Shown: positions 1 to 46,875 of the stretch, piece after piece | Numbering within the stretch: position 1 is the first letter of the stretch | Layout of the letters: every line of letters begins with the position of its first letter | Origin: a virus | Taxonomy: Duplodnaviria; Heunggongvirae; Uroviricota; Caudoviricetes | Strand: one strand, 5' to 3' | IMG/VR virus record: IMGVR_UViG_3300033068_001916 | DNA length: 46,875 bases | Made by a program: the position numbers and the translations under genes | Notes under the pieces: generated by a model | The model's database searches: none | Seen by the model: the letters and a program-made list of their open reading frames with translations, nothing else | Told to the model about the DNA's origin: nothing

Positions 1-347
1 AATGGAATTCTATTTTTTCTCAATTCCACCATGAATCTAGAAACTACATCTTTAGCAATCGCTTTAGGTTTTGGATCGGCAGCTGGTTTATCTCTTCTTA
101 TAGGACTAGGTCTTTGAGGTGATTTCCCAGGGGAAGTTCCAGGTTTAATTGTAGGTGCTGGTTTTGAGGGAGCTTCTTGTCCTGAAGCTTTAGGTTTTGG
201 ATCGGCAGCTGGTTTATCTCTTCTTATAGGACTAGGTCTTTGAGGTGATTTCCCAGGGGAAGTTCCAGGTTTAATTGTAGGTGCTGGTTTACTTGGCGCC
301 TCCTGTGGACTACCCGCTAAAAACTCATCAATTTTTGTATAAATCAT
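1..347 (-). CDS. Pro/Lys-rich repeat protein, runs off the left window edge
   Basis: Not in the track. ATG at 347 (minus), open to the edge: MIYTKIDEFLAGSPQEAPSKPAPTIKPGTSPGKSPQRPSPIRRDKPAADPKPKA, module repeated, then IAKDVVSRFMVELRKNRIP. Confidence 0.8.
   Translation of the reverse strand, partial: MIYTKIDEFLAGSPQEAPSKPAPTIKPGTSPGKSPQRPSPIRRDKPAADPKPKASGQEAPSKPAPTIKPGTSPGKSPQRPSPIRRDKPAADPKPKAIAKDVVSRFMVELRKNRIP
61..290. repeat. Direct repeat, 104 bp identical, period 126 bp
   Basis: 61-164 is identical to 187-290 and encodes a 42-aa tandem module. Confidence 0.95.
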
Positions 348-369
348 AACTATTATTATTTTTATATGT

Positions 370-383
370 GGATATATATATCC
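370..383. promoter_or_regulatory. Palindromic GGATATATATATCC, putative bidirectional phage (late-type) promoter motif
   Basis: Perfect palindrome between divergent genes (347 minus, 405 plus). GGATATATA recurs at 25592, 29625-29633 (minus) and 45700. Confidence 0.55.
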
Positions 384-404
384 AAATCTAATATTATAAT
401 TATT

Positions 405-2060
405 ATGAAGAATCAAAGTTTTCGTACCTTTTTCGATATCGAACCTCTAATGGAAAATGTTCAGGATGCAAAATCCTATCTAATCAAGAGATATGCAGAA
501 AAAAACAACATTAAGGCATCAGATATAGATGATGAGACAAAAAAAGATATAACAAATAACCCTAAATTTCTAGAAATCAAGGATCTTATGGATAAAAATA
601 AGATGCCAGGTAATACCTATCCGTTTCTTATGTTTCGTATTGATCAGAATGCAACAATCGATCAGATTGAGGAGATTATCGAATTATTGAAAGATAATAA
701 AAATAATCTAAATTCTCTTCCGATGTCTATTATGGAATATGCAAAAATAGACAGAAAAAAGAAAAACGATAAAAATGAGGAGGGCGATGATTATAGACCA
801 GGATGGGAGATGCTTAGAGATGATCTATCAAATATCGAAAGAAAAAGAAAACTTAAGAATTTTATTGATAGATTAACACCTAGAATGAAAGAATATGTTA
901 CTAAAAAAGCAACAACAAAGCAGCTAGAAAAATTAGAGGAAATATCTAATCAATTAAAGCTTATGCCTAAGAGTGACGAAGGTAGAGAAGCATGGGATGC
1001 TTTTTTCTATCCGGATCTTGGTGTTGTTAATGAATTCGGTAAGGTTAAAGGTAGAATGGGATCTTATGACGATATAAGAACATATCCAGATTACAAGGAA
1101 CCAGCAAAAGCATTGGATGGTATAATATTTGACGCTGAGCAGTTTATTGAAAAATGGGGCGAGGACGAAGACGCTGTTATTGCTAAAATAAAAGCTCTTG
1201 GACCTCAAGCTGGTATTATTTATGCTAGAGATGGATTCTTAATTATGTCTGCAAGAACACCAGATGCACAGAGATTAGTTTGTTCTGAAACTGGATGGTG
1301 TATTAGAACCGATTCGACTTTCTGGAGCTATAGCTCTGGTAGGGTACAGATAAACGTTATTAATAACAATATCCCAACATCTGAAAGAAATAGCTTAGTT
1401 GGTATAACAGTAAATAAAAACGGAACAGTTCATACCGATGCAGATAGACCAAATGGAAGAATAAATGCACCAGGGGGAGGAAATTATACAGGTAAACCTG
1501 CTTCAGATCTACTTAGAAGAATCGGCGTACCTCAGGCTGGTATAGAAGCATTTGAGAGAGAATTCCCAGTAGAGGCTGATATAAAAATTGCTCTTGAGTT
1601 ATTCTTTAAAGATTCAAGTAAATTAACACCGCTTGATATAATAACATCTCTTCTAAAATTCAATAGAGGATTTTTAAGCGGAAGTATGTCAGAGGATCAT
1701 TGGGAAAAAATATCCGCTCTTGTATCACAGATAATCTCTGAATTGAAGGGATTAACATCTAAGGATTTCCTTAGAGCATTCCTTGGAGGCGAAAGAGCCG
1801 ATAGTATGGGAGGAATATTTAGTGAAGCAGCATGGAATATATTCGACAAACTTGTTAAGAATGATTATACTCCGGAGCAAATGAAAAAGCTATATTCTGA
1901 ATCATTATTGGGGTATGAAGCTATGGAAGAAATTATGCAGGATATAGAAGCTGGAGAATATCCACATATGAAGGAAAGCGATATTAAGGGCATGAAAAAT
2001 GCATTGGAATATAAAGATAAGTCATTGGCTAAATTTAAAAAATTAATCAAGGATGAATAA
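405..2060 (+). CDS. Hypothetical protein, possible virion-internal protein
   Basis: Track ORF 366..2060. ATG 405 preferred because it lies downstream of the GGATATATA motif. Contains a GWCI motif; no family recognised. Confidence 0.75.
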   Translation: MKNQSFRTFFDIEPLMENVQDAKSYLIKRYAEKNNIKASDIDDETKKDITNNPKFLEIKDLMDKNKMPGNTYPFLMFRIDQNATIDQIEEIIELLKDNKNNLNSLPMSIMEYAKIDRKKKNDKNEEGDDYRPGWEMLRDDLSNIERKRKLKNFIDRLTPRMKEYVTKKATTKQLEKLEEISNQLKLMPKSDEGREAWDAFFYPDLGVVNEFGKVKGRMGSYDDIRTYPDYKEPAKALDGIIFDAEQFIEKWGEDEDAVIAKIKALGPQAGIIYARDGFLIMSARTPDAQRLVCSETGWCIRTDSTFWSYSSGRVQINVINNNIPTSERNSLVGITVNKNGTVHTDADRPNGRINAPGGGNYTGKPASDLLRRIGVPQAGIEAFEREFPVEADIKIALELFFKDSSKLTPLDIITSLLKFNRGFLSGSMSEDHWEKISALVSQIISELKGLTSKDFLRAFLGGERADSMGGIFSEAAWNIFDKLVKNDYTPEQMKKLYSESLLGYEAMEEIMQDIEAGEYPHMKESDIKGMKNALEYKDKSLAKFKKLIKDE

Positions 2061-2102
2061 TAGATATTCTAAAATTACTGAACCAATAAAACACAAATAA
2101 AA

Positions 2103-3371
2103 ATGGAAAAAACACAAAAGGTAATAAGATTCGAGGAATATATTCTTGAGGCTAGAAAGAGATGGGATAATCTGAATGATAAAACCAGCGATATCTATAG
2201 AGCATTCGAAGAAAGCAACGAGGGTAAGGACCTAGCTTCTATTGGTGTTTATGTAGAGGAAAGAACTCCAAGTGTTCTTATATTCAAAAGAAGAGGTGGT
2301 CCAATGGCAACTGTTGAGGCATGGAAAGATGGAGATGGTAAATATTGCTATGAGTACACATCAAGTAAAAAGGGTGTTGAAAGATACAATCTTTCCAGAT
2401 TTGATACACCAACTGCATGTCTAAGAGGATTTCTTTTAAGAATCATAAGAAACAATATACCAGCCGCTATTATACCTAAAAAAGACATACCTAGTCTTAA
2501 CTTTAATGAGCTTGTTCCGATCGGGTCTCAAATGGCATTTCCTGAAATACTTTCTAGAATGAAAGGTGCGATAGGAGGAGAGGAATTAACAGACCTTGAT
2601 GCTAATGCAGTTCAGAAATTACCTATCATACAGAATCTTGAAGATATGGGAATGGTTGGTAGAAGAATTGATAACAGAGAAACTATTATTAAAAAAGTTG
2701 ATATCATTTCTCCTAAGTATAAATTCTATTCAAGAGCAGCATTTAGAGTTGGTGAGATATACGGTAAAACAATTGCCGGTATATTAAAAGTTAAATATGA
2801 CGATCTTAAAAAATCAAGTAAAGGTAAGGGACTATTATTTGATGATGGACAGGAAATATGGAGAGTTAATAACTCTAACCGTCTTCCTCTTAATAGTATT
2901 AATTATAGAACTGGTGACAATTCTGTTAAATGTAACATCCAAGACGAGGAAATATTTGGTTCTGTTTTTGTTTCTATATTCATTAGAACATTCAAGAGAG
3001 CTAAGGGAAGATATGAAAATGAAAAGTTAATAAATCCTAATTCTTATATATTAAGAAACGAGGGTCAGGAAACAATTGACGTTGCAACTGAGCTCAATGG
3101 ACTTTTATCTGATTACTTTACTGAGGCTGCAGGAAGATTGGAACCTACAATATTCATTAACCCTGAGGATGATGACAACAGACCTATAATGGATAATGCT
3201 AATGCATTATTAATTAAATATCTTATGAAACATGGATCGTCTGAGATAAGAGAGAGAATAATGAAAAATTCGGATCTTGATGAGCTTGTTTCGATTACTA
3301 CTAAACACGAGGATATTGACGATGCAACTAGAAAATTAATTAGAGTTTCTAGAGCTCTTAGATTCATTTAA
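2103..3371 (+). CDS. Hypothetical protein with capsid-targeting-like N-terminus
   Basis: 422 aa ORF; N-terminus KVIRFEEYILE; C-terminus RKLIRVSRALRFI. Confidence 0.75.
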   Translation: MEKTQKVIRFEEYILEARKRWDNLNDKTSDIYRAFEESNEGKDLASIGVYVEERTPSVLIFKRRGGPMATVEAWKDGDGKYCYEYTSSKKGVERYNLSRFDTPTACLRGFLLRIIRNNIPAAIIPKKDIPSLNFNELVPIGSQMAFPEILSRMKGAIGGEELTDLDANAVQKLPIIQNLEDMGMVGRRIDNRETIIKKVDIISPKYKFYSRAAFRVGEIYGKTIAGILKVKYDDLKKSSKGKGLLFDDGQEIWRVNNSNRLPLNSINYRTGDNSVKCNIQDEEIFGSVFVSIFIRTFKRAKGRYENEKLINPNSYILRNEGQETIDVATELNGLLSDYFTEAAGRLEPTIFINPEDDDNRPIMDNANALLIKYLMKHGSSEIRERIMKNSDLDELVSITTKHEDIDDATRKLIRVSRALRFI

Positions 3372-3616
3372 TGGAAGAGGTCAGCGAAAGAAAAAAACAG
3401 GATGTCTGTGAAGGATGCGGTAAACAGATAGCTGATCCTGAAAAAGAATGTCCAACATGCGGGACTTTTCCGCATAAGGCATATCACGAAAGAGCAGCAG
3501 CTAAAACACTAAATATTTCTAAGTGGGTTCAAAGCTCACCTGCCATGCAGCCAAATCAGAAATTAAGTGAAAATTTACCACCTCTGAGAAATATAATATC
3601 ATTTGATGATTTTTAA
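3371..3616 (+). CDS. Small zinc-ribbon protein
   Basis: CxxC...CxxC (CEGC, CPTC); start overlaps upstream stop. Confidence 0.65.
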   Translation: MEEVSERKKQDVCEGCGKQIADPEKECPTCGTFPHKAYHERAAAKTLNISKWVQSSPAMQPNQKLSENLPPLRNIISFDDF

Positions 3617-3647
3617 AAAAATTCCGGCACTGTCCGGAATTTTTTTT
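3615..3647. terminator. Intrinsic terminator, possibly bidirectional
   Basis: aaaaaaattccgg-cactgt-ccggaatttttttt. Confidence 0.8.
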
Positions 3648-3667
3648 GATATGTGAGTAGAATATTT

Positions 3668-4438
3668 ATGGAAAGAAAAAAAATAGGAATTGTAATATTA
3701 GCTACCAATTCGTACTTCGTACTTGGTATTAGATTTATAAAGAAATTCATTCATCACTATAAAGGTGATTGCGAGATTAAGTTCTACTTTTTCTCAGATA
3801 CGGATCCTTCCGATTATCTACAGGATTGTATAAATTTTGAGTATCACGAATCCAAACATAATAGCTGGGTTGATGCTACCAATGATAAATTTAGAAATAT
3901 AATCAATCTATCCGAATGCAGTAGTGATTATTTATATTATTTTGATGCTGATACCAGCGTATCCAAGGATTTTACTGAGGAATGGTTTATCGGCGATCTA
4001 GTAGGTGGTGAACATTATGGAAATAAAACGTGGCTAGCTAATGGAGTTGGATTTGATAGATTTGAATTGTCGAAGGCTTATGTTCCTTTGGATAGCACTT
4101 TACCGTATACCTATCATTATGGTGCATTCTTTGGCGGATTGAAGGGCAAGGTTGTTGATTTTTGTAAAACTCTTAGAGAATGGCAGATAGAGGATAAAAA
4201 AATACCATATGAACCTGGTGTTAATGATGAGAGCTACATAAATGCTTATTTTCATTTTAATCCTCCAACATATACAGTTTCATCTGAGAATTTCCAATTT
4301 GATATAAGCCATAAGGGAGGAATAGGTGAAACAAGAAACACAGATCTTGATATATCTAGGCTTAAATCGGAGATGCTTGGTTATAGAGACTTCACTTTCG
4401 ATATAATGGACAATGTAATAATACCGATCAACCGATGA
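3668..4438 (+). CDS. Glycosyltransferase family 6 (ABO-like)
   Basis: KIGIVILATNSY, YFDAD (DxD), YHYGAFFGG and NDESYINAYF match GT6 motifs. Confidence 0.8.
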   Translation: MERKKIGIVILATNSYFVLGIRFIKKFIHHYKGDCEIKFYFFSDTDPSDYLQDCINFEYHESKHNSWVDATNDKFRNIINLSECSSDYLYYFDADTSVSKDFTEEWFIGDLVGGEHYGNKTWLANGVGFDRFELSKAYVPLDSTLPYTYHYGAFFGGLKGKVVDFCKTLREWQIEDKKIPYEPGVNDESYINAYFHFNPPTYTVSSENFQFDISHKGGIGETRNTDLDISRLKSEMLGYRDFTFDIMDNVIIPINR

Positions 4439-5127
4439 TAAATTATCCAATAGTATTAACAAATATGAATAGACTTTCCACGTGTAAAAAAATGGTGGAG
4501 GATCTTTTTAAGCTTAATGGAAATAGCAGAATTAGTATAATAGATAATGCTTCGACATATCCGCCATTGCTCGATTGGTATCGTGAGATTGAAAGTGATG
4601 TTAATATTATAAGGAATCAAGTAAATGAAGGTCCATGGGCATTTTTCTATGGTGGAACTTTTTCTAGTATAGATGATGAAATATATGTATATTCTGATGC
4701 TGATCTTGAGCTGAATCCAAATATGCCATATAATTGGCAGGAGATAATGCTAGATTATATTAAAAAATATGACAGGAAAGCTTCTTTGGCTCTTAGAATA
4801 GACGATATACCAGATTCGTATGAATTTAAGGGAAATATACAGGATCATCAGAGTGTATGCTGGTATGACAGTGGTGAAGAGAATGTTTACAGAGCTATAA
4901 CCGATATGACATTCAGTATGGATATAAAATCAAAGGGTCATAGATATGATAGTGTTAGATTGGGTGGAGATTTTATGTGTAGACATATACCATGGTACAT
5001 AGATTTTAGTAATGTATCAGAAGAGGAAGAATATTATCTTAAAAATATAAATAGAGGGTACGATCAAGCAATGTATACATCTCTCCATTATGATAAATTA
5101 GTGCAAATTACCAATAAGTTAAAATAA
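4435..5127 (+). CDS. GT-A fold (family 2-like) glycosyltransferase
   Basis: IIDNASTYPPLLDWY and YVYSDAD (DxD) motifs. Confidence 0.7.
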   Translation: MINYPIVLTNMNRLSTCKKMVEDLFKLNGNSRISIIDNASTYPPLLDWYREIESDVNIIRNQVNEGPWAFFYGGTFSSIDDEIYVYSDADLELNPNMPYNWQEIMLDYIKKYDRKASLALRIDDIPDSYEFKGNIQDHQSVCWYDSGEENVYRAITDMTFSMDIKSKGHRYDSVRLGGDFMCRHIPWYIDFSNVSEEEEYYLKNINRGYDQAMYTSLHYDKLVQITNKLK

Positions 5128-5149
5128 ATTTCTTTTTATTTTTTTAATC

Positions 5150-5170
5150 CGCAATATTTTTTTATCTTTG
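5150..5170 (+). promoter_or_regulatory. Bacteroidota-type promoter (CG-N11-TAnnTTTG)
   Basis: TATCTTTG at 5163-5170, CG at 5150. Confidence 0.7.
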
Positions 5171-5174
5171 CAAT

Positions 5175-5459
5175 ATGAGGAAATCAAGAACAATCATCCA
5201 CGTAAATCAACATAACATAAAAGCCAATTCGAAGGGTGAAAATAGACCCGTTCTAACTTGTAAGACCAGTAAGGGAAACAAATATTCGAATGATGTAGTT
5301 ATATTGGGACAGGATGGGAAGGAAGCTGCAAGGGTGATATATTCACCAAATAATCCATTAGCGTGTGGTGCCAAAGTTTGGATAGAAACATTTAACGACG
5401 TCCAAATTAACAGCCCTATCGATGTAAAAGAAGCAACAAAAACGATTTGTAAGATATAG
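5175..5459 (+). CDS. Hypothetical phage protein
   Basis: 94 aa ORF directly after the promoter. Confidence 0.7.
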   Translation: MRKSRTIIHVNQHNIKANSKGENRPVLTCKTSKGNKYSNDVVILGQDGKEAARVIYSPNNPLACGAKVWIETFNDVQINSPIDVKEATKTICKI

Positions 5460-5461
5460 AG

Positions 5462-5860
5462 ATGGCAAGAAAAAAATCAAGTGCACACGTTGTAGTATTA
5501 AACAATAAGGGTCAGGTTCTTTGTGTTAGCAGAAAGGATGATCATAATGATTTCGGATTACCCGGCGGAAAAATCGAAAAAAGTGATCTCAACAATAAGG
5601 CAGCAGCTATAAGGGAAACACTAGAGGAAACCGGCATAATTGTAAAAGAAGCAAAATTGATATACGCTGAACATAGAAAGGGATCTATGGGTTATACATA
5701 TCTAGCAACCGAATGGTATGGTGATATTGGAACGGAAGAACCCCATGTTGTTAAGTGGGGAGAGTTTACAGATCTCATATCTGGAACATACGGTGAATGG
5801 AATCTTAAGGTTTTCAAGTCATTATCAGATTATAAAAAAACTAAAAATGGAAACAACTAA
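5462..5860 (+). CDS. NUDIX hydrolase
   Basis: LPGGKIEKSDLNNKAAAIRETLEETG, a slightly variant Nudix box. Confidence 0.8.
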   Translation: MARKKSSAHVVVLNNKGQVLCVSRKDDHNDFGLPGGKIEKSDLNNKAAAIRETLEETGIIVKEAKLIYAEHRKGSMGYTYLATEWYGDIGTEEPHVVKWGEFTDLISGTYGEWNLKVFKSLSDYKKTKNGNN

Positions 5861-6239
5861 AGGATACGTAGCAAGAAAAGATAATAATTGGATATTCAGA
5901 TGGGTGTATCTAATAGAGGATGGTGATTCTGTTCATATGAAGGAAGTACCGCTATCCCCCGAATATATTCATTCTGTTAATGATGGTGAAAGAGTTGAGG
6001 TTTATTTAGTGGAGGACGATCGCGGGGAACCAAAAATTGCAAGACTTGTACCAAGATCGCCATATGATCTACCATATTCTACAGATTTCCCAGATCTATG
6101 GGTTAAGAATGTTGAGGATGGATCTGTTCACGAGGTATTTAAGTATATAAAAAATATGGAAGGTGAGATTCATATATGGTGCACTACATGGTACGGACAC
6201 CATATAATTGGGAGAGATTGTATATTTACTAAAAAATAA
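5847..6239 (+). CDS. Hypothetical protein
   Basis: Track ORF 5718..6239; ATG 5847 (METTKG) avoids the long overlap with the NUDIX gene. Confidence 0.65.
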   Translation: METTKGYVARKDNNWIFRWVYLIEDGDSVHMKEVPLSPEYIHSVNDGERVEVYLVEDDRGEPKIARLVPRSPYDLPYSTDFPDLWVKNVEDGSVHEVFKYIKNMEGEIHIWCTTWYGHHIIGRDCIFTKK

Positions 6240-6248
6240 AATAAAAAT

Positions 6249-6872
6249 ATGAGAATGCCGATGAATAATTTTGATCAAATAAGAGATCTGCTGGATTTTT
6301 CTATCCCCGGTACCTTTTATTTTCTTCAAATACTAAAAAGACGTAAGGATAATCCGGATCTCGGGAAGGATATGATACACATAGCTGACTATTATATAGA
6401 CAGCTTAGTTAAATATGATGACCTGAAACCAATGATAATCAGACAATGCGAAGCAGAGAATGCTAGAGCATACTTCAGACTTAATCGTAGAGATGAAAAA
6501 CGTGTCGCTAGCGAGGCTTTAAAGCTTATGGTTGAATATGTGTTGTCTGAAAATTATAAGCCGGCTAGGAGCGTCTATGCATCATGTGCGGGTAAGTATC
6601 CGTCGGAAAAAAATAAGACATGGATAGTTGATTTGGATTGGGACGGAATACCACAAGGATTCACTAAAGAGATTTATATAGATTCCGTTATTTTTTCAAT
6701 TGAGTCGATAACCAAATCATACAAACCCGATGTTATCCAGAATATAACAAAGATACAAACTATGAATGGTATGCATCTTATAGTTAGTCCATTCAGACTG
6801 GATGAATTCGAAAAGCATTGGCCAAAAATAGACGTACATAAGGATAATCCAACTTGTTTATATCAACCTTAA
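6249..6872 (+). CDS. Hypothetical protein with AEP primase-polymerase-like motifs
   Basis: WIVDLD (DxD) and TMNGMH motifs; family assignment tentative. Confidence 0.45.
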   Translation: MRMPMNNFDQIRDLLDFSIPGTFYFLQILKRRKDNPDLGKDMIHIADYYIDSLVKYDDLKPMIIRQCEAENARAYFRLNRRDEKRVASEALKLMVEYVLSENYKPARSVYASCAGKYPSEKNKTWIVDLDWDGIPQGFTKEIYIDSVIFSIESITKSYKPDVIQNITKIQTMNGMHLIVSPFRLDEFEKHWPKIDVHKDNPTCLYQP

Positions 6873-6883
6873 AAACAAACAAT

Positions 6884-7312
6884 ATGAAAAAATTAGTGAG
6901 TATCGAACCGATTGCAGTAAAGGATAAAAATGATGTTGTTAGTGCATTAAGAATTCTTGAAAAATTAGGAATTCATAGAATGACGGAGGAGCAAAAGGAA
7001 AATTACCTTGCCGATGAAAATAGAACCGTTGATAACAACTTCATGATGCAGGAGGAAGATGGTGGATTTAGAATACAATCACATTATATAGGATTTGGAA
7101 TTTCGATAGAAAGTCTAGAAAAACAAGTTAACGATATACTCGAAAAGTATCCTAATATTTGCGAGAAACTTGTTGAAATAGAAAACAAGAGAGCTGAACT
7201 TGAAGAGGAGGTTGAGAATAAAAGAAAGCAACTAGAGAAAGAGATAAGAGACATCGAAATTGAAATAGATGATCTTGAGGAGTCCAATTCTATCATAGAA
7301 TTAAAGGAATAA
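6884..7312 (+). CDS. Hypothetical protein with C-terminal coiled coil
   Basis: Track ORF 6854..7312; ATG 6884 preferred; E/K-rich heptads. Confidence 0.65.
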   Translation: MKKLVSIEPIAVKDKNDVVSALRILEKLGIHRMTEEQKENYLADENRTVDNNFMMQEEDGGFRIQSHYIGFGISIESLEKQVNDILEKYPNICEKLVEIENKRAELEEEVENKRKQLEKEIRDIEIEIDDLEESNSIIELKE

Positions 7313-7332
7313 TAGCTGAAAGTAATATAAAA

Positions 7333-7683
7333 ATGAGGGACCCAAATTTTAAAATAGGACAGATTGTTTATCATCGGGATATTTACGATCACAGAGAACC
7401 TCTAAAAATAGTAGGTATAAGAGAGACTGAATTAGAATTGGAAGGTGATTATTCAGGAGGAACCCACGGGGTTAGACAGAAACAATGGATGCCGATAAAA
7501 GGTGTCTCAAGAATTAGAGATCATAAGTACAAGAAGGAATGCAGAGACTTTGCAGTTGGAGTTGATGAATTAGCAAAACCTATTACTGACAGAAATCAGG
7601 ACAATATGACAAAAACTATGTTTGATTTGCTTGACATGGTTTTTAAACTTACTAATGACGTTTCACTTAATCCTGAGTCCTAA
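7333..7683 (+). CDS. Hypothetical protein
   Basis: 116 aa ORF in the operon. Confidence 0.65.
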   Translation: MRDPNFKIGQIVYHRDIYDHREPLKIVGIRETELELEGDYSGGTHGVRQKQWMPIKGVSRIRDHKYKKECRDFAVGVDELAKPITDRNQDNMTKTMFDLLDMVFKLTNDVSLNPES

Positions 7684-7685
7684 TT

Positions 7686-7901
7686 GTGGATTTAAAACTA
7701 TTTTTTACATTAGAAATAAACGAATGGAGAAGGAGATGGGAATTTATACCTAATGATGATGTAAGTTCAATTTGTTATTCAGTCAGTTTTAGTGATGCAG
7801 AGAATGAGGATTCTGCCTGGGTAATACTAGATCGGGCTGTTAGAAAAAGTTCCTCGTTCCACTTCAAAAAATTTTATTTTATAGATATACTTAAAGAATG
7901 A
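7686..7901 (+). CDS. Hypothetical protein, last gene before the array
   Basis: 71 aa ORF, GTG start; resembles cassette ORF 11076..11261. Confidence 0.55.
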   Translation: MDLKLFFTLEINEWRRRWEFIPNDDVSSICYSVSFSDAENEDSAWVILDRAVRKSSSFHFKKFYFIDILKE

Positions 7902-7923
7902 CCACAAAACTTAAAATTAATAA

Positions 7924-7961
7924 AAACTTTATGTGGTATTTCACATATACCTTGTTATAAA
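7924..7961 (+). repeat. Half attC-like site H0 (right arm only)
   Basis: 37/38 nt identical to the right arm of H5 (9768-9805); no left arm upstream. Confidence 0.8.
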
Positions 7962-7972
7962 CTGTAAAAATT

Positions 7973-8176
7973 ATGAAATTAATAAAAAATATAGTAAAAA
8001 CTGATTTTATAACTTCTACAAATATACTTTTACTAAAAGGTCAGGAAGTTAGAACTATTTACACTCCTGATTCTGTTCACGGGGATAGATTTATAGATAT
8101 TTGGAGGTGCATTGATGGTTCGTATTGTGGTGGCTTAAATCCAAGATTAGAAGCTGATTATTTAGAAGAAATTTAA
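7973..8176 (+). CDS. Cassette ORF C1, hypothetical
   Basis: 67 aa, between GTTA 7954 and TAAC 8208. Confidence 0.65.
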   Translation: MKLIKNIVKTDFITSTNILLLKGQEVRTIYTPDSVHGDRFIDIWRCIDGSYCGGLNPRLEADYLEEI

Positions 8177-8207
8177 TATTAAACGCATTTTTGGATAAAC
8201 TTTTACA

Positions 8208-8336
8208 TAACGTTCGAGTGCTTTACGTCCGTTGTGGCTAAATAAGCACTAAACTTTCCTGTTATCACGAAATTAAACTGATGCAAAACAATAATTAAAT
8301 CAATCACAATGTAGCAATAGCGTGTAATTGCTGTTA
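8208..8336 (+). repeat. attC-like site H1 (129 bp, chimeric)
   Basis: Left 85 nt are 81/85 identical to H12, but the right arm differs and does not pair with the left arm. Confidence 0.75.
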
Positions 8337-8348
8337 TAAGTAGCTTTT

Positions 8349-8630
8349 ATGATTAGAAAATATAAAATAATAGCAGAAGTAGAAATAGATATTCAAAAGA
8401 TTTTTAAAGACAATATAAAAGATTATATAGAAGATGATAGTATTTCAGATGAAGCGTATGCAACTCAATCTATCTATGGCGTAATACGAGATGGATGTAC
8501 TGAACAAGTAAAGGATAGATGTGAGTGGATGTTTAAAGACTGTTACGACCAGATAAAGCACCATAAGGAAGTAGATGTTTTAATTGGTAAAGAAATACTA
8601 AAAAGTCTAAAGATAAACGTTATCGAGTAA
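8349..8630 (+). CDS. Cassette ORF C2, hypothetical
   Basis: Flanked by gttataagtaGct and agTtacttataac. Confidence 0.7.
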   Translation: MIRKYKIIAEVEIDIQKIFKDNIKDYIEDDSISDEAYATQSIYGVIRDGCTEQVKDRCEWMFKDCYDQIKHHKEVDVLIGKEILKSLKINVIE

Positions 8631-8639
8631 AGTTACTTA

Positions 8640-8767
8640 TAACGTTTCCACAGCTTTGCGAGGTTGCGACCTAAAAACTTAAAATTTACAAACACAAAAT
8701 ACACTTAAAATGAGCAAAAATATTTCAAATACAGACCAAACCAAGCAATCTTGCAAAATTGGTGTTA
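8640..8767 (+). repeat. attC-like site H2 (128 bp)
   Basis: tttgcgaggttgc pairs with gcaatcttgcaaa; contains ATG 8710. Confidence 0.8.
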
Positions 8768-8964
8768 GTGGCAGTCTTTCTAAACGTGAAAAGCTATCAC
8801 TTTTATCAGCCGATATTTTTGCAAGGAGAAAAGATTATAATTTTCATTTAACAAGTGAATTGTGTGCCGTTATTTGGCTTTTGGGTAAAGGAACTAAAAA
8901 CGAATATGATTGTAAGGAAATTATAAATTCTGTTTATTCACAGTTCTTTCAAGATTGCCACTAA
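8710..8964 (+). CDS. Cassette ORF C3 with hairpin-encoded leader
   Basis: Starts inside H2, reads through GTT as Val (KIG-VSGS), stops at the TAA of TAAC. Confidence 0.7.
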   Translation: MSKNISNTDQTKQSCKIGVSGSLSKREKLSLLSADIFARRKDYNFHLTSELCAVIWLLGKGTKNEYDCKEIINSVYSQFFQDCH

Positions 8965-9259
8965 CGGTTGCAAATAAAAATATGTAAAATTAACGGATAT
9001 GGAAGATAAACTAAAAAAACATTTGAATTTTTGTAAAAAGTATCCAGAAACAATAGTAGGATATGAACAAGGTATAAATGTTTCATATTATTTGATGGAA
9101 GGGAACACACCACAAGTGGATTATTTCAAGGTTGGTGATTTAGTTAAAATGTATAATGAAAATCCAAATGTTTTTTCTGAATATAAAAACTTAAAAGATG
9201 ATTGGAACGATTTAATAACCACTGAAGGTAGTTAATTTTATTGTTTTTATTTGTTGTTA
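8962..9259 (+). repeat. attC-like site H3 (298 bp) with an ORF in its loop
   Basis: Left arm caaataaaaatatgtaaaattaac pairs with right arm gttaattttattgtttttatttg. Confidence 0.75.
8999..9235 (+). CDS. ORF inside the loop of H3, hypothetical
   Basis: 78 aa; the stop TAA is supplied by the right arm. Confidence 0.65.
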   Translation: MEDKLKKHLNFCKKYPETIVGYEQGINVSYYLMEGNTPQVDYFKVGDLVKMYNENPNVFSEYKNLKDDWNDLITTEGS

Positions 9260-9284
9260 TGTTCTCGTTTTAATGGAACATAAC
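9256..9284 (+). other. Empty 29-bp inter-site segment C4
   Basis: gttatgttc-tcgttttaatg-gaacataac. Confidence 0.8.
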
Positions 9285-9407
9285 GTTGAAGCATAACTGT
9301 AGTTTAGGATAAGTAAGCCTAATCTATCGAAGTTAAAAACCAAGTTCACAAGTACAAAAACAATTATAAATCAAGCCTGATACCTAAATTACTGTTATGC
9401 AGTGTTA
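9281..9407 (+). repeat. attC-like site H4 (127 bp)
   Basis: gcataactgtagtttagg pairs with cctaaattactgttatgc. Confidence 0.8.
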
Positions 9408-9434
9408 GGGTTAGGTTTTTTAAACATTTACATT

Positions 9435-9719
9435 ATGAAAAGCGAGGAATATAGAATTGTATTAAACAATGTGTTTGAAACAAAAGAAATTGGAAAAGAA
9501 TATTTTGACAGAATTTTATTGGATTTTGCAATGGCATACCATAAAGAGCAATTAGGTATACTTAATGAAAACACTTTTAATAAAGAAAAGTTTGGCGAAT
9601 TAGCTATTATTTTTTTAAATGATTTGCAAAATAAAGAGATTAATTGTAAACATAATTTAGATATAAACGGAGAATGTTTAAATAATTTCTACCAATGGCT
9701 GTGTAAAAATTACAGCTAA
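9435..9719 (+). CDS. Cassette ORF C5, hypothetical
   Basis: ATG 9435; stops at the TAA of TAAC; segment ends only partly complementary. Confidence 0.65.
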   Translation: MKSEEYRIVLNNVFETKEIGKEYFDRILLDFAMAYHKEQLGILNENTFNKEKFGELAIIFLNDLQNKEINCKHNLDINGECLNNFYQWLCKNYS

Positions 9720-9801
9720 CGACTGGGTATATGTGAAGTACCCAACGACAGACTTAATAATTAGTAGAAACTTTATGGGGTATTTCACATATACCTTGTT
9801 A
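9717..9801 (+). repeat. attC-like site H5 (85 bp)
   Basis: ggtatatgtgaagtaccc pairs with gggtatttcacatatacc. Confidence 0.85.
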
Positions 9802-9816
9802 TAAAACGTTTATTTT

Positions 9817-10104
9817 ATGGTAGAATTTAAAAATCCTTTGGTTAGGGTAAGATGTTTGGAATGTAGAGAAGAACATTTTATTGAAATGAAACATATTGGA
9901 ACTGATAAAGAACAAAGAAGTATTGGTTTTGAATATGAACACATATATAGAGGTGAATTAAAATGTTCTCATTGTGGGGAAGATATGAGATTATTAACAA
10001 CGATATTTGAATTTCCAAAAGTATTTTTAAATTATCACGAAACGAATAATGAATCTTGTTTAGTGATGGATGATATTACAGATGATTCGTTAAATGTTTT
10101 ATAA
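9817..10104 (+). CDS. Cassette ORF C6, zinc-ribbon protein
   Basis: CLEC...CSHC; flanks gttataaaacGttta and taaaTgttttataac. Confidence 0.7.
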   Translation: MVEFKNPLVRVRCLECREEHFIEMKHIGTDKEQRSIGFEYEHIYRGELKCSHCGEDMRLLTTIFEFPKVFLNYHETNNESCLVMDDITDDSLNVL

Positions 10105-10361
10105 CGTTTTGCAAATAGGCTTAGTAAAATTAAACTTAATGAAATATAATTATGAAAGGCAAATTACGAGAAATTCAAGCATACAGTAGTAATTCAAGTG
10201 ATGAATTGGATTATAAAAATAAATACTGGTTTCATCAATGGATTGGAAAAACAACTGCTTTAATTGAAGATGAGCATGGGAAATTGATAAAAGCTAAACA
10301 CACAGAATTTCGTTTTAAGACGGATGCTGATGTTTAATTTTATTGAGCCTATTTGCTGTTA
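10102..10361 (+). repeat. attC-like site H6 (260 bp) with an ORF in its loop
   Basis: gcaaataggcttagtaaaattaaac pairs with gtttaattttattgagcctatttgc (two G:T). Confidence 0.8.
10152..10337 (+). CDS. ORF inside the loop of H6, hypothetical
   Basis: 61 aa; the stop is supplied by the right arm. Confidence 0.6.
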   Translation: MKGKLREIQAYSSNSSDELDYKNKYWFHQWIGKTTALIEDEHGKLIKAKHTEFRFKTDADV

Positions 10362-10386
10362 TGGCATCGTTTTAATGTACCATAAC
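10358..10386 (+). other. Empty 29-bp inter-site segment C7
   Basis: gttatggca-tcgttttaatg-taccataac. Confidence 0.8.
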
Positions 10387-10497
10387 GGTTTGCAGATAAA
10401 AGCAGTTTTAAACTAAAATTAAATAATATGGACGAAAGTAAAATTATGGAAGATAACTCAAATAGAAGTGATGAAAAATTGCTTTTATCTGCTGTTA
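10383..10497 (+). repeat. attC-like site H7 (115 bp)
   Basis: gcagataaaagcagtttt pairs with aaaattgcttttatctgc; contains ATG 10428. Confidence 0.85.
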
Positions 10498-10682
10498 TGC
10501 GTAGTGCTTCTGAAATAGAAGAACGACTACGATGTGCGTTGGCTGGATTTGAACACTCAAAAGAATGTGGTGATATTGAAACAGCAAAAGAATATCAGAA
10601 AGACGCTGGTGTTCTATTTTGGGTGTTGGGTCGTAGTGGTAGTTATGAATATAAGGATGGTAAAATTACGTTGTGTGATTAG
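10428..10682 (+). CDS. Cassette ORF C8 with hairpin-encoded leader
   Basis: Reads through GTT as Val (LSA-VMRS). Confidence 0.7.
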   Translation: MDESKIMEDNSNRSDEKLLLSAVMRSASEIEERLRCALAGFEHSKECGDIETAKEYQKDAGVLFWVLGRSGSYEYKDGKITLCD

Positions 10683-10691
10683 CATTACGCA

Positions 10692-10820
10692 TAACGTTTT
10701 GCAGCTTCATTTCAGTTGCGTACCTAAGCACAAAGAAAACAAATAATCACTTAATAAAATTTAAAAAAATGAACAATTCAGATACAAACCAAGCGAAGCA
10801 ATTGAATGAAACTGCTGTTA
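10692..10820 (+). repeat. attC-like site H8 (129 bp)
   Basis: gcagcttcatttcagttgc pairs with gcaattgaatgaaactgc; contains ATG 10769. Confidence 0.85.
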
Positions 10821-11071
10821 ACAGTAGTATTTTTTATAACGCTTTTATAGGTAAAAAAGATTCAAACGGAATTGAATTAAAAAACGGAGATAATATAATT
10901 ATTGAGGTTTGTAAGCCTGATGGTGCTAATAGAAATGGAGTTTACCACAAAGGACAAATAATATATGAAAATTGTTCTTTCTCAATTAAAATGAAAAGAA
11001 GTGAAGAAACATTTGATACAAATCCTTTATCAAATTATGCTTCATATTGTAAAATAAATTTAAACAATTAA
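10769..11071 (+). CDS. Cassette C9 ORF a with hairpin-encoded leader
   Basis: Reads through GTT as Val (ETA-VNSS). Confidence 0.7.
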   Translation: MNNSDTNQAKQLNETAVNSSIFYNAFIGKKDSNGIELKNGDNIIIEVCKPDGANRNGVYHKGQIIYENCSFSIKMKRSEETFDTNPLSNYASYCKINLNN

Positions 11072-11075
11072 TAAA

Positions 11076-11261
11076 ATGGACTTAAGAAAACAATTCAAAG
11101 TTACAGACGATGTAGATAATAAAAGATTCGTCTTTGATTCAGTAGACAATAATTCTTGTTCTTATACGGTTGCGTATTACGAATGTGATTCTGACGAGTC
11201 TAATGCTTGGATTTGTGTTTGGAAAGCGAAAAAAGGAGAAATTGAACGAGCTTCTGTTTAA
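11076..11261 (+). CDS. Cassette C9 ORF b, hypothetical
   Basis: Second ORF within one segment (gttaacagtaGtatt ... aataTtactgttaac). Confidence 0.6.
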   Translation: MDLRKQFKVTDDVDNKRFVFDSVDNNSCSYTVAYYECDSDESNAWICVWKAKKGEIERASV

Positions 11262-11270
11262 TATTACTGT

Positions 11271-11318
11271 TAACGTCTGATGATAAACAATCGTTTTAAT
11301 GTTGTTTATCATTTGTTA
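11271..11318 (+). repeat. attC-like site H9 (48 bp, minimal)
   Basis: atgataaacaa-tcgttttaatg-ttgtttatcat. Confidence 0.8.
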
Positions 11319-11385
11319 TGTGTAGTTATCATTCTGGAAACATCTTATAAAAATACAGATATAATAAACAAAAATAAATAAATAT

Positions 11386-11907
11386 ATGAAACTAATAAAC
11401 GAAACTTTCTTAATTGATACCTTTGATAAAGTATTAAAATCAGGTGATTTACAAAAATTGGTAAATGTTAAAAAATCAGAATCTAATGAATTAGAAGAAC
11501 ATTTGATTTCTATTTCAATTACTTCTGATCAACATAAATTGATTAGATCCCTGAATATAGATGAAAAAACGGAAGAGTATCTATTATCTGAGCTCAAAGA
11601 TTATTTTTTCAAAAAAATACTAGATTTTGTTTATTCCAACTCGACAATATTAGATAAGAACGAGTTGTATCAGAATATAGATAATCAAATAGTGATAGGT
11701 AGTTCTGGTGCAATTATGGATATTCCTGAAAATGTATCTACGATTTTAGATTATAATAAAAGTTTCAGTGACAAAACATTAGTAGTCACAGATAGTGTTG
11801 ATTTAATTTTAGATTACAATTCGATAAAAATACAAACAATTGGTATGGGAGGATTTGCTCCTAAGATGATTTTGAAATTTAGTTTTTGTTTAGCTGACAC
11901 AGAGTGA
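11386..11907 (+). CDS. Cassette ORF C10, hypothetical
   Basis: 173 aa; flanks pair at 16/18 plus two G:T. Confidence 0.7.
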   Translation: MKLINETFLIDTFDKVLKSGDLQKLVNVKKSESNELEEHLISISITSDQHKLIRSLNIDEKTEEYLLSELKDYFFKKILDFVYSNSTILDKNELYQNIDNQIVIGSSGAIMDIPENVSTILDYNKSFSDKTLVVTDSVDLILDYNSIKIQTIGMGGFAPKMILKFSFCLADTE

Positions 11908-11917
11908 TAATTACACA

Positions 11918-12046
11918 TAACGATACTCAGATATATTTAGGTTTTCATTTTTAATATATACTAAAAATAATTTAACAATATGAAAAATAATAAACATGTA
12001 GAAAGTTTCGGAAAATTCAATGAAAACTTGAATATATCTGATGTTA
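11918..12046 (+). repeat. attC-like site H10 (129 bp)
   Basis: tcagatatatttaggttttcatt pairs with aatgaaaacttgaatatatctga; loop contains ATATATACTA and ATG 11980. Confidence 0.85.
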
Positions 12047-12228
12047 GTGAGAGTAAAAAATCAAATCTAAAAATAAATAAATTTCTTGAGGAATTAACAA
12101 TAATATCTCAAAAGTATAATATTTATTTAGATACAACTGATGATATGTTTATGACTGATGATAGTGGTGATATTGGTAGTATTAAATATGACGACAATCT
12201 AAATAAATATATTTATCAGAAATATTGA
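11980..12228 (+). CDS. Cassette ORF C11 with capsid-targeting-like leader encoded by H10
   Basis: MKNNKHVESFGKFNENLNISD-VSES. Confidence 0.7.
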   Translation: MKNNKHVESFGKFNENLNISDVSESKKSNLKINKFLEELTIISQKYNIYLDTTDDMFMTDDSGDIGSIKYDDNLNKYIYQKY

Positions 12229-12242
12229 TTTTTAATTATCAC

Positions 12243-12360
12243 TAACGTTCGATGGCTTGTAGCAGAACGTATAATTAAAAACAAACATTACAGACACAAA
12301 AGAATTATTAACCAACGATGGCAAAGTAGCCTAAAGTAGTTTTGCTACAAACCATTGTTA
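12243..12360 (+). repeat. attC-like site H11 (118 bp)
   Basis: atggcttgtagcagaac pairs with gttttgctacaaaccat. Confidence 0.85.
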
Positions 12361-12374
12361 TAAACAGTTATTTT

Positions 12375-12680
12375 ATGATTATAGTAAACTATTACCGAGA
12401 AGAAGATTGCAACCCTGAAACAGATGGTTATCATTTGCATTTAGCTGGTGTAATAAACGATACTTTAGATTTGCAATATGATATACAATTAATTACAGAT
12501 TGTATTGATAACGATATTAATTTTGAACCTAAAAATGGTATTTTATACGAATTACAATTGACAAGAGCAACTATTCAAGCAGACCCAGTTGATGAGCCAG
12601 CTTTTGCAATTAGAGAAATTATTGAATTAAAAAGATGTAAACATACTGGCGAATTTTCTCCTGAGTTAGTTCGGCTATAA
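12375..12680 (+). CDS. Cassette ORF C12, hypothetical
   Basis: ATG 12375 (track ORF starts at TTG 12342). Confidence 0.65.
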   Translation: MIIVNYYREEDCNPETDGYHLHLAGVINDTLDLQYDIQLITDCIDNDINFEPKNGILYELQLTRATIQADPVDEPAFAIREIIELKRCKHTGEFSPELVRL

Positions 12681-12687
12681 TTGTTTA

Positions 12688-12816
12688 TAACGTTCGAGTG
12701 CTTTACGTCCGTTGTGGTTAAATAAGCACTAACCTTTCCTGTTATCACGAAACAAAACTGATGCAAAACAAATTTAATATTAAACCTAAACCCACAATGG
12801 CGTAAAACACTTGTTA
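12688..12816 (+). repeat. attC-like site H12 (129 bp)
   Basis: agtgctttacgtccgttgtgg pairs with ccacaatggcgtaaaacact. Confidence 0.85.
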
Positions 12817-12841
12817 TGCCTAGTGCTTAAAATCAGAAATT

Positions 12842-13096
12842 ATGCAAACAAAAAAAGGATGGCATAAATCAGGACTTGATTTAACAGAATATTTAGATGA
12901 ACCTTGTGAAATTAACGAGGAATTATTTAATTACATACTAGAATGTACAGCTCCACAATATTTAGATTACGGATTAGGACAAACTGGAGAAGCTGAAAAA
13001 CACGAAGATGGTGTTGGATATTATATGACAGTTTCTTTCGTAAATAACAAGCACTTTTATTTAGGAATTTTACCAGAGTTCGTTCAGTCGCATTAG
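12842..13096 (+). CDS. Cassette ORF C13, hypothetical
   Basis: Flanks gttatgcctaGtgc and gcaTtaggcataac. Confidence 0.7.
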   Translation: MQTKKGWHKSGLDLTEYLDEPCEINEELFNYILECTAPQYLDYGLGQTGEAEKHEDGVGYYMTVSFVNNKHFYLGILPEFVQSH

Positions 13097-13099
13097 GCA

Positions 13100-13228
13100 T
13101 AACGGACGGCGTGTATGAGAAGTGGCGTGCCCACAAACACTAATATTAACTAAAAAACACTAACAAACCCAATAAATACAGTATTTAACAAGTGTGCCCA
13201 AAGTAGCCATTTTTTATACACGATGTTA
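13100..13228 (+). repeat. attC-like site H13 (129 bp)
   Basis: cgtgtatgagaagtggc pairs with gccattttttatacacg. Confidence 0.85.
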
Positions 13229-13258
13229 GTAGCTGTGTTTATTAAAGAATTTTAAAAT

Positions 13259-13483
13259 ATGGGAGATTTATTAGAATTAATGCAAGAATTTGAAAAAAGA
13301 AACAACACTTCAATATCCTTAGATTTATGTAGTGATGGGTCAGGAACTTTAAAAGAGTTTTGGGATGGTGATGAAATAAAATCGTTTGAAAATTCGTCTG
13401 AATTACGCTCGTTTTTAGCGAACGGAAAATTGAAAATGAAAGATGGTCGTTCTGTTAAACCTATTAAGATAGTGGCTCAATAA
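13259..13483 (+). CDS. Cassette ORF C14, hypothetical
   Basis: Flanks gttagtagctGtgtt and aacaTagctactaac. Confidence 0.7.
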   Translation: MGDLLELMQEFEKRNNTSISLDLCSDGSGTLKEFWDGDEIKSFENSSELRSFLANGKLKMKDGRSVKPIKIVAQ

Positions 13484-13492
13484 CATAGCTAC

Positions 13493-13618
13493 TAACGTTT
13501 TGCTACTACAAGCAGTAGCGTGCTGAAAAGCCTAAATTATCGGAGTTTGCCCGAACAAAGCAAGTGCAAAAAAATAATAACCAAAGCCAAATGAAGCTAT
13601 TGATTGTAGTAGCTGTTA
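13493..13618 (+). repeat. attC-like site H14 (126 bp)
   Basis: gctactacaagcagtagc pairs with gctattgattgtagtagc. Confidence 0.85.
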
Positions 13619-13645
13619 TACAACGGTTTTTAAACATCATTAATT

Positions 13646-13915
13646 ATGAAAACTAATAAACAATATAGATTTAAAGACAATCCAAAAGAAAAAGAATTTC
13701 ACGATAAATTCAAAGAAATGTTTGAAAGTAACGGAGTGACAGATAAAACTCTTTCATCAATAGTTTTTGGATGGAAAGATGATAGACAAAATGTTCCTGC
13801 AAAATATCTAACAGAAAAAGAAAAAGATATTTGCTTAAATATAATACAATGGTTAGGTTCTCCTGTTGGAAGCGGATTTCTTCGTGACTGCGGATTTTCT
13901 GAAACTGTTGTATAA
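13646..13915 (+). CDS. Cassette ORF C15 (recombinase-proximal), hypothetical
   Basis: Flanks gttatacaacGgttt and aaacTgttgtataac; stops at the TAA of TAAC. Confidence 0.7.
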   Translation: MKTNKQYRFKDNPKEKEFHDKFKEMFESNGVTDKTLSSIVFGWKDDRQNVPAKYLTEKEKDICLNIIQWLGSPVGSGFLRDCGFSETVV

Positions 13916-13968
13916 CTATATTATATATGTAATAAAATGTAACCCGTTAATTTTCAACAAGTTATATA
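13913..13968 (+). other. Candidate attI-like insertion site
   Basis: TAAC not followed by the usual hairpin; contains aaaatgtaac-cc-gttaatttt and a GTTA 8 nt before the recombinase ATG. Confidence 0.45.
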
Positions 13969-14772
13969 ATGAAAAATCAAAAAATTATAAAGATCTGTAA
14001 AGAAAAGTTTATATATTTAAACTATTCACCTAGAACAAGAGATAATTATATATCTCACATAAAACATTTTTTAGAAAGCTTAGAGGATAAACAGATCGTA
14101 CATTGTAATTCTTCTGATTTTCAATCATATTTGGATAATTACGACTTTACATCAGTCTCTCAACAAAACCAAATTATTAACTCTATTAGATTCTTATACA
14201 AAGAAGTATTGAATAAAAAGTATGATAAAGTTTCCTTTAGGAGGCCTAGATCCGAAAAGAAATTACCTAAAGTAATAGATGGTAATTTTATTAAAAAACA
14301 ATTAGGTAGTATTAAAAATCTAAAACATAAAGCGATACTCACCTTAACATATTCAGTCGGATTAAGAGTCTCCGAAATAGTAAATCTAAAAATTATAGAT
14401 ATTGATTCTAAAAGAATGTTAATTCATATAAAAAATGCTAAAGGTCGAAAAGATAGAATTGTACCTTTATCTCAAATTGTTTTAGAACTATTAAGAGAAT
14501 ATTTCAAAGAATATAAACCAAAAGAATTCTTATTCAATGGTCAAAACTCCCTACAATACTCAGTAGGGAGCTGTCAAAAGATTTACAAAAAGTATATCGA
14601 TAATAAATCATCTATACACACTTTAAGGCATTCCTCATTCACAAATTTATTAGAATCGGGGACAGATTTAAGAATAATACAGAAGATTGCGGGACATTCG
14701 AGTTCAAAAACAACAGAAATTTATACTCACGTTTCTAACAACCTTTTATCCAGGGTTAAATTACCAATATAA
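13969..14772 (+). CDS. Tyrosine recombinase/integrase, compact Xer-like, putative cassette integrase
   Basis: Intact catalytic set: GLRVSE, AKGRKDR, HTLRH, AGH, EIY; N-terminal SAM-like region YSPRTRDNY; no IntI insertion. Confidence 0.95.
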   Translation: MKNQKIIKICKEKFIYLNYSPRTRDNYISHIKHFLESLEDKQIVHCNSSDFQSYLDNYDFTSVSQQNQIINSIRFLYKEVLNKKYDKVSFRRPRSEKKLPKVIDGNFIKKQLGSIKNLKHKAILTLTYSVGLRVSEIVNLKIIDIDSKRMLIHIKNAKGRKDRIVPLSQIVLELLREYFKEYKPKEFLFNGQNSLQYSVGSCQKIYKKYIDNKSSIHTLRHSSFTNLLESGTDLRIIQKIAGHSSSKTTEIYTHVSNNLLSRVKLPI

Positions 14773-16214
14773 TGACTACGAAGAGAAAGAAAAAACCAAT
14801 AGTTGATATAGATGTTCTAAATTCAGATCAAAGGGAAGCTTTTGAAAATCTGAGAGACTTTATATGCGACACCAGTGACGAAAATGTTTATGTTCTTAAA
14901 GGATGGGCAGGTACAGGTAAAACATTTTGTATAAGTGTTCTTGTTAGGTACATTTTAGAAGTCGTTCATCCCAAAAGTGCTTGGTATAAGATAGCTGTAA
15001 CCGGACCAACAAACAAGTCGGTTAGAGTTATAAAGAAAACTAGTAATCTTAGGAATCCTAGAGTTACGTTCCAAACTATACACAAACTTCTTGGACTAAC
15101 AGAGAAGATAACAAATGATGGGCAACAGGTTTTTGTGAATCAGGGGAAAAATTTCAAACCTCAGATCAACTCGATTAAGCTTTTAATTATAGATGAGGTT
15201 TCAATGCTTAATGATGAACTTTTCCACGAGGTTCTTAAATATAGAGACAAGCTAAAGATTATCTGTATGGGAGATCCCGCACAAATCCCGCCGGTTGGAA
15301 AACCTGACTGTATTCCCTTCAGAGACGAGCTAGCAGATGTATATGGTATAAAAACTATCCAGCTGAAAAGAATAATGAGACAGAAGGAGGGTAATGCAAT
15401 AATAGAATCATCCGTTAAAATTAGAGAGGATCTTTGGTCTGAAAGAAATCCGGTTCCCACAGTTACGTCTTTGAATAGCCTAGGTGAGGGTGTAGAATTT
15501 TTAAATCTCAACGATAGTGAAACCAGAAAAGGATTTGGTGATATACTTTCCAAATATTTTAAATCTGAAGAATTCAACAAGGATCCTGAATATTGCAAAA
15601 TAATCGCATGGAGGAATAAAACTGTTACCAGCATGAATAACATCGTCAGAAGGATTCTTTTTGGCGAGGAAGAGAGTAAAACAAAAATTTTGGTAGGTGA
15701 GAAATTGATTGCCAATACACCTATAATCATACAGGGAAATCTTATATTATTTAATACCAATGATGAATTTTCAGTTGAATCGACAAATATAAGAGAAAAA
15801 AATATGGCTCTTAAAACATTCTCCCCCGTTGTCGAGGTTAAACTAAAATATTATGATGCAGTTGTTAGTTATCTGAATGACGAAGACGAGATTGAAAAAA
15901 CATCAATAGAGATTCTCCACGAGGACAGTCAGATCGAATTTGCTAAGATTGCAAATCTTCTTAAATTGAAGGCGATAGAAAAAAAAGGTAGAGACAGGAG
16001 CTGGCTTGATTATTATGATTTTATGAGAAACTTTGCTGATGTGAGCTTTGCATATGCTATAACTGCACACAAAAGTCAGGGAAGTACATATAACACGACA
16101 TTTGTAATTGAGGATGATATCGACGAAAACTATAATGTCGTTGAAAGAAATAGGATTAAGTATACTGCTTATACAAGATCAAGCAAGAAAGTTTATGTTT
16201 TAAAAAGATTTTAA
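14772..16214 (+). CDS. dda: SF1B DNA helicase, Dda/RecD2-like
   Basis: GWAGTGKT, IIDEVSM, GDPAQIPPV, YAITAHKSQGST, YTAYTR. Confidence 0.85.
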   Translation: MTTKRKKKPIVDIDVLNSDQREAFENLRDFICDTSDENVYVLKGWAGTGKTFCISVLVRYILEVVHPKSAWYKIAVTGPTNKSVRVIKKTSNLRNPRVTFQTIHKLLGLTEKITNDGQQVFVNQGKNFKPQINSIKLLIIDEVSMLNDELFHEVLKYRDKLKIICMGDPAQIPPVGKPDCIPFRDELADVYGIKTIQLKRIMRQKEGNAIIESSVKIREDLWSERNPVPTVTSLNSLGEGVEFLNLNDSETRKGFGDILSKYFKSEEFNKDPEYCKIIAWRNKTVTSMNNIVRRILFGEEESKTKILVGEKLIANTPIIIQGNLILFNTNDEFSVESTNIREKNMALKTFSPVVEVKLKYYDAVVSYLNDEDEIEKTSIEILHEDSQIEFAKIANLLKLKAIEKKGRDRSWLDYYDFMRNFADVSFAYAITAHKSQGSTYNTTFVIEDDIDENYNVVERNRIKYTAYTRSSKKVYVLKRF

Positions 16215-16232
16215 TTTATTATTTTTTTATTC

Positions 16233-16253
16233 CGAATATTTTGTATATGTTTG
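16233..16253 (+). promoter_or_regulatory. Bacteroidota-type promoter (CG-N11-TAnnTTTG)
   Basis: TATGTTTG 16246-16253. Confidence 0.7.
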
Positions 16254-16275
16254 CAAAATAAAAATAAAAACATTT

Positions 16276-16770
16276 ATGAAAAAATTTATTGAAAATTTGA
16301 TCTTCGGATCTAGATGGTTACTTATACCATTCTACATTGGTCTTATTGTAGTGATGTTCATTTACACCTTTGTCTATACGAAGGAGATATTTCATCTTCT
16401 AACAGAAATTGGACACCTAACAAAGGAATCAGTTATGTTGATGATTCTGGAAATAGTCGACATTGTAATGATAGCCAACCTTGTTAAGATGATTATAACA
16501 GGAAGTTATAATTCTTTTGTCGATAAGGGACACGGGGTTCAGGGAGAAAATGTTTCATCTGGAATGCTTAAGGTTAAAATGAGTACTTCATTAATTGGGG
16601 TTTCTTCTATACATCTTTTGCAAACATTTATTAATGCTTCAGCTACTAGTTGGGACGAATTGAATAAACAGATGCTTATACATGGATCATTCCTTGTCGG
16701 ATCTCTGATACTTTCAATAATTGATTATTTACACGAAAAAGCAGAGTCAAATGCAGGCGGACACCACTAA
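16276..16770 (+). CDS. yqhA: YqhA/UPF0114 family membrane protein
   Basis: SRWLLIPFYIGL, VDIVMIANLVKMIITGSYNSFV, LKVKMSTSLIGVSSIHLL. Confidence 0.75.
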   Translation: MKKFIENLIFGSRWLLIPFYIGLIVVMFIYTFVYTKEIFHLLTEIGHLTKESVMLMILEIVDIVMIANLVKMIITGSYNSFVDKGHGVQGENVSSGMLKVKMSTSLIGVSSIHLLQTFINASATSWDELNKQMLIHGSFLVGSLILSIIDYLHEKAESNAGGHH

Positions 16771-16945
16771 AAAATCGAGGGAACATCTGGTGATCATCAT
16801 AGATGATCTGGATAAAATACCACCAAAAAAATATTCTTGTCCATTTGAGAACAAGACAAAGGAGGAGGCAATAAAGGCTTCTAAGGCTCAATACGAGCTA
16901 AACAACAAGAATATCCATTACAAATCTTATTATTTTGAACATTAA
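16751..16945 (+). CDS. Small hypothetical protein
   Basis: Fills the gap between yqhA and the lipoprotein; start uncertain. Confidence 0.45.
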   Translation: MQADTTKKSREHLVIIIDDLDKIPPKKYSCPFENKTKEEAIKASKAQYELNNKNIHYKSYYFEH

Positions 16946-16957
16946 TTTATTTTAACT

Positions 16958-17413
16958 ATGAAGAATTTTTTCTATTTAATTCTGGCAATATTAATTGTCT
17001 CGTGTGTTGGTAACACCAAAAAAGGAAACGGTGAAACTTATGCAACCAAGGATAGACCTGGATATTGCTATCATGGAGATGATGGACTCTGGTATATCTA
17101 CTACTTGAACAGCACAACAGGAAGCTATACTTATGCAGGAACATCCCCAAGTTTTACGAATTATGACTCATCGGAAACTGTTGCATGGACTCCAACATCG
17201 GAAAATGTTTCCAATTTTGAATCTGTACCCGAAACTGTAGCTGATGCAATGTCGGAATCCACAGGAGAAAATGCAGGTGGAAGCGAAGCATCGGAAGCAT
17301 CTGATGGCGGAATGTCTGAATCATCAGGAAGTTCTGAAGGTGGGAGCGATTCCAGTGGAGGAGATTCAGGAGGAGGAGACGGTGGTGGAGATGGCGGCGG
17401 AGGCGGCGAATAA
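16958..17413 (+). CDS. Putative lipoprotein with Gly/Ser/Asp-rich tail
   Basis: Signal peptide with lipobox-like IVSC; C-terminal GGSDSSGGDSGGGDGGGDGGGGGE. Confidence 0.7.
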   Translation: MKNFFYLILAILIVSCVGNTKKGNGETYATKDRPGYCYHGDDGLWYIYYLNSTTGSYTYAGTSPSFTNYDSSETVAWTPTSENVSNFESVPETVADAMSESTGENAGGSEASEASDGGMSESSGSSEGGSDSSGGDSGGGDGGGDGGGGGE

Positions 17414-17429
17414 CCAAAAAATATCTATA

Positions 17430-17460
17430 AAAAAACCCAACTCTAAAGGTTGGGTTTTTT
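17430..17460. terminator. Intrinsic terminator
   Basis: aaaaaacccaac-tctaaag-gttgggtttttt. Confidence 0.85.
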
Positions 17461-17495
17461 ATTTTGATAAATTTTGATAAATTATTTTTATATTT

Positions 17496-17516
17496 CGAAA
17501 GAATTTATTACTTTTG
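17496..17516 (+). promoter_or_regulatory. Bacteroidota-type promoter (CG-N11-TAnnTTTG)
   Basis: TACTTTTG 17509-17516. Confidence 0.65.
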
Positions 17517-17534
17517 TGATATAAAAAATAAAAG

Positions 17535-18002
17535 ATGAATAAGGATCTGGCAGAAGCTGAGGAGAGAGCTCTAAATTACATAAGATCAACTAAGGAATAT
17601 TCAGAAATGAATTTCCAGGATAATAATAGTAAAATATGGGTGGCACACAATTCTTTGATTGAAGCTGCCAAAATATATGTTATTGACAATTATAAATTGA
17701 TTGACGATTATTCTGGACTCGATTTAATATTAAGAAGCGGAGCAACCGGTGATAGATTCTATTTTGGACCAAAAAGATCGAGGGAGGTTTCAAGATCTGG
17801 CATGTTGACAAACATATTAAAGGATCTAGATTCTAGAACTATAACGATAGAGACATTTGATGATGCAATCTATGATTGGTCGGACGGAGATTTTTCTGTT
17901 GTCTTTAATGGGGTTTCCTATAATTGGATAGACAGCGATTCAGTTATAAACATAGCATCATACATAGAAAAAAAATTAGAAGAAAATGAAATACAATATT
18001 GA
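17535..18002 (+). CDS. Hypothetical protein
   Basis: 155 aa ORF. Confidence 0.7.
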   Translation: MNKDLAEAEERALNYIRSTKEYSEMNFQDNNSKIWVAHNSLIEAAKIYVIDNYKLIDDYSGLDLILRSGATGDRFYFGPKRSREVSRSGMLTNILKDLDSRTITIETFDDAIYDWSDGDFSVVFNGVSYNWIDSDSVINIASYIEKKLEENEIQY

Positions 18003-19104
18003 AACAATAAATGAATATGTAGCAAAGGGATTGATCGATAAATGCGAGCATAAGGAGCTTCCAATAGCTATTTATAAATATTCACGTAATTGTCAATTCG
18101 AATGGAATTGGGACGATGTAACGAAAAATATGAGAGGAACTGTTCTTGATGATGATGGTAATCTGATTGCCCGTACATTTCCTAAGTTCTTCAATATTGA
18201 TGAATCTAATGTACCTAATCTTAATTTTGAGGTTTTTGAAAAGCTTGACGGATCTCTTGGCATATTATTTAATTATGAAGGGGAATGGCATCTGGCAACA
18301 CAGGGATCATTCTATTCAGATGTTGCTATCTACGCCAAAGAAATATTGAAAAGAAATGAAACGTATAAGGAAGTTTTTTCTGAGAAATTTACTTTTCTTT
18401 TTGAGATCATCTACCCAAAGAATAGAATAGTTTGTTCCTATGGAGATGATGAGAAATTAGTTATGCTGGCTGCTTTTAATACAAATACAGGCAGAGAAGT
18501 TCCTTATCATGAATTAATTGATGTTGCAAATAGAACTGGGTTTGAATGCGCTAAAAGATATGATGGAATAAAAGATCTCAAGAAGATAAAATCCCTAATA
18601 GGAGATAATCAGGAAGGCTTTGTTATAAGATTTTCCGACGGAACAAGGATTAAAGCCAAGGGTGAGGAGTATGTTAGACTCCATGGGGTTCTAACATCAT
18701 TCTCCAATCTTGATATCTGGAGATGTTTAAAGGAGGGAACTGATTATAGATCTCTGATGGTTGATATACCCGATGAATATGACGCCTGGGTTACCAATGT
18801 TGAGGAGGATCTTCAATCCAATTTCAATTTTATAGATGCAACAATAAATGCTGAATATAAATTGATAGCAAAGAAGATCAAGAGTCAAATTCCAACAGAG
18901 GAGGAAAGATTAGACAGAAACTCTCCTGTACTTAAGGCATACAACAAGGAATTTTTTGAACTTGTAGAAGGCCATAGATTAGCTGGATATCTATTAGATC
19001 GTCATAGAAATAAAGACTATTCAGGATCGATATGGAATCAAATAAGACCTGAATATGAAAAACCATTTTGGACAGATTACTCAATGAAAAGAAACGAATT
19101 ATGA
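17986..19104 (+). CDS. RNA ligase, T4 Rnl1-like
   Basis: MRGTVLD...ARTFPKFFN, motif I EKLDGSL, FLFEII, QEGFVI, RIKAKGEEY. Confidence 0.85.
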   Translation: MKYNIETINEYVAKGLIDKCEHKELPIAIYKYSRNCQFEWNWDDVTKNMRGTVLDDDGNLIARTFPKFFNIDESNVPNLNFEVFEKLDGSLGILFNYEGEWHLATQGSFYSDVAIYAKEILKRNETYKEVFSEKFTFLFEIIYPKNRIVCSYGDDEKLVMLAAFNTNTGREVPYHELIDVANRTGFECAKRYDGIKDLKKIKSLIGDNQEGFVIRFSDGTRIKAKGEEYVRLHGVLTSFSNLDIWRCLKEGTDYRSLMVDIPDEYDAWVTNVEEDLQSNFNFIDATINAEYKLIAKKIKSQIPTEEERLDRNSPVLKAYNKEFFELVEGHRLAGYLLDRHRNKDYSGSIWNQIRPEYEKPFWTDYSMKRNEL

Positions 19105-19409
19105 TGTTCCCAATTATAACAAACCAAAGAAGAGAAACAAAGGTTGAGAAACCAAAGATCGAAACAATAGGAAACTATACAAAATTATCAGCCGATGAAT
19201 TTTTAAAACTATTGGCTATAAGAACTAAGGATTCCAGTCTATTTGAATCCATTACTTATATAACCAATTGGTATGGATTTGATAATCTCGAACATGATGA
19301 GAAAATCGATTTCGTCAGAAGAATAGAAACACCAGAATATTACAATCTGATCCCGAGGGTTAAAAGAATGATTAAAAGACTAAGAAATGGAAGAGGAAAT
19401 AGGTCATAA
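19101..19409 (+). CDS. Hypothetical protein
   Basis: ATG overlaps the ligase stop. Confidence 0.6.
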   Translation: MMFPIITNQRRETKVEKPKIETIGNYTKLSADEFLKLLAIRTKDSSLFESITYITNWYGFDNLEHDEKIDFVRRIETPEYYNLIPRVKRMIKRLRNGRGNRS

Positions 19410-19623
19410 GGTAAGAGCTAAAGTTGGTGAATTCCTATGCAAGAATGGATTTGAAGATAATGGAAGAGGATTCTTTAATGAGTATTGCCTAGTTTTAATA
19501 GAGGATGATCATTACTGTGTGGAAATGGATCAGGGACACATGTTTAGTAACGATCTAAATATTTATTGGCTGATAGTAGTATTGACATATAATGGTTTAA
19601 TGGATAAAAATTATAAACAATGA
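19387..19623 (+). CDS. Hypothetical protein
   Basis: 78 aa ORF in the operon. Confidence 0.6.
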   Translation: MEEEIGHKVRAKVGEFLCKNGFEDNGRGFFNEYCLVLIEDDHYCVEMDQGHMFSNDLNIYWLIVVLTYNGLMDKNYKQ

Positions 19624-20018
19624 TGACACCATCACAAATAGAAAAAGAAAAATTAGAGTTTGCTATAGAGCATCTGAAACAACATATTGTACATCCAATG
19701 AAACCTGGATACAGGAGGCATGATGTGATTAATAAAATCAAAGAATTGGAAGAACAACTTGGATCGATATTGATAACGGAGGAGAAAGAAATTATTATAT
19801 TGATTAATACTGATACATCTTGCGAGATGGCGATGGTATCAATAGATGGTAAGTGTGTAATGTCAGGAAACTTTTGGGATTTCCACCCAGGGTGCCATGG
19901 AATAAATGAATATGGAGAATTTAGAGGCCATGATGATTTAGCAATAAAGATATTGTCAAAGCTAACAAAGGAAGGAAAAAAGGCTAAAATAATTAAGAAA
20001 AGTTATAAATTCAGTTAA
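19620..20018 (+). CDS. Hypothetical protein
   Basis: 132 aa ORF in the operon. Confidence 0.65.
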   Translation: MMTPSQIEKEKLEFAIEHLKQHIVHPMKPGYRRHDVINKIKELEEQLGSILITEEKEIIILINTDTSCEMAMVSIDGKCVMSGNFWDFHPGCHGINEYGEFRGHDDLAIKILSKLTKEGKKAKIIKKSYKFS

Positions 20019-20020
20019 TA

Positions 20021-20662
20021 ATGAAAATAATATTGCAAGGACACCAGAAGATATTTTTTACTAGTGATACCCACTACAATCACAGCAACATATGCAGCGC
20101 TACGTCAAATTGGCCAGAGGGTAGAGGAACTAGAAAATTCAATTCATTAAACGAAATGAATGATAGATTAGTATATGAGATTAATTCAGCTGTTGGAACT
20201 GATGATATATTGATACATTTGGGTGATTGGAGCTTTGGCGGAATAGAATCAATATCTGAATTTAGAAATCGAATTAATTGTAAAAATGTACATTTATTCC
20301 TGGGTAACCACGATCACCATATAGCTAGAAATAAAGAGGATGTAAGGGATCTTTTTGCCAGTGTCAATAAACTTGAAACTATCGAACTAAGAGTCCCACA
20401 AGGAAAGGAAACTAAGAAATATACATTTGAATGTTGTCATTTTCCAATAGCTAGCTGGGATGGATTAGGTAAGGGATATCAGCATCTTCATGGTCATGTT
20501 CATTTACCTGGGCATTTAAAAATACACAAAGGGAGGGCAATGGATGTTGGTGTAGATGGTAACAACTACAAGCCATATTCATTGAATGAAATACTTAAGG
20601 CATTAGAGGGAAGACCTAAAATGCACTTAACATTACCAAAGGATCACCATACAGAAGAGTAA
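20021..20662 (+). CDS. Calcineurin-like metallophosphoesterase
   Basis: SDTH, HLGD, GNHD and HGHVH motifs. Confidence 0.9.
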   Translation: MKIILQGHQKIFFTSDTHYNHSNICSATSNWPEGRGTRKFNSLNEMNDRLVYEINSAVGTDDILIHLGDWSFGGIESISEFRNRINCKNVHLFLGNHDHHIARNKEDVRDLFASVNKLETIELRVPQGKETKKYTFECCHFPIASWDGLGKGYQHLHGHVHLPGHLKIHKGRAMDVGVDGNNYKPYSLNEILKALEGRPKMHLTLPKDHHTEE

Positions 20663-20663
20663 A

Positions 20664-20969
20664 ATGAAGGAAATTAATATAGACGGAAGAGTACTTAAGT
20701 ACCAATTAAAAGGTGACTGTAGTGAGCATGATTGTTGGGAATGGACAGAGTTCTATGAAGGAACAGAAATCATTTATAAAACAGTAAGATCTGGATTTTT
20801 TGATTTTTTTGGAACCCGTGTTCAAGTTGAGGTACCAAAATTTATATTTAGAATTAATTGGTCATGCGACGACGATAGCATAACCAAGGGGGAGTGGAGA
20901 GAAAGAATACTTAAAGAATTAGATCTTCTTAACAGAAGAGAGGAATTAGAAAAGGGTGAATTGATATGA
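20664..20969 (+). CDS. Hypothetical protein
   Basis: 101 aa ORF. Confidence 0.65.
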   Translation: MKEINIDGRVLKYQLKGDCSEHDCWEWTEFYEGTEIIYKTVRSGFFDFFGTRVQVEVPKFIFRINWSCDDDSITKGEWRERILKELDLLNRREELEKGELI

Positions 20970-22304
20970 AAACTTTATATCTATTGAGAGGACTGCATGG
21001 ACTTCCGATATGTAATTAAAAAATAATTATGTATACTAGAAAATGTCCATCTTGTTCAGTTGATCTAATATATCACAATATTGTCTCGTACAAAAATGCA
21101 ACAAAACGAGATAGTATGTGTAGATCATGTTCATCCAAGATAAGAAGCCAAAAATATCCAAGTTTAGCTATTGAAAAAATAAACGATGAAATCAGAAACG
21201 GAGAAAGAAAAAGTGGATTTTTTGGTAGAAACCATACTGATTCAACCATTGAGAAATTGAAAAAAGCGGACAAGGTATATACAAAAAAAGAAGAATTTAG
21301 AAAAAATATCTCTAATCTATCTGCGGGCGAAAAAAATGGTATGTTTGGAAAAAGCTTCTATGATGTGTGGGTCGAAAAGTATGGAATTAGCGTAGCTGAC
21401 GAAAAGCTTTCAGTGATGAAAGAAAAAATTTCCAAAAAAACTACAGGAAGTAATAATCCGATGTATGGTACAATAACTCCAGAGGGCAGTGGCAATGGGT
21501 GGTCTGGATGGTATAATGGATGGTATTTTAGAAGTATACTCGAATTATCATATATGATTAACGTTATAGAAAGATTTGGACTTGAATGGGAAGGGGGGGA
21601 AAAGAGAGAATATAGAATAAAATATATTGATAGTAGGTCTATAGAAAGAACATACACCCCAGATTTTATCATATCCGGAAAGTATATGATTGAAATGAAA
21701 CCGAAAAAATTATGGGGACAAATCGACGTACAATTGAAGGCTGCTGCAGCTAAAGAATTTTGCGAATCCAATTCAATGATCTATAAAATGACATATTGTA
21801 CTAAAATAGACAATCAAAAAATAAAAGAATTACTAGAAGCCGGCGAATTGATATTTATAGAAAAATACAAAAACAAATATGATGAAAGATATAACAAATA
21901 AAAAAGCCCCCGATAAGATACTTTATCTATTAAGGGGGCTTCCGTAACTAGGAGCTGGTAAGAGCACATTAGCTAAAAATATTGGTGGGGTTCACTATGA
22001 GGCAGACCAGTATTTTGAGAAATATGCTGATGTTCATTTCGATGGATATCAGCTTCAGAATTCCCATGATTATTGTAGAGAGAACGTAATTGGTGCCATG
22101 GAGTTGGGAGAGCCTAGCATTATAGTCTCTAATACTCTAACTAAAAAAAATGAGGTTGATGAGTATGTGGCATTAGGTGAAAAATACGGGTACCGTGTTT
22201 TTTCACTGGTTGTTGAAAATCGCCACGGTGGGAAAAACATACATGAAGTCGGAGAGAAAACTCTTGCTAAAATGAAAAATAGATTTGATTTAAAATTGAT
22301 ATAA
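20966..22304 (+). pseudogene. P-loop (AAA_33/polynucleotide kinase-like) gene interrupted by an endonuclease element
   Basis: 5' piece MKTLYLLRGL at 20966; body GAGKSTLAK...SNT...VENRHGGKNIH...RFDLKLI at 21951-22304; second N-terminal copy with in-frame TAA at 21945. Functional status unknown. Confidence 0.75.
21029..21901 (+). CDS. Homing-endonuclease-like protein (Zn finger, NUMOD3-like repeats, TnsA-like PD-(D/E)xK domain)
   Basis: CPSC...CRSC; GFFGRNHTDST, NGMFGK, NPMYG; FRSILE...YTPDF...IEMKP. Confidence 0.8.
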   Translation: MYTRKCPSCSVDLIYHNIVSYKNATKRDSMCRSCSSKIRSQKYPSLAIEKINDEIRNGERKSGFFGRNHTDSTIEKLKKADKVYTKKEEFRKNISNLSAGEKNGMFGKSFYDVWVEKYGISVADEKLSVMKEKISKKTTGSNNPMYGTITPEGSGNGWSGWYNGWYFRSILELSYMINVIERFGLEWEGGEKREYRIKYIDSRSIERTYTPDFIISGKYMIEMKPKKLWGQIDVQLKAAAAKEFCESNSMIYKMTYCTKIDNQKIKELLEAGELIFIEKYKNKYDERYNK

Positions 22305-22810
22305 TGGGATACAGAAACTATATTAACAAACTTCCAAGGGTCATTTATGAAGAGTTCAAGGATTTAAGTGTAAGCGAGATAGAGGAAAAATATGGAGAAG
22401 ATTTCTATATTGGAAAGGAGCAGGGTCTAACTGAGCTACATTGTCTTGGTAAATATTGTGATTTTGATATAGAACCTCTAATCAGCAGATTTTTTAAAGA
22501 GGAGATGCCATGGGAATGTGATATGGAATTTTCATTGGGCTCCAAGGAATTATTGGAAAGAATAATAGAACATTACAGGGAATATGTTTATGACTTCTAT
22601 ACGGAATTAGCTGAAAAGTCACCAGAAAAACAAAAGGAGCATGCATCATATATGGCAAGGGAGTGGAGAAAAGAATATCCGCCATATTCTTTGAATGATG
22701 ATAGTGAGATGGTTACTAGTTGGAAATATGAATATGCCATCTTTGAACTTGTTAGAATATACAGGGAATTTGATTGGGAGAATGACGTATTAATCTATAG
22801 TGGATCGTAA
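22304..22810 (+). CDS. Hypothetical protein
   Basis: 168 aa ORF. Confidence 0.7.
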   Translation: MGYRNYINKLPRVIYEEFKDLSVSEIEEKYGEDFYIGKEQGLTELHCLGKYCDFDIEPLISRFFKEEMPWECDMEFSLGSKELLERIIEHYREYVYDFYTELAEKSPEKQKEHASYMAREWRKEYPPYSLNDDSEMVTSWKYEYAIFELVRIYREFDWENDVLIYSGS

Positions 22811-23550
22811 TGGAAAAATATTTAACCCTAGACGAGGCAAAGAAAAAATATGGCACCATAGAGAATGGAAGACTCTATGGGGTACATAAGGCATTTGATA
22901 TCTATATAAACGATAATCCACATACTGTTTATAGCATAAGTGGATACGAACACGAACTTGGAAAAAGCAACGGAAGTCCAGCCCAGTGGTGGCTTGATTA
23001 TTCGACCGAGGTTAACCCAGAGAGAGAATTGGTTCCATATATTGATCGAAATGTTCATAGAGTATGCTGGGAGATTCATTATAAGCAAAAAAATACTAGC
23101 CGACATAAGGGAGGTGGATGGCGTATCAGTGGTTCTGGTTATTGTAAAATTTTTGCAAACGGTAAACATGTCTATAGTATGAGTGGAAGTGATATTGGAT
23201 CTATACTTTCTAATGCCCATACTATGACAGAGAAACTCTTAAGCCATCCATATGATTTCATAAACCCAGAAAATGATAACGGGAGAAAAATTTACTATTA
23301 TGGCCTTCCTGCAACGGTGAGAGTGGGATCCAGTGTTGGTGAGATTTGGATCTATCCAGAATATACGGATATACCAGAGAAGGATTGGTGGAGATTGTAT
23401 AGTGAAAGAAAATATCCAGTTGACATTAATGCCTATTCGAAAGAGACCATGGAGATAGAGAAAAACGATGATAATTATGACAGATCAAATGCGACTATCA
23501 ACCACGGTGATGCATTTTGGGATGGCATGATAAACTGGTTTAGAAAGTAA
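22810..23550 (+). CDS. Hypothetical protein
   Basis: 246 aa ORF. Confidence 0.7.
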   Translation: MEKYLTLDEAKKKYGTIENGRLYGVHKAFDIYINDNPHTVYSISGYEHELGKSNGSPAQWWLDYSTEVNPERELVPYIDRNVHRVCWEIHYKQKNTSRHKGGGWRISGSGYCKIFANGKHVYSMSGSDIGSILSNAHTMTEKLLSHPYDFINPENDNGRKIYYYGLPATVRVGSSVGEIWIYPEYTDIPEKDWWRLYSERKYPVDINAYSKETMEIEKNDDNYDRSNATINHGDAFWDGMINWFRK

Positions 23551-23646
23551 TATTTACAAATCCGCTAATTATCGAATTTATGTGTGAAACAAGATCTTAT
23601 TTTTCTCTAAAAAATATAATGATAATTTTATAGATAATTTGATCTG

Positions 23647-23859
23647 ATGCTTAAATTTAAAAAATTTCTTATATTCACCATAACTTGGATATCAAGTAAT
23701 TTATCAATACCTTTTTGGGTTGTTGGTCACGTTCATCTAAGTGTCAACATATATGAGGATATACACGAGATATTAGCATCATTAGGAATGAATATATTGG
23801 TTGGTGTTGGATTTTTAATAGAATGGAATAAACATAAAAAAGAAGAAAATGAGCTATAA
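23647..23859 (+). CDS. Small membrane protein
   Basis: Two hydrophobic segments. Confidence 0.55.
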   Translation: MLKFKKFLIFTITWISSNLSIPFWVVGHVHLSVNIYEDIHEILASLGMNILVGVGFLIEWNKHKKEENEL

Positions 23860-24259
23860 CCTATTTTTAGACGATATAAGACATCCTTATGATTGCATAA
23901 GATATATGCCATCTCCTGGAATATATTCAAAATACGACTGGAAAACGGTCCGAAATCACGACGAATTCATTTCGTTCATCACGGAGAATGGTCTTCCTGA
24001 TCTAATCTCATTCGATCACGATCTGGCGGACGAACATTACAATCCTGACATGTATAACGGTAAGGAGATTTACAACAAGCACTATGCTGAATTCAAAGAG
24101 AAGACCGGTATGGATTGTGCAAAATGGTTAGTTGACTATTGCATAGACAACAAAAAAGAATTACCAGATTATGTGGTTCATTCGATGAACCCTGCTGGAG
24201 GCGAGAATATAAAATTACTATTAGATCAATTTAAAGAATTTCAACATAAAAATAAATAA
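23849..24259 (+). CDS. Receiver-like domain protein (cyclic-phosphate-processing REC family)
   Basis: LFLDDIR, ISFDHDL, TGMDCAKWL, HSMNPAG. Confidence 0.75.
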   Translation: MSYNLFLDDIRHPYDCIRYMPSPGIYSKYDWKTVRNHDEFISFITENGLPDLISFDHDLADEHYNPDMYNGKEIYNKHYAEFKEKTGMDCAKWLVDYCIDNKKELPDYVVHSMNPAGGENIKLLLDQFKEFQHKNK

Positions 24260-24260
24260 C

Positions 24261-24938
24261 ATGGATTACGGAGTAGAATTTAGAAAGTACGCACAGAGCG
24301 AGAAAGGTATTAGTTCATTAACAATGGACTACCATGCAAAACAGGTGGAGGCATCAATGACACCAATGATCCTCGAGGAAAGAGAGTTAAGAGCAACACA
24401 GATGACTGTTTTTGATAGACTTATGATGGACAGAATTCTTTGGGTTGCTGGACCAGTTAACGATAGAATGTCAACGATAGTACAAGCACAGCTTATGTTC
24501 TTAGATTCTGTTGAGAAGAAGGATATCATTATGCATATCGATTCACCAGGGGGATCAGTTAAAAGTGGATTGAGCATGGTTGATGTTATGGACTATATTA
24601 AATCTGACATTGCTACGATTAATACAGGTATGGCTGCTTCTATGGGATCCGTTCTTTTAGGTGCAGGAACAAAGGGAAAGAGATCATCATTGAGATTCAG
24701 TAAAGTTATGCTTCACCAATCTAGTGGAGGATTCAGAGGAAATATTCAGGACGCTGAGATTGATTGGAAAGAGTGGAAAGAGGTAAACTCAATCTTATTT
24801 GATTTGCTTGGTGATTTCTGTGATAAAGATCCAGAACAGGTTAAGAAAGATTCACAGAGAGATTTCTGGATGAGTGCTCAAGAAGCAGTTGATTATGGAA
24901 TCATCGATGAGATCGTAAAAGGTAAGAGAGTAAGATAA
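24261..24938 (+). CDS. clpP: ClpP protease proteolytic subunit
   Basis: IDSPGGSV, GMAASMG (Ser), MLHQ (His), RDFWM (Asp). Confidence 0.92.
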   Translation: MDYGVEFRKYAQSEKGISSLTMDYHAKQVEASMTPMILEERELRATQMTVFDRLMMDRILWVAGPVNDRMSTIVQAQLMFLDSVEKKDIIMHIDSPGGSVKSGLSMVDVMDYIKSDIATINTGMAASMGSVLLGAGTKGKRSSLRFSKVMLHQSSGGFRGNIQDAEIDWKEWKEVNSILFDLLGDFCDKDPEQVKKDSQRDFWMSAQEAVDYGIIDEIVKGKRVR

Positions 24939-25348
24939 TGGAAAGAAAAATACCGAGTAATCTGAGCGCTCAGATTTTACACCCACTAATTGGATGGGAT
25001 AAAGAAAATCATACAGAGGAAAGGTATATCGAGAAGATACAGGATTTTGAAAGAAAGGTTGAGAAATCACTAATCGAAACTTTTAAAAGAATTGATATAC
25101 ATGGGATCGTTAAAACCGATCCCTATTCTCTTCCCTATAAGAATGAGATTAAAGCTACATTAAGAGGTGAAAGCTACCTTAATGGACCATACGAAATCTT
25201 CAGAGTTGTTAGACCTGTAATAAAACAACTACTCAATGAGAATCAGCATAAGATTAGATTCTATGTTTATATTGATGTTGATACCGATGGAAGACATCCA
25301 CTAAGTATGGGTGAAATTAATTATTATTTTAGATATTATGAGCACTAG
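24938..25348 (+). CDS. Hypothetical protein
   Basis: 136 aa ORF. Confidence 0.65.
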   Translation: MERKIPSNLSAQILHPLIGWDKENHTEERYIEKIQDFERKVEKSLIETFKRIDIHGIVKTDPYSLPYKNEIKATLRGESYLNGPYEIFRVVRPVIKQLLNENQHKIRFYVYIDVDTDGRHPLSMGEINYYFRYYEH

Positions 25349-25601
25349 AGAAATTGAATCCGAAAAAAAGCATAAGTTTATTGTGGATTCCGTGGAAACC
25401 TTCGGTTTGTTTATTGATAACGACCAATGGAAAGATAAGGGATGGATCAGAATAGAAAGCATGAATCATAAGGATCTAAAACCATTAATAATATATGAGG
25501 ATGAAAATGAGGATGAAATATTAGATGAGCTTAGAAACTACATGTATTCAATAGGTGCTTATGTTTTTAAGCAGAGATTTAGAAGTTTATTGGATATATA
25601 A
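25338..25601 (+). CDS. Hypothetical protein
   Basis: ATG 25338 (MSTREIE). Confidence 0.6.
   Translation: MSTREIESEKKHKFIVDSVETFGLFIDNDQWKDKGWIRIESMNHKDLKPLIIYEDENEDEILDELRNYMYSIGAYVFKQRFRSLLDI
25592..25600 (+). promoter_or_regulatory. GGATATATA motif
   Basis: GGATATATAATCCATG, nearly identical to minus-strand GGATATATAATTCATG at 29618-29633. Confidence 0.55.
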
Positions 25602-25604
25602 TCC

Positions 25605-26336
25605 ATGCTTAAACATATAAAAGAATACAACGAATATTCCACCAATGATGACATCATAAATGAGGGTCTTGGAGATGTGTGGGATAGATTTAAAAAAGCT
25701 GTTGGAGACTTCTTCAGTAGGAAAAAAACAATAGTTATAAAGAAGCCAGGTGTCAAAGTTATGGATCCCAAATTAATAACTGGTGAACATATGATATATT
25801 TGACACATCAGCAGGGTCCAAGTGGGCTTGCCAATATAATGAATATTCTTAGGGGAGAGTCTAAAATAGAATCAGGATCAAGAAATAAATTGCTAAATAA
25901 TATGCCGCAATCCGACCCAAGATACACTAAGGTTAAGATTGGAAAAAGCAAGGAGGCAGTTAAGGCATTTCTGGAATATCAGCAATCAACATGGGACAAA
26001 TACAAGAAGGAAGCTCTCAGTAAAATAAACGATCCTGAAAATTTAGAGGTCAAAAAAGCAATAGATAAAACTAAAACTAAATTTCCGGAATTTAGTAAGG
26101 ATTTTATAACAACGGTTGCATACAAGGAATCTAGATTTGATCCAAATCCAAAGACAAACAGAGCATATAGAGGTTTATTTCAGATTGGTGATAGCGCTTG
26201 GACTGAACTTAAGAGAGTTTATCCATCAAAATATAAGGGGCTCAAGGCACCAATTTCTCCAGTAAAGAATACTGAAGCAGGGTGTGATTATTTAAAATTG
26301 GTTTATGATAGATTTGAAAATCTAATCAAGAATTAA
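25605..26336 (+). CDS. Lytic transglycosylase (SLT-like), probable virion-internal
   Basis: VAYKESRFDP and RGLFQI motifs; leader MLKHIKEYNEY...IINE. Confidence 0.75.
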   Translation: MLKHIKEYNEYSTNDDIINEGLGDVWDRFKKAVGDFFSRKKTIVIKKPGVKVMDPKLITGEHMIYLTHQQGPSGLANIMNILRGESKIESGSRNKLLNNMPQSDPRYTKVKIGKSKEAVKAFLEYQQSTWDKYKKEALSKINDPENLEVKKAIDKTKTKFPEFSKDFITTVAYKESRFDPNPKTNRAYRGLFQIGDSAWTELKRVYPSKYKGLKAPISPVKNTEAGCDYLKLVYDRFENLIKN

Positions 26337-26952
26337 AAGCTTCGCAAAAATTATAAAAATTTCTAAATGGTATCCCGTCTAACCAACTTTTTTCGGGATG
26401 AAATTGCAGACCAAAAATCCCAATATCGGTATTTTCAAATCCTGCTATTGGGGTTTCAACAGTTTCTGCTATTAATCTGAATCCTTCTGGTAAGGATCCA
26501 ACCATATATTTATGTGCCATAAAAACAGTTTGGTCAACAGATATATCCAATCCTGTAAAAAGTATACTGTCATATAGATGTACAATAACCTCCGAATATT
26601 CGCCAACCCCAGAATTGCAATCTATTATTTCAGACCCGTAGTATTCACCTATAGATTCCATTCCATAACAAAGACCAAGTTTTGGTAGTCTTGATTCTAG
26701 TATCCGAATTGGCGTTTCTATTTCTGCCTTTGCTGACCCTGATATTATTATACCAAAACATTCTGATAATAGAGATCCTAGGTTTATTTCTAGATTTGGG
26801 TCATTATAACCTATTGCTATAAAGGGTATCCTATTTGCCCTCAATTGTATCTCCACATCAAGATGCGGAGCGTCCATGTGCATAACTAGCAACTTTTTAG
26901 ATGTCCATGATTTAAAGGGAGGTACTCTATTTAGATATAAAGGTATACTCAT
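26326..26952 (-). CDS. Class I glutamine amidotransferase (GMP-synthase-like GATase domain)
   Basis: LGLCYGM (Cys) and GLQFHPE (His-x-Glu); start uncertain. Confidence 0.8.
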   Translation of the reverse strand: MSIPLYLNRVPPFKSWTSKKLLVMHMDAPHLDVEIQLRANRIPFIAIGYNDPNLEINLGSLLSECFGIIISGSAKAEIETPIRILESRLPKLGLCYGMESIGEYYGSEIIDCNSGVGEYSEVIVHLYDSILFTGLDISVDQTVFMAHKYMVGSLPEGFRLIAETVETPIAGFENTDIGIFGLQFHPEKSWLDGIPFRNFYNFCEAFNS

Positions 26953-26962
26953 ATTAATTTTC

Positions 26963-27580
26963 TTATGCTATAAATCTATCTCCTGATATTTCGGAAAGAT
27001 CTATTTCCTCACCGTCTATCTTTATAGAAATTATATTTATTTTAGCACCCTTTACTAATCTTATTTCCATTTCCTCGAAAGAAACAGGTTCTATATTTAG
27101 TCTTATTGTCGGATACCAATCAACAGAAGTCTCATCAACCTCAGCTTCCATTATCGTAGTAAATGGTAATTCTGTATTATAACCCCAGTGTGGTTCTGCA
27201 CCTTTCTCGTCCCAAGACCAATATATCCCGAGATGTTTAGCCTCCGATGAAAGTCTAGATTCCCATTCTTTATTCACTGACATTGCTCTCCAGATTTTAA
27301 TCTTTCCATTTTTTATAAGCTCAGTGTTGGTCTTATTGATAAATTCTGATGCTAGATAATCCAATTCATATTTGGTCCAATTTGAGAATTCATTTTCGTC
27401 AATTTCATCCTCGTTGGAAATACCCTCCTCGTGCATATACTGATGGATTAAAGATTCCCTATTATAGCTATCTGATAATACTATACTTAAGAATTTTTTA
27501 TTTACCACCTCGTCCACTGACAATGATGATATTGATCCCTCATTTATAGGGAAATCTGAATATTCTCTTATTGTTAACAT
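26963..27580 (-). CDS. Putative ADP-ribosyltransferase-fold virion-internal protein
   Basis: Leader MLTIREYSDFPINE; WRAM...IYWSW...EMEI resembles the R-S-E triad. Confidence 0.45.
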   Translation of the reverse strand: MLTIREYSDFPINEGSISSLSVDEVVNKKFLSIVLSDSYNRESLIHQYMHEEGISNEDEIDENEFSNWTKYELDYLASEFINKTNTELIKNGKIKIWRAMSVNKEWESRLSSEAKHLGIYWSWDEKGAEPHWGYNTELPFTTIMEAEVDETSVDWYPTIRLNIEPVSFEEMEIRLVKGAKINIISIKIDGEEIDLSEISGDRFIA

Positions 27581-28327
27581 CTATTCTATTGCATGATTTT
27601 CCCAATATCCATTTGGATAGCTTGGATTTATATAGCATGTATACTCGGCCCAATCCTTGTGGTTATCATTAACATTCCAATGGTTCCATTTTGCATCCTC
27701 GTCCATGAAGGGCTTATATCCAGATTTTTCGATTAGATCAACCATCCATTTTAACAATTCACCTATAATCTTCTCATCTTTTATATTTTCTAGATCCATT
27801 CTGCAAGCAACCCACGGAGTTGTTACATCCTTACCATTCTCTGTGTATGACAATAGCTCAGGGTAAAATACCAATCCAACTTTGTTTATCCATTCAGGAT
27901 TTCTAGAATCCGGATTTAACTCAAATGGGGTCTTTATTTCAATATACCCAGTGTCTATCTGATCGCAGCAGTCATTTTTTAATAGCGCTTCGATTATATC
28001 CGAGATCTCATCATCAAGTTCCTCTGCAATGTTTATTTTGCTCTCGTTAACTTTTTTAAGAATATCATCAGTTACATAACCATCAACCGAATCATCATAG
28101 AAGACTCCAACTTCTTTTCCGCCAATTCTACCTGTGAATGAAATGCAGTTTGCATCGTGATTTTTTATCCAAGACTTAAATTCCACTATTTCACATTCTT
28201 TACCATTGATCCTTATGATGTCACCTGGTTTTTTATCATGTATGGAAAAAAGTGGAGATTGTATATCCGACGTGTCGGTTATTATCCCTTCGTTTAAAAA
28301 CTCCGAAAATTTTAATATCCTAGTCAT
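27581..28327 (-). CDS. Hypothetical protein with capsid-targeting-like leader
   Basis: ATG 28327, MTRILKFSEFLNE. Confidence 0.7.
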   Translation of the reverse strand: MTRILKFSEFLNEGIITDTSDIQSPLFSIHDKKPGDIIRINGKECEIVEFKSWIKNHDANCISFTGRIGGKEVGVFYDDSVDGYVTDDILKKVNESKINIAEELDDEISDIIEALLKNDCCDQIDTGYIEIKTPFELNPDSRNPEWINKVGLVFYPELLSYTENGKDVTTPWVACRMDLENIKDEKIIGELLKWMVDLIEKSGYKPFMDEDAKWNHWNVNDNHKDWAEYTCYINPSYPNGYWENHAIE

Positions 28328-28886
28328 TCTTTTTGCTTTTTGATTTCTTTGCTTGTTTATATAAAGCTCCATCACCAACCTTGGTTGTTCTACCACCTAC
28401 TATGAACGAATTTACTCTAGCAAATCCCCACTGTTCTGGGTTAGTACCAGGCACATGTCCATTTTTCCATGCTGCATATCCTCTAGCAAAAACTTTTCTT
28501 AATATACCTAATGGAAATCCAGATTTTTTAGCCTTGTTCTTTAGAGTGGTATCAACCTTTGAATTTTCAAGTAGTTGTTCCTCTTCCTTGAATTCCTCAA
28601 AAATCTCATAAGCTGCTATCTCCATCTCTGAATTAAATTCCTCTATTGGAACTATATTTCTAGTGCTTTCAAAATCTTCGCTCTCACCGTACATTTCTTT
28701 AAATTTCTTGGTGTATTTGCTTGCCTTTGTTTGGACCTTTTTACCTTTACCTGCTTTACCGCTTTTGTAATCCGCATCCCATGGACCATAGGCTGAATCG
28801 TCATTATCAGCTTTGTCTCCATGCTTTTTTATTTCCCTTTTCATTATGTTGGGATTTGTTGTTAAATATTTCTTTGGATATTTCAT
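28320..28886 (-). CDS. Basic hypothetical protein, C-terminal DUF5824-like domain
   Basis: ILRKVFARGYAAWKNGHVPGTNPEQWGFARVNSF; family name recalled from memory, not searched. Confidence 0.55.
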   Translation of the reverse strand: MKYPKKYLTTNPNIMKREIKKHGDKADNDDSAYGPWDADYKSGKAGKGKKVQTKASKYTKKFKEMYGESEDFESTRNIVPIEEFNSEMEIAAYEIFEEFKEEEQLLENSKVDTTLKNKAKKSGFPLGILRKVFARGYAAWKNGHVPGTNPEQWGFARVNSFIVGGRTTKVGDGALYKQAKKSKSKKND

Positions 28887-29620
28887 GATTGTATATTTTT
28901 TACCCATTCTGTGAATCTTATGATTGATTCATTTAAGGTTTCTCTAAAATTAAAATCCTTTAGGAACTTAGGAAAATCTGCTTTATATCCTCGCTGGGTT
29001 TCGTCGTTTGCATCCTTTGTATACTGCCAATTGAACGATAACTGTGGAGGGGTTTTGAAACCAAAGAACCCTAATACCTCCCTTTCGGTTTTAATCGCTG
29101 TCTCTCCATTCCAATTGTGACCGATTGCTACTACACCACATTCTTTATCCTTTAGTAAATTAGATTCACCTAATGTCGTATGTCTATTTTCCAACCACGT
29201 TAATCTCTCAATCAACTGAGAATAGATAGCATTCATCTTTCCCCATCTAATAGATCCAAAGAATATAATTATATCAGCATCATAAATGGCATTTGCAACC
29301 TTATGCATCTCATCCGTTTTGTTGTTTATTGATGCCCAGCATCTTATAAATTTCTCAGGATTGTTGCTTTTTAGCATTGCTTCTTTAACCCCGCAATTAT
29401 TTCCTTCCCTTGCAGAAACGTTGCCTTCACAAGGAAATATTTTAAGCTTGCTAACATCTATTATTTCTGCATTTTCCAATTTCCTTTTAAGCTCAGCAGC
29501 AATCATGGATGACTTTGGTAATTCCTTCTCTCCTTCCCATCTATTTGAGGTGGTTAGAAAAAGGATTTTCTTTTTCCTGTCTTTCTTAATGTAGTTATAA
29601 AGTCTTTTCAATTTATCCAT
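28883..29620 (-). CDS. Flavodoxin-fold NAD(P)H-dependent FMN reductase/WrbA-like protein
   Basis: ILFLTTSNR, IFPCEG...RCWAS...DEM...ADIIIFFGSIRWG. Confidence 0.75.
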   Translation of the reverse strand: MDKLKRLYNYIKKDRKKKILFLTTSNRWEGEKELPKSSMIAAELKRKLENAEIIDVSKLKIFPCEGNVSAREGNNCGVKEAMLKSNNPEKFIRCWASINNKTDEMHKVANAIYDADIIIFFGSIRWGKMNAIYSQLIERLTWLENRHTTLGESNLLKDKECGVVAIGHNWNGETAIKTEREVLGFFGFKTPPQLSFNWQYTKDANDETQRGYKADFPKFLKDFNFRETLNESIIRFTEWVKNIQS

Positions 29621-29624
29621 GAAT

Positions 29625-29633
29625 TATATATCC
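29625..29633 (-). promoter_or_regulatory. GGATATATA motif heading the minus-strand operon
   Basis: Ends 4 nt upstream of ATG 29620. Confidence 0.55.
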
Positions 29634-29648
29634 ATAATTTTTTTTATC

Positions 29649-29669
29649 CGCAAGATTGTTTTATATTTG
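29649..29669 (+). promoter_or_regulatory. Bacteroidota-type promoter (CG-N11-TAnnTTTG)
   Basis: TATATTTG 29662-29669. Confidence 0.7.
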
Positions 29670-29688
29670 CAATGTAAAAAATTATATT

Positions 29689-30003
29689 ATGACTGTAAGT
29701 GAATTTAGAGAAGATATGGCAGATCTTTCGAGAGAACTCCACGAGAGAGGTGTTAAAGAATTCTATCTTATCTCGGGTACCTCATTAATTAGTAAATATT
29801 CGATACCAGATGAACTGAGAGGTGAATTTGAAGAATTCCATTCAGGTGGGGATTATGGAGAATGGACAGCTAATACTGCTGAATTCATACACCAGTTTGC
29901 TAGAGACATGGAAGCAAATATGATTTTGATGGATTTCGAGATAGATGAATTTTTAGAAAACTTAACAGCTGTCAGAAATTCTGTAGCTGAAAAAATTGAT
30001 TAA
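29689..30003 (+). CDS. Hypothetical protein
   Basis: ATG 29689 lies downstream of the promoter. Confidence 0.65.
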   Translation: MTVSEFREDMADLSRELHERGVKEFYLISGTSLISKYSIPDELRGEFEEFHSGGDYGEWTANTAEFIHQFARDMEANMILMDFEIDEFLENLTAVRNSVAEKID

Positions 30004-30005
30004 TT

Positions 30006-30791
30006 ATGGGACTAGATATAACAGTTTATAAACCAATAAAGGTTACGGACGCCGAGAAAATTGAGGACTATTATGTTCTTAATGAGATGCCAGAATTAAA
30101 TGTATTCAAAGAATTAGCCTTTGAGAAAAAAAACTCATACCACGATCTGGATGCCGCTTTAAAGGAATTGGGTAGAGATCCGGAAGATTTTCTATGGACA
30201 GGTTCTTCTTATGGTGAGATTGCATCTTTTAGCTATCTTGACACAAAACATGAATTATACGAGGTCTATGAATTTCTAAATGAAAATTGGGCTTCAGCAT
30301 ATTTCGAAAGTAAGGAGGAGCTATTCTCTTCCAGCTTATATAATGACTACGTTAGAAGATTTGCTTCCGTGATGAAGAAATTTGGATACCGACCTAGATA
30401 CAAATATTTTGCAAGCGGGAATATGAAGACCTACTATAATCTCAATTCAGCAAGGGATTTTGCTGAGAAATGGGTAAAAATAACAATAGTAGATCCTCCG
30501 GTATTGGATAAGATTGAAACATGTATAGGATTCGAAGAGGTTGGGTATCAAAGAAAGGGAGCTAATAAAAAGTTCTATGAAGATGGGATGTGGGATTCAC
30601 CATGTGTAACTGACATGAAGACTCTAAATTCACATTGGAAGAAATATTTCTCAAAACAAACTCCAGAAAGTAAGGGAGGATGGGGATCAGGTGTTGAATA
30701 CAATAAGGAAGACAATGAAATGCGTGAAGATTTTAAAAGAAATATTATTGACAAGTTTGTTGAGGGAGAGACCTTTGTAATTTATCATTAG
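30006..30791 (+). CDS. Hypothetical protein
   Basis: 261 aa, begins MGLDI. Confidence 0.7.
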   Translation: MGLDITVYKPIKVTDAEKIEDYYVLNEMPELNVFKELAFEKKNSYHDLDAALKELGRDPEDFLWTGSSYGEIASFSYLDTKHELYEVYEFLNENWASAYFESKEELFSSSLYNDYVRRFASVMKKFGYRPRYKYFASGNMKTYYNLNSARDFAEKWVKITIVDPPVLDKIETCIGFEEVGYQRKGANKKFYEDGMWDSPCVTDMKTLNSHWKKYFSKQTPESKGGWGSGVEYNKEDNEMREDFKRNIIDKFVEGETFVIYH

Positions 30792-30812
30792 TATTAATTG
30801 TTTTTATTTTTA

Positions 30813-30851
30813 AAAAATCCTCGGGAATATTTTTTATTCTCGAGGATTTTT
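30813..30851. terminator. Hairpin overlapping the next promoter
   Basis: aaaaatcctcgggaata pairs with tattctcgaggattttt. Confidence 0.65.
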
Positions 30852-30861
30852 ATTATATTTG
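30841..30861 (+). promoter_or_regulatory. Bacteroidota-type promoter (CG-N11-TAnnTTTG)
   Basis: TATATTTG 30854-30861. Confidence 0.7.
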
Positions 30862-30881
30862 TGATGTAATTAAATTGAAGT

Positions 30882-31247
30882 ATGAAACTACAAATAAACA
30901 AAGATCAGATAGCAAGTATTACCCAGCATAACGAGAAAATTTGCCGATATTATGATGAATGGACAGAAGCGGGAAGGGACACATGGTTTTTTGGCCTCGT
31001 AACCATTAATAAATGGGAAGCTGGATACTATTCATCTTTCCTACCTACGTACAGAACTAAGGAGGAGTGGGAGAAAGAGGGACTCTACGAGAAGGAGCCA
31101 AAAGGCGGATTATATTACTATCCACATTTAATCATCACAATGTCAAGTGGTGAAGATGTTAACAAATCATTCAAAAGCATTACTGAGATGGAATGGTGGA
31201 AAGTTCATAATCTTAAAGGAGTAGATCTAATAGAAATAATAGATTGA
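30882..31247 (+). CDS. Hypothetical protein
   Basis: 121 aa ORF. Confidence 0.65.
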   Translation: MKLQINKDQIASITQHNEKICRYYDEWTEAGRDTWFFGLVTINKWEAGYYSSFLPTYRTKEEWEKEGLYEKEPKGGLYYYPHLIITMSSGEDVNKSFKSITEMEWWKVHNLKGVDLIEIID

Positions 31248-31792
31248 TGAAAGTTTTAGTTATACACCCTGAAGACCAATCAACTGATTTCCTAGATGTA
31301 ATTTATAAGGATCATTCGGATTGGACTGTAATCAGATCAGGAATAGGATACGATTTGAGTAAAAAAAAGTTAAAAACACTAATATCTGAGCATGATGTGA
31401 TAATGATGCTTGGACATGGGACAGAATTAGGTCTTATGAATAGTGATTTCAGAGCAGTTATAGATTCATCGTATGTTTATCTTCTGAGAGAGAAATTGAC
31501 TGTCGGTATATGGTGTAATGCAGATCAGTTTTATAAGAAATATAATCTTACCGGATTTGGTACTGGTATGATTATATCCGAGTATATTGAGGCAAATATG
31601 TTTTGTATTAATGCAGATTATTCAGAAATAGATGAATCAAATAGAGCATTTGCAAAAGCAGTAGGTGACAATCTGGATCTTACTAATATACAAAAATCTG
31701 TTATTAACACTAGAAAGGATTATGCTATCATTAACGAAGTAACACAATTTAACAATGAAAATATTTATTCCTTTGAGAAAGGAATCTGTTAG
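31244..31792 (+). CDS. Hypothetical protein, possibly peptidase-like (GHG...WC)
   Basis: MLGHGT...GIWCNA His/Cys pair; speculative. Confidence 0.5.
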   Translation: MMKVLVIHPEDQSTDFLDVIYKDHSDWTVIRSGIGYDLSKKKLKTLISEHDVIMMLGHGTELGLMNSDFRAVIDSSYVYLLREKLTVGIWCNADQFYKKYNLTGFGTGMIISEYIEANMFCINADYSEIDESNRAFAKAVGDNLDLTNIQKSVINTRKDYAIINEVTQFNNENIYSFEKGIC

Positions 31793-31794
31793 CT

Positions 31795-32184
31795 ATGAAG
31801 GATTTATTAGTTGGATTTGAATTGTCAGTGAAGCTTATGAAATTAGGCTTCAATGAACCATGTTTTGCATATTATGGTGAAATAAACGGTGGTGAAATAG
31901 AATTGTTTCATAAGAAAAGTTTCAATATCGAGCATGCTGGTGTTCTTGCTCCGACCATACAACAGGTTGAAAAATGGCTCCTTGAATCACACGAGATTCT
32001 ATTAATACCAAACTTCGACGATAATCACTGGACATGTGATATTTTTGAGTTCGCACAACCAGATTTAATTTATATTGAAACTGTCGCTATAGAGGAGATG
32101 GAATCATATAAGGAATCACTACGTTCCAAGAATTCTGTATTAATTAAGGCAATAGACGAATCAATAAAAAGAATAAAAAGATGA
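31795..32184 (+). CDS. Paralog-family protein 1
   Basis: ELSVKLMKLGFNEPC...APTIQQVEKWL. Confidence 0.7.
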   Translation: MKDLLVGFELSVKLMKLGFNEPCFAYYGEINGGEIELFHKKSFNIEHAGVLAPTIQQVEKWLLESHEILLIPNFDDNHWTCDIFEFAQPDLIYIETVAIEEMESYKESLRSKNSVLIKAIDESIKRIKR

Positions 32185-33173
32185 TAAGAAATCTATTTAA
32201 AAGTTTCCACAAATCGGCACCAGAAAAAGGTGAGGAAATCACGGCCGTGATCACTGATATTTCAGAGGATCAAAGATTGATTGACGAAATCCATAATGAA
32301 TTTGATACAGCTCCGCAGCGTATTCTGGAGCAAGCATTGGAGATCATCAATAGAGAATCCGATGTTAAAATTGGGCTTCAAAGCAATATAGTAGAAAAAG
32401 CCCTTAGATTAAAATCCCTTGGATTTGAAAAAAATGCTTTGGTTCACAATCTTACACACACTGAGAGAGAAATCAGGAGGTCAGAGGGACTTATCGATAT
32501 GAATGGAGAAATGGCACACAGGGTTAGATATTACACAAGTACATATCCATTCTTGAAGTTTCTTCCGGAAAGTGAACTTGATAGGATTTGTGACAAATAC
32601 GGTTTAGTATATGCACCGGTAAAACATTATAAAATGCCAGTTCCTGAAAAGAATTTGAAAGAGATTGAAAATGCACAGCCACTAAAATCAGGGGATGTAC
32701 AAAAATCACTGGTAACATATAAGTTTGAGAACAAATGGACTTCAAAGAACGCGGATTTTGAAAAATTGGTTGAGTTGTTTGGTGGAGACACTTTTAGTGT
32801 AGAAGAATTAGAAAAAATACACCTAGAATATTTTGGTAGTATCATAAATCATAGATTACCTGATACATTTTGGTACTATGGATATCTTGCAAGCAGAGGT
32901 AAAATAAAAGACCCAGTAATTAGTGAGGCATTTATTTCTGATGCAATAGAGACTACCTACGATAGAACAGGACTATTCATAGCTGCTCCAAAAGAACATT
33001 TTGATTTAAGCGAATTAACTTTTGACGAAAAGAAAGGATATTATGAAACTAAGACAGTTAGAATCATTAAGGATCCAATTGTATTCCGTTACGTAAAAGG
33101 TGGGATACAGGTCTTGTCAAAATGGGGTTTAGAGGCTGAGGATCCAGCTTTACAAATAGAAATTTTAAATTAG
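32181..33173 (+). CDS. Hypothetical protein
   Basis: 330 aa; KDPIVFRYVKGG...KWGLEA. Confidence 0.75.
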   Translation: MIRNLFKSFHKSAPEKGEEITAVITDISEDQRLIDEIHNEFDTAPQRILEQALEIINRESDVKIGLQSNIVEKALRLKSLGFEKNALVHNLTHTEREIRRSEGLIDMNGEMAHRVRYYTSTYPFLKFLPESELDRICDKYGLVYAPVKHYKMPVPEKNLKEIENAQPLKSGDVQKSLVTYKFENKWTSKNADFEKLVELFGGDTFSVEELEKIHLEYFGSIINHRLPDTFWYYGYLASRGKIKDPVISEAFISDAIETTYDRTGLFIAAPKEHFDLSELTFDEKKGYYETKTVRIIKDPIVFRYVKGGIQVLSKWGLEAEDPALQIEILN

Positions 33174-33177
33174 CGTG

Positions 33178-33558
33178 ATGAGGAAATTTGAGGATAGATC
33201 AGAGATGACCAGGGAGGAGATCATCGACATGGAGCATTCACTCGAATGTGAAATGTACGGTAAGGATTATCCCGACACATTCAAAAAAGCATACATGCAG
33301 GATTTATCTCCAGATGAAATTGATGAGATTGGTCTGGATCATTCTGCAGTGAATCTAAAAGTTGGAGACAGATATATGACATCCTTCTATACACCATACG
33401 GAATAAAGGGAATAGACTCATGGCTATCTATGCAAATAAAGGAAGGTCCAGGTAGATACACCAAGGAGGAAATGACCAGGATGATCCGTAGAAATCCACA
33501 TCTTTCCAATGTTATAAAAACGAATTTATTGGATAATCTCGAATCAATATGGAAATGA
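33178..33558 (+). CDS. Hypothetical protein
   Basis: Track ORF 33175..33558; ATG 33178 used. Confidence 0.6.
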   Translation: MRKFEDRSEMTREEIIDMEHSLECEMYGKDYPDTFKKAYMQDLSPDEIDEIGLDHSAVNLKVGDRYMTSFYTPYGIKGIDSWLSMQIKEGPGRYTKEEMTRMIRRNPHLSNVIKTNLLDNLESIWK

Positions 33559-33719
33559 CAGTGCAGGATTGCTTAGATCAACTAGACGAGAAAGCAAAAA
33601 TTCTTAAATGGCTTATATATGGAAGTGGTATACATTGTCTTCCTATCTCATCCTTACATATTCTTACAAAAGAAAGAATATGTGAACTTTATAATACTGA
33701 AATGTCATATTTTGAATAA
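33549..33719 (+). CDS. Small hypothetical protein (56 aa), not in the track
   Basis: MEMTVQDCLDQLDEKAKILKWL...EMSYFE; fills the gap exactly. Confidence 0.55.
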   Translation: MEMTVQDCLDQLDEKAKILKWLIYGSGIHCLPISSLHILTKERICELYNTEMSYFE

Positions 33720-33720
33720 A

Positions 33721-34104
33721 ATGATAAAATTAAAAACACCAAAAATAGAGGAGAAGCCAAAATATTGTCATGCTTGGGTTTCGAAGGTTTCGGATAAGGT
33801 CATGTGCAATACTATAATCTGTTGTGGTTATGCATATCACGGTTTACATGACAGAGTAACAAATGGTTTTATGAGATCTGTAAACGAGAATGGAGAATGG
33901 GTTGATGATCCTGACAAGTTAGAAAAAATAGGATCTCATCCTTTGGTTGATGGTAAATTTATGTTCAATGATGGCACATTCCATGATCCCAATAAAACAC
34001 CGGAGCAGTACAAGAAGGATGTAGAGGAAATCCACAGAAGGGTGGACGAGGAGATGAGAGAAAAATTTGGTGATTATATGAACGACTGCGGAGATGATGG
34101 GTAA
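33721..34104 (+). CDS. Hypothetical protein
   Basis: ATG 33721 (MIKLKTPK); track start 33619 overlaps the previous ORF. Confidence 0.65.
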   Translation: MIKLKTPKIEEKPKYCHAWVSKVSDKVMCNTIICCGYAYHGLHDRVTNGFMRSVNENGEWVDDPDKLEKIGSHPLVDGKFMFNDGTFHDPNKTPEQYKKDVEEIHRRVDEEMREKFGDYMNDCGDDG

Positions 34105-34573
34105 GCATTTTGAAAAATATTGTAATCTCCTATATGCATCGGGAGGTCACATGTGGACTAGTCTTAATAACGGAACAGCAATGTACCTTTATGAGGGAGA
34201 AGTTTATTACGAAGGTAGGGATTGTTTTAAGGATGCAAAATACGGCTATCTTTATTTCATAACAAGAGACGATGAGGGTAAAATGTTAGCAAATAAAGCA
34301 TCAAAGAACTATAAGAAGATAGGATATGAACTATCACTAAATCTTGCAATATATTTACTCAAAAAAGCGGACGGTGAGGTTTATAATATTGTCCCGATGG
34401 AAAGAGGGTTTAGAATATTTACTCCCATAGGAACTTACCATTATCACGATGGTAACTTTTATGAGAATCAAGAAATAATAGATAGGCTTTGTGTTGCATT
34501 CGGGGAGGATCTTAAAAAATATCCATTATTTGTGGATCAGGTTGAATTTCAAAATATAGAACATCATGGATAA
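34094..34573 (+). CDS. Hypothetical protein
   Basis: 159 aa ORF. Confidence 0.65.
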   Translation: MMGKHFEKYCNLLYASGGHMWTSLNNGTAMYLYEGEVYYEGRDCFKDAKYGYLYFITRDDEGKMLANKASKNYKKIGYELSLNLAIYLLKKADGEVYNIVPMERGFRIFTPIGTYHYHDGNFYENQEIIDRLCVAFGEDLKKYPLFVDQVEFQNIEHHG

Positions 34574-34971
34574 TGGAAGATAAATTTGTCCCATACGAGG
34601 AAGCATTAAGGCTTAAAGAATTAGGCTTTGATATGCAATGTTTAGCATATTATAGAAAGACTGACAAAAAATTACTACAGACTCAATGGTCTTACATGAT
34701 TAATCATGATAAATTGGATTATGTTATTGGAAATGCTATATTAGCACCAATTTGGCAAGATGCTTTTGATTGGTTTAGAGAGGAACATGGTTATTTCTCA
34801 TCACCAACAGAAAGAGATGATGATTATAAAAAACAATATGATTGTATAATAACCAAAAATTTAGGTTATGGAAAAACTTATATCCATTTCGTAGGATATC
34901 ATAATTCATACCAAGAAGCGCAACTTGCTTGTTTAGATAAACTAATAGAAATTTTAGAGAATGAAAAATAA
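34573..34971 (+). CDS. Paralog-family protein 2
   Basis: PYEEALRLKELGF...APIWQDAFDWFREEH. Confidence 0.75.
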   Translation: MEDKFVPYEEALRLKELGFDMQCLAYYRKTDKKLLQTQWSYMINHDKLDYVIGNAILAPIWQDAFDWFREEHGYFSSPTERDDDYKKQYDCIITKNLGYGKTYIHFVGYHNSYQEAQLACLDKLIEILENEK

Positions 34972-35602
34972 TTTTATACCATACGAACTAGCGGAGAAAA
35001 TGAAATCTCTGGGATATGATGAACCCTGTCTTGCAATGTACTCTGATGAAGTTCTGGAAATGTGGCTTCAGGATCAATATGATTTTAGAGACATTGGACA
35101 GAATGATGGATTCCAATTTAAGAATTCAATGTGGGACGATTCAAGATTTGTAGCAGCACCTCTTTTTCAACAAGCATTTGATTGGTTTCTTGATAATTAT
35201 GGATTATTCGCTGAAACAACTCTATGGGGAGATGGTATAGGATACATGAGCAAGATCAAGGAGATAAGACAGGAGGAATTTAAAGAGGTCTATGATCTTG
35301 GATTTGCAACACCAAATAGGGGAATGCCAAATTGGAATAGAAGCATAGAGTCCTTAGCTTGTCTCAACAAGATAATTGAAATTGCTGAGTCTAAAAGCGA
35401 TCTTGATGAGAAAAGCTGGAGGGTACTAATAAATCCTATTGAAAGGGAGGATTTATTATTATCAATAAGCTCAACTTTACCCGATGATAACGAAACAACA
35501 GAGGAGAGATATAAGGAAACATATAACACCGAACATGGAACATATGAGGTTATATGGGAAAAGAATGATGATGAACCAATTGTTAGAAAATTTATAGGAT
35601 GA
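34961..35602 (+). CDS. Paralog-family protein 3 with C-terminal extension
   Basis: PYELAEKMKSLGY...APLFQQAFDWF. Confidence 0.75.
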   Translation: MKNNFIPYELAEKMKSLGYDEPCLAMYSDEVLEMWLQDQYDFRDIGQNDGFQFKNSMWDDSRFVAAPLFQQAFDWFLDNYGLFAETTLWGDGIGYMSKIKEIRQEEFKEVYDLGFATPNRGMPNWNRSIESLACLNKIIEIAESKSDLDEKSWRVLINPIEREDLLLSISSTLPDDNETTEERYKETYNTEHGTYEVIWEKNDDEPIVRKFIG

Positions 35603-35967
35603 CTGAAGAAATAGTAAAATACGAAACAGCTAAATTAGCTAAAGAAAAGGGATTTAAAATATTGGTAGATGATGCTTATTTCATGGCAAACGATAATGGT
35701 GAAATAACATTGGGATGTTCTAATTATGATGAACCTATATATGGTGAAATTAAGGCACCAACGCAATCTTTGTTACAAAGATGGCTTAGGGAAGTTCATA
35801 ATATTGAGGTTGAGGTGAATAGAATTAGGTATTCAAATAGTAGGGAATATGTATTTGATATTAGAAATAACAATGTTCAATTGAAGTCTTCATTAAAAAA
35901 TACATATGGATCTTATGAAGAATCTTTAGAATATGGATTATTCGAGGCACTAAAATTAATGGAATAA
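35599..35967 (+). CDS. Paralog-family protein 4
   Basis: YETAKLAKEKGF...APTQSLLQRWLREVHNI. Confidence 0.75.
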   Translation: MTEEIVKYETAKLAKEKGFKILVDDAYFMANDNGEITLGCSNYDEPIYGEIKAPTQSLLQRWLREVHNIEVEVNRIRYSNSREYVFDIRNNNVQLKSSLKNTYGSYEESLEYGLFEALKLME

Positions 35968-36494
35968 TGAGAGAACAATTAATAACGTTGGAAACAGCTA
36001 AACTAGCTAGACAAAAGGGCTTTAAGGAACATACTGATTTGAGATACGTTGAAGAAAAAGCATTATCAATGCATAACGATCAAACTCTAATAAATTGGAA
36101 AGATTACAGGGCTCAGGAATTTATAGAAGATTGTGAAACCGGCTATCGTGATAAAGCATTGAATTATTTCAAAGAATTATATTATGATAAATTTGAGGAT
36201 CTTGATGAGGGTTATTATCTTCACGCACCAACACAATCCCACCTACAGAAATGGCTAAGAGAAGTTCATAACATAAGCGTCGAGGTAACTAGAGATTCTG
36301 AAGTTCATTATCAGGATGAGACTAGATGGATCGTTAGATCCTCCAATTGGAATAATATCAAAACCAAAACTTTCCCGATTGCGGAACTTAAATTCCCGGA
36401 ATTTGCTAATTTCACAGATTTCAAATCATACGAAGAAGCTTTAGAAAAAGGATTAATGGCGGGATTAAATTTTATAGACAATGAGAAAATTTGA
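35967..36494 (+). CDS. Paralog-family protein 5
   Basis: LETAKLARQKGF...APTQSHLQKWLREVHNI. Confidence 0.75.
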   Translation: MREQLITLETAKLARQKGFKEHTDLRYVEEKALSMHNDQTLINWKDYRAQEFIEDCETGYRDKALNYFKELYYDKFEDLDEGYYLHAPTQSHLQKWLREVHNISVEVTRDSEVHYQDETRWIVRSSNWNNIKTKTFPIAELKFPEFANFTDFKSYEEALEKGLMAGLNFIDNEKI

Positions 36495-36966
36495 AAAATT
36501 AACACAATTTAGACGGTATATCAATAGAGCCTTAAATAGAGGGCTTAAGGAAGTACATATCGGAGATGACGTTTGGCTATTTGGTAGACAAAAATACATA
36601 AAGGGTAAGGGTATGCACATGGTTGTATACGGTCCGGACAGAAAAACCGAATATCACATCTGGGGCGATGATGTAAATGAATTAATCGTAGATGATGATT
36701 ATGGGAATAATGGATACGTCAACAGAGATGGAAACTTGGCATCAGAATCAAGGGTTAAAATATACATACTAACGAATATCCTGGATAATTGTGGGAATTG
36801 GTGTTTTGATCTCAAGATAATCCCTGAGAATGGTCCACTAAAAGTTATCTATTCGAACGGAACTGTTAAGAATATAGAATTCAATGGTAAATTTGAAAAT
36901 GTTCAGCTAAAGAAGGATTGGGGATATAGATACGACGTTTCACCGGTGGCTTACAGAATTAAATAG
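36481..36966 (+). CDS. Hypothetical protein
   Basis: 161 aa ORF. Confidence 0.65.
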   Translation: MRKFEKLTQFRRYINRALNRGLKEVHIGDDVWLFGRQKYIKGKGMHMVVYGPDRKTEYHIWGDDVNELIVDDDYGNNGYVNRDGNLASESRVKIYILTNILDNCGNWCFDLKIIPENGPLKVIYSNGTVKNIEFNGKFENVQLKKDWGYRYDVSPVAYRIK

Positions 36967-36984
36967 GATTTTATTTTTTTATAT

Positions 36985-37005
36985 CGAATTATTTTTTTAT
37001 ATTTG
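36985..37005 (+). promoter_or_regulatory. Bacteroidota-type promoter (CG-N11-TAnnTTTG)
   Basis: TATATTTG 36998-37005. Confidence 0.7.
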
Positions 37006-37023
37006 CATAACAAAAATAAAACC

Positions 37024-37812
37024 ATGCAGGACTTCTATCTAAAAAACGGCGAGAGAGTAAGGCTTATTGAAAAAATAGGTGAGGGTAGATTCCTAGTTGA
37101 ATCATACATGTACTATACCGGCTATGAGGGCGATGAATACGAAGAGCCTTCTGGTATTCAGATAGTAGTTAGCGAAATATTCAAATCAGTTCAACCGATT
37201 TATGATAAATCTATCGAAGAGAATAGACAAAAGCTTTCTGATATGGATAAGGAGATTTCGGAGAAGAGAAGGGAGCTAAATGATATAAAGAACGAGCTTT
37301 CGGTTAATTTGAAGAAAAAAACTGATCTTAATAGACTCGTAATAGACAGAAGCCAATTTCTAACCTGCAAGGAAATGGTTGTGTTCACGAAGGATAGAAT
37401 AATGCCTACGAGGAGAGATGGAAATACAAGAGGATTGAAAATGTCAATCGAGATAAATCTTGTAACTGGTGAGGAAAGAAGATGGTCATATAAAATCTAT
37501 GATGATTACAACTCAAGCGGTGATTATGTAGAATCACATTCTGATATTCTATTTGATCCAACTGAGGAAGAAATAGAAGAAGGAATAAGATCAAGAATAA
37601 AATCTGGAAGATTTACAACAGCACAGATTTTTCAATTGGACGACATGTATCTCACAGAGCAACAGATCGATGAGAAATACACATCAATTCTGGAGAAGCA
37701 GATGATCGAATATAATAAGATCGAGGAAGAAATTAAGAAGGGAAAGGAAAAAATGGATAATCTCAGTCTTAAAATGAGTCAAAATATAAAATGGAAAAAA
37801 CAGGAAGTATGA
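37024..37812 (+). CDS. Hypothetical protein with coiled coils
   Basis: ATG 37024 lies downstream of the promoter. Confidence 0.7.
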   Translation: MQDFYLKNGERVRLIEKIGEGRFLVESYMYYTGYEGDEYEEPSGIQIVVSEIFKSVQPIYDKSIEENRQKLSDMDKEISEKRRELNDIKNELSVNLKKKTDLNRLVIDRSQFLTCKEMVVFTKDRIMPTRRDGNTRGLKMSIEINLVTGEERRWSYKIYDDYNSSGDYVESHSDILFDPTEEEIEEGIRSRIKSGRFTTAQIFQLDDMYLTEQQIDEKYTSILEKQMIEYNKIEEEIKKGKEKMDNLSLKMSQNIKWKKQEV

Positions 37813-38186
37813 TAAGAATAAACAATAGTGATTATGTCGGAAGATCTATCACGATAAATGGAAACAAGATTATTATAGACGGGAAGGATGTAACTTCGGA
37901 TCACAAGGATTCAAAGACGATTACAATCTCGGTAACCGGAAACTTAGAATCACTTGATGTTGATTACTGCGACAAAATTGAAATTACAGGTGATGTTAAT
38001 AAAGCAAGAACCGGAAGCGGCGACATAAACTGTTCAAATATTCATAACGGAGCACAGACTGGATCTGGTGATATTGAATGCGAAGCCATAAGTGGTGACG
38101 TTCAAACAGGCTCAGGAGACGTAAAAGCAACAATCATCACAGGATCAGTTAAAACCGGTTCGGGTGATATTAAATATAAAAAATAA
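37809..38186 (+). CDS. TGSGD-repeat beta-helix protein (DUF4097/adhesin-like)
   Basis: Four (R/Q/K)TGSGD repeats at about 17-aa period. Confidence 0.7.
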   Translation: MIRINNSDYVGRSITINGNKIIIDGKDVTSDHKDSKTITISVTGNLESLDVDYCDKIEITGDVNKARTGSGDINCSNIHNGAQTGSGDIECEAISGDVQTGSGDVKATIITGSVKTGSGDIKYKK

Positions 38187-39055
38187 TGAGTCATTTTACA
38201 GTTATTGTTTTCGGCGAGGACGCTGAGAAACAATTAGCTCCTTTCCAGGAGAACAACATGGGGAATTGTCCGGAGGAATATATGGAATTCCACGATGAAA
38301 CAGATTACGTCAAAAAGGAATGGGAGGACGAAGATCAGGAAACCAGAGATCAGTATAACAATGACTTCGACGCTTATGTCGATGACTATCATGGTTATAA
38401 GAAGGATGAGGAAACAGGAAAGTATGGGTACTGGGAGAATCCAAACAGAAAATGGGATTATTACCAATTAGGAGGTAGATGGAGTGGACACTTCAAACTT
38501 AAACCAGGAGCAAAGGGAAATACAGGAAGACCCGGTTTATTCTCAATTCAACCTGAAGCTGGATATGTTGACTCAGCTAGAAAATGTGACATTGATTTCG
38601 AGTTCATGAGAACCAATGCAGCTAAGGAAGGCGGAGAGAAATATGACGAGGTAATCTCGATAGTTGGCGATTCCATACATGAGATGCACGACTGGACACA
38701 CGTCAGAGAAAATATGTTCCCTGGAGAAATTGAATTGGCCAGAGATTTCTATAACTCTCAAATAGCACCAACCAGATTAAAGGAATGGAATTCCAAAAAT
38801 GAATATAAAAATTCTTTCTTAAGTCTGGAGGATTTCAAAATGTCGAGAGAGGAATATTGTAAAAAATGTAGTGATGCAGCAATATCTTCATTCGCAGTTA
38901 TTAAGGATGGTGTTTGGTACGAGAAAGGTGAAATGGGTTGGTGGGGAATGACAGCTAACGAAAAAGAGCAATCTGATTGGAACAGAGAATTTAATGATCT
39001 ATTAGACAGTCTTCCTGAAGAAACTGTAATATCGCTTTACGATTGTCACATTTAA
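38186..39055 (+). CDS. Hypothetical phage protein
   Basis: MSHFTVIV...NPNRKWDYYQLGGRW...YDCHI. Confidence 0.75.
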   Translation: MSHFTVIVFGEDAEKQLAPFQENNMGNCPEEYMEFHDETDYVKKEWEDEDQETRDQYNNDFDAYVDDYHGYKKDEETGKYGYWENPNRKWDYYQLGGRWSGHFKLKPGAKGNTGRPGLFSIQPEAGYVDSARKCDIDFEFMRTNAAKEGGEKYDEVISIVGDSIHEMHDWTHVRENMFPGEIELARDFYNSQIAPTRLKEWNSKNEYKNSFLSLEDFKMSREEYCKKCSDAAISSFAVIKDGVWYEKGEMGWWGMTANEKEQSDWNREFNDLLDSLPEETVISLYDCHI

Positions 39056-39065
39056 AAATTATAAA

Positions 39066-39338
39066 ATGACGCAAGAAAAAGACTTATTAATTTGTGACTG
39101 TAATAGTACCGATCACATGATGATGGTATTCTATGCAGAAGACGAAATAGAGGATAAAACGTATCCAACTGTTTATATCCATATACATCTAGCTAAAAGG
39201 CCATTTTGGCAGAGGGTTAAATATGGTATCAGCTATATTTTCGGTAGACAATGTAGATATGGGGCATTTGATGAAATGATATTAAATCCTGAAGATGGAC
39301 CAAAATTCGGAAAGATTGAAGAATTTCTAAAAAAATAA
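39066..39338 (+). CDS. Hypothetical protein
   Basis: 90 aa ORF. Confidence 0.6.
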   Translation: MTQEKDLLICDCNSTDHMMMVFYAEDEIEDKTYPTVYIHIHLAKRPFWQRVKYGISYIFGRQCRYGAFDEMILNPEDGPKFGKIEEFLKK

Positions 39339-39339
39339 C

Positions 39340-39486
39340 ATGGAAGACAAGAAGAAAAATCCATTTATATTTCTATTCATCATGGCATTACTTCCTGCTA
39401 TTATGTATTTCATAGCATTTCATTCTGAGAGGGATAAGGTTAAAAAGCTGGAACAGCAAATAGAAACACTAAAAACCAAAAAGTAA
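39340..39486 (+). CDS. Small membrane-anchored protein (48 aa), not in the track
   Basis: MEDKKKNPFIFLFIMALLPAIMYFIAF plus a charged tail. Confidence 0.55.
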   Translation: MEDKKKNPFIFLFIMALLPAIMYFIAFHSERDKVKKLEQQIETLKTKK

Positions 39487-39640
39487 TATGATGACTAGAT
39501 TGTCCCGGCTTTTAGTTGGAATCTTATTGGTAGCAACACTGATTTCACTATAATTCCATCCCTATTGATATGGGTGGTAACGGGTAGACAATATTTAGAT
39601 GAATTAGCACAATGGGTAATAACAGGAGAAGTTCAATATC

Positions 39641-39856
39641 ATGAAGGCAAAGATAACAAAAACTATGGCATTAGCCATTGAAGTAGGAATAGCAGAGCTA
39701 GAAAATAGCGGAATTTGGGAAGATGAATTGACGGGGAAAGAGAGAAAGAAAGTTTATAAAGGTATTGAGGAGCTTGAAGCTCTTCTTATGAAAATTGAAA
39801 CAAAGAAAAAAGATAAAAAAGATGGAAAGAAAACTAGCGACAATCAGGAAGATTAG
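39641..39856 (+). CDS. Hypothetical protein
   Basis: 71 aa ORF. Confidence 0.55.
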   Translation: MKAKITKTMALAIEVGIAELENSGIWEDELTGKERKKVYKGIEELEALLMKIETKKKDKKDGKKTSDNQED

Positions 39857-40958
39857 CGATCTCCAGCCTATCGAGGGAGCGGATCTTATAGAATTGGCAA
39901 TCGTCGATGGATGGAAGGTAGTAGTTGGTAAGGAGGTTGGACACAAGATAGGTGACTTTGTCATCTATTGTGAAGTGGATTCATTCCTTCCAATCAGGGA
40001 AGAATTTGAATTCCTTAGAAAGAGCTCATATAGAAAAATGGTTGATCAGGAGGGATTCCGTCTTAGAACAATAAAACTTAGAGGACAAGTTTCTCAGGGT
40101 CTTATCATTCCACTATCGATTCTTGAGGGTGAGGAAGATGACGAAAAACTTGGATATCTACAAACACCGGAAGGTCCAGTTTATCAATTAGGACCATATG
40201 ATGGTGCTCTAGTTATAGAGGAAGGTGCTGACGTTACAGTAATGCTTAATATCGTTAAATGGGATCCGCCAATTCCTGCTGAATTAGCAGGTGTTGCTAA
40301 GGGGAATTTCCCAAGTTTTATACCTAAGACCGACGAGGAGAGAATCCAAAATCTTGCAAAGAATTTTGAGAAGATGAAGGAACAAAAATATTACGTGACA
40401 GAGAAGCTGGATGGATCATCATCAACATTCTACGTTTATAATGGTGAGTTTGGAGTTTGCTCTAGGAATCTAGATTTGTGCCGTCCCGAGCCATTCGTGG
40501 AAGGTATGGTTATGTGTGAGGATGGGATAGAAAGACCTAAAAAGGAAAATACATTCTGGAAGGTTGCTAAAGAACTTAATATCGAGGAGAATATGCTTGA
40601 TATGGGAGGAAACTTTGCAATTCAAGGTGAAATTATAGGCGAGGGTATACAAGGTAATCCATATAGAATTAAAGGACAAACTCTTAGAGTTTATAATGTT
40701 TTTGATATTGATACACAAGAATACCTGGAACTTGAGGATTTTAAAATGAAAGTCAGAGCTCTTTGTTTGGAGACCGTTCCTATTATTGATGAAAACTTTG
40801 AACTCCCAGAAACAATAGATGAAATTCTAAAGTTCGCAGAAGGAAAATCGACACTAAACCAGACAGCGGAGAGAGAAGGCTACGTTATCAGAAGCTTAGA
40901 TAGAAAAACAAGCTTCAAAGCTATATCTAATAATTTTCTATTAAAGGAGAATGAGTAA
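39822..40958 (+). CDS. RNA ligase, Rnl2/DRB0094-like with N-terminal OB module
   Basis: RKLATIRKI...IEGADLIE, TEKLDGSS, QGEIIG, REGYV, FKAISNNFL. Confidence 0.85.
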   Translation: MERKLATIRKISDLQPIEGADLIELAIVDGWKVVVGKEVGHKIGDFVIYCEVDSFLPIREEFEFLRKSSYRKMVDQEGFRLRTIKLRGQVSQGLIIPLSILEGEEDDEKLGYLQTPEGPVYQLGPYDGALVIEEGADVTVMLNIVKWDPPIPAELAGVAKGNFPSFIPKTDEERIQNLAKNFEKMKEQKYYVTEKLDGSSSTFYVYNGEFGVCSRNLDLCRPEPFVEGMVMCEDGIERPKKENTFWKVAKELNIEENMLDMGGNFAIQGEIIGEGIQGNPYRIKGQTLRVYNVFDIDTQEYLELEDFKMKVRALCLETVPIIDENFELPETIDEILKFAEGKSTLNQTAEREGYVIRSLDRKTSFKAISNNFLLKENE

Positions 40959-41368
40959 TGTGCTCACCTACCAAAATATCATACCCCGAATATCAGGAGA
41001 TGAAGTTAATGATATGGGACGGGAGGAAAGCAATCTTCTCTTGTGATCAATGTGAAAAATGCAATAGCACCAATATATCACAGATCCGATTTAGAGGGGA
41101 TGATAAAGATAAATTTGAGATTTATATGAGTAATTCATATCTTCCAATTACTGGAAAGATTTTAATGAGATGTAAAGATCACAGGATAAATGAGAATTTA
41201 TTGGAGGTTGATACCATATATTATCCCAATACGATAGAGATCCCATATGGGAATGAGGTTAGAAGAATTCAGGGTGTACCCAGGGCGGAGACAGTAATAT
41301 CTCACGATTTCCAAAGGGATAGTATTATATTTGATGAGAACGATTTTGTATGGCTAGAGATGAAGTAA
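40958..41368 (+). CDS. Hypothetical protein
   Basis: 136 aa ORF. Confidence 0.6.
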   Translation: MCSPTKISYPEYQEMKLMIWDGRKAIFSCDQCEKCNSTNISQIRFRGDDKDKFEIYMSNSYLPITGKILMRCKDHRINENLLEVDTIYYPNTIEIPYGNEVRRIQGVPRAETVISHDFQRDSIIFDENDFVWLEMK

Positions 41369-41550
41369 TATCTAGGGATATAATTACACTCAAGGAATAT
41401 GGTAACTATATAGGTTCAACCATGAATGAACAATTAGAAAAAATTGATGAATTGGAGAAAAGAATCTCGGAATTGGAATCGATAATCTTGAGAGCTAGGG
41501 ATATAGATTGGAAAACAGTCAGATATAATTCGAATGAAACTTTTAAATAG
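41350..41550 (+). CDS. Small coiled-coil protein
   Basis: 66 aa ORF; start uncertain. Confidence 0.5.
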   Translation: MARDEVISRDIITLKEYGNYIGSTMNEQLEKIDELEKRISELESIILRARDIDWKTVRYNSNETFK

Positions 41551-41623
41551 CTTCATTGTATAATATAGTATACGGGGAAATCCGAAAACCGTCAATAGAG
41601 TAGGAAAATCAAAATTTGAAAAA

Positions 41624-42151
41624 ATGAAAAAAATTTTATTTATTGCAATTGCTTTAATGGCAATCCAAACGAGCTTTGCTCAAACATTTTCTAAAGGCGA
41701 TACTTTCGTAGAAGGTACCGTTAAATTCGTATCTTCAGACGATACAAAAACATTCGATTTCAATCCAACAGTTGGTCACTTTGTGACAGACAAATTTGCC
41801 CTTGGGGTTTCTCTTAATACACAAAGCACAAAAACTGATGGTGTAACAACGGACTCTTTTGGTTTCGGTGCATTCGCTAGATGTTACTTTTTAAGAATTG
41901 GTGAGCATTTTAATGTACATTCTCAATTAGGATTAAATAGCGATAAAGCAGGTGATATAAAAACTTTAAGTGCTAATTTAGGTTTAGGTGCTAATTATTT
42001 CGTTACTAAAAACTTATCTTTAACTTTATCTGTAGCTGATTTAGCATCATACAAATCTGTTAAGGGTGGTGACAATACAACAACAATTGGATTTAGCGGA
42101 GTAACAAATCCGTTTACTACACCTAGCTTTGGTGTGAATTATAGATTCTAA
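41624..42151 (+). CDS. Outer-membrane beta-barrel protein (OmpA-like membrane domain, Bacteroidota type)
   Basis: Signal peptide MKKILFIAIALMAIQTSFA-Q, alternating beta strands, terminal Phe (GVNYRF). Confidence 0.85.
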   Translation: MKKILFIAIALMAIQTSFAQTFSKGDTFVEGTVKFVSSDDTKTFDFNPTVGHFVTDKFALGVSLNTQSTKTDGVTTDSFGFGAFARCYFLRIGEHFNVHSQLGLNSDKAGDIKTLSANLGLGANYFVTKNLSLTLSVADLASYKSVKGGDNTTTIGFSGVTNPFTTPSFGVNYRF

Positions 42152-42167
42152 TAAAAATATTGCTGAT

Positions 42168-42200
42168 AAAAGGGCCAGTTAATGACTGGTCCTTTTTTTT
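42168..42200 (+). terminator. Intrinsic terminator
   Basis: aaaagggccagt-taatg-actggtcctttttttt. Confidence 0.85.
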
Positions 42201-42232
42201 GTTTGAATATATAGTAAAAGAAAAGTACATAA

Positions 42233-42964
42233 ATGAAATATATCCAATTATTCGAAGATCATTCAAAAATAACACCAACTGAGATAGAGGTATACGAAGC
42301 TGCTGATGAATATTTTAAGAGTATAAATCCAAATATAATGGACCAGGTTGAGTATGATAAATATGGACATTATGCAAAATATAGCAGGGATAGAACAGAT
42401 TTCAATGGGTCTTATCTCAAATTATCTGATATAACTAACAAGGATAAGGATGAGGTTTATAGTGAACTGTTTATATTTCTGAAGAATAAAGGCTACTCGC
42501 CGGATGCATATTGTCCGATTCTTTCAGATAAAGAGAAAAAAGCTCTAGACCTGGTAGACAAAATCAATTTCAGAGAACAATCATATAGGGATGGAGAATA
42601 TGGTAGAGCGATATTGGTCAAATGTAATTCTGGAAAAACTATATGCTTCTATTTTAATCCAGATGTATCCAAAATATGGTGGCCTACGACATTTGCGATA
42701 TTAAGATTTGGTACTGATACCGATTCCATATATTGGACAAAAACTGGATCCGATGACAAGTTAGTAATCGTATTCTGGAATGGTGATGAGATAGTACATG
42801 GGAATTTTGATGTATCATATGAAGGTATCAGGGAGAATCCATACTATACATGGGAGGATTCCGAATGTGTCAAGGCATCAGATTCAAGAAGTTACACAGC
42901 TTCTTTAAAGATACCGGTGGATGATACGGATGTTGAGGATGTTGAATTAATAAGTAGAAATTAA
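42233..42964 (+). CDS. Hypothetical protein with capsid-targeting-like leader
   Basis: MKYIQLFED; GAATATATA at 42205. Confidence 0.7.
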   Translation: MKYIQLFEDHSKITPTEIEVYEAADEYFKSINPNIMDQVEYDKYGHYAKYSRDRTDFNGSYLKLSDITNKDKDEVYSELFIFLKNKGYSPDAYCPILSDKEKKALDLVDKINFREQSYRDGEYGRAILVKCNSGKTICFYFNPDVSKIWWPTTFAILRFGTDTDSIYWTKTGSDDKLVIVFWNGDEIVHGNFDVSYEGIRENPYYTWEDSECVKASDSRSYTASLKIPVDDTDVEDVELISRN

Positions 42965-42970
42965 AATTAA

Positions 42971-43408
42971 ATGAATAAAAAACAAGAAATTAGTGACCTT
43001 GAGGTTGCTAGAAAGATGATAAAAATACATCAAAGCGCTGCCGATAGAAAGTTAAATTTCGATTTAAGCTTGGATACAGTTAGAAAATTATTAACATATA
43101 AAACCTGTTATTATACAAATAGAGAATTTGATGAAGATGGACCATTTTCAAGAAGCTTTGATAGAATAGATTCATCAAAGGGATACGTTGAAGGAAATGT
43201 AGTTTCATGTACTGTTGATATAAACGGGAAAAAAAGTAATCTAACATTTGATGAAATAGCAGCTCTTTATCATAAATTGAAGCCTGCCAATGGAGATGTT
43301 ATAAATACATGTACCGTTGTAAATCAGGAAGCGGAGGTTAAGGTAAAAAAATTAAAGCCTGCCAGAAAGAAAAAAATTAAGATTGATAATGTCGACGAAA
43401 AAGTTTAA
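42971..43408 (+). CDS. His-Me finger/HNH-like protein
   Basis: CYY...SFDRIDSSKGYVEGNVVSC...NGKK. Confidence 0.6.
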   Translation: MNKKQEISDLEVARKMIKIHQSAADRKLNFDLSLDTVRKLLTYKTCYYTNREFDEDGPFSRSFDRIDSSKGYVEGNVVSCTVDINGKKSNLTFDEIAALYHKLKPANGDVINTCTVVNQEAEVKVKKLKPARKKKIKIDNVDEKV

Positions 43409-44219
43409 AGAGTGGGATATTAACGAGGAAATAGATTATACTTCATATAGCGAGCTTGAAAATTTATTATCCGAAATACCTATGATCAAAAGATGGGAAG
43501 AGCATAGAAATAAACAATCATCTTTTGATAACGGTAGGTATACAATTCATATAGTGAAGGGATATAGAAAGAATAATGACCCTAAAAATCTAAAAATAAA
43601 TTTCAATCTACCTAGAACATTCCTAATTAAGTTTAAAGAACTCGAAAAAAATACAGAATGCGACATAACACCAGACGTGGTAAGTGATAAAATAGTAATC
43701 AATCTCTTATATGATGATAAACTAAGAGGTTATACAAATGACAATGACGTCAAGCGTAAATTCTCAGAAAGCGGTAATATGGAAGTTGATGTTTTCTATA
43801 ATACTGCCAATTTAGAGGATCTCAAAAAAATATTCGAGAAAACGATAGAATTAATAATCGAGGATATCAGAGATGCAAATTACATTTTCAATAAGGATAT
43901 AAGGAAATTCCCAAACCTTAAAAGGATAATGGCAGAGCAGGTTGATGAAACCTACCAATCGATTATTGATAATCTGATTCAAGGAAATTTAGATACCATT
44001 GCTGATGATTATAAATTTGATGATGATACCATTCTAGCGATGATAGCAAGAGCTGTTGAGGAAGATCCATCATTGGAGGATTCTGTTAATAATTTTCCGG
44101 AGGGGGCAAGGGATCTTTGGTTTTCCAATATGGGTGGAAAGGATCTGAAGGTAACACCAAGTCTTTACAAACAGATAAAATCTTTAAAAAGAGTTAAAAA
44201 TAGCCTTAAATTCATATAA
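43383..44219 (+). CDS. Hypothetical protein with capsid-targeting-like leader
   Basis: KKFKEWDINE; C-terminus KSLKRVKNSLKFI. Confidence 0.7.
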   Translation: MIMSTKKFKEWDINEEIDYTSYSELENLLSEIPMIKRWEEHRNKQSSFDNGRYTIHIVKGYRKNNDPKNLKINFNLPRTFLIKFKELEKNTECDITPDVVSDKIVINLLYDDKLRGYTNDNDVKRKFSESGNMEVDVFYNTANLEDLKKIFEKTIELIIEDIRDANYIFNKDIRKFPNLKRIMAEQVDETYQSIIDNLIQGNLDTIADDYKFDDDTILAMIARAVEEDPSLEDSVNNFPEGARDLWFSNMGGKDLKVTPSLYKQIKSLKRVKNSLKFI

Positions 44220-44602
44220 TGGGAAATATAAAAAAGTATGAAAATTGGGATGATGAATCCGAGAAAAATCTTGATATACTAAGAGATTATCTAGAGAATA
44301 AAAAATTCAGAGATGCCTTTGATCAGGCCTTTGAAGATAGGATGATGGAAGCGGATATTGTTGCTGAACCTCTTTCTGATACTGAATTTATAGTGGAATG
44401 GTGGCCAAAATCAAACGATGGAGCGGTTCCAAATAAGATAAGTTATTATATTGACGAGATAGCAAAGATACTCGAAAGCTCATTTGGTATAAAAGAAATG
44501 ACCTGGAGATTTGAACCACGAAAAGGAGTTTCGAGAATAATATTTGATATGAACGAACCAGTTAATAGAAAGATGCTCAGGATTAAAAATATGCTGATGT
44601 AG
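44219..44602 (+). CDS. Hypothetical protein with capsid-targeting-like leader
   Basis: MGNIKKYENW; C-terminus RKMLRIKNMLM. Confidence 0.65.
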   Translation: MGNIKKYENWDDESEKNLDILRDYLENKKFRDAFDQAFEDRMMEADIVAEPLSDTEFIVEWWPKSNDGAVPNKISYYIDEIAKILESSFGIKEMTWRFEPRKGVSRIIFDMNEPVNRKMLRIKNMLM

Positions 44603-44620
44603 ATTTTAGAAATTTCATTT

Positions 44621-44657
44621 AAAAATAACCTTAATTTTCATTAAGGTTATTTTTTTT
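44621..44657. terminator. Intrinsic terminator
   Basis: aaaaataaccttaa-ttttca-ttaaggttattttttt. Confidence 0.8.
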
Positions 44658-44660
44658 GTT

Positions 44661-44681
44661 CGAATATTTTTATTACATTTG
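44661..44681 (+). promoter_or_regulatory. Bacteroidota-type promoter (CG-N11-TAnnTTTG)
   Basis: TACATTTG 44674-44681. Confidence 0.7.
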
Positions 44682-44699
44682 CAATATAACAAATCAAAG

Positions 44700-44921
44700 A
44701 TGGATAAGAAATATAAAGAATGGTTGGCTCTAAGAGAAAGCTCGATCAATTCAGAAGGTGAGAAACTTTGTTACTGTGGTCACACAAAAAGATGTGATTG
44801 TGGTGATCCTGATATTGTCACATTTAAAGAATCATTATCCAGGGGTGACATCATTCTAAAGGATCCAAACAATGGATGGCAATCTGTAGATAATAACCTC
44901 GGAAACGTAGTAATAGAATAG
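44700..44921 (+). CDS. Small Cys-containing hypothetical protein
   Basis: ATG 44700; LCYCGHTKRCDCG. Confidence 0.6.
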   Translation: MDKKYKEWLALRESSINSEGEKLCYCGHTKRCDCGDPDIVTFKESLSRGDIILKDPNNGWQSVDNNLGNVVIE

Positions 44922-44926
44922 AAATT

Positions 44927-45673
44927 ATGCCAAAATTATATAAAGTTGGAGGTTGTGTCAGAGATGCAATACTCGGAATAGATTCCAAAGATATAGATTT
45001 TACATTTGTACTTGATGATCTGAACCAAACAGTAGAGGAAGGATTTCAAGGAATGGATGACTGGATGTCAGAAAATGGATTTGAGATATTTCTTAGAGTA
45101 CCTGAAATGTACACCATCAGAGCAAGATTTCCCAAAGGTGATCCAAATGAGAAACTTGTGGCTGACTTTGTTATGGCAAGAAAAGAGGTTGGCTACATAG
45201 AAGGAACCAGAAGACCAAAGCTTGAACTTGGAACTCTTGAGGATGATCTAATCAGAAGAGACTTCACAATCAATGCAATGGCTGAGGATGAGGAAGGTGA
45301 TCTTATAGACCTATTTGATGGAGTGGACGATCTTAGAGTTGGGGTTCTAAGAACACCCAGGGATCCAATGATAACATTCATGGATGACCCGCTAAGAATC
45401 ATGAGATGTTTTAGATTTCATATAACTAAGGATCTCGTCATATGTGACGATATTTGGGAGGCTATGAAACAAAAGGAGCTTTTAAATAAACTCGAGATGA
45501 CTGTAAGTTATGAAAGAATTAGAGAAGAGCTTAATAAGATGCTGGTTTTTGATACGGTAAAAACAATAAGATTAATCAACGAGGTAGATTCCGCGGTTAT
45601 TCCGGGATTTCTGAATTTATTGTTTTCTGGAGATTTATGGTTATCTGCAACTTTTAAGAAACGATCCATTTAG
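44927..45673 (+). CDS. Class II tRNA nucleotidyltransferase/poly(A) polymerase family protein (short)
   Basis: VGGCVRD, KDIDF, DLIRRDFTINAM, DDPLRIMR. Confidence 0.9.
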   Translation: MPKLYKVGGCVRDAILGIDSKDIDFTFVLDDLNQTVEEGFQGMDDWMSENGFEIFLRVPEMYTIRARFPKGDPNEKLVADFVMARKEVGYIEGTRRPKLELGTLEDDLIRRDFTINAMAEDEEGDLIDLFDGVDDLRVGVLRTPRDPMITFMDDPLRIMRCFRFHITKDLVICDDIWEAMKQKELLNKLEMTVSYERIREELNKMLVFDTVKTIRLINEVDSAVIPGFLNLLFSGDLWLSATFKKRSI

Positions 45674-45724
45674 ATCTCTTCGCGCATTGGATCCGATGTG
45701 GATATATACTATAAAAAATATATT

Positions 45725-46600
45725 ATGTATCAGAAATGGGAGGATCTGGAGATTGATTTTATAAAGGAGAAATATGAATCCGGATTTGATTTACACGATG
45801 TTTATGATCTATACATTAGTACATTTGGAAACAAAAGAACTAAGACATCCATATGGCTGCTTATAAAGAGGAAAAAATTTAAACATACGGAGGAACAAAC
45901 ATTGATAATAAAAAGAAAAAATAGATCCGGTGAAAAAAATGGAATGTTTGGGAAGGAACCGTGGTCGAAGGGGAAAACTAAGGAAACATCAGAAAAAATA
46001 AAGATAGCTAGTGAAAAAATTTCAGAAACAAGAAAGGATCTTTATAAAAAAGGTATATTGGATGTTAGTGGAGATAAGAATGGTATGTTTTCCAAAGATC
46101 CCTGGAACATTGGGAAAAATAAGAGTAATAGTGAAATAGTGAAAAGAATAGGCGAATGTGTTTCAGCTTATCAAAAGAATAGATGGTCTAATATGGATCA
46201 GATCGAAAAGGATGAAATAATAGGTAAATTAACCAAGAGTGCAAATAAAATTAAAAAAGATACCAGCATAGAAAAAATTATGGAAATCTTATTAATAAAT
46301 AATTCTATAGAGTATGAAAAACAATATAGGATAGGAAGATTTGTTACTGATTTCTTCATAAAAGAATCAAATATAGTAATAGAATGTCAGGGAGATTATT
46401 GGCATGCAAATCCGAAGATTTTTCTCGCTGAGCTAAATGAAACACAAAAAGCAAATGTCATAAGGGATACGAATAAGAAGAAATATATGTATGAAAATAA
46501 TATAGAATGTCTTTTTTTCTGGGAATATGATATAAAAAATAATATTGATTGGGTTACAAATGAAATATTAAAAAGAGTAAAACCAACATTCGAACAATGA
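45725..46600 (+). CDS. Free-standing homing-endonuclease-like protein (NUMOD-like repeats plus Vsr/DUF559-like nuclease)
   Basis: NGMFGKEPW and NGMFSKDPW repeats; TSIE...DF...IECQGDYWH...FFWE; GGATATATA at 45700. Confidence 0.8.
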   Translation: MYQKWEDLEIDFIKEKYESGFDLHDVYDLYISTFGNKRTKTSIWLLIKRKKFKHTEEQTLIIKRKNRSGEKNGMFGKEPWSKGKTKETSEKIKIASEKISETRKDLYKKGILDVSGDKNGMFSKDPWNIGKNKSNSEIVKRIGECVSAYQKNRWSNMDQIEKDEIIGKLTKSANKIKKDTSIEKIMEILLINNSIEYEKQYRIGRFVTDFFIKESNIVIECQGDYWHANPKIFLAELNETQKANVIRDTNKKKYMYENNIECLFFWEYDIKNNIDWVTNEILKRVKPTFEQ

Positions 46601-46875
46601 AAAAGAATCTAAAAAAGATAATCATGAATTCCGAGCTTCCACTTACTGGCGACCAGAACATCAGAATATTCGACAAGAATACCGCGGATAAGATAACTGA
46701 GGAGGGAAGGGAAGCAATAAAGATTGCTGCTGCTGGAATTTATGGAGAGATTGGTAATAAATCAGATTTCCAAAAAATGCTGGATATGTGGAATCCTATT
46801 GATTCTCTCGGTTCAGGAGAACCAGAGCAGCTAACTCAGGAAGATATCGACGAAAGACAAGCTTACCTAGATGAC
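46597..46875 (+). CDS. Hypothetical protein, runs off the right window edge
   Basis: ATG overlaps the upstream TGA; open for 93 codons to the edge (MKKNLKKIIMNSELP...). Confidence 0.65.
   Translation, partial: MKKNLKKIIMNSELPLTGDQNIRIFDKNTADKITEEGREAIKIAAAGIYGEIGNKSDFQKMLDMWNPIDSLGSGEPEQLTQEDIDERQAYLDD

Follow-up and report, generated by a model that had tools for sequence, protein, structure and literature searches.

The locus described here raises the question of whether a phage can carry its own integron-like platform for gene capture. In the window, by which we mean the whole 46,875-nt stretch of DNA, from a large Bacteroidota phage, that was analysed, an array of hairpins and small open reading frames (ORFs) ends at the gene of a tyrosine recombinase (Table 1). 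A reading made from the sequence alone had proposed that this recombinase shuffles the units of the array as integron-like cassettes. This proposal is supported with refinements, the catalysis by the enzyme being inferred from association only: we consider it likely that the locus is a phage-borne integron-like gene-capture platform, in which a short recombinase of the IntI family is combined with an insertion site and with 14 cassettes arranged in a polar array.

The array, its insertion site and the recombinase

The array includes 14 TAAC...GTTA hairpins in a single orientation and 14 TAAC-to-TAAC units, each formed by a hairpin and the ORF downstream of it. The 14 complete hairpins and 15 segments counted in the sequence-only reading therefore stand. 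The 16 ORFs all run on the + strand, and none of them has an annotation. The unit bounds are backed by the block in common with the related locus L069 at hairpin 7 (Table 1) and by another in common with L046 (9709–10112, 88%). A strict scanner (TAAC, 3–6 nt, at least 10 of 12 stem matches, 0–2 nt, GTTA) recovers 12 of the 14 hairpins, every one within 8962–13618, whereas 200 dinucleotide shuffles of the array yielded 0.075 on average and never more than 1. It detected no further site with the asymmetry of the array in the rest of the 46.9-kb window, nor any site of the opposite asymmetry anywhere in it. Four ORFs, as had been claimed, use the TAA of TAAC as their stop (8962, 9717, 10102 and 13913), and several start inside hairpin loops. 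Two details require correction: the GTTA at 9394 pairs with the TAAC at 9294, not 9281, and one R′ site, at 12043, is located within ORF 11980–12228.

Table 1. Features of the cassette array, the insertion site and the recombinase gene. Hairpin coordinates run from the first base of TAAC to the last base of GTTA; "scanner" and "arm comparison" indicate how a hairpin was delimited.
Feature	Position	Strand	Remarks
Distal array end, half-site (3′ arm and GTTA only, no upstream TAAC partner)	7924–7957	+	77% identity to right half of hairpin 9717–9801 (family D4); matches the same places in loci as that hairpin
Cassette array	7954–13916	+	Unit bounds 8208, 8640, 8962, 9281/9294, 9717, 10102, 10383, 10692, 11271, 11918, 12243, 12688, 13100, 13493, 13913
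Distal segment of array, extra to the 14 units	7954–8208		
Hairpin 1, 129 nt, diverged stem	8208–8336	+	Inner GTTAT at 8261 in loop; homologous to 12688–12816 (76%, family D1); 91% match to intergenic DNA of Flavobacterium phage FCL-2
Hairpin 2, 128 nt	8640–8767	+	Loop holds start codon of ORF 8710–8964, which reads through GTTA and whose initial 32 residues match phrog_27194
Hairpin 3, 298 nt	8962–9259	+	Entire ORF 8999–9235 in loop; stem 11/12; family D3
Body without ORF after hairpin 3, 29 nt	9256–9284		
Hairpin 4	9294–9397	+	Arm comparison; another TAAC 13 nt upstream at 9281 (variant chosen by scanner)
Hairpin 5, 85 nt	9717–9801	+	Stem 12/12; matches in about 12 related loci, starting at 9715–9717
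Hairpin 6, 260 nt	10102–10361	+	ORF 10152–10337 in loop; 25-nt arms 92% complementary (pair I5)
Body without ORF after hairpin 6, 29 nt	10358–10386		
Hairpin 7, 115 nt	10383–10497	+	Stem 12/12; loop holds start of ORF 10428–10682; unit 10382–10696 common to L069 (90%)
Hairpin 8, 129 nt	10692–10820	+	Loop holds start of ORF 10769–11071
Hairpin 9, 48-nt standard site, loop TCGTTTTAATG	11271–11318	+	94–100% identity to dozens of related-array copies, matches from 11271; class of 69 members
Hairpin 10, 129 nt	11918–12046	+	ORF 11980–12228 starts in loop; 23-nt arms 91% complementary (pair I11); about 20 related copies
Hairpin 11, 118 nt	12243–12360	+	Scanner; 83% identity to hairpin of phage lillamy9-3
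Hairpin 12, 129 nt, paralogue of hairpin 1	12688–12816	+	Scanner; family D1; 91% identity to FCL-2
Hairpin 13, 129 nt	13100–13228	+	Scanner
Hairpin 14, 126 nt	13493–13618	+	Scanner
attI-like insertion site, TAAC then TATATTATATATG...	13913–13968	+	Reaches recombinase start codon
Tyrosine recombinase, 267 aa, predicted IntI-family relative without IntI insertion	13969–14772	+	Pfam Phage_int_SAM_4 and Phage_integrase

The segments between hairpins show a pairing of their own. The 12 bases after GTTA are complementary to the 12 before the TAAC of the same segment at 9–11 of 12 positions in 11 of the 15 segments, which represent 11 of the 13 bearing ORFs. Across the hairpin, between neighbouring segments, the mean is 3.9 of 12. 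The complementarity within a segment, noticed earlier, is thus borne out (permutation test, p ≤ 1e-5). Together these sites fulfil the description of attC (imperfect hairpins with R″/L″/L′/R′ boxes, AAC/GTT cores, unpaired features and one orientation) by their architecture, without an attC covariance-model score.

A conserved insertion site of 55 bp adjoins both the array and the recombinase gene, and the integron criterion of an attI beside the integrase gene (sensu IntegronFinder; Mazel 2006) is met. The consensus, TAAC-TATTATATATA, is kept in 69 distinct relatives and divergence occurs immediately to the left of TAAC. Hairpin families aside, likeness to the window at the DNA level is limited almost solely to the gene of the recombinase with the roughly 60 nt that precede it, from TAAC onwards, and in about 15 loci the similarity sets in at 13906–13913.

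Judged from its sequence, the recombinase is a relative of the integron integrases without the domain thought essential for such chemistry. It scores below every NCBIfam cut-off (169 vs 220 for NF040815) and reaches 151 bits with the IntI model TIGR02249 (cut-off 265) in two stretches which skip the insertion. Its residues 178–210 align with residues 180–260 of VchIntIA, leaving about 48 fewer residues at the insertion, and the criterion of an IntI-specific additional domain around patch III is therefore not met. No variation is seen in the catalytic residues (R133, K158, H217, R220, H243 and Y252). The tree separates XerC/D, with 100/100 support, from a group including the phage clade, bacterial short enzymes and IntI1/IntI2. 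The criterion of an integrase of the IntI lineage is met in this sense, with the reservation that the canonical IntIs were limited to these two, both on one long branch. The description "non-IntI tyrosine recombinase" in the sequence-only reading is therefore correct in that the insertion is absent and the score is below the IntI cut-off, but the enzyme is placed by the tree as an IntI-family relative and not as an unrelated enzyme. Since the IntI insertion is what binds the extrahelical bases of attC, recognition of folded sites by an enzyme without it would need another solution. Two further types of recombination system were excluded: XerC/XerD dimer resolution, by the scores with the equivalog models (141 bits vs cut-offs of 330 and 335), the tree split and the presence of 14 folded sites rather than one dif; and a shufflon (Rci), by the uniform orientation of hairpins and ORFs and the absence from the window of any site of opposite asymmetry.

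Related loci and the movement of cassettes

Comparison with related loci demonstrates the site architecture and its covariation, and the conserved link with the recombinase. Across 82 loci with relatives of the recombinase, 382 hairpins of the same orientation were counted upstream of the recombinase gene, compared to 11 downstream and 12 of opposite asymmetry, and the pairing of array and recombinase is kept in about 80 loci that differ in their other flanks. Of 236 non-redundant segments from relatives, 179 have flanks complementary at 8 or more of the 12 positions. Covariation involves all four bases at positions 1–6 and 8–11, while at position 7 a G faces a T in 155 of the 179. As the paired flanks are 0.2–0.9 kb apart, they would meet only in a circularised unit. 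ORFs point towards the recombinase gene in 411 cases vs 80, and the better-folding strand is the sense strand in 253 of 281 hairpins.

The bacterial relatives of the recombinase are themselves adjoined by attC-like arrays. Read on the minus strand, the phage array agrees with these in spacer asymmetry, in the G·T bias of the stem (550 vs 81) and in the polarity of the position-11 mispair, with gene orientation inverted relative to the bacterial arrays. The integron criterion of promoterless, Pc-driven cassettes pointing away from intI is not met, since all 16 ORFs of the window point towards the recombinase gene and several start in loops.

Units have been gained, lost and moved at the core in nature. 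A fixed order in relatives, with no gain or loss at GTT/AAC, had been named as the result that would refute cassette shuffling; the opposite was found, with changes exactly at the cores. The left ends of blocks shared between loci carry TAAC in 48 of 123 cases and GTTA in 4 of 123, with a background of 7% each. Two loci, L019 and L033, whose recombinase regions are 97% identical, have a 960-nt cassette in common (99.9%). It is distal in L019; one L033 copy is positioned directly at the insertion site and another, of which only the final 114 nt are present, is at the contig start. The junctions of this cassette have just TAAC in common. Between two cultured phages of Polaribacter, Freya_1 and Freya_10, the difference is one 4.94-kb block of 12 ORFs, which lies immediately upstream of the integrase and has its junctions at AAC. 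Variation at the site is already present among the cultured phages Freya_1 to Freya_10, making the system amenable to bench work.

Related arrays (n = 46) include about 380 distinct ORFs, mostly of unknown kind. Among those recognised are four N6_N4 methylases, MT-A70, an ART domain, an RNA ligase and Tad6, a Thoeris inhibitor. The presence of counter-defence genes in relatives supports the suggestion that the phage carries a library of accessory, possibly anti-defence, genes.

Proposed mechanism and rival explanations

In the mechanism that we propose, a cassette consists of one folded site followed on the + strand by an ORF; the site is ordered as TAAC, 4–5 unpaired nt, stem, loop, the other stem half, 1–2 nt and GTTA. 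Since each hairpin moves together with the ORF that follows it, the frame of a canonical integron is given by the minus strand, with genes antisense to those of usual cassettes. Read in this way the layout is canonical: the recombinase gene diverges from the array and the insertion site lies beside it. Crossover is predicted after the G of GTT in each site (between ATAA and C on the + strand). The recombinase would join two cores and release a circle, in which the flanks of 10–15 nt bracketing the ORF would meet to form a long R-arm duplex with a fixed G·T mispair at position 11, and the circle would go back in at the insertion site. The role of the adjacent enzyme as catalyst is inferred from association; folded single-stranded DNA as substrate and the choice of strand are also inferences. 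For a further integron criterion, excision and insertion of cassettes that depend on the recombinase, the support is comparative only. The genes are co-directional with phage transcription and, as many start in a hairpin loop, each unit would supply its own translation start. The cargo may represent a pool of small, quickly turning-over accessory genes, some of them counter-defence genes.

An improbable, but the least improbable, alternative is that the array is a recombinase-less attC cluster of the CALIN type (at least two attC, no IntI nearby) served in trans by the host or a co-infecting element, the adjacent gene being a lysogeny integrase or an Xer-like dimer resolvase without a role in cassette movement. 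The same hairpins are present in phages FCL-2 and lillamy9-3 (in lillamy9-3 together with the flank pairing), and a PF00589 scan detected no tyrosine recombinase in either of these Flavobacterium phage genomes, suggesting that the adjacent gene is not needed in cis. The Freya, Leef and Ingeline genes have moreover been termed integrases indicating temperate potential (PMC8776804), and IntI1 recombines some of the attC sites of phages (PMC9892861). However, adjacency, orientation and the 55-bp junction persist in about 80 loci with differing other flanks, new cassettes in L033 are exactly at the site beside the recombinase gene, and the tree places the enzyme with integron integrases. A search of 201 Flavobacterium genomes did not turn up the standard 48-nt site, which also counts against a passive origin of the array as a fragment of a host chromosomal integron. 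Integron fragments have been described in Vibrio phages (Qi et al. 2023, PMC9892861), and attC-like arrays adjoin the bacterial relatives of the recombinase, but the phage recombinases form their own clade (62–87% identity vs 51% or less for genome records) and the inverted gene orientation is not that of the bacterial arrays; we regard this explanation as the least credible of those considered. Under the CALIN definition, the failure of the enzyme with the IntI model would probably lead to the array being classed as a CALIN, yet a conserved partner recombinase is present.

The better folding of the sense strand and the ORF starts in loops would also be expected of mRNA regulatory elements such as terminators, processing sites or translational controls, and 48-nt hairpins which are 94–100% identical between arrays could support shuffling by homologous recombination. 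The G·T bias of bacterial arrays of the same architecture is nevertheless on the antisense, non-coding strand and hence tracks site geometry, not mRNA. Also against this reading are flanks 0.2–0.9 kb apart which covary with a fixed mispair, hairpins bound to one side and one orientation of the recombinase gene, and junctions with the insertion site in which TAAC alone is common. This combined explanation is highly improbable.

The platform reading can be extended. It is an evenly balanced possibility that such loci constitute a distinct integron class of Bacteroidota phages and many bacteria, in which an enzyme with no IntI insertion reads folded sites by means of an 11-bp R arm with a fixed G·T mispair, canonical IntI being a derived branch, and that phages use a platform of mirrored polarity as a fast-turning counter-defence library traded among unrelated phages. 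If our reading is true, integron-type gene capture is not limited to bacteria or to enzymes with the IntI insertion, and phages gain a dedicated site-specific route for trading small accessory genes between unrelated genomes. This could explain part of the hyperplastic regions of phages and would make the arrays a rich place to seek new counter-defence genes. It would also have implications for the descent of integron integrases from Xer-like ancestors and for the means by which a folded single strand could be read by a simple enzyme of this type.

Comparison with known systems

A folded single-stranded substrate is already used by a simple Xer-type system without the IntI insertion: CTX phage is integrated by XerC/XerD through a hairpin mimicking a two-arm core site. 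In contrast to the locus described here, this involves one site, integration of the whole phage, no cassette array and the enzyme of the host. Small gene modules with short repeated sites also shuffle between replicons as pdif modules of Acinetobacter plasmids and as promoter-stem-loop cassettes of T4-type phages. The former have 28-bp double-stranded sites in alternating orientation, the latter are thought to act via homology, and both are without flank covariation and without an adjacent recombinase of their own.

The closest resemblance is to integrons, especially the sedentary chromosomal type with uniform attC. Common features are a recombinase of the IntI lineage beside a conserved insertion site and a polar array, cassettes ending in an imperfect hairpin with AAC/GTT cores, an unpaired spacer and crossover at the core, first cassette bases complementary to the R″ box of the same cassette, recombinase-proximal insertion and better folding of the canonical bottom strand. 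The phage system differs in its recombinase, which lacks the IntI insertion and scores below the IntI cut-off; in an R arm of 10–15 bp with a fixed G·T mispair, vs 7 bp; in cassette genes which are antisense, often start in the loop and could not be driven by a Pc at attI; and in being hosted by a phage.

The only prior art found for phages concerns recombinase-less attC clusters (Qi et al. 2023, PMC9892861), for which 2–3 sites in each virulent phage, without a partner recombinase encoded by the phage, have been reported. These phage CALINs, such as that of Polaribacter phage P12002L, share with the present array attC-type sites between small ORFs, hosts among phages of Flavobacteriia and others, and DNA methylases as cargo (PMC9892861). 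P12002L_attC1 even includes the loop of hairpin 9, in the same TAACGG...TCGTTTTAATG...TTGTTA design. The array described here stands apart by its 14 sites, by the conservation of its recombinase and insertion site, and by evidence at the population level that cassettes move.

Hairpins, reading frames and the insertion site

Sixteen small ORFs (61–173 aa), all on the + strand, are interspersed with 14 imperfect hairpins in an array that ends 55 nt before the gene of a tyrosine recombinase (table below). Every hairpin opens with TAAC and closes with GTTA, and the usual layout is TAAC, a G with 3–4 unpaired nt, a stem of 12 bp or more, a 10–260-nt loop, the second stem half, 1–2 unpaired nt and GTTA. 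A strict scanner custom-written for this design identified 12 sites in the window, every one inside 8962–13618, and no site with the asymmetry of the array in the remainder of the window; dinucleotide shuffles of the array gave a mean of 0.075 sites. Across the ORF, the 12 nt following GTTA pair with the 12 nt preceding the next TAAC at 9–11 of 12 positions in 11 of the 15 segments, while pairing across the hairpin has a mean of 3.9/12 (permutation p ≤ 1e-5). The TAA of TAAC serves as the stop codon of four ORFs. Our recount of hairpins, paired segments and TAA stops thus agrees with the sequence-only reading. At least four ORFs start within a hairpin loop and read through GTTA (8710, 10428, 10769 and 11980), and ORFs 8999 and 10152 lie entirely inside loops.

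Several further features of the array can be listed. Eight of its hairpins (8208–13618) are 126–129 nt long despite differing sequences. Two ORF-less bodies of 29 nt (9256–9284 and 10358–10386; GTTATG..TCGTTTTAATG..CATAAC) each follow a hairpin with a whole ORF in its loop, and their central 11 nt are identical to the loop of hairpin 11271–11318, the 48-nt standard one. Downstream of the first GTTA (7954), the flank pairs not with the end of its own segment but with the flank before TAAC 9717 (7935–7967 against 9710–9742; 33 nt, 79%), suggesting that several cassettes form a composite nested within an older unit. Cassette ORFs 8710–8964 and 10428–10682 resemble paralogues by eye, with a WxLG motif region in common; the R arms flanking them differ in sequence, yet complementarity is kept within each pair. 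Rfam, at gathering thresholds, gave no match in the window.

Hairpin families aside, related loci resemble the window at the DNA level almost solely in the recombinase gene and the ~60 nt upstream, and this similarity has its left edge at 13906–13913, at the last TAAC. When 69 distinct upstream regions are aligned, TAAC-TATTATATATA is conserved, whereas the sequences directly to its left are unrelated. Judged from the alignment, this is how an attI-like insertion site would be expected to look. On the other side, the recombinase stop codon overlaps the start of an SF1 helicase gene, which among the related loci is common to L006 only. Other genes of the window include T4-like RNA ligases, a glycosyltransferase and an HNH gene.

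Coordinates of the array, its neighbours and the loci compared with it
Feature	Location	Remarks
Cassette array	window 7954–13916	+ strand
attI-like site	window 13913–13968	beside the recombinase start codon
Recombinase gene	window 13969–14772	267 aa
Two different T4-type RNA ligase genes	window 17986–19104 and 39795–40958	phrog_562 and phrog_968; outside the array
Hairpin region, phage lillamy9-3	L002 2009–7757
Hairpin, phage FCL-2	L001 6001–6130	one hairpin, 91% identical to a window hairpin
Freya comparison	L003 1–4146 and L166 3562–4421, against L165	L165 is the Freya_1 end
Bacterial attC-like arrays	L133 9726–16329; L151 10526–16692; L107 11021–16412; L091 1953–5347	Desulfitobacterium, Bacteroidota, Nitrospirota MAGs

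Recurrence and exchange of units among phages

More than 200 recombinase relatives, at 62–87% identity, are present in IMG/VR. In the 82 loci analysed (80 from IMG/VR together with Freya_10 and Ingeline_1), the region upstream of the recombinase gene holds 382 hairpins with the design and orientation of the window array, compared with 11 downstream and 12 of opposite asymmetry, despite more DNA having been searched downstream. Their length classes are 48, ~88, ~115 and ~126 nt. The scanner found no hairpins in Ingeline (39% identity) and just one in Freya, and the Freya case therefore rests on junction sequences. The same hairpins are present in the lytic Flavobacterium phages FCL-2 and lillamy9-3, the latter with 12 in 10 kb and with flank pairing as in the window; a Pfam scan of both genomes for tyrosine-recombinase domains found none. 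A cassette end at window 8178–8214 shares 97% identity with the 3′ end of gp017 from lillamy9-3, but a different hairpin comes next. Allowing up to 3 mismatches, the 48-nt standard hairpin was detected neither in three Bacteroidota genomes that contain relatives nor in 201 Flavobacterium genomes, so that there is no evidence for a chromosomal source among the genomes searched.

Of 123 left ends of blocks shared between arrays, 48 fall at TAAC and 4 at GTTA, with a background of 7% for each, and hairpin-plus-downstream-ORF units of the window recur in other loci (10382–10696 in L069, 90%; 9709–10112 in L046, 88%). The mobile unit thus extends from TAAC to TAAC. Read on the + strand, an integron would have the hairpin belong to the unit of the upstream ORF, an assignment ruled out by these block boundaries.

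Two of the related loci, L019 and L033, share 97% identity across the recombinase and the region downstream of it, and a 1.8-kb cassette block is 100% identical between them. Both also contain a 960-nt cassette (99.9% identical), which in L019 is distal to the shared block and in L033 directly abuts the insertion site; at the start of the L033 contig, the terminal 114 nt of a further copy lead straight into the shared block. After the same cassette end, ...ATTGTGTATAAC, one context has a hairpin and the other has TATTTTATATA..., so TAAC is all that the junctions have in common.

The cultured Polaribacter phages Freya_1 and Freya_10, whose integrase is 35% identical to the window recombinase, differ in length by 4,942 bp, and the entire difference is one 12-ORF block directly upstream of the integrase. 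Its junctions, ...TTTACAAC|GGATATGG and ...TTGCTAAC|ACCCC in Freya_10 with ...TTTACAAC|ACCCC in Freya_1, fall at AAC. Ten cultured Freya isolates of one host have genomes of 43,978 to 48,920 bp, and in the other isolates the extent of shared sequence preceding the integrase tracks genome size. The Freya isolates are a ready laboratory model; the paper describing them treats the integrase gene as no more than an indication of temperate potential (PMC8776804).

As for cargo, Pfam and PHROGs gave no functional match for any of the 16 window ORFs, the sole PHROGs results being an N-terminal match to the unknown phrog_27194 and a weak one to the unknown phrog_34881. There are ~380 distinct ORFs in related arrays, and the 64 largest include four N6_N4 DNA methylases, an MT-A70 methylase, the Thoeris inhibitor Tad6, an ART-PolyVal domain, an Rv2179c-like exoribonuclease, an RNA ligase and a glycosyltransferase.

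The recombinase and its folded site

The recombinase includes the Pfam domains Phage_int_SAM_4 and Phage_integrase, and its catalytic residues (R133, K158, H217, R220, H243 and Y252) are invariant across the family. Its bit scores fall below every curated cut-off: 169 against 220 for NF040815, 151 against 265 for the IntI model TIGR02249, and 141 for the XerC and XerD models, with cut-offs of 335 and 330. The match to the IntI model is in two stretches, and ~48 residues are missing at the IntI insertion in comparison with VchIntIA, an insertion not fully conserved in the integron-like subgroup of Smyshlyaev et al. 2021. A tree of 45 sequences has a 100/100 split between XerC/D and a group of the phage clade, the bacterial short enzymes and IntI1/IntI2; the phage enzymes cluster with those of Freya and Ingeline (98/93). 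The tree leaves the branching order within the IntI side unresolved; its canonical IntIs number only two, on a long branch.

Relatives in bacterial genome records (40–51% identity) belong to NF040815, named 'tyrosine recombinase/integron integrase'. Downstream of them lie attC-like arrays of mirrored asymmetry (45 hairpins, compared with 4 in the other three classes), whose ORFs have the usual cassette orientation. The adjoining enzymes are of 379–385 aa, with an N-terminal extension and without the IntI insertion, and a search of three bacterial genomes with such arrays beside a short recombinase detected no canonical IntI. Automated tools would probably label these arrays CALINs (attC clusters without IntI).

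Flank pairing of at least 8/12 occurs in 179 of 236 non-redundant segments from relatives. Positions 1–6 and 8–11 after GTTA covary through all four bases, and position 7 is a G opposite T in 155 of the 179; the long flank pairing meets only in a circular unit. On the + strand, stem mispairs are G·T/T·G 550 times and A·C/C·A 81 times, and it is the better-folding strand in 253 of 281 hairpins. Taken alone, these biases could reflect RNA structure, but the bacterial comparison argues otherwise: on the coding strand of the bacterial arrays A·C mispairs outnumber G·T by 69 to 22, the mirror image of the phage bias, and the polarity of position 7 is mirrored also (13 of 18 with A against G). The bias therefore tracks site geometry, on the canonical bottom strand, rather than mRNA, and hairpins with a role only in mRNA are rejected. 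A shufflon is rejected for the absence of inverted sites, and a passive fragment of a host integron by the separate clade of the enzymes and the inverted polarity of the genes.

Comparison with integrons and phage attC clusters

The finding is real, and the sequence-only reading of it as a phage-borne integron-like cassette system with a non-IntI tyrosine recombinase is supported, with its polarity corrected and its enzyme placed more precisely. On the minus strand the unit has exactly the layout of an integron cassette: it starts with TTAT..., and the gene body is followed by an attC-like site whose crossover falls at G|TT; on the same strand the recombinase gene diverges from the array, with the conserved site adjoining, as in a canonical integron. 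The phage genes differ in being antisense to the usual cassette orientation (16/16 in the window; 411 against 80 in 46 related arrays, counting ORFs of 50 aa or longer). The most likely mechanism is that the adjacent recombinase excises and inserts units at the AAC/GTT core in the manner of an integron; catalysis, a single-stranded substrate and the strand used are inferences.

A literature search turned up no account of a phage array linked to an IntI relative without the insertion. Integrase-less attC clusters in virulent phages, including Polaribacter phage P12002L, were described by Qi et al. 2023, who gave no partner recombinase for them (PMC9892861). The attC1 site of P12002L has the same design and loop as the 48-nt site of the window (PMC9892861).

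Follow-up and report, generated by a model that had tools for sequence, protein, structure and literature searches.

A probable integron-type array of hairpin-first gene cassettes beside a short tyrosine recombinase in a Flavobacterium-type phage

The 46,875-nt stretch of Caudoviricetes DNA analysed here (IMG/VR record IMGVR_UViG_3300033068_001916; hereafter, the window) contains, at positions 7924-13916, 14 hairpin+ORF units and one truncated unit, followed by an unstructured conserved site (13913-13968) and the gene for an Xer/IntI-type tyrosine recombinase of 267 aa (13969-14772), all of them on the + strand. A caller for TAAC...GTTA hairpins, run on the whole window, gave 12 matches in 8640-13618 and a single one in the remaining ~42 kb. 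All 16 array ORFs are co-directional with the recombinase gene, their stop codons lie 0 to 33 nt upstream of a TAAC box or inside it, and a Pfam family was found for none of the 16. DNA methyltransferases are present in the lillamy array, and the window cargo is therefore plausibly made up of host-takeover or anti-defence genes.

The units differ in how well the 8 nt after the GTTA box pair with the unit's own end, i.e., the 8 nt before the next TAAC. This own-end pairing is complete (8/8) in 10 of the 14 units, namely, C1 (8211-8642; hairpin H1 8208-8336, ORF 8349-8630), C2 (8643-8964; H2 8640-8767, ORF 8710-8964 running from the loop through the 3' arm), C5 (9720-10104; H5 9717-9801, ORF 9817-10104; fold z -3.6), C7 (10386-10694; H7 10383-10497, ORF 10428-10682), C8 (10695-11273; H8 10692-10820, ORFs 10769-11071 and 11076-11261, with the pairing spanning both), C9 (11274-11920; H9 11271-11318, ORF 11386-11907; fold z -3.6), C11 (12246-12690; H11 12243-12360, ORF 12375-12680), C12 (12691-13102; H12 12688-12816, ORF 12842-13096), C13 (13103-13495; H13 13100-13228, ORF 13259-13483), and the recombinase-proximal C14 (13496-13915; H14 13493-13618, ORF 13646-13915), whose end pairing was also picked up as an inverted repeat in the window. 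H1 is chimeric, with a 5' arm of the H12 family and a 3' arm that matches a hairpin of phage lillamy9-1, and H9 is a 48-nt canonical hairpin with the loop TCGTTTTAATG, from the most widespread hairpin family among the related loci. The pairing is 7/8 in C10 (11921-12245; H10 11918-12046, ORF 11980-12228 starting from the loop) and 6/8 in C3 (8965-9283; H3 8962-9259), where ORF 8999-9235 lies in the loop and the usual cargo slot has shrunk to a 29-bp palindrome (9256-9284). In C6 (10105-10385; H6 10102-10361), too, the ORF (10152-10337) lies in the loop, and a 29-bp palindrome is found at 10358-10386. C4 (9284-9719; H4 9281-9397, ORF 9435-9719) pairs at only 2 of 8 positions with its own end versus 5 of 8 with the adjacent tail; with its two ends mismatched, it may be a chimeric unit. 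The truncated unit C0 at the distal end (7924-8210; ORF 7973-8176; own-end pairing 3/8) retains a hairpin remnant of the H5 family (7924-7958) that consists of the 3' arm and TGTTAT, with the TAAC box and the 5' arm absent; in 8 loci, full hairpins share only their 3' half with the surrounding segment 7901-7978.

Among 290 unique hairpins from related loci, the TAAC and GTTA boxes are conserved, as is a 4-5 x 1 bubble, and the loops range from 11 to ~100 nt. The arms show no conserved sequence; pairing, bubble geometry, and the length classes of 48, ~88, and ~126 nt are retained instead, and the first 20 stem columns contain about 80% Watson-Crick and 11% G·T pairs. In the ~126-nt class, the minimum free energy is no more stable than that of shuffled sequence. 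The boxes agree with RYYYAAC/GTTRRRY in the AAC/GTT core only, and the array hairpins have the paired boxes, spacer, and variable loop of attC-type sites.

Several features of these hairpins that had been noticed in the first-pass annotation hold up on closer comparison. Hairpins supply start codons to the ORFs that follow: the ORFs at 8710, 10769, and 11980 have a single plausible ATG, located in a hairpin loop, and continue across the 3' arm and GTTA box; the ORF at 10428 begins either within the loop or at an ATG that shares bases with the GTTAT box; and the ORFs of C3 and C6 are contained in loops entirely. The two 29-bp palindromes, described there as empty segments, both follow a single hairpin family, the ORF-in-loop type beginning with TAACGKTTGCAAATA. 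Arm mismatches are mostly G·T on the coding strand, with 24 wobbles on the + strand versus 4 on the - strand in the window (a hand count from arm alignments) and 642 versus 113 across the 290 unique hairpins (binomial p of about 1e-90); both arms contain conserved wobble positions, fixed T·G positions among them. This one-strand bias suggests that the + (coding) strand is the one that folds and would be the reactive one. The + strand has the sense of the mRNA, too, so both the stems and the G·T bias could have roles in RNA.

Unit boundaries were placed by end complementarity, the logic used historically to locate the integron crossover. Across 417 units, the 8-nt flank that follows the GTTA box pairs with the last 8 nt ahead of the next TAAC at a mean of 6.05 of 8 positions, versus 4.16 with the adjacent upstream tail and 4.16 with random tails (paired Wilcoxon p=6e-37 for own end against adjacent tail); the window totals are 100/112 and 52/112, respectively. 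Pairing of the GTTA flank with the tail of the following ORF places the crossover inside TAAC and yields a hairpin+ORF unit, as had been proposed before, along with a crossover at TAA|C and a last unit at 13496-13915. Because this flank pairs with the downstream and not with the upstream tail, each unit consists of TAA|C, hairpin, ORF, and TAA. The units are circularly permuted, with complementary ends and the crossover in a conserved core.

Units shared between loci show the same boundaries. The units shared by L052 and L062 (99.4% identical) and by L022 and L070 (100% identical) are surrounded by unrelated flanks and break at TAAC on both sides; the one shared by L017 and L031 (99.9%) does so too and in L031 directly abuts the recombinase-proximal site. 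In the window, C5 and C7 are 88% and 90.5% identical to units of L044 and L067, respectively, in each case over the whole unit from TAAC to TAAC, and the homology of C11 to lillamy9-1 begins sharply at TAAC. Shared ORFs thus retain the hairpin in front of them and lose homology at the TAAC that follows, so that the check proposed in the first-pass annotation, on which hairpin travels with a shared ORF, favors its own model. Of the 75 ends of HSPs with an ORF, 43 begin at TAACG and 2 near TGTTAT. A minority of shared segments (L045/L070, L011/L023, and positions 13224-13497 in an X3 contig) start at the GTTAT box or at an ATG, the box being the start specifically in L045/L070 and the X3 record; other exchange routes therefore exist. 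A contig of metagenome X1 covers 10100-10386 and then continues unlike the window. Metagenome contigs may be chimeric at repeated hairpins, but breaks within a shared 4 to 6 nt cannot be explained by contig chimerism.

The attI-like site at 13913-13968 (TAAC followed by TATnATATAT) lies immediately upstream of the recombinase gene. An alignment of about 70 related viral loci reveals the insertion junction, with variable sequence to the left of this TAAC and conserved sequence to the right; near-identical recombinase contigs from three other metagenomes (X1, X2, and X3) depart from the window at 13912/13913. In cultured Polaribacter Freya phages, nested inserts sit directly in front of the integrase gene, measuring 0 nt in Freya_1, 842 nt in Freya_2, 1744 nt in Freya_5, and 4921 nt in Freya_10, whereas Freya_8 is missing one internal unit of ~0.9 kb; every junction in these five phages falls right after AAC. 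No significant fold was found for 13913-13968 on either strand (z +0.48 and -0.30). On this comparative evidence, it is a primary insertion site adjoining the integrase gene. The earlier description of this end of the array, with a hairpin before the last ORF but none after it, a downstream co-directional recombinase gene, and growth at the recombinase-proximal 3' end, agrees with all these data, and nearly all related IMG/VR loci with upstream DNA have the array-then-recombinase layout, with TAACG boxes enriched upstream on the + strand.

The recombinase contains the Pfam Phage_integrase and SAM_4 domains and scores below every NCBIfam cut-off: 169 bits against 220 for its best match, XerA_Arch, 140 bits against about 330 for the XerC/D models, and 151 bits against 265 for TIGR02249, which aligns in two stretches that skip the insertion. 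The closest solved relative is XerA of P. abyssi. Compared with VchIntIA (2a3v), residues 178-210 span chain residues 180-260, so that about 48 residues are missing, and the IntI-specific additional domain (the I2 helix) is absent. The I2 insertion is the only feature known so far to enable a tyrosine recombinase to read attC hairpins (PMC7790495), and its absence here counts against integron-type hairpin reading.

We consider it likely, with a probability of roughly 0.85, that the region is an integron-type gene-cassette array on a Flavobacterium-type phage, with hairpin-first units and insertion next to the recombinase gene. Each putative cassette begins at the C of a TAAC box and ends with the TAA of the following one. 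Its elements are, in order, an asymmetric bubble (5' side 4-5 nt, 3' side 1 nt), a long and imperfectly paired stem whose loop measures 11 nt to about 100 nt, the GTTA box, the cargo gene, often with its start codon within the hairpin, and an 8-nt tail of the form ATTRNNNM. In the circular form, the GTTA box plus the adjoining 8 nt would be paired with the tail and TAA, giving an arm of ~12 bp beside the cleavage point, so that the folded coding strand would mimic the core site of a tyrosine recombinase: arm, central bubble, arm. We infer that strand exchange by the 267-aa Xer-like enzyme takes place inside TAAC, with TAA|C as the likeliest point, and that circles enter at TAAC-TATnATATAT, about 55 nt before its start codon. 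With insertion at this site, the newest unit would be the recombinase-proximal one, presumably C14. Read along the folding strand, the order of array, insertion site, and recombinase gene (sense) is that of the classical integron bottom strand. Accordingly, the mirror-image polarity suggested in the first-pass annotation stands for the orientation of the cargo genes and fails for the recombination geometry; being inverted, the cargo is sense to the recombining strand and is transcribed toward the recombinase gene.

Three other readings of these data deserve consideration. Classical polarity on the + strand, in which an ORF would be followed by its own hairpin, the crossover would be at G|TTAT, and the non-coding strand would be reactive, could draw on the position of the stop codons, which resembles the way in which integron cassette ORFs abut attC, and on the few shared segments that begin at a GTTAT box. 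It is contradicted by the end-complementarity test, as the tail ahead of a hairpin pairs with the flank at the random level and that of the downstream ORF almost perfectly; moreover, shared ORFs part from the hairpin downstream of them at TAAC, the last ORF is followed by a conserved site that starts at TAAC and by no hairpin, ORFs start inside the upstream hairpin, and the wobble bias favors the + strand, all of which makes this reading highly improbable.

The stems might instead act in RNA, e.g., as structures that flank cistrons and control processing, stability, or translation of a long early transcript, with ordinary mosaicism accounting for the exchanges and the integrase serving lysogeny. 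The sense strand is indeed the folding strand, G·U pairs are stable in RNA, start codons lie in loops, and the genome paper takes these phage integrases as markers of a temperate lifestyle (PMC8776804). Such roles are compatible with recombination, yet they leave unexplained the breakpoints within an invariant 4-nt box between unrelated flanks in units that are 99-100% identical, the variable/constant junction that about 70 loci and the clonal Freya isolates have at a fixed site ahead of the recombinase gene, and the complementarity of unit ends, a requirement of a circular recombination intermediate; as the whole explanation, they appear quite unlikely. A third reading, also unlikely if somewhat easier to entertain, keeps these units and this crossover box and has them recombined by conventional double-strand site-specific recombination or through cruciforms, with both strands exchanged and no folded single strand. 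This would suit a Xer-like enzyme without I2 and an unstructured insertion site, and Xer and attI x attI reactions use duplex DNA (PMC7790495). However, the arms offer no conserved sequence for duplex recognition and keep pairing, bubble, and length classes instead, and a 5.7-fold one-strand excess of wobbles with fixed T·G positions would be pointless for duplexes or symmetrical cruciforms.

Under the cassette-array reading, comparative evidence links a compact I2-less enzyme to hundreds of structure-defined phage hairpin cassettes, whereas in the current view of integrons it was the I2 insertion that enabled a tyrosine recombinase to read folded attC, with no intermediates known (PMC7790495). 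The polarity result makes exact predictions for cassette coordinates, circle junction sequences, the reactive strand, and the insertion point, and array polarity explains why IntI-trained tools find only scattered attC-like sites in flavobacterial phages. The integrases behind the temperate calls for Freya, Ingeline, and Leef may instead, or also, be cassette recombinases, and the cargo constitutes a large pool of unannotated small phage genes. More tentatively, and at somewhat less than even odds, there is a large, essentially phage-borne integron-type lineage with a short Xer-like recombinase that lacks I2 and recombines the folded coding strand. This lineage may be a survivor related to the integron ancestor that preceded I2, with implications for the proposed viral origin of integrons, or an independent invention of structure-directed cassette capture; with either origin, the mobile hairpin would at the same time provide the cargo mRNA with its 5' leader and start site, so that mobility would be coupled to expression.

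Comparison with classical, especially sedentary chromosomal, integrons (PMC8946536 and established knowledge) reveals small, mostly unannotatable genes between imperfect palindromes with AAC...GTT boxes, a bubble between R-like and L-like stems, a variable loop, a crossover in the conserved AAC, cassette ends that are complementary when circular, and an insertion site beside the gene for the recombinase; also shared, when the folding strand is read, are the order of array, insertion site, and recombinase gene (sense) and the unit of C, hairpin, cargo, and AA. In contrast, the phage enzyme is short (267 aa) and I2-less, the hairpin often contains the start codon, a phage is the carrier, and the cargo is sense to the folding strand and transcribed toward the recombinase, so that a Pc-type promoter at attI cannot drive it; the longest ORF points toward the recombinase gene (+ strand) in 398 of 484 units and away in 25, unlike the cargo of integrons, which points away from attI and is expressed from Pc. 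Extrahelical bases are carried by attC sites; nothing like them was seen in the array hairpins, whose unpaired bases form the 4-5 x 1 bubble beside the cleavage site and whose stems have fixed G·T wobbles. In integrons with an inverted integrase gene (e.g., in Treponema), integrase and cassettes are co-directional, as in the phage array, but the integrase gene is still upstream of attI and the array, whereas in the phage the array comes first. We found no published description of a phage hairpin-first cassette system. Clusters of attC-like sites (CALINs) have been described in phages (Qi et al. 2023; PMC9892861), both virulent and temperate and with a Polaribacter phage among them, and lillamy9-1 is such a recombinase-less array; that work, however, relied on IntI-trained attC models, found only a few sites per phage, and linked no non-IntI recombinase, insertion site, or polarity to them. 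A precedent for folded-strand use by an I2-less Xer-type enzyme is CTX phage (an IMEX), whose single-stranded DNA is integrated by XerCD; its folded strand mimics a duplex core site that is imperfect in its central region (PMC7790495). There, host enzymes integrate a whole genome at the host dif site, whereas the phage array would combine a phage-encoded enzyme with many heterogeneous hairpins and with cassettes.

Sixteen small ORFs, all co-directional, occupy positions 7924-13916. They are separated by imperfect palindromes whose 5' end, [A/C]TAACG, lies at the preceding stop codon or just past it and whose 3' end, TGTTA[T/G], lies mostly 11-36 nt upstream of the following ATG. The + strand carries 19 TAACG boxes between 8208 and 13729, against about one per 1.5-2 kb elsewhere in the window, and a TAAC...GTTA hairpin caller returned 12 hits within the array versus 1 across the other ~42 kb. 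That single hit, at 6745-6786, in or beside ORF 6249-6872, possibly reflects chance. A Pfam search of all 16 cassette ORFs matched no family, and an Rfam search gave 0 families at E values up to 0.1. Directly 3' of the array lie, on the + strand, an unstructured stretch of 56 nt (13913-13968), the gene for a 267-aa tyrosine recombinase (13969-14772; Phage_integrase and SAM_4) and, overlapping its stop codon, the gene for a RecD2/Dda-like SF1B helicase (14772-16214). The five observations made in the first-pass annotation (a last ORF with a hairpin before it but none after, start codons supplied by hairpins to the following ORF, two empty 29-bp segments following the same hairpin family, arm mismatches that are mostly G:T on the coding strand, and a downstream, co-directional recombinase gene) all hold.

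The array locus belongs to phage DNA. Two of the window hairpins are 77-83% identical to those of Baltic Flavobacterium phages, such as the cultured lillamy9-1 (related locus L001; MN812212), which has an array of hairpin-first cassettes of ~7 kb (3333-10324). Despite this array, no homologue of the recombinase was found in the lillamy9-1 genome. Among the genes of the lillamy9-1 array are two for DNA methyltransferases, and the array terminates in an ATAAC-TACAATATTA remnant resembling the insertion site. Among the 210 IMG/VR relatives of the recombinase, 80 loci (62-87% identity) were retrieved for comparison; in nearly all loci with upstream DNA, + strand TAACG boxes crowd 5' of the recombinase and not 3' of it. 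Homologues in bacterial genomes are at most 51% identical, and simple counts of TAACG and TGTTAT detected no enrichment of these motifs there; arrays with other box variants may occur on chromosomes. GGTTCGAnTCC motifs resembling a tRNA T-arm are present in the cassette spacers of two related loci, L016 (~2600-2740) and L070 (~7100-7250), and were dismissed as tRNA candidates, ARAGORN calling 0 tRNAs.

Three independent lines of sequence comparison, namely shared units, the recombinase-proximal junction, and end complementarity, agree on which hairpin goes with which ORF. In an all-against-all comparison of arrays, 75 ends of matches containing an ORF were classified: 43 start at TAACG and 2 near TGTTAT, and where such a match stops at a box, the box is TAACG. 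Units that are 99-100% identical are found between unrelated neighbors in three pairs of related loci (L052/L062, L022/L070, and L017/L031), and at either end they break inside TAAC or immediately next to it; the same two-sided TAAC breaks delimit window segments 9709-10112 and 10382-10696 when compared with loci L044 and L067, respectively. Pairs matched at the protein level retain the upstream hairpin, and homology ends at the downstream TAAC, so the hairpin that travels with a shared ORF is the upstream one, as the first-pass annotation had anticipated. A protein-level flank test on 98 homologous ORF pairs, many of them syntenic and together too few to stand alone, found the upstream flank alone conserved in 9 pairs and the downstream flank alone in 4 (summed over four identity bands). 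None of the inspected downstream-only pairs located in an array retains a downstream hairpin past TAAC. A minority of shared segments start at GTTAT or at ATG; therefore, exchange inside hairpins, or by other routes, happens too.

It was by end complementarity that the crossover in integron cassettes was located. Here, pairing between the 8 nt 3' of GTTA and the 8-nt tail that precedes the next TAAC covers 6.05 of 8 positions; with the tail directly 5' of the same hairpin, it covers 4.16 of 8, precisely what random tails give (n=417, p=6e-37). Within the window, the totals are 100/112 for the unit's own tail and 52/112 for the adjacent upstream tail; all eight end positions pair in 10 of 14 units, and in 12 of the 14, the seventh position is a T·G wobble. 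Matching ends are absent from C4 and from C0, the truncated distal unit (units are numbered C0 to C14 towards the recombinase). The two ends of a unit would match because they are joined together in a circular form, and the unit is therefore composed of C, hairpin, GTTA, cargo, tail, and TAA. The hairpin+ORF unit put forward in the first pass, including its predicted last member at 13496-13915, is thereby borne out.

Some units are irregular. In the 29-bp palindromes, this same stem of paired unit ends (GTTAT and 4 nt on one side, 4 nt and ATAAC on the other) closes around an 11-nt filler, TCGTTTTAATG, and in the two units that carry them, the ORF lies inside the hairpin loop and not in the cargo slot. 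The same 11 nt occur in two structural positions, as the loop of the most common family of 48-nt hairpins (11289-11299) and as the filler of empty cargo slots (9265-9275 and 10367-10377). The same 29-bp palindrome directly adjoins the insertion site in related loci L008, L009, L022, and L051 and in metagenome run X1. H1, the hairpin of C1, is chimeric, with parts from two hairpin families.

Comparison of sequences also establishes where units begin and end and where they are inserted. The motif TAAC-TATnATATAT, ~55 nt 5' of the recombinase ATG, is common to ~70 loci with unrelated sequence to its left, and contigs of three other metagenomes with a near-identical recombinase depart from the window at 13912/13913. 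Freya_1, 2, 5, 8, and 10, cultured Polaribacter phages of one species that are otherwise 99.6-100% identical, carry nested multi-gene inserts directly 5' of an "integrase" that is 35% identical to the window recombinase. These inserts measure 0, 842, 1744, and 4921 nt in Freya_1, 2, 5, and 10, respectively, and Freya_8 has the Freya_10 array less one internal unit of ~0.9 kb; their distal part is common, and all junctions fall immediately 3' of AAC. A GTTGTAAAC...GTTTACAAC hairpin closes the first unit of the Freya inserts. The Freya integrase has been published as a marker of temperate lifestyle, an interpretation that may need revision.

In metagenome run X23, the probable source sample, a contig of depth 13 (main depth, ~82) runs from a canonical hairpin and 9 further nt straight into the insertion-site TAAC (11328/13913), and 13913 is the exact position at which the unitig graph branches. 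This joint may come from a variant array or from a co-occurring relative. Contig joints of the source sample, such as 11328-13913 and 8350-8628, were not accepted as belonging to this phage: they have only 20-30 nt on one side and could be a relative's.

Hairpins of related loci L003 to L082 fall into three classes by their length from TAAC to GTTA (48, 85-90, and 124-130 nt, in steps of ~40 nt) and have in common a bubble of 4-5 x 1 nt adjoining the TAAC/GTTA pair. The site profile has ATTRNNNM-TAAC-GKTT as its 5' part and T-GTTA-K as its 3' part. Across 290 unique hairpins, G·T wobbles number 642 on the + strand versus 113 on the - strand, and certain fixed positions of the stem are hot spots for them. 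Because these wobbles are one-sided and correspond to A·C mismatches on the opposite strand, the + strand is probably the one that folds and reacts. The minimum free energy is better for the + strand in 10 of 14 window hairpins, a weak difference of ~1 kcal/mol, and the stability of H14, which has a long loop, could not be told apart from that of shuffled sequences.

The recombinase scores under all NCBIfam cut-offs (XerA, 169/220; IntI, 151/265; XerC/D, 140/330), and in an alignment with VchIntIA, it is missing ~48 residues at the position of the IntI-specific insertion (I2). The helicase at 14772-16214 was rejected as its partner: 0 related loci have a homologue directly 3' of the recombinase, and 3 have one elsewhere. 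In a circular unit, the folded + strand would form an arm of ~12 bp, in which the tail and TAA pair with GTTA and its flank, followed by a central bubble, beginning with the C of TAAC, and by a second, longer arm. A unit folded in this way would have the architecture of a tyrosine recombinase core site, in which the boundary between arm and central region, TAA|C, is the expected cleavage point. Such circles presumably exist, with the 267-aa recombinase as their likely catalyst. In the CTX phage, an Xer enzyme without I2 is able to use a folded strand that mimics a duplex site (PMC7790495).

Our search of the accessible paper library revealed no account of this recombinase-linked system or its polarity; CALINs have been reported in phages, among them a Polaribacter phage (PMC9892861). 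In 398 of 484 units, the cargo has the sense orientation on the recombining strand, and transcription of the array therefore runs towards the recombinase. The transcript would end with the newest unit, and each hairpin is part of the 5' leader of the gene to which it belongs. In classical integrons, intI and the cassettes diverge, which makes the bottom strand the sense strand of intI. Of the two attC strands, the bottom one is recombined, and this preference gives cassettes the orientation in which Pc can express them (PMC8946536). Read 5' to 3', the bottom strand of a classical integron comprises the array, attI, and intI in the sense orientation, which is exactly the form of the window + strand; the integron unit on that strand (C, hairpin, GTTRRRY, cargo, RYYYAA) is matched as well. 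The recombination geometry is therefore not mirrored. Thus, the mirror-image polarity proposed in the first-pass annotation stands for the cargo genes, whose orientation is reversed relative to integrons, but not for the recombination geometry, which is that of the integron bottom strand. The phage array differs from integrons in the I2 insertion and in the orientation of cargo and promoter, whereas it shares with them the site architecture, the circular-permutation logic, and an insertion site adjacent to the integrase.

Follow-up and report, generated by a model that had tools for sequence, protein, structure and literature searches.

The 46,875-nt stretch of tailed-phage DNA analysed here (the window) carries, between 7954 and 13916, a series of GTT...AAC segments bearing open reading frames (ORFs), the cassettes of an integron-like array in a giant phage. 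The question that this locus raises is why each segment has a G at position +11 (numbering from the first letter of GTT) and a T at position -11 (numbering backwards from the last letter of AAC). The preliminary description had reported this invariance for all 13 ORF-bearing segments; our recount gave 13/13, and the ten left ends quoted there proved to be letter-exact. The features of the array are as follows.

about 7924-7953: L'-type arm, just upstream of segment A1
7954-8211 (+): segment A1, ORF 7973-8176; mismatched ends, G 7964 and T 8201 kept
8212-8332 (+): hairpin B with poor L box; T 8318 at -15 without clear partner
8333-8643 (+): segment A2, ORF 8349-8630; R-box wobble G 8343 : T 8633
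8644-8763 (+): hairpin B; L-box wobble G 8663 : T 8749; contains start codon of ORF 8710-8964
8764-8965 (+): segment A3; R-box wobble G 8774 : T 8955
8966-9255 (+): hairpin B, loop ORF 8999-9235; L-box wobble G 8984 : T 9241, bulged T
9256-9284 (+): empty 29-nt R hairpin; two arms, bulged C, G·T, T:A, TTTA loop
9285-9393 (+): atypical hairpin B; G at -15, weak L box
9394-9720 (+): segment A4, ORF 9402-9719; mismatches at 5-10, G 9404 and T 9710 kept
9721-9797 (+): hairpin B; L-box wobble G 9738 : T 9783
9798-10105 (+): segment A5, ORF 9817-10104; G 9808 : T 10095
10106-10357 (+): hairpin B, loop ORF 10152-10337; L-box wobble G 10124 : T 10343
10358-10386 (+): empty 29-nt R hairpin
10387-10493 (+): hairpin B; L-box wobble G 10405 : T 10479; start of ORF 10428-10682 inside
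10494-10695 (+): segment A6; G 10504 : T 10685
10696-10816 (+): hairpin B; L-box wobble G 10715 : T 10802, 1-nt bulge; start of ORF 10769-11071 inside
10817-11274 (+): segment A7, two ORFs; G 10827 : T 11264
11275-11314 (+): minimal 40-nt hairpin B, L arms closing TTTA loop; G 11293 : T 11300, bulged C
11315-11921 (+): segment A8, ORF 11386-11907; G 11325 : T 11911
11922-12042 (+): hairpin B; L-box wobble G 11940 : T 12028
12043-12246 (+): segment A9; G 12053 : T 12236, mismatches at 9 and 13
12247-12356 (+): hairpin B; L-box wobble G 12265 : T 12342
12357-12691 (+): segment A10; G 12367 : T 12681
12692-12812 (+): hairpin B; L-box wobble G 12711 : T 12798, 1-nt bulge
12813-13103 (+): segment A11; G 12823 : T 13093
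13104-13224 (+): hairpin B; L-box wobble G 13122 : T 13210
13225-13496 (+): segment A12; G 13235 : T 13486
13497-13614 (+): hairpin B; L-box wobble G 13515 : T 13600
13615-13916 (+): segment A13, last cassette; G 13625 : T 13906; AAC abuts attI-like sequence
13917-13968 (+): attI-like junction region, starting TATnnTATATA
13969-14772 (+): Xer-like tyrosine recombinase, 267 aa, without about 48 residues of IntI4 (I2 region)

The right end of the first segment lies at 8211, a small correction to the preliminary description. The left part of hairpin 8212-8332 is homologous to 12692-12812, and its right arm is different.

The G·T pair in the window and its relatives

As had been described, ten of the 13 ORF-bearing segments show perfect Watson-Crick pairing at positions 1-10, a G:T at 11 and pairing resumed at 12-15, the renewed pairing spanning 12-14 rather than 12-15 in segment 12813-13103. 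Segment 12043-12246 has mismatches at 9 and 13 with the G:T at 11 present, and the two segments with mismatched ends (7954-8211 and 9394-9720) have, in keeping with the earlier account, nonetheless retained both the G and the T. Outside the segments, a G occurs at +11 after GTTA in 17.3% of cases in the window and a T at -11 before TAAC in 25.3%; based on these background frequencies, the chance of 13 joint matches is about 2e-18. The wobble had been tied to the ORF-bearing segments, all of which indeed have it, but the intervening hairpins carry a G:T as well: in the L box, the G is paired with a T at -15 in 12/14 window hairpins, two window hairpins having poor L boxes, and the ORF-less 29-nt hairpins (9256-9284 and 10358-10386) harbor the same G:T one place further out, beside a bulged C.

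In phage relatives, G:T was found at position 11 in 277/303 distinct cassettes from 80 related contigs, with a cassette detector that is blind to this position. Among the GTTA-type ends of the phage set, 261/272 have G:T, none G:C and two A:T, together with 107 distinct hexamers at positions 5-10; these positions had been said to vary freely, which is true only in part, as the two ends covary and base preferences are seen. The L box of the related set has G·T at arm position 11 in 93/94 well-defined hairpins. A second arm class retains the G·T and has, in addition, a bulged T or C; a base is bulged beside the wobble in 14/93 L arms and about 64 R arms, most arms being bulge-free. Bacterial loci (n = 36, with adjoining recombinases 38-51% identical) yielded a further 88 cassettes with G:T at 11, and the G·T is kept in GC-rich bacterial arrays though position 12 and the loop motif differ. 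Deviating array members have A:T (L058, 92-329) or T:T (L082, 6112-6445). In minimal hairpins (4 distinct R and 25 distinct L), the arms run exactly to the G·T and T:A around a TTTA loop, and because these hairpins keep their arms exactly that far, we place the arm end there. Our literature search found no published description of a cassette system with a fixed G:T at position 11.

Folding, strand asymmetry and cassette borders

Pairing between hexamers was complete (6/6) in 179/420 motif-defined end pairs vs. 4.3 expected with shuffled partners; of the lone non-Watson-Crick hexamer pairs, 32 were of the G·T or T·G type as against three of the A·C or C·A type, and pairing with covariation extends past position 11. 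Among reconstituted sites, the + strand was more stable than the - strand in 163/164, with folding energies of -21.9 vs. -17.7 kcal/mol and 622 vs. 120 G·T pairs in the folds. The contention that the wobble makes sense in a folded single strand is thus upheld, as it lies inside a helix with covariation on both sides and is strand-specific. In the minimal hairpins, the wobble stands beside a 4-nt loop and is unpaired in the minimum-energy fold of free DNA, and the G and T may be read there as sequence rather than as a pair.

Borders at AAC|G are seen in cassettes shared by related loci and likewise in contigs from independent metagenomes; unit 10387-10695 is present again in L067, where AAC|G marks its two borders, and segment A5 (9798-10105) has a homologous cassette in a different context in L044. 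In run X1, the ORF-bearing loop of hairpin 8966-9255 is replaced by a 15-nt minimal loop, and the AAC of the 10358-10386 hairpin is joined straight to the attI-like sequence at 13917; in runs X1-X3, the attI-like region follows different upstream DNA, the switch falling at 13912/13913, and the junction is in use there with other cassettes. These comparisons localise the crossover to within or just after the universal TAAC, no finer. Arrays in related loci lie upstream of the recombinase gene, and TATnnTATATA after the last TAAC is conserved in 41 distinct junctions from 49 loci, with this TAAC|TATnnTATATA junction 32-52 nt ahead of the recombinase start codon. In phages, the hairpin precedes its ORF and ORFs face the attI side; bacterial relatives display the classical ORF polarity.

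The recombinase and the reading of the wobble

The recombinase adjoining the array contains Xer-like catalytic (PF00589, 3.6e-33) and SAM-like N-terminal (PF13495, 5.3e-12) domains, and its best solved relatives are XerA (4a8e), IntI4 and XerD. As an integrase of the IntI type, it scored only 151 bits with TIGR02249 (cut-off 265) and 103 bits with NF011946 (cut-off 435), and every score with the curated Xer models was under its cut-off. Residues 178-210 align with residues 180-260 of IntI4, about 48 residues in the I2 region being absent. The enzyme is Xer/XerA-like, without the integron-specific I2 region.

We take G +11 and T -11 to be the halves of a single G·T pair that forms upon folding of the + strand. 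The mobile unit comprises a hairpin B and the following ORF segment A, with (T)AAC at both bounds. In the folded unit, the ends of A become the R box and those of B the L box, each box being an 11-bp arm that proceeds outward from an inner TTA/TAA (R box) or NTA/TAN (L box) through six free but paired positions and the G·T to one further pair. The 3' strand of the folded site reads as 11 + 6 + 11 nt (L' from -16 to -6, centre from -5 to +1 and R' from +2 to +12), about 3 surplus bases on the 5' strand stay unpaired, and the G·T is base pair 10 of each arm in this dif-type layout. The T always resides on the strand reading 5'-AT-n6-TAA towards the centre, with the G on the partner strand, and the strand with the T in the R box would bear the crossover, with putative cleavage at AA|C. 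One monomer of the I2-less recombinase would bind each arm, the wobble may serve as a sequence-independent mark of register and identity, and only the + strand hairpin would be a substrate, as the - strand would have A·C at both places. Judging from the sequences, we favor as probable that the fixed G·T in the arms is the mark for arm recognition and strand choice by this Xer-like enzyme. The preliminary description had proposed a determinant for a recombinase or for strand selection, and this predicted role fits the presence of the wobble in both boxes at the same arm position, in line with the two-fold symmetry of the tyrosine-recombinase core; its additional proposal, that the wobble replaces the extrahelical bases of attC, is conjectural, and a subset of arms has a bulge right beside the wobble.

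Among other explanations, the arms may be bound as ordinary double strands in which the wobble never forms, with G-type arms (G at +11; R', L'') and A-type arms (an A at the corresponding outward place; R'', L') rendering the junctions asymmetric and setting the direction of recombination. Each junction does have one G-type and one A-type arm, the 11-6-11 of the 3' strand equals the duplex dif layout, and such a code would account for the missing G:C and A:T; we nevertheless deem both the code and its directional role unlikely, since a duplex gives no reason for complementary hexamers at the two ends of one cassette or for one strand being richer in additional G·T pairs, the AAC|G border junction would have a 9-bp centre as duplex, and a single recombinase gene would have to serve two half-site types. 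It is quite unlikely that the G·T merely stabilises the + strand hairpin without being read by the protein, even though the folding difference of 4.2 kcal/mol favors this strand and G:T mispairs in classical attC sites favor the recombined strand (1.24 vs. 0.39 mispairs, 2.12 kcal/mol difference; Nivina et al. 2016, PMC5027507), because stability requires neither a constant position nor a constant orientation, with the G in the GTTA-type arm and the T in the TAAC-type one, nor the same place in both boxes, and all three constraints hold in >95% of arms across phyla.

The notion of a scar of cassette genesis, also raised in the preliminary description, would have the G, the T and their neighbors as the loop-closing remnant of an ancestral minimal hairpin (...[C]GT-TTTA-AT...) with cargo inserted in its loop. 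R and L boxes alike include minimal hairpins whose centre has precisely this form, and the loaded hairpin 8966-9255 is found elsewhere with a minimal loop in place of its ORF; an unselected remnant should drift, however, whereas the G·T is 96% retained over 107 arm families and recombinase lineages about 43% identical, with no G:C and only two A:T among the 272 GTTA-type ends as Watson-Crick replacements, persists in the GC-rich bacterial arrays and is followed by covarying pairs outside position 11, making this explanation very unlikely. Most improbable is a G·U in an RNA helix around each ORF that would act in translation control, RNA stability or processing. In the phage arrays, 193/209 ORFs are read in the sense of the G:T strand and some hairpins contain start codons, but 70/78 ORFs in bacterial arrays are antisense to that strand and their mRNAs would have A·C, while cassette borders and the adjoining recombinase indicate DNA; an Rfam search gave no match. 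Because the bacterial cassette ORFs are antisense to the G:T strand, the G:T is a feature of DNA and not of mRNA, and the RNA option offered earlier falls.

Relation to integrons and Xer/dif systems

In the integron field, the I2 domain and extrahelical bases are viewed as enabling recombination of folded single-stranded DNA and correct strand choice, and strand selection in classical attC sites is attributed to extrahelical bases, the unpaired central spacer and the variable terminal structure. The phage sites resemble classical attC in their AAC...GTT core, in R and L boxes arising from a folded single strand as an imperfect R''/L''/L'/R' hairpin, in an unpaired asymmetric spacer, in cassette-specific complementary ends and in one strand folding better, partly via G:T pairs; the array likewise lies beside a tyrosine recombinase with a conserved attI-type junction. 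In contrast to the statistical skew of classical attC, both boxes of the phage sites have their G·T at a set position and in a set orientation, arm length is 11-12 bp instead of 7, and the extrahelical base is an optional bulge beside the wobble. The phage recombinase, unlike that of classical integrons, is devoid of I2, and phage ORFs lie on the folding strand facing the recombinase, whereas the classical order is ORF then attC, read away from attI.

With XerC/XerD-dif, the system shares a recombinase closest to Xer/XerA, the 11-6-11 layout and the inner TAA/TTA, and its T-bearing strand AT-n6-TAA resembles the cleaved strand of an E. coli dif arm that we take to be the XerD arm. It differs from dif in having a single recombinase gene, six free middle arm positions, a G·T wobble at arm base pair 10 (hence a site not fully Watson-Crick) and about 3 extra bases on the 5' strand, and its sites bound mobile gene cassettes in arrays instead of serving dimer resolution or phage attachment. 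In the CTX phage, folded single-stranded DNA undergoes exchange of one strand pair by Xer enzymes (PMC3442271), a likeness in that I2-less Xer enzymes are capable of acting on such a substrate.

The array belongs to a widespread cassette system without I2, in which both arms of each site are marked by one fixed wobble, offering a one-base, directly testable candidate determinant of strand choice and site recognition that bears on the origin of integrons from Xer systems. Whether the G·T at base pair 10 is the primary signal for folded-site recognition and strand choice, constituting a second independent solution to hairpin recombination and a plausible living intermediate between Xer/dif and IntI/attC that Bacteroidota phages have in common with bacteria of several phyla, is a proposal we put forward tentatively, at somewhat less than even chances. 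The near-absence of sequence constraint implies that these sites could become structure-specific recombination tools.

Current attC models take such arrays as classical or miss them, and GTTA-n6-G...T-n6-TAAC plus the L-box equivalent provides a rule to search for them. Clusters of attC sites in phages, including Polaribacter phage P12002L, have been reported by Qi et al. 2023 (PMC9892861), who treated the sites as classical attC, the Xer-like recombinase and the fixed wobble being unmentioned; P12002L_attC1 was the only site of six without a verified IntI1 junction (PMC9892861). The cloned P12002L_attC1 piece, which is without R-arm position 11, forms a minimal hairpin whose loop centre matches that of the minimal hairpins described above, and P12002L carries cassettes of the fixed-wobble kind, with G:T at 11.

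The alternating array and its wobble

Two kinds of unit alternate along the array, A units, in which the two ends form the R box, and hairpins (B units), in which they form the L box:

7954-13916, + strand: the whole array
A units, + strand: 15, starting with GTT and ending with AAC, 13 with ORFs and two as 29-nt hairpins
B units, + strand: 14, between A units, with their own ends paired
13969-14772, after the array: tyrosine recombinase gene (267 aa)

The preliminary description had claimed a fixed G:T wobble in all ORF-bearing segments; G at +11 (from the G of GTT) and T at -11 (back from the C of AAC) were indeed present in 13 of 13, and in 10 of these positions 1-10 were Watson-Crick paired, position 11 was G:T and pairing resumed at 12-15 (12-14 in 12813-13103). 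One boundary alone needed correcting, the first segment ending at 8211. Elsewhere in the window, G follows GTTA at +11 in 17.3% and T precedes TAAC at -11 in 25.3% of cases, so that 13 joint matches would be expected by chance with p ~2e-18. The segments with mismatched ends (7954-8211 and 9394-9720) resemble decayed or hybrid cassettes, as does the atypical hairpin 9285-9393. Hairpins 8212-8332 and 12692-12812 have ~95 nt in common on the left and unrelated right arms, which explains the poor L box of the former.

At 8966-9284 and 10106-10386, the ORF resides within the loop of the L-box hairpin and the R hairpin is empty (29 nt); in metagenome run X1, a 15-nt minimal loop replaces the ORF in the hairpin of the 8966-9284 unit, indicating that cargo can sit between either arm pair. 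Three ORFs (8710-8964, 10428-10682 and 10769-11071) start inside a hairpin and run across the GTT core; the hairpin-encoded leaders of ORFs 8710 and 10769 are similar by eye, and phrog_27194 (unknown function) matches the first 32 residues of ORF 8710-8964, i.e. the leader only. No Pfam family was found for the ten cassette ORFs searched, the window yielded no Rfam match at gathering thresholds and nothing from a tRNA scan, and 13900-20000 had no megablast match among cultured phages.

Position 11 and site geometry in related phage loci

With the recombinase as query, we recovered 80 loci (62-87% identity) on large uncultivated phage contigs; most of those with sequence upstream of the recombinase carry arrays of the same build there. 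A detector blind to position 11 (spans of up to 1300 nt from GTT to AAC, with ≥10 of the 11 pairs at 4-10 and 12-15 being Watson-Crick) returned 303 distinct segments from the 511 kb preceding the recombinases vs. 25 from the 715 kb that follow them; 277 of the 303 have G:T at position 11. Among GTTA-type ends, G:T was found in 261/272, G:C in none and A:T in two, with 107 different hexamers at positions 5-10; most apparent exceptions belong to a second arm class with one extra base (T or C) on the left arm just before the G, the G·T being kept and a bulge added. When pairs were defined without selection on hexamer pairing, as the motif TGTTA-n6-G and then the first downstream T-n6-TAAC, the hexamers were fully complementary in 179 of 420 vs. 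4.3 expected with partners shuffled; hence, the cassette ends truly covary.

A second frequent wobble, T·G, lies at arm position 9, two places inside the fixed G·T (motif TAG/TTG), and is wobble-compatible on the + strand only. In related loci, 23 cassettes have it at R-box position 9, and window arms with it include:

10122/10345
11938/12030
11291/11301

Junction profiles revealed conserved bases inside the B units, both before GTT (T at -15, A at -16, TA at -8/-7) and after AAC (TA at +10/+11, GT at +19/+20). These bases are the two L-box arms, NNTA-n6-[N]-G(T) on the 5' side and (A)T-n6-TANN on the 3' side, and by these profiles the L-box arm grammar is that of the A-unit ends. Among 94 distinct hairpins whose L arm is well defined, 93 had G·T at arm position 11, 14 of these with a bulged C or T; in the window the L-box G·T was found in 12 of 14 hairpins by a register-based count, used because minimum-energy folds of truncated hairpins overlooked some L-box wobbles. 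Both boxes also occur in minimal form, R as 29-nt hairpins (4 distinct) and L as 25 distinct hairpins, and as these retain the arms exactly through the G·T and the T:A around a TTTA loop, the outer arm end is position 12. The 3' strand comprises an L' arm (-16 to -6), six central bases (-5 to +1) and an R' arm (+2 to +12), the same 11-6-11 geometry as dif, the sequence of which was confirmed; the 5' strand has about three extra bases. In both arms the wobble is base pair 10, and in R and L box alike the T is on the strand that runs 5'-AT-n6-TAA towards the centre, so that the mark follows the two-fold symmetry of core sites used by tyrosine recombinases.

Strand bias in folding and readings of the wobble

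Reconstituting the site as right arm of A, B and left arm of A gave 164 distinct sites, which were folded with DNA parameters. The + strand fold was more stable than that of the - strand in 163 of 164 (-21.9 vs. -17.7 kcal/mol), and the sites had 622 G·T pairs on the + strand vs. 120 on the - strand. Single non-Watson-Crick pairs in the hexamer were G·T or T·G in 32 cases and A·C or C·A in 3.

The preliminary description had framed the wobble as a feature of folded single-stranded DNA or RNA. In phage arrays the ORFs lie on the G:T strand (the + strand, whose folding gives the fixed G·T) in 193/209 cassettes; since this is the sense strand, these arrays alone leave the RNA reading open. Species-representative genomes also contained recombinases (38-51% identical) with adjoining arrays, in hosts that include:

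Flavobacterium saccharophilum DSM 1811
Desulfitobacterium sp. Sab5
Arenibacter arenosicollis
several metagenome-assembled genomes

G:T at position 11 was present in 88 bacterial cassettes, and 70 of 78 ORFs in these arrays are encoded on the strand opposite the G:T strand, which removes RNA as a frame and argues that the mark follows the recombination site, not the message. A structure in mRNA, being contradicted by the bacterial arrays, is thus hardly credible. In one Desulfitobacterium hairpin G·T was also seen by eye at -15. The recombinase gene is reversed relative to the array, its 5' end adjoining the array in phages and its 3' end in bacteria (loci L129, L139, L116, L158, L160 and L161 compared with window 7954-13916).

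A code read in duplex half-sites would account for the absence of G:C and A:T but leaves the covariation of cassette ends and the wider G·T excess unexplained, and we consider it unlikely. Quite doubtful as well is a pure stability effect of G·T pairs, which would not require the pair to be fixed in place and orientation in each box. A scar of past events, also raised in the preliminary description, should have drifted and is very improbable.

Recombinase, mobile unit and proposed exchange

The recombinase has a catalytic and a SAM-like N-terminal domain. Its best-scoring models were archaeal XerA, IntI and XerC/D, all below cut-offs, and its nearest solved relatives are XerA, IntI4 and XerD; it aligned with IntI4 in two blocks, ~48 residues of IntI4 (180-260, the integron-specific I2 region) having no counterpart. 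The phage site would work like an integron site, yet by the IntI membership test the system falls outside that group. A Dda/PIF1-like helicase gene (14772-16214) begins at the recombinase stop codon; as a component of the system it was rejected, being at that place in only 2 of 78 related loci. The nearest cultured-phage recombinases are those of Cellulophaga phage Ingeline (39% identity) and Polaribacter phage Freya (35%), and the stretches examined in these phages held no comparable arrays, only chance GTT...AAC pairs and one 61-nt hairpin. The latter (Freya_10, L001, 3733-3793) has 10 pairs, G:T at 11 and six further pairs, and lies ~350 nt upstream of the phage integrase (35% identical to the window's); among Freya isolates, the sequence before the integrase gene differs by up to 4 kb.

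Cassettes common to different arrays (8 of 52 sharing pairs being informative) displayed homology from the preceding AAC|G through their own ...TAAC, with divergence immediately outside, which defines the mobile unit as hairpin B plus the following A:

L017 and L032 (related loci)
L017 and L031
L067 and window 10387-10695
L044 and window about 9721-10105

The AAC of the last cassette adjoins a TATnnTATATA motif that is conserved and lies 32-52 nt ahead of the recombinase start. In three runs from independent metagenomes (X1, X2 and X3), the DNA upstream of the recombinase and this attI-like junction differs from the window's, the break being at 13912/13913; X1 fuses the 29-nt hairpin 10358-10386 directly to 13917, and contigs of X4 depart from the window at 9287, with entry at 10692. 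This evidence comprises contig breaks and, at AAC, the X1 joint (uncovered stretches and joints with sides <30 nt were excluded). The crossover is resolved only as far as the universal TAAC. The 22 runs X1-X22, from 15 studies labelled freshwater, wastewater, groundwater, estuary and similar metagenomes, each contain only 9-17% of the stretch's sampled words, and in the four examined by contig (X1-X4) the matches are array parts in other contexts; the remaining runs are not counted as evidence.

We propose, as the most probable reading, that the wobble marks the folded recombination site: the + strand would fold and be bound by one recombinase monomer per 11-bp arm, on the model of integrons and of the folded CTX phage DNA that Xer enzymes recombine (PMC3442271). 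The R-box monomer would cut the T-bearing strand at TAA|C, and one strand pair would then pass between this site and either the attI-like site or a further folded site. With the six middle positions of each arm free, the wobble may anchor the protein at the arm's outer end, and it probably makes the two strands unequal, since the hairpin of the - strand carries A·C in both boxes. Binding, chemistry and effect of the wobble are surmised here from sequence and analogy.

The literature searched on attC describes classical features and no fixed wobble. Classical attC sites, with 1.24 vs. 0.39 G:T mispairs and a difference of 2.12 kcal/mol (PMC5027507), embody a weaker, unfixed version of the strand-inequality idea, whereas here the wobble is fixed. 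Qi et al. 2023 described attC clusters in phages and treated them as classical (PMC9892861); cassettes like those described here occur in one of their phages, Polaribacter phage P12002L. The P12002L_attC1 site that they cloned belongs to this family as a minimal hairpin; of six sites, it alone gave no verified junction with IntI1 (PMC9892861), a result that fits a different enzyme specificity, although the cloned piece lacks R-arm position 11. The P12002L (L163) cassettes with G:T at position 11 are:

30952-31120, - strand
39242-39518, - strand
40047-40154, - strand
40552-40764, - strand
14622-15197, + strand

The methyltransferase cassette of P12002L (29237-30011) has T:T at positions 10-11 instead of G:T. 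P12002L is a cultured virulent phage, and one of its G:T cassettes lies inside the structural gene module.

Follow-up and report, generated by a model that had tools for sequence, protein, structure and literature searches.

The stretch of DNA analysed here, referred to as the window, comprises 46,875 nucleotides of a Flavobacteriia phage of the class Caudoviricetes (IMG/VR record IMGVR_UViG_3300033068_001916) and contains a series of small open reading frames interspersed with 14 sites (H1 to H14), followed by a gene for a 267-residue tyrosine recombinase related to Xer and IntI proteins (Table 1). Folding of the window gave for all 14 sites TAACG...TGTTA hairpins with inverted AAC and GTT cores, and TAACG itself occurs 19 times versus 5.4 expected. 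A site would be composed of a bulge of 4-5 nt, an imperfect stem of 15-25 bp, an A-rich loop, the return arm and a terminal T-GTTA; the fold of H2 shows the order TAACG, bulge, imperfect stem, A-rich loop, stem and T-GTTA. The sites are thus imperfect hairpins closed by inverted AAC and GTT cores, as is typical of attC, and differ from attC in the asymmetry of their bulges. Together with the account of cassette and leader developed below, it is probable that this region represents an integron-like cassette array of mirror-image polarity, placed directly upstream of a co-directional gene for an Xer/IntI-like recombinase.

Table 1 Sites, cassette genes and recombinase gene of the array (positions in the window)
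Feature	Position	Strand	Description	Basis
Site H1	8208-8336	+	gene starts after the core, at 8349	fold, site detector, ORF translation
Site H2	8640-8767	+	loop with ATG 8710	fold, detector (-21.1 kcal/mol), ORF translation
ORF, 84 aa	8710-8964	+	starts in H2 loop; GTT 8764 = Val; terminated by TAA of the following TAAC (8962)	
Site H3	8962-9259	+	entire ORF 8999-9235 within loop	fold, detector
Site H4	9281-9407	+	H1-type, gene start past core	fold, detector, ORF translation
Site H5	9717-9801	+	H1-type, gene start past core	fold, detector, ORF translation
Site H6	10102-10361	+	H3-type, entire ORF 10152-10337 within loop	fold, detector
Site H7	10383-10497	+	ATG 10428 in loop	fold, detector
ORF, 84 aa	10428-10682	+	starts in H7 loop; GTT 10494 = Val	
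Site H8	10692-10820	+	ATG 10769 in loop	fold, detector
ORF, 100 aa	10769-11071	+	starts in H8 loop; GTT 10817 = Val	
Second ORF of H8 cassette	11076-11261	+		
Site H9	11271-11318	+	H1-type, gene start past core	fold, detector, ORF translation
Site H10	11918-12046	+	ATG 11980 in loop	fold
ORF, 82 aa	11980-12228	+	starts in H10 loop; GTT 12043 = Val	
Site H11	12243-12360	+	3-codon ORF, ATG 12318 to TAG 12327, in frame with GTT 12357	
Site H12	12688-12816	+	H1-type, gene start past core	fold, detector, ORF translation
Site H13	13100-13228	+	H1-type, gene start past core	fold, detector, ORF translation
Site H14	13493-13618	+	loop ATG 13591 opens 21-codon ORF through GTT 13615	ORF translation, fold, start context
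Last TAAC of array and conserved stretch before recombinase start	13913-13968	+	likely primary insertion site	
Xer/IntI-like tyrosine recombinase, 267 aa	13969-14772	+	downstream of cassettes, co-directional	profile and PDB matches

In H2, H7, H8 and H10, an ATG is located in the loop between the TAACG and GTTA cores, in frame with the body of the following gene, and the junctions given for these four genes in the preliminary description (KIG-VSGS, LSA-VMRS, ETA-VNSS and ISD-VSES) agree exactly with the ORF translations. Start codon included, such leaders make up the first 16-22 codons of the downstream gene, and the ATG of H2 is preceded by AAAA at positions -14 to -11 and by A at -3. The 21-codon ORF of H14 ends at 13656 and overlaps the next start codon (ATG 13646) by 11 nt, as had been described; it is out of frame with the following ORF (13646-13915), to which it may be coupled in translation as had been suggested, and no homologue of H14 was present among the related contigs compared. 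Likewise present is the ATG of H11 followed by GCA, AAG and TAG, which is in frame with the GTT of the site and with ATG 12375, most likely the start of the cassette gene. H11 shares 83% identity with a site of Flavobacterium phage hemulen6-1, in which an ATG at the same position is directly followed by TAA, and its designation as a broken leader is plausible on these grounds. The TAA of TAAC was confirmed to be frequently in frame with the upstream ORF, a recount giving 10 of the 13 segments rather than nine; it is the actual stop codon for H3, H5, H6 and the last cassette, and of 247 cassettes of related contigs 140 have it in frame, the distribution peaking at 0 nt (60) and at +12 nt (46). 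Considered alone, the window contains about four read-through leaders in 12 long sites versus about two expected at the shuffle rate, which is not significant.

For a broader survey, 211 long sites (110-199 nt) located upstream of homologous recombinases in related phage contigs were inspected for leaders, defined as an ATG in the loop whose frame continues through the core over 25 codons or more; the first in-frame ATG was taken as start, which can over-extend an ORF, and the site copies share descent, so that counts do not represent independent events. A read-through loop ATG was found in 134 of the 211 sites, compared to 37±4 (maximum 49) after shuffling of the loops. The core GTT is read as valine in most cases, as proposed (108 of 153), the remainder being read as xxG-TTA with leucine (37) or as xGT-TAY (8), and the junction motif recurs across related contigs, with D or A before V, then S, M, I or R, any residue, and S or R. 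H10 is a member of a site family of wide occurrence, with LNISDV encoded in the 3' arm. Among 35 occurrences of this arm, 34 are in frame from the loop ATG into ORFs of 55-112 amino acids, which in all but one case end 0-25 nt before the next TAAC; by eye the bodies behind the arm are visibly different, and for the window ORF no alignment was obtained past the leader. One site-encoded leader is therefore found in front of many differing bodies, as had been anticipated, and the leaders as a whole fall into many unrelated families instead of forming a single tag. At loop starts, the frequency of A is 0.61-0.74 at positions -14 to -11 and 0.64 at -3, and starts located past the core have the same profile, whereas other ATGs, including other loop ATGs, show a flat profile with A at about 0.38. 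Start sites of F. johnsoniae carry the same signature (PMC6847099), in agreement with the proposal that A-rich loops serve Shine-Dalgarno-independent initiation. These data support the view that start codons and in-frame leaders are contained in the sites, and since recombination sites carry the start codon and the first 16-22 codons of the gene, part of the site is probably read as protein.

The unit that usually moves, as judged from shared or translocated cassettes, extends from one TAAC to the next and contains the hairpin and the ORF downstream of it. In the Lillamyvirus genomes lillamy9-1 and lillamy9-3, a unit of about 440 nt, composed of a site and its ORF with ATAAC at either end, has been translocated while the remaining array region is 100% identical. 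Comparable units are the H7 cassette (10382-10696), which is about 90% identical to positions 8553-8865 of contig L069 with ATAAC at both edges, the H5 site with its ORF (9709-10112), which is 88% identical to L046 (6867-7271) and likewise shared from ATAAC to ATAAC, and a unit of 315 nt common to L024 and L072 at 100% identity. Of 66 pairs with similar bodies, 27 are isolated or terminal in a shared block; each of these retained the upstream site, the downstream site differed in 18, and none had kept body and downstream site without the upstream one. As the mobile unit spans TAAC to TAAC, the leader belongs to its own gene, and within the overall interpretation favoured here, hairpin and gene would probably move as one unit in the normal case, which the preliminary description did not assume.

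That description instead placed the crossover at GTT, so that the loop start and leader would belong to the cassette in front and be fused to any body arriving behind, the site acting as a routinely swapped N-terminal tagging module. The occurrence of the H10-type leader on many bodies agrees with such a scheme, as does the sharp end of similarity between sites of different cassettes at GTTA or 1-2 nt past it. In L086, the H8 body is about 97% identical from TGTTA onwards (count from the alignment) and stands behind a site of another family with a different in-frame leader; moreover, two of the similar-body pairs and three pairs from another comparison share the body only, and the out-of-frame ORF of H14 gives the appearance of a leader-type site in front of a body with its own start. 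However, every recently moved or shared unit spans TAAC to TAAC with its upstream site, and the H7 family, as exemplified by L060, shows parallel divergence of leader and body. A GTT crossover thus fails as the routine mechanism and is on the whole unlikely as an account of the array, although it may operate as a rare second pathway. The end of site similarity at GTTA and the H8 body behind another site indicate that site and body are not always co-inherited, and GTTA may be a second, rarer breakpoint that occasionally yields new in-frame combinations of leader and body. Of the tagging module there remain one leader on many bodies and one body behind another leader; it lacks support in that the leader normally stays with its own ORF and that the leaders form many unrelated families. 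It is conceivable, if rather less likely than the contrary, that the T-GTTA core serves as a fixed-frame joint at which occasional exchange shuffles N-terminal heads (hydrophilic leaders, lipoprotein-type signal peptides and possibly virion-targeting tags) among bodies, a form of exon shuffling at the DNA level in phages, in which case the predominance of one reading frame would keep such swaps productive.

Returning to the TAAC-to-TAAC cassette with its leader, the sequences of the leaders appear to be shaped in part by the DNA structure. In the H10 family, compensatory changes occurred in 6 of 19 stem pairs across 29 copies, and pS is 0.045 in stem-coded codons, compared to a pS of 0.51 and a pN/pS of 0.53 in loop-coded ones; a second leader family is near neutral (pN/pS 0.82). 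The last seven or so leader codons would accordingly be fixed by the DNA arm, with synonymous sites nearly frozen and compensatory changes falling in the non-coding 5' arm, and the first 14 or so would be weakly constrained and hydrophilic because the loop is A-rich. In an AlphaFold2 model of the H8 cassette ORF, residues 1-20 have a pLDDT of 47-51 and most of the remainder reach 84-92, with a beta-rich fold from about residue 26, so that the leader is predicted to be an appendage outside the fold. Homologues of this ORF carry other leaders in some cases, and two (P0009 and P0011) have none. Proteins located inside the virion of T4-type phages carry a capsid-targeting sequence, a conserved N-terminal peptide cut off by the prohead protease. 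The H10-type leader shows weak similarities to the N-termini of the window ORFs 25605 and 44219, and a crude N-terminal motif is about twofold enriched.

The leaderless homologues, the pN/pS near 1 in one family and an ATG inside GTTATG at H7 (10497) could be taken to mean that translation starts past GTTA and that the open frames are a by-product of A-rich, stop-poor loops. This is very improbable, as loops of the same composition gave far fewer leaders on shuffling, the A signature marks leader ATGs and is absent at other loop ATGs, and the H10-type frames stay open into differing bodies in all but one case. Moreover, three of the four leader ORFs of the window have no later ATG near the junction, that of H7 being the exception and having a poor start context, and the H7 leader is open and indel-free in L069 despite two indels just upstream of its ATG.

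The recombinase scored below every NCBIfam cut-off, with 151 bits against TIGR02249 (cut-off 265), in two stretches, and 103 against PRK15417 (cut-off 435); in the PDB, VchIntIA (2a3v) is matched in two separate stretches, and the best match is the XerC-like 4a8e. The low scores, the split matches and the length of the protein speak against an integrase of the IntI type, which has a specific insertion in its catalytic domain. Relatives of the recombinase are encoded in 210 IMG/VR stretches, and near its homologues 417 sites are found upstream and 35 downstream, a 17-fold higher density upstream. In most of the contigs compared, similarity to the window begins at 13906-13913, and Freya phages differ, at the place equivalent to the last TAAC, by an insertion of at least 4.1 kb that ends in AAC; the conserved 55-nt stretch following this TAAC may be attI-like. 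With the recombinase gene 54 nt after the last core, the window differs from a CALIN (at least two attC-like sites without an integrase nearby), a class that the Lillamyvirus arrays do fit: these arrays, the source of the cleanest boundary, have no annotated recombinase, and none was found in gp001 or gp003.

Their occurrence without a recombinase, the long stems, which would fold in mRNA, and the PeSLs that flank shuffled small ORFs in T4-type phages (PMC2839356) are compatible with hairpins that function in RNA only, in processing, termination or translational control like T7 RNase III sites or T4 PeSLs, and are exchanged by homologous recombination without a site-specific recombinase. Such an explanation has the least to recommend it, in view of junctions inside a 5-nt ATAAC core common to otherwise dissimilar sites, the inverted AAC...GTT cores resembling attC, and the arrays adjoining a tyrosine recombinase gene in related contigs with sites enriched upstream; a role in RNA could coexist with recombination. 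The sites had no Rfam match, and the Bacteroidota -7 motif TAnnTTTG, which represents host-type and not phage-specific promoters, is not enriched in the window; its only occurrence on the + strand within a site (12337) lies in the 3' arm of H11. In the absence of a host-type promoter motif from the loops, the proposed "expression module" holds for translation initiation only.

In textbook integrons, a cassette consists of a promoterless ORF plus a 3' attC, the recombination site is regarded as non-coding, and the integrase recombines a folded single strand. The array resembles them in that single-gene cassettes are stacked, the sites are imperfect hairpins having inverted AAC...GTT cores, a tyrosine recombinase is adjacent, the crossover falls within the AAC core on the 5' arm of one strand and the insertion point is next to the recombinase gene; relative to the latter, the hairpins are oriented as in an integron read on the bottom strand. 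It differs in that the recombinase lacks the IntI insertion and remains below all NCBIfam cut-offs, that the genes are on the strand with the 5'-AAC arm, with the site ahead of the ORF and not behind it as in a cassette with its own attC and crossover at G/TT of the 3' core, that the bulge is on the 5' arm, and that most long sites contain the gene start and leader. The integron layout of an integrase divergent from the array, with attI and the promoter Pc in between, was also rejected, the recombinase being downstream and co-directional. An Xer-type reaction on folded DNA is known from CTX-phi, in which XerCD act on a forked hairpin of one strand of attP by a single strand exchange; there the whole phage integrates at dif, and the system is not known to build cassette arrays or the site to code for protein. 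Clusters of attC-like sites have been reported in a virulent Polaribacter phage (Qi et al. 2023, PMC9892861). The closest precedents for the leaders are ORF-11, ORF-17 and ORF-18 of attI1 and short ORFs in attC (Hanau-Bercot 2002; Jacquier 2009; reviewed in PMC8876359), in which a site has its own start codon, the ORF crosses the crossover core and its translation aids expression of the following cassette; ribosomes are blocked by attC hairpins in mRNA unless these are translated (PMC8876359). The ORF of H14, which overlaps the next ATG, looks similar to such ORFs. The attI1 and attC peptides are short, stop in or just past the core and act by coupling, and the attI1 ORFs are confined to a single attI, whereas in the arrays leaders are present in most long sites and the ORF usually runs on to form the N-terminal part of the cassette protein. 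The PeSL mobile regulatory cassettes of T4-type phages (Arbiol et al. 2010, PMC2839356; PMC4122927) are similar in that repeated stem-loops border small accessory ORFs in the hyperplastic regions of large lytic phages, where they mark points of modular exchange; however, PeSLs combine promoter and terminator and are exchanged by homologous recombination, no dedicated recombinase being involved, and the window has AAC/GTT cores and an adjacent recombinase. With TAnnTTTG not enriched, classification as PeSLs (host-type early promoter plus stem-loop) was discarded. Site-encoded leaders with loop starts of this kind were not described in the literature searched.

Taken as a whole, the following account is the one we regard as likely. 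A cassette would start just after one TAA/C core, end at the next and carry its own folded site ahead of the gene body; with the site at the 5' end of its own cassette, translation of the gene must start in the site or just behind it. In about 60% of long sites, ribosomes would initiate at an ATG within the A-rich, unpaired loop and continue through the 3' arm, the core, a 9-nt flank (x-x-Ser/Arg) and the body, and the loop start may keep the initiation region unpaired and let the ribosome melt the mRNA hairpin. Reading frames, start contexts, cassette boundaries and covariation can be taken directly from the sequences; the leaders would in addition be translated and the exchanges catalysed by the recombinase. 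An integron-related system with the site before the gene and the loop as translation start is widespread in large phages of Flavobacteriia, and by this arrangement the same DNA segment apparently serves as folded recombination substrate and as coding sequence, which allows the overlap of structural and coding constraints to be tested. The account would explain the odd N-termini common to many small phage proteins and is a warning for annotation, as such starts lie inside "intergenic" hairpins. If the exchange at GTTA is real, it would represent a natural mechanism for building new proteins from heads and bodies.

The genome is densely coded, mostly on the plus strand, with a G+C content of about 33%; no tRNA genes were found in the window, which also encodes a T4-type RNA ligase and glycosyltransferases, and its nearest DNA matches are Flavobacterium phages. 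The array consists of small plus-strand ORFs with long imperfect hairpins, the sites H1 to H14, between them. A site is composed of the 5' core (A)TAACG, 4-5 unpaired bases, a stem of 15-25 bp, an A-rich loop of 60-90 nt, the return arm, a single T and the 3' core GTTA. TAACG occurs 19 times in the array (5.4 expected), and all 14 sites were recovered by a detector based on duplex energy, an earlier one for ungapped stems having missed H1 and H2. At H1, H4, H5, H9, H12 and H13 the gene starts just after GTTA, and H3 and H6 hold a complete ORF within the loop. In 10 of 13 segments, by our own count, the TAA of TAAC shares the frame of the ORF before it, so that the pattern noted in the preliminary description stands and its count of nine does not.

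Positions of the array features and neighbouring genes in the window
Feature	Position	Strand	Details
Half site, left array edge	7925-7960		H5-type; TAAC arm missing, 3' arm and GTTAT present
Array	~7950-13916		
H2	8640-8767		loop ATG 8710; GTT 8764 read as Val
H7	10383-10497		loop ATG 10428; GTT 10494 read as Val
H8	10692-10820		loop ATG 10769; GTT 10817 read as Val
H9	11271-11318		48-nt minimal site
H10	11918-12046		loop ATG 11980; GTT 12043 read as Val
H11, stopped leader			ATG 12318, two codons, TAG; in frame with GTT 12357 and ATG 12375
H14, leader ORF	13591-13656		21 codons; overlaps ATG 13646 by 11 nt in a different frame
Tyrosine recombinase	13969-14772	+	267 aa; SAM_4 and Phage_integrase domains; directly downstream of the array, same strand
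Dda-like helicase	14772-16214		

Several details of the array deserve mention in their own right. H3 and H6 are each followed by an 'empty' body of 29 nt (site and body together 8962-9285 and 10102-10387) that folds into a small hairpin of its own, with TCGTTTTAATG as its conserved loop, and this loop motif also forms H9, the commonest site family in related contigs, with dozens of matches that are mostly 88-100% identical and in the majority begin exactly at the first base of H9. The half site at the left edge is matched by full-length H5-type sites in eight contigs. Gene bodies are bracketed by inverted repeats which lengthen the GTTA and TAAC cores to 10-22 bp (11315-11336 with 11900-11921; 12813 with 13095; 8333 with 8636; 8764 with 8956); the long closing helix of a site would therefore form only after the two ends of its cassette have been connected to each other, for example in an excised circle.

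Four ORFs of the window begin at ATGs within the loops of H2, H7, H8 and H10 and read through the core into the body behind it, and their translations contain exactly the junction peptides quoted in the preliminary description; in three of the four, no later ATG lies near the junction. The short peptide of H14 and the leader of H11 that ends after two further codons are likewise present as described there, and the H11 homologue in the Flavobacterium phage hemulen6-1 has ATG-TAA at the same place. The out-of-frame ORF of H14 and the stopped one of H11 may be relics of a leader-type site placed before a self-starting body. Taken alone, read-through in 4 of about 12 long sites does not exceed chance, and therefore relatives were examined.

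Relatives of the recombinase are encoded in 210 IMG/VR stretches, of which 80 were kept (62-87% identical, on contigs of up to 362 kb). In the 82 sequences with a recombinase match, that is, the fetched loci and the window, 417 sites lie upstream of the recombinase genes and 35 downstream (0.82 versus 0.05 per kb), with the greatest density beside the gene. In 153 of the 417 sites the frame of a loop ATG remains open across the core and on for 25 codons or more, some of these calls in 48-nt sites being spurious, and the core is then read as GTT (Val) in 108, xxG-TTA (Leu) in 37 and xGT-TAY in 8. Among sites of 110-199 nt, read-through is found in 134 of 211, compared with 37±4 when the loops are shuffled. 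Adenine reaches 0.61-0.74 over positions -14 to -11 and 0.64 at -3 of the loop starts, starts after the core have the same profile, and at all other ATGs in the arrays it is flat near 0.38; the profile of the loop starts is the start-site signature of F. johnsoniae measured by ribosome profiling and reporters (PMC6847099). The 3' arm of the H10 family is present in 35 copies, in 34 of which a loop ATG lies 19-28 codons upstream in frame with an ORF of 55-112 aa. The bodies behind this arm differ by eye (in tblastn the window ORF aligns with the others over its first 25-41 residues only), and, with one exception, 0-25 nt separate the end of the ORF from the following TAAC. Loop ATGs with open frames through a core read mostly as Val, as noted in the window, are thus a genuine and widespread feature of these sequences that far exceeds chance expectation, a caveat being that copies of a site have common descent.

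The junction Val is followed by S, M, I or R; the next position can be any residue, and the one after it is S (73) or R (24), because AGT/CGT is conserved at +9 to +11. A single shared 'tag' was considered and discarded, since the leaders belong to many different families and the enrichment of a crude N-terminal motif is only about twofold. Some Leu-frame leaders (related loci L021 5284, L008 302, L072 1547) resemble lipoprotein signal peptides by eye, with a basic N-terminus, a hydrophobic run from the 3' arm and core, and then L-S-S-C or F-G-C. The pattern M-K-x-L/I-K-x-I/F-K-x-F-N/E-E recurs on leaders of H10-type loops, on cassette genes whose start lies behind the core and on genes outside the array in this phage and its relatives (window 25605, 42233, 43389 and 44219; L031 9207; L022 9552; others); its sequence is reminiscent of the T4 capsid-targeting sequence, with a weak, about twofold enrichment.

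The limits of the mobile unit are seen most directly in the Flavobacterium phages lillamy9-1 and lillamy9-3 (Lillamyvirus), both of 38,268 bp, whose sites are 77-84% identical to H1, H11 and H12. Their array regions differ by the translocation of one unit of about 440 nt (lillamy9-1, 4030-4473; lillamy9-3, 5040-5483) and are 100% identical over the rest; the unit begins after ATAAC with a hairpin site, continues with a 95-aa ORF and ends in ATAAC, and one ATAAC is kept in both the emptied donor and the empty target. The array of these phages is rich in DNA methyltransferase genes. No tyrosine recombinase is recognisable in either genome, and the cassette therefore moved either through an enzyme provided in trans or in some other way. 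The same limits, from ATAACG to the next ATAAC, apply to H5 and its ORF in L046 (88% identity) and to H7 and its leader-bearing ORF in L069 (90%); a 315-nt unit that is 100% identical from core to core in L024 and L072 is a very recent case. Similar bodies (at least 85% identity) occur in 66 pairs, 37 of them inside syntenic blocks; another 27, either isolated or bordering a block, always keep the upstream site, with a different downstream site in 18, and two of the 66 are similar in the body only. The classical integron polarity of an ORF with its downstream site was sought explicitly, and no pair among the 66 shares body and downstream site without the upstream site. These comparisons indicate that the mobile unit is the hairpin with its downstream gene and that crossover takes place within the 5' TAAC core; the leader is thus part of its own gene and is not given by the cassette in front.

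Similarity confined to the site is very frequent, with 1161 site pairs reaching at least 85% compared with 64 that share the body as well, and is sharply limited by (A)TAAC at the left and GTTA(T) at the right. A database search with the H8 protein returned homologues with other leaders, a shorter leader or none. In L086 an identity of about 97% to the window extends from TGTTA over both ORFs up to the following TAACG, and the hairpin ahead of this stretch belongs to a different family (about 55% identical; both own counts, alignment A6), both versions being in frame over Val-Asn-Ser-Ser; three further bodies lie similarly behind a different site. Heads and bodies thus appear to be re-assorted at GTTA as a minority pattern, which might arise by exchange on the other strand, by cassette genesis or by something else. 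The idea of a portable module for expression and N-terminal tagging requires such re-assortment and to this extent is borne out, but the leader normally travels with its own gene. In larger cassettes (135-283 aa), about 115 nt of conserved non-coding sequence follow GTTA and about the first 17 codons are also conserved; beyond these the cassettes diverge. This common head, found behind different site families (L034 6328-6497, L052 896-1068, L072 519-701, L035 8436-8607, L069 9307-9477), is another portable gene head, outside the hairpin.

As regards a promoter, the expression-module idea is not supported: the host-type motif TAnnTTTG has 70 matches in the window (60±8 expected), only a single plus-strand one inside a site, and was rejected as evidence for a host promoter in the loops. 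The AT box TAATATATA, a phage-specific box conserved in H10-type loops, was rejected as a general promoter motif (42 versus 63 expected in the window), and Rfam gave no match at E≤1 for window 7800-14000.

The recombinase is a putative catalyst of the exchanges. It scores below every curated cut-off (XerA 169/220, IntI 151/265) and aligns to VchIntIA in two pieces, its sequence being consistent with absence of the IntI insertion. A homologue with 35% identity is present in the Polaribacter phages Freya_10 (L001 1-4097) and Freya_1 (L088); between these isolates, as much as 4.9 kb has been inserted immediately in front of the recombinase, and at this recombinase-proximal junction, to which the comparison was confined, the insertion comes after an AAC that lies, as it does in the window, about 50 nt ahead of the recombinase ATG. 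The array has the geometry of an integron read on the bottom strand, where the AA|C arm comes first and the co-directional integrase gene last, but its genes lie on that same strand. On the sequence evidence, the system works like an integron and differs in three of the four defining features that could be tested, namely IntI insertion, site position with crossover, and gene order. Clusters of attC-like sites have already been described for virulent phages, a Polaribacter phage among them (PMC9892861); the literature searched yielded no paper on sites at the cassette 5' end or on genes starting inside sites.

The leader is shaped by the DNA that encodes it. Compensatory changes affect 6 of 19 stem pairs in 29 H10-family sites. 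Across 12 distinct leaders of the MK-type subfamily, pS is 0.045 in the seven stem-encoded codons and 0.51 in the loop-encoded ones (pN/pS 0.53); the loop-encoded codons of a second subfamily (n=6) have a pN/pS of 0.82. Between H7 and L069, 2 of 69 leader nucleotides differ, both nonsynonymously (own count, alignment A2), the body is visibly more diverged and indels occur only before the ATG. In the AlphaFold2 prediction for the H8 family, residues 1-20 have a pLDDT of 47-51, and a beta-rich fold is predicted with confidence from about residue 26 onwards. The DNA arm thus sets how the leader ends, the first part of the leader is hydrophilic and under loose constraint, and the whole is an appendage to a folded protein. 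The stem of 20-25 bp would also form in the mRNA. Integron attC hairpins hinder ribosomes, which is relieved by translating a short ORF in the site, and ORF-11 of attI1, which spans the crossover point with a start codon of its own, helps the first cassette to be translated (PMC8876359); initiation in F. johnsoniae needs an unpaired, A-rich upstream sequence (PMC6847099). An ATG in a large A-rich loop would meet both needs, the elongating ribosome opening the 3' arm; a start just after GTTA may be the other solution, and H3 and H6, with the whole ORF in the loop, the extreme case.

Follow-up and report, generated by a model that had tools for sequence, protein, structure and literature searches.

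Two small phage genes sit inside the loop of a recombination-type DNA hairpin, each followed by a tiny capped hairpin at the position that a gene would normally occupy. This arrangement is a second way of packing a swappable gene cassette, and it recurs in well over a hundred uncultivated Bacteroidota phages (at least 120 IMG/VR contigs and 10 genome contigs, the latter mostly Bacteroidota MAGs). The two genes lie in the window, that is, the whole 46,875-nucleotide stretch of IMG/VR record IMGVR_UViG_3300033068_001916, within an array of 15 cassettes made of alternating "A" hairpins (attC-like) and "B" hairpins (GTTAT...ATAAC) that ends at a conserved attI-like junction beside a gene for a 267-aa Xer-like recombinase. 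We found no paper describing this design, and the action of the recombinase on it is inferred rather than shown.

Coordinates of the H3 and H6 units and of the array in which they sit (window numbering)
Coordinates	Strand	Feature	Basis
8966..9284		H3 unit
8960..8965	+	ACTAAC box ending the preceding cassette; left boundary of the H3 unit	Sequence; array map
8966..8969	+	5' spacer GGTT of the H3 A hairpin	Array map; the ..AAC G nnn spacer recurs in 92 of 101 related units
8970..8994	+	H3 A-hairpin left arm; 12-bp socket at 8970-8981, distal stem begins at 8982	Pairs with 9231-9254 in MFE and centroid folds; socket boundary from alignment with loci L131/L132
8999..9235	+	H3 cargo ORF, 78 aa, entirely inside the A loop; stop at 9233-9235 in the right arm	16 homologues at 62-93% identity; in-frame indel relative to L131
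9231..9254	+	H3 A-hairpin right arm; followed by linker T at 9255	Folds; array map
9256..9284	+	Capped B hairpin of H3: 9-bp stem GTTATGTTC/GAACATAAC with cap TCGTTTTAATG at 9265-9275	Exact match; folds; the stem covaries in 120 loci
10106..10386		H6 unit
10100..10105	+	TATAAC box ending the preceding cassette; left boundary of the H6 unit	Sequence; array map; metagenome contigs match from 10102/10103 onward
10106..10110	+	5' spacer GTTTT of the H6 A hairpin	Array map
10111..10135	+	H6 A-hairpin left arm, with G:T wobble at stem position 14	Inverted-repeat search; folds; array map
10152..10337	+	H6 cargo ORF, 61 aa, inside the A loop; stop TAA at 10335-10337 in the right arm	13 homologues at 66-98% identity
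10332..10356	+	H6 A-hairpin right arm; followed by linker T at 10357	Inverted-repeat search; folds
10358..10386	+	Capped B hairpin of H6: stem GTTATGGCA/TACCATAAC with one C:A mismatch, cap at 10367-10377	Exact match; folds
11275..11314	+		Array map; the same element precedes the H3-family gene in L131/L132
7954..13916	+	Whole array of 15 A+B cassettes in which the two units sit	Map and stem pairings
13917..13968	+	attI-like junction (..ATAAC TATATTATATATG..) between the last cassette and the recombinase gene	The same AAC-TAT-n-ATATA junction lies upstream of recombinase homologues (39-86% identity) in 12 other loci
13969..14772	+	267-aa Xer/IntI-like tyrosine recombinase without the IntI-specific insertion	Pfam PF00589 + PF13495; below NCBIfam cut-offs for XerA, IntI, XerC and XerD; alignments to 4a8e, 2a3v and 1a0p

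To determine whether the two units are real, we searched the window for the 29-mer, folded each unit as single-stranded DNA, and searched for homologues of the enclosed ORFs. The 29-mer, GTTATGnnnTCGTTTTAATGnnnCATAAC, matches exactly twice, and no match was found in 100 shuffles (0 expected). Each copy follows a 24-25-nt inverted repeat that encloses a complete ORF, and the arms share the motifs GCAAATA...GTAAAATTA(A)AC and GTT(T)AATTTTATTG...TATTTG; the 25-nt arms of H6 are 92% complementary. Both long-range stems and both 29-nt hairpins appear in the MFE and centroid folds; H6 has z = -3.3, whereas the H3 fold as a whole is not better than shuffles (z = -1.0), although its arms pair. The 29-mers hold no gene, only a 4-codon M-x-S-F reading. 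Both ORFs, in contrast, are real genes, with 16 and 13 homologues at 62-98% identity and similar length, and H3 differs from a homologue by an in-frame 3-nt indel. The homologues came only from a large protein search; tblastn of the H3 and H6 proteins against the 120 motif-bearing loci found none.

The results support the proposal, made in the sequence-only reading, that these units represent a second cargo-loading mode, and they extend it beyond the window. In 101 of 120 IMG/VR occurrences and 9 of 10 genome-contig occurrences, the 29-mer follows a hairpin whose left arm is preceded by ..AAC G nnn. The loops carry one sense-strand ORF of 40-302 aa from 46 unrelated families, comprising 55 unique proteins, and the stop codon lies 11-24 nt before T-GTTAT in about two thirds of them. 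Methyltransferase families occur in both A and B loops. Three points of the proposal require correction. First, the 29-bp segment, which had been described as an empty body, is not meaningless, but is a minimal B hairpin that keeps the conserved features. Second, the motif does not always follow an ORF-containing hairpin: about a third of the units have a standard ~73-nt non-coding loop, and a few show no recognisable arms. (Loops of ~75 nt with GGTTCGAnTCC motifs resemble tRNAs, but ARAGORN finds none there and Rfam has no match.) Third, the same cap also closes empty A hairpins (11279-11313), and the rule is therefore that either loop may be loaded or capped. The cargo of the attI-proximal inside-out unit differs between contigs, which argues against a conserved accessory protein at that position.

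The stems covary, and they do so with a strand bias. The 29-mer stem shows at least 10 fully complementary variants. Across 68 distinct A-arm pairs, positions 2-13 are 71-99% Watson-Crick (85% or more except positions 9 and 12), positions 15-17 are 87-99% Watson-Crick, and position 14 is G:T in 58 of 68. In those arms there are about 146 G:T pairs against about 14 A:C pairs, indicating that the sense strand is the one that folds. B stems in the array pair as 10 Watson-Crick pairs + G:T + 4 Watson-Crick pairs, and, of 196 loaded B stems, 179 have G:T at position 11; by the same criterion, 39 B stems were found on the other strand, against 196 on the array strand. The cap occurs 184 times, all on the array strand and none on the other. 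Capped B stems are 9 bp in 115 of 115 cases, and capped A elements, which have 12-bp stems, have 13 nt between cap and GTT in 28 of 36 cases. As read from the sequence, the cap can pair as bulged T, C-G, G:T, T-A; in this pairing scheme, the 9-bp B socket and the 12-bp A socket place the wobble T of the cap at exactly the 3'-arm register seen in loaded stems (positions 11 and 14).

The H3 gene family exists in both modes. An 88%-identical homologue of the H3 gene occurs elsewhere in the opposite form, capped A plus gene in B. Two loci, L131 and L132, that carry the H3-family gene in this form share only window positions 8982-9242 with the H3 unit, and the breakpoints thus lie at A-stem position 12/13 and B-stem position 9/10, exactly at the 12-bp and 9-bp sockets. 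The H6-family plug occurs at one further locus in a different A socket and at another in the B position behind a capped A.

The units also occur in different surroundings. Identical units have different neighbours, with the break between AAC and G, and the H6 unit occurs at 100% identity with different neighbours in two other metagenomes. In Logan contigs from other studies, window positions 10103-10387 and 10102-10362 match with 0 differences but have different upstream sequence, 10382-10696 occurs as an isolated block, and 8527-9287 matches and then diverges. No recombination event, circle or excision joint was observed in these assembled contigs, in which raw-read junctions cannot be seen; contigs that appear to skip the H3 and H6 loops have similar arms but other contents, and are not excision products.

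All 14 loci carrying a recombinase homologue have it on the same strand as the motif and downstream of it, and the AAC-TAT-n-ATATA junction lies 46-70 nt before the start codon in the window and in 12 other loci. The catalytic residues align (GLRVSE, HTLRHS, GHSS, IYTH). The enzyme is Xer-like but falls below every equivalog cut-off (XerA, 169 against 220; XerD, 141 against 330; XerC, 141 against 335), and it also falls below the cut-offs for TIGR02249 (151 bits against 265) and NF011946 (103 against 435). Residues 178-210 align opposite IntI4 residues 180-260, so that about 48 residues, corresponding to the IntI-specific additional domain, are missing. Some contigs with the motif have no intact recombinase: one has none, and two have fragments only.

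We consider it more likely than not that H3 and H6 are complete mobile cassettes of a phage-borne, integron-like gene-exchange system. According to this hypothesis, every cassette consists of two adjacent hairpins on the sense strand: an A hairpin, with AAC|G + 3-4 nt, a stem with an ATA box, and a G:T wobble at position 14; and a B hairpin, with T|GTTAT...ATAAC and a 15-bp stem with a G:T wobble at position 11. The bases of A and B, the AAC/GTT boxes and the asymmetric spacer together make an attC-like folded site, and an excised circular cassette would fold into a rod with a loop at each end, with cargo able to sit in either loop. In most cassettes the gene is in the B loop; in H3 and H6 it is in the A loop, which corresponds to the 'variable terminal structure' of an attC. 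We infer, but have not shown, that the adjacent Xer-like recombinase cuts the folded sense strand between ATAA and C and moves the units. The system appears to be a major route by which Bacteroidota phages trade small accessory genes, including DNA methyltransferases, and, on this reading, a recombination hairpin can tolerate a 0.2-1.4-kb insert.

As in integrons, an array of co-oriented cassettes lies next to a tyrosine recombinase gene and a docking junction, the sites are imperfect hairpins with invariant AAC...GTT cores, two paired boxes and an unpaired spacer, only one strand is foldable, cassettes appear to be exchanged as blocks at the core, and site arms are homogeneous while cargo is unrelated. 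In contrast to integrons, the enzyme lacks the IntI insertion, the genes point towards the recombinase and may start inside the site, the R stem extends to 15 bp with an invariant G:T at position 11, and the strand is marked by wobble pairs rather than by the extrahelical bases of attC. In H3 and H6, moreover, the whole gene sits in the hairpin loop, and the cassette body is reduced to a capped 29-nt hairpin; we found no paper describing a gene inside an attC. Cassette-like arrays with attC-type sites, including methyltransferase cargo, have been reported in virulent phages, among them a Flavobacteriia (Polaribacter) phage (Qi et al., 2023; PMC9892861). Those arrays were found with IntI-type attC models and tested with IntI1, and no associated Xer-like recombinase, loop-borne genes, cap or A/B alternation are described. 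The 29-mer is absent from cultured phage records (BLAST of the 55-nt arm + 29-mer gave only chance hits), and the region of Polaribacter phage Freya upstream of its integrase shows no clear A/B grammar by eye.

How a gene becomes a cassette has never been seen for integrons, and the fixed socket depths and the G:T mark provide concrete, testable boundaries for how genes are loaded. A more speculative possibility, which we regard as unlikely on present evidence but cannot exclude, is that empty sockets (12 bp in A, 9 bp in B) closed by TCGTTTTAATG are the acceptors into which a gene-bearing plug is exchanged at fixed positions next to the G:T wobble. In this case, either loop of a cassette could be loaded, fully empty cassettes (capped A + capped B, as observed at one locus) would be the blank forms, and the step by which cassettes are made would be exposed.

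The principal alternative, which we consider possible but doubtful, is that the hairpins act in RNA, with each small gene's transcript closed by pairing of its 5' and 3' flanks for stability, RNase processing or translational control, with the 29-nt hairpin serving as a 3' stabiliser or processing signal with a protein-binding loop, and with genes shuffled between phages by ordinary homologous recombination at the repeated sequences, as may happen at PeSL elements of T4-type phages (Arbiol et al., 2010). Folding of the sense strand fits an RNA structure equally well, and block-wise shuffling at conserved boxes could arise from homologous recombination between repeats. Consistent with this alternative, all hairpins, caps and cargo genes lie on the sense strand, G:T pairs (G:U in RNA) are tolerated and even conserved whereas A:C pairs are rare, start and stop codons are embedded in or next to the arms, a conserved ~45-nt leader is shared by unrelated ORFs, and some contigs lack an intact recombinase. 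However, the array ends at a conserved junction directly in front of a co-oriented tyrosine recombinase gene in 13 independent contigs, the invariant AAC/GTT boxes and the two-box site with an asymmetric spacer match tyrosine-recombinase core sites rather than any known RNase signal, B stems span up to 2.3 kb, and no Rfam family matches (for the window array, nothing at E <= 1). PeSLs, like the present hairpins, would punctuate rows of small early genes and mark points of gene exchange between related phages, but are probably short local stem-loops with a promoter, no dedicated recombinase, no two-hairpin unit and no cap, whereas here the pairing spans the ORFs and a recombinase is linked.

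It is very unlikely that H3 and H6 are miniature inverted-repeat elements, that is, small non-autonomous transposons with 25-bp terminal inverted repeats carrying a passenger ORF, moved by a transposase encoded elsewhere, with the 29-mer an unrelated neighbouring motif. Inverted repeats of 24-25 nt do flank a short passenger, and the same unit does occur in several contexts. However, the arms differ between units by compensatory changes rather than being a conserved transposase-binding sequence, the units always sit in phase in the A/B alternation, preceded by AAC G nnn and followed by T GTTAT, no target-site duplications are seen, no transposase is present in the window, and the 29-mer travels with the unit. 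Chance palindromes in AT-rich intergenic DNA, for which only the base composition and the weak z-score of the H3 fold speak, are refuted by the shuffles, by control arms that reach at most 15/20 against up to 19/20 observed, and by covariation across more than 100 contigs.

To determine whether the gene-in-loop arrangement is real, we first searched for the 29-nt pattern described by the sequence-only reading and found that it matches exactly twice, with none found in 100 dinucleotide shuffles. Each of the two 29-mers is a hairpin with a 9-bp stem that begins GTTAT and ends ATAAC, around the loop TCGTTTTAATG. Directly upstream of each 29-mer, separated by a single T, lies the right arm of a long inverted repeat; the two units thus defined are designated H3 and H6. 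In each unit the arms enclose a complete ORF, the TAA stop of which lies inside the right arm. When the units are folded as single-stranded DNA, both give the long-range stem plus the adjacent 29-nt hairpin in the MFE and centroid structures, with z = -3.3 for H6 and, although its arms pair, only z = -1.0 for H3. Both ORFs are genuine genes: the H3 and H6 ORFs have, respectively, 16 and 13 homologues of similar length at 62-98% identity in metagenomes, and the H3 gene differs from a relative by an in-frame 3-nt indel.

Positions of features of the window and of related elements in other contigs
Feature	Position	Description
H3 A-hairpin arms	8970-8994 and 9231-9254	pair with each other
H3 ORF	8999-9235	78 aa
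H3 29-mer	9256-9284	capped B hairpin
H6 A-hairpin arms	10111-10135 and 10332-10356	25 nt, 92% complementary
H6 ORF	10152-10337	61 aa
H6 29-mer	10358-10386	capped B hairpin
Array of 15 units	7954-13916	+ strand; two hairpins per unit
Capped A hairpin	11275-11314	closed by the same 11-nt loop as the 29-mers
ORFs wholly in B (examples)	8349, 9817, 13646	
ORFs starting in the A loop and reading through into B	8710, 10428, 11980	
Tyrosine recombinase gene	13969-14772	267 aa
13-nt stretch after the H3 29-mer	9285-9297	GTTGAAGCATAAC
A hairpins sharing a 5' half	8212-8290 and 12692-12770	~80 nt, GTTCGAGTGCTTTACG...
RNA ligase genes	17986-19104 and 39795-40958	one T4 Rnl1-like; one with a PHA02142 OB-fold plus RNA_ligase domain
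Standard A loops with T-arm-like hairpins	L003:3830-3944, L030:141-255, L070:4847-4960	oriented to the motif strand
Recombinase gene fragments	G001 235146-235305; G002 15101-15430	residues 1-41 and 247-267, or 2-111
B hairpin with a different plug	L137:100-480	GTTAAAA...TTTTAAC
H6-type gene-in-A unit	L136:650-923	87% aa identity
Fully empty cassettes	L087 (oriented) around 3100-3175; L088	about 70 nt in all

The window is a Flavobacterium-type phage contig, for which only short matches to Flavobacterium phages were found, and which contains, outside the array, two RNA ligase genes. Mapping of the array shows 15 units, each made of two hairpins: an A hairpin, which follows ..AAC|G plus 3-4 nt and is about 107-122 nt long in its standard form, and, linked to it by a single T, a B hairpin that starts GTTA(T/G/A) and ends (A/C)TAAC. 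Loaded B stems pair as ten Watson-Crick pairs, a G:T, then four more pairs. The 13-nt stretch that follows the H3 29-mer lies between the end of the 29-mer and the AAC box that actually pairs with GTTATGC at 9394, and looks like a collapsed or remnant unit. Two A hairpins share an ~80-nt 5' half that is ~91% identical to unannotated intergenic stretches of Flavobacterium columnare phages FCL-2 and FCOV. The last unit of the array is followed by ATAAC-TATATTATATATG and, 52 nt later, by the tyrosine recombinase gene. The encoded protein has Pfam PF00589 and PF13495 and an aligned catalytic set, scores below the cut-offs for XerA, XerC, XerD and integron integrase, and lacks the ~48-residue IntI-specific insertion. 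The order ATAAC, spacer, A stem, T, GTTAT has the layout of an attC site (R'', L'', loop, L', R'), and the extended B stem is what the R stem of an excised circular cassette would be. The ORFs of the array are placed in three ways: wholly in B; starting in the A loop and reading through into B; or, in H3 and H6, wholly in the A loop with B reduced to the 29-mer.

To assess how general the arrangement is, we analyzed the occurrence of the 29-mer in other contigs. It hits only 10 contigs among one genome each of 185,579 species, most of them Bacteroidota MAGs and one a Roseivirga isolate, and it hits no cultured phage. The four free stem positions covary, with at least ten fully complementary variants. 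In 101 of 120 occurrences, the 20 nt before T-GTTAT pair with a segment 58-1400 nt upstream, and that segment is preceded by AAC within 12 nt in 92 of 101. Control arms never exceeded 15/20, while observed arms reach 19/20; several low scorers simply have a bulge, and a few have no arms. In the genome contigs, 9 of 10 show the same arrangement. Among 68 distinct arm pairs, positions 2-13 are 71-99% Watson-Crick (85% or more except positions 9 and 12) and positions 15-17 are 87-99%, with many pair types; position 14 is G:T in 58; and G:T pairs outnumber A:C pairs about tenfold. We conclude that the sense strand is the one that folds. Of 196 distinct loaded B stems in the same contigs, 179 have G:T at position 11, and the cap core CGTTTTAATG occurs 184 times on the array strand and never on the other.

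About a third of the units have a standard ~73-nt loop without an ORF. These loops are not tRNAs and match no Rfam family. In three loci (L003, L030 and L070), standard ~75-nt A loops in front of the 29-mer carry one or two T-arm-like GGTTCGAnTCC hairpins, which are not tRNAs by ARAGORN, match no Rfam family, and could be small structured RNAs or tRNA-fragment mimics. The remaining units hold one sense-strand ORF of 40-302 aa, giving 55 unique proteins in 46 families, including DNA-methyltransferase-like enzymes, with the stop codon 11-24 nt before T-GTTAT in about two thirds. Identical arms and a ~45-nt leader flank at least four unrelated ORFs, which recalls the homogeneous attC sites of chromosomal integrons. 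Methyltransferase relatives occur in both A and B loops.

The arrangement is linked to the recombinase gene. All 14 loci with a homologue (27-86% identity) have it downstream of the motif and on the same strand; in the 13 of them with 39-86% identity, it lies behind a conserved AAC-TAT-n-ATATA junction. In 24 of 124 occurrences the 29-mer is the element that abuts this junction. However, some large contigs carry the motif with only fragments of the gene, or none: the jumbo-phage contigs G001 (the 309-kb contig of locus L010) and G002 carry the 29-mer but hold only fragments, and contig G005 has none. In cultured phages, near-identical isolates of Polaribacter phage Freya (Freya_1 to Freya_10; MT732463-MT732472) differ in length from 43,978 to 48,920 bp, and the start of the homologous integrase moves from 50 to 4147, indicating that a variable block sits just upstream of the recombinase gene, although no clear A/B grammar was seen there by eye.

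Units at least 90% identical occur with up to four different upstream and downstream neighbours, and the sequence diverges just outside AAC|G and after ATAAC. In Logan contigs of four unrelated metagenomes, which are assembled contigs and so show alternative arrangements, not events, window 10103-10387 (the H6 unit) and 10102-10362 occur with 0 differences but with different upstream sequence, 10382-10696 occurs as an isolated block, and 8527-9287 matches and then diverges three bases after the H3 29-mer.

The depth at which the cap is attached is fixed in B stems and largely fixed in A elements. Capped B stems are always 9 bp, as shown by 115 distinct contexts, including GTTAG and GTTGT variants not imposed by the search pattern. 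Capped A elements have 13 nt between cap and GTT in 28 of 36 cases, that is, 12 bp plus the linker. The cap can pair as bulged T, C-G, G:T, T-A, which places the wobble T at 3'-arm position 11 in B and 14 in A, corresponding exactly to the registers of the invariant wobble in loaded stems; the difference of 3 between capped stem lengths equals the difference between wobble positions. We infer, from sequence, that the cap is a minimal closure that keeps what is recognised.

One gene family occurs in both forms. Two loci, L131 (a 27-kb ENA contig) and L132 (JGI), carry an H3-family gene at 88% amino-acid identity that is preceded by AAC-G-TCC, the 12-bp capped A hairpin and T-GTTATATTA, and is followed by TCATATAAC-G. 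This is the opposite form: capped A plus gene in B. The alignment shares only window 8982-9242 with these loci, corresponding to the distal stem plus the ORF. The breakpoints fall after A-stem position 12 in the window and after B-stem position 9 in L131; these are the same depths at which caps are attached. In other loci, an H6-family gene sits in a different A socket with a different short B closure (L137, 77%), sits behind a capped A in the B position (L125, 72%), or occurs as a plain gene without hairpins (L122 and L126; likewise L127 and L128 for H3).

We conclude that the sequence-only reading, which proposed ORFs in hairpin loops followed by an empty 29-bp body as a second cargo-loading mode within the same array, holds with three corrections: the 29-mer is a functional-looking minimal hairpin, not an empty body; it also follows ORF-less hairpins; and the cap serves both hairpin types. 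According to the most likely mechanism, two-hairpin cassettes would undergo integron-like exchange by the adjacent Xer-like recombinase acting on the folded sense strand; the action of the recombinase is inferred. An RNA-level role, with shuffling by homologous recombination, remains a serious rival. We found no paper describing a gene inside an attC-type hairpin or this cap.

The usual cap is not the only closure. In L137, a B hairpin is closed by a different short plug, GTTTGC-TTTTC-GCAAAC. In locus L136, an H6-type gene-in-A unit is followed by GTTATAAGTAAGCG rather than by a capped B; the contig ends there, so units with both loops loaded may exist. Loci L087 and L088 contain fully empty cassettes, in which a capped A hairpin is directly followed by a capped B hairpin.

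Follow-up and report, generated by a model that had tools for sequence, protein, structure and literature searches.

A putative integron-like gene-cassette platform in phages, with a tyrosine recombinase which lacks the IntI insertion

Integron integrases (IntI) carry an extra segment which is held to be necessary for the reading of folded attC sites. IntI enzymes are defined by this segment (Cury et al. 2016, PMC4889954). Clusters of attC sites without an integrase are known as CALINs; near attC sites only 50 non-IntI recombinases were found, and these were regarded as scattered (PMC4889954). CALINs also occur in virulent phages, including a Polaribacter phage (PMC9892861), and IntI1 can use some virulent-phage attC sites, with no phage recombinase being named (Qi et al. 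2023, PMC9892861). In the literature which we searched, no paper tied a clade of insert-less recombinases to such arrays.

We analysed a stretch of 46,875 nucleotides (hereafter the window) from a virus of the Caudoviricetes (IMG/VR record IMGVR_UViG_3300033068_001916). The window is DNA of a large Bacteroidota phage in which almost all genes lie on the same strand, and its matches to PHROG include two RNA ligases, HNH and homing endonucleases and a glycosyltransferase. Bacteroidota-type promoter boxes recur in it and relatives are present in IMG/VR. Rfam gave zero matches anywhere in the window, and a search for tRNA genes across the window found none. Two adjacent genes which had been described in a first-pass annotation of this DNA are present as reported:

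13969–14772, plus strand: compact tyrosine recombinase P0001, 267 aa, with a SAM-like N-terminal domain and a catalytic domain (PF13495 and PF00589)
14772–16214, plus strand: Dda-like SF1B helicase P0002, 480 aa (phrog_325; Pfam AAA_30, UvrD_C_2 and PIF1; PDB 3upu)

We consider it probable that the product of the first of these genes is the site-specific recombinase which serves an integron-like platform of gene cassettes carried by the phage.

We compared P0001 to known tyrosine recombinases to residue level. The catalytic set R133, K158 (with K161), H217, R220, H243 and Y252 is complete, and alignments of the family with 13 phage and 27 bacterial relatives showed no variation at any of these six positions; P0001 has both the R-K-H-R-H-Y set and the tyrosine recombinase fold which are expected of an IntI. 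The IntI-specific segment near patch III, as captured by the intI_Cterm profile of IntegronFinder, was not found in P0001. In a MAFFT alignment, the His of HxxR comes 84 residues after the first catalytic Arg in P0001 (R133 to H217), against 131 in IntI1 (R146 to H277) and 96 in E. coli XerD, which reproduces the earlier count; the corresponding spacing is 131 in a Bacteroidota IntI and 92 in XerC. Compactness alone is not unusual, because the integrase of the Cellulophaga phage Ingeline also has a spacing of 84. The absence of the IntI insertion, claimed in the first-pass annotation, was borne out by alignment to VchIntIA, in which approximately 48 IntI residues have no counterpart in P0001 (spacing 84 vs 131). 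When P0001 was searched against the PDB using phmmer, residues 19–178 matched VchIntIA 18–180 and residues 210–264 matched VchIntIA 260–314, with IntI residues 181–259 skipped between the two blocks.

The AlphaFold model of P0001 (pLDDT 84.7) shows the two domains of a plain recombinase, with a loop of 16 residues (183–198) at the place of the IntI insertion, and its best Foldseek matches are VchIntIA (2a3v, 5.7e−13) and archaeal XerA (4a8e). By sequence the best PDB match is XerA. Among the NCBIfam models, the best match is also archaeal XerA (NF040815: 169 bits, below the cut-off of 220), followed by IntI (TIGR02249), which matches in two stretches at 151.3 bits, below its cut-off of 265, and the XerC/XerD models TIGR02225 and TIGR02224 (140.6 bits, below the equivalog cut-offs of 329.6 and 335). 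P0001 resembles XerC/XerD and archaeal XerA in its size and in its simple build as a tyrosine recombinase of two domains but, unlike XerC/XerD, it scores far below the equivalog cut-offs and falls outside the XerC/D clade (100% support); no dif-type single site was seen for the phage recombinase. Inside the IntI-specific segment of VchIntIA there reportedly sit the I2 helix and W219, and W157 is said to contact extrahelical bases as well; the residue of P0001 which matches W157 is a Lys. Folded-site recognition by P0001, if any, would therefore be other than via the IntI I2 segment. Candidates for its replacement are an invariant loop, LF-G-Q ... YS..SC (188–202), and the SQQNQ helix (62–68).

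The 6 kb upstream of the recombinase gene is filled with small ORFs, and ATAACG stands no more than a few bases behind the end of each one. The array was delimited by motif enrichment, strand bias, predicted folds and a simple hairpin detector, and contains the following features:

8208–13916, plus strand: array of small-ORF cassettes with TAAC...GTTA imperfect hairpins between them
approximately 8208–8336, plus strand: hairpin site, identified by eye
8640–8767, plus strand: hairpin site, from the detector (as are all those below)
9281–9407, plus strand: hairpin site
9717–9801, plus strand: hairpin site
10383–10497, plus strand: hairpin site
10692–10820, plus strand: hairpin site
11271–11318, plus strand: hairpin site
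11918–12046, plus strand: hairpin site
12243–12360, plus strand: hairpin site
12688–12816, plus strand: hairpin site
13100–13228, plus strand: hairpin site
13493–13618, plus strand: hairpin site

On the plus strand, 15 of the 29 copies of ATAACG in the window lie in the array region, which makes up 13% of its length, so the motif is strongly enriched there. This is strand-specific, as the reverse complement occurs 8 times in the window, with 2 of these occurrences inside the array region. The stretches from TAAC to the downstream GTTA fold as long imperfect hairpins with a small bulge directly after TAACG, and hairpins of unrelated sequence share the TAAC and GTTA boxes, the bulge asymmetry and the lengths. 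When the detector was run over the whole window, 14 of its 15 plus-strand matches were within 8.6–13.7 kb, corresponding to 11 distinct sites and overlapping alternatives; the sole match elsewhere on this strand was at 6745–6786. The minus-strand matches were array sites read in reverse, plus only 2876–3029 and 16400–16486. The array thus consists of cassettes between imperfect-palindrome sites with conserved outer boxes, as in an integron. Nine cassette ORFs and the flanking ORF 7333–7683 had no match in Pfam or PHROG, and some cassettes have a Bacteroidota-type promoter box after the hairpin.

Relatives of P0001 number in the thousands in metagenomes, and we used as a comparison set 80 IMG/VR loci in which the recombinase is 62–87% identical to P0001. 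The recombinase alone is a gene family common to all 80 loci. Upstream of the gene and on its strand, the detector found 433 hairpin sites in 81 loci, or 1.03 per kb, compared to control densities of 0.11 per kb on the opposite strand, 0.086 and 0.056 per kb downstream and 0.069 per kb in shuffled sequence. At least 2 hairpin sites were found in 53 of the 57 related phage loci having at least 1.5 kb of upstream DNA; the first-pass annotation had named an absence of arrays at the homologues among the findings which would count against it, and arrays are there. The sites follow a shared grammar (434 sites): a G follows TAAC in 87%, a T precedes GTTA in 94%, the asymmetry in unpaired bases is (4,1), (5,1) or (3,0), with three to four extra bases on the 5′ side, and the lengths fall into classes of approximately 45, 85 and 125 nt. 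For comparison, in canonical Bacteroidota integrons (L194–L199) the same detector finds few canonical attC sites, and the side of the bulge varies.

Between the array and the recombinase gene lies a further conserved element:

13913–13968, plus strand: attI-like junction, defined by a conserved motif and by junction pairs; the last TAAC core (13913–13916) is followed by TATATTATATAT and then by approximately 40 nt up to the recombinase ATG

The conserved form of this junction is TAAC followed by TATTATATAT, approximately 50 nt before the start codon of the recombinase. By eye, TAAC with TAT(T/A)ATATAT was present 45–55 nt upstream of the start codon in most of approximately 75 related loci, and a strict attI-like pattern was matched in 50 of 81 loci. 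In most loci examined, the last TAAC has no hairpin after it and TAT(T/A)ATATAT stands there instead. Eight pairs of loci have at least 90% identity to the right of the junction TAAC and less than 50% to the left, including L071/L072, in which the recombinase DNA is 100% identical, and L056/L058 (99.5% identical), with unrelated left sides in both. This switch at TAAC, next to the conserved TATTATATAT, is what would be seen at the primary site beside an integrase where cassettes join. The recombinase, the attI-like site and the array are, on this comparative evidence, a conserved module, and the recombinase within it has no IntI insertion.

Exchange between arrays points to the same core. Unrelated arrays (L068 and L045) contain two of the window's cassettes at 88–90% identity, and the similarity begins exactly at TAAC|G and ends at the next TAAC, so that a hairpin and the ORF behind it move as one. 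Among 42 internal segments shared between arrays, the left end was within 10 nt of TAAC in 21 and at GTTA in 2; the right ends were less sharp (10 at TAAC, 6 at GTTA and 23 elsewhere). We also examined contigs of other public samples, from which rather than from raw reads the following joins were read; run X23 is probably the sample from which the window itself came. In a contig of run X4, the cassette ending at 10691–10695 is joined to the cassette starting at 9717–9721 via a shared ATAAC, with a shorter side of 90 nt. In a contig of run X2, the recombinase has 3 differences in 865 nt and a different left neighbour is joined to 13912 via ATAAC. Joins with sides of 20–30 nt, and joints between two copies of repeat D3, which are ambiguous, were left out; parts of the stretch had no cover in runs X1, X2 and X4. 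Judged from these alignments, strand exchange maps to the TAAC core and turnover of the array is recent. It should be noted that in the near-identical pair L032/L033, for which a clean cassette difference had been expected, divergence sets in approximately 30 nt past a hairpin, on its right side, and not at TAAC, and some turnover therefore appears to occur by other recombination.

The locus is like the canonical integrons of IntI1 and VchIntIA in having a tyrosine recombinase beside a primary site and one-gene cassettes, with hairpins bearing TAAC/GTTA-type R boxes, in its apparent exchange at the core, in its ORFan cassettes and in the enzyme itself, whose best structural match is VchIntIA and whose N-terminal domain is IntI-like. 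Unlike IntI, the phage recombinase is without the segment of approximately 48 residues, is below the TIGR02249 cut-off and is outside the canonical IntI clade. Unlike in canonical integrons, the cassette ORFs are oriented towards the recombinase, the phage's own transcription reads them, and the carrier is a large, apparently non-temperate phage. ORF direction aside, reading the complementary strand gives the classical order of integrase, attI (G|TTA) and cassettes. With CALINs the locus shares attC-type arrays which lie in phage genomes and in genomes without IntI; unlike CALINs as they have been described, one clade of insert-less recombinases is systematically linked to the phage arrays.

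The enzyme could instead be a Xer- or Cre-like resolvase which uses one site close to its own gene, for instance to resolve concatemers, the hairpins being terminator/promoter modules (like T4-type PeSL) which are shuffled by homologous recombination. Many arrays share hairpin families at 90–100% identity, which could give homologous exchange a basis, a promoter box follows some hairpins and is where the L032/L033 breakpoint falls, and XerA is the best NCBIfam match. We nevertheless regard this as unlikely, as unrelated hairpins keep the same boxes, bulge asymmetry and lengths, the exchange points fall on a core of 4–5 nt which is common to the attI junction, and a resolvase has no need for the polar array which is present in 53 of 57 loci.

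An ordinary lysogeny integrase, inserting the phage genome into a host attB beside an array of unrelated neighbouring DNA, would be in keeping with the labels of XerD or integrase which data sources give to P0001. It would also be in keeping with the integrases of the cultured Cellulophaga and Polaribacter phages Ingeline, Freya and Leef, which are 34–39% identical to P0001 and have the same compact spacing of 84 residues. These integrases fall in a different clade, and no polar hairpin array was found at them with the hairpin detector. In isolates of the Polaribacter phage Freya, small ORFs form a variable block whose end is at a CTAAC core, 49 nt ahead of the integrase start.

Integrated copies in host genomes, as would be expected for the integrase of a temperate phage, were not found in the genomes sampled. 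While the phage clade is 62–91% identical to P0001, among the matches listed from GTDB species genomes none was more than 51% identical, barring one partial match at 66% on a 2-kb MAG fragment, and in 401 sampled Bacteroidota genomes there was no closer copy, the best being 40–50% identical. P0001 has no arm-binding domain according to Pfam, and carriers of the recombinase include complete phage genomes of 266–362 kb with terminal repeats. As the polar array and the attI junctions would also be left unexplained, we consider a role in lysogeny to be very improbable.

The first-pass annotation had coupled the recombinase to the helicase downstream. P0002 is a Dda/SF1B helicase by its matches to phrog_325 (1.7e−84) and to T4 Dda in the PDB (3upu, 1.3e−14), and the overlap at TAATG is as had been described, with the last A of TAA (14770–14772) also being the A of ATG (14772–14774). 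The proposal of a two-part machine, with the helicase opening the DNA to let the sites of the recombinase fold, draws on this overlap, which is seen in the window and in L005/L203. Nothing sets this overlap apart, as nine pairs of neighbouring ORFs in the window share the 1-nt overlap of the TAATG type. The coupling itself did not hold across relatives, where a recombinase–helicase module would keep its adjacency: among 80 related loci, only L005 has Dda after the recombinase, and among 30 loci whose Dda homologues are 57–94% identical, only one, on that same contig, has the recombinase directly upstream. A homologue of P0002 at E ≤ 1e−10 went undetected in 4 of 5 large phage genomes carrying the recombinase, and in the fifth it is 27% identical and lies, by its coordinates, at a distance of approximately 200 kb. 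On this synteny, and on that of the closest relative (L201), in which the TAATG overlap joins dda to another upstream gene, Dda was ruled out as the supplier of single-stranded DNA for site folding, and we hold a two-part machine to be highly improbable.

L201 is collinear with the window, with a Dda which is 94% identical and flanks mostly at 80–91% DNA identity. In it the homologue of ORF 7333–7683 is the gene which overlaps dda, and the DNA corresponding to 7674–14769 of the window is absent. In L204, also among the closest relatives, the block of array and recombinase is absent; of the left border 230 nt are kept, together with a short scar. L202 keeps 91 nt of the 3′ end of the recombinase, and the dda start is present there twice. 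The left border in the window is as follows:

7684–7925, plus strand: left border of the island, comprising a 230-nt segment also found in L204, a diverged dda 5′ end and half a hairpin site (repeat D6; L201, L202 and L204 junctions)
approximately 7899–7912: the diverged copy of the dda 5′ end, AATGACCACAAAAC, within this border

The array and recombinase together are a facultative island of 7.1 kb at the start codon of dda, because they are absent from L201 and L204 and have left remnants in L204 and L202. On gene order, the Dda gene is a chance neighbour of this island and not a conserved partner of the recombinase.

These comparisons also bear on the possibility that the recombinase chiefly moves the whole 7.1-kb island between phage genomes, with cassette exchange being secondary. 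The absence of the island from L201 and L204, whose flanks are approximately 80–90% identical, the 91-nt remnant in L202, the two copies of the dda 5′ end which border the island and its differing genomic context among phages are all compatible with such movement. The borders, however, are without a TAAC/attI motif, the duplicated dda start looks more like a product of repair or homology, and the junction variation lies inside the island, at attI, so that this seems quite unlikely to be the main activity of the enzyme.

Relatives of P0001 were also found in bacteria. The closest among the matches listed are 38–51% identical, mostly from Bacteroidota, and have no IntI insertion. These insert-less enzymes of Bacteroidota, Bacillota and other bacteria (L092–L171) resemble the phage recombinase in this respect, and some adjoin attC-like arrays. 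Unlike the phage locus, they are chromosomal and the array is on the 3′ side and on the opposite strand, where the density of hairpin sites was 0.21 per kb vs 0.03–0.04 per kb; many also have approximately 100 additional N-terminal residues in the longest open frame. Beside the insert-less recombinase of Desulfitobacterium sp. Sab5 (L150) there are nine sites of 69–73 nt. In the three genomes checked, insert-less relatives coexist with both XerC and XerD, and they are the best matches to the IntI model in genomes without an IntI above the cut-off. True IntI are common in Bacteroidota (90 of 301 genomes sampled).

In an unrooted tree of 88 sequences from a quick search, the phage clade is monophyletic (support 98), XerC/D are separate (100) and the canonical IntI clade (100) nests among the insert-less bacterial enzymes, with the phage clade outside it. 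A constrained tree which sets XerC/D and the cultured-phage integrases apart from the rest was 3 log-likelihood units better than the free search (p-AU 0.54). The placement of XerC/D nearer to IntI than the phage clade is, as given by the free search, was dropped since the constrained tree scored better. A topology in which the phage clade groups with the insert-less bacterial enzymes and with IntI, away from XerC/D (unrooted), is not rejected by the AU test and is slightly preferred by likelihood. An independent origin of folded-site recognition, which the first-pass annotation had raised, is not favoured by this best tree. The reading in that annotation stands as far as the missing insertion and the link of the homologues to arrays of the folded type are concerned, and falls away for the coupling to Dda.

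The platform we propose comprises the recombinase gene, the attI-like site (TAAC and TATATTATATAT) directly upstream of it and the upstream array of one-gene cassettes. Each cassette opens with an imperfect hairpin consisting of TAAC, G, a bulge of 3–4 nt, a stem, a loop, the return stem, T and GTTA. P0001 would catalyse exchange at the TAAC core, and may bind its sites as folded single strands, by analogy with the binding of attC by IntI; we infer this from the architecture of the sites, because what the sites have in common is their TAAC/GTTA boxes and hairpin architecture, and not their sequence. Such binding would occur without the IntI I2 insertion, and the single-stranded DNA would probably come from phage replication and not from a dedicated helicase. 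The Dda gene is simply a gene conserved in the phages, and the 7.1-kb island happens to lie at its start codon.

With somewhat less than even confidence, we further suggest that folded attC-type capture needs no IntI-specific domain, that a widespread insert-less lineage runs such platforms in large lytic Bacteroidota phages, that bacterial relatives may run some CALINs, and that canonical IntI is a later offshoot which gained the insertion. The system is tractable, as the enzyme is small and the sites are short, and cultured Polaribacter phages vary naturally beside a related integrase. If the recombinase is active, the accepted structural account of folded-site recognition would be incomplete, and many arrays which have been filed as integrase-less may have an integrase. 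Large virulent phages would then own a device for swapping small accessory genes, probably with roles in host takeover or anti-defence.

Locus comparison showed that the entire array and recombinase block of the window (7674-14769) is an indel relative to three closely related phage loci with a homologue of the Dda-like helicase gene dda (L201, L202 and L204). In L201 (3638-4010) dda is joined directly to the homologue of ORF 7333-7683. In L204 (3426-4011) 230 nt of the left border are retained together with a CCAATATAATG scar, and L202 (2175-4010) has a 91-nt remnant from the 3' end of the recombinase gene. The 5' end of dda is duplicated, with one copy at each island border (about 7899-7912 and 14771-14784).

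Two other blocks of the window were found to be without counterpart in the otherwise collinear L201: 4453-5110 (ORF 4435-5127) and 16270-17460 (ORFs 16276-16770 and 16958-17413). They represent further accessory indels of this phage lineage. The following repeats were also identified in the window:
5136, 16219, 17482, 29636, 30828, 36971 and 44647: repeated element of 42-65 nt with TTTG and TAnnTTTG boxes, upstream of gene blocks
61-180 and 187-306 (span 61-306): 120-nt tandem direct repeat, 94% identity
35599-35967 and 35967-36494 (span 35599-36494): adjacent paralogous ORF pair
TTTG and TAnnTTTG boxes are typical of Bacteroidota promoters; no copies of the repeated element occur within the cassette array.

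The loop TCGTTTTAATG recurs in three short hairpins of the window, which are capped and have covarying stems:
9232-9285: short capped hairpin
10334-10387: short capped hairpin
11258-11311: short capped hairpin
A short capped hairpin with this loop also adjoins the attI-like junction (attI) in four other phage recombinase loci (L009, L010, L023 and L052) and in public sequencing run X2. Within run X23, the probable source sample, a minor contig (depth 13 vs about 90) places a short hairpin element directly at attI (window 11328/13913), which suggests that the array is heterogeneous inside one population.

Arrays of attC-like sites (ATAACG ... TGTTAT, 69-128 nt) were found on bacterial chromosomes, on the 3' side of insert-less IntI-like recombinases:
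L150, 10726-18641: attC-like array, Desulfitobacterium sp. Sab5
L169, 11526-18482: attC-like array
L117, 12021-17412: attC-like array
As in integron cassettes, neighbouring sites have complementary flanks, and no IntI above the cut-off was found in these three genomes. Many of the bacterial insert-less relatives (L092-L171) have about 75-110 additional N-terminal residues in the longest open frame, some about 270, with no Pfam match in this extra region. Many of the MAG contigs stop ≤ 300 nt from the recombinase 3' end.

Polaribacter phage Freya encodes a compact integrase with 35% identity to the 267-aa recombinase of the window. Among isolates of Freya cultured from a single host strain, the small-ORF block directly upstream of this gene varies by 0 to 4.1 kb (L200, isolate Freya_10, 1-4150; matches H67-H83), and the common sequence starts at a CTAAC core 49 nt upstream of the integrase start. 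These isolates could provide a culturable model.
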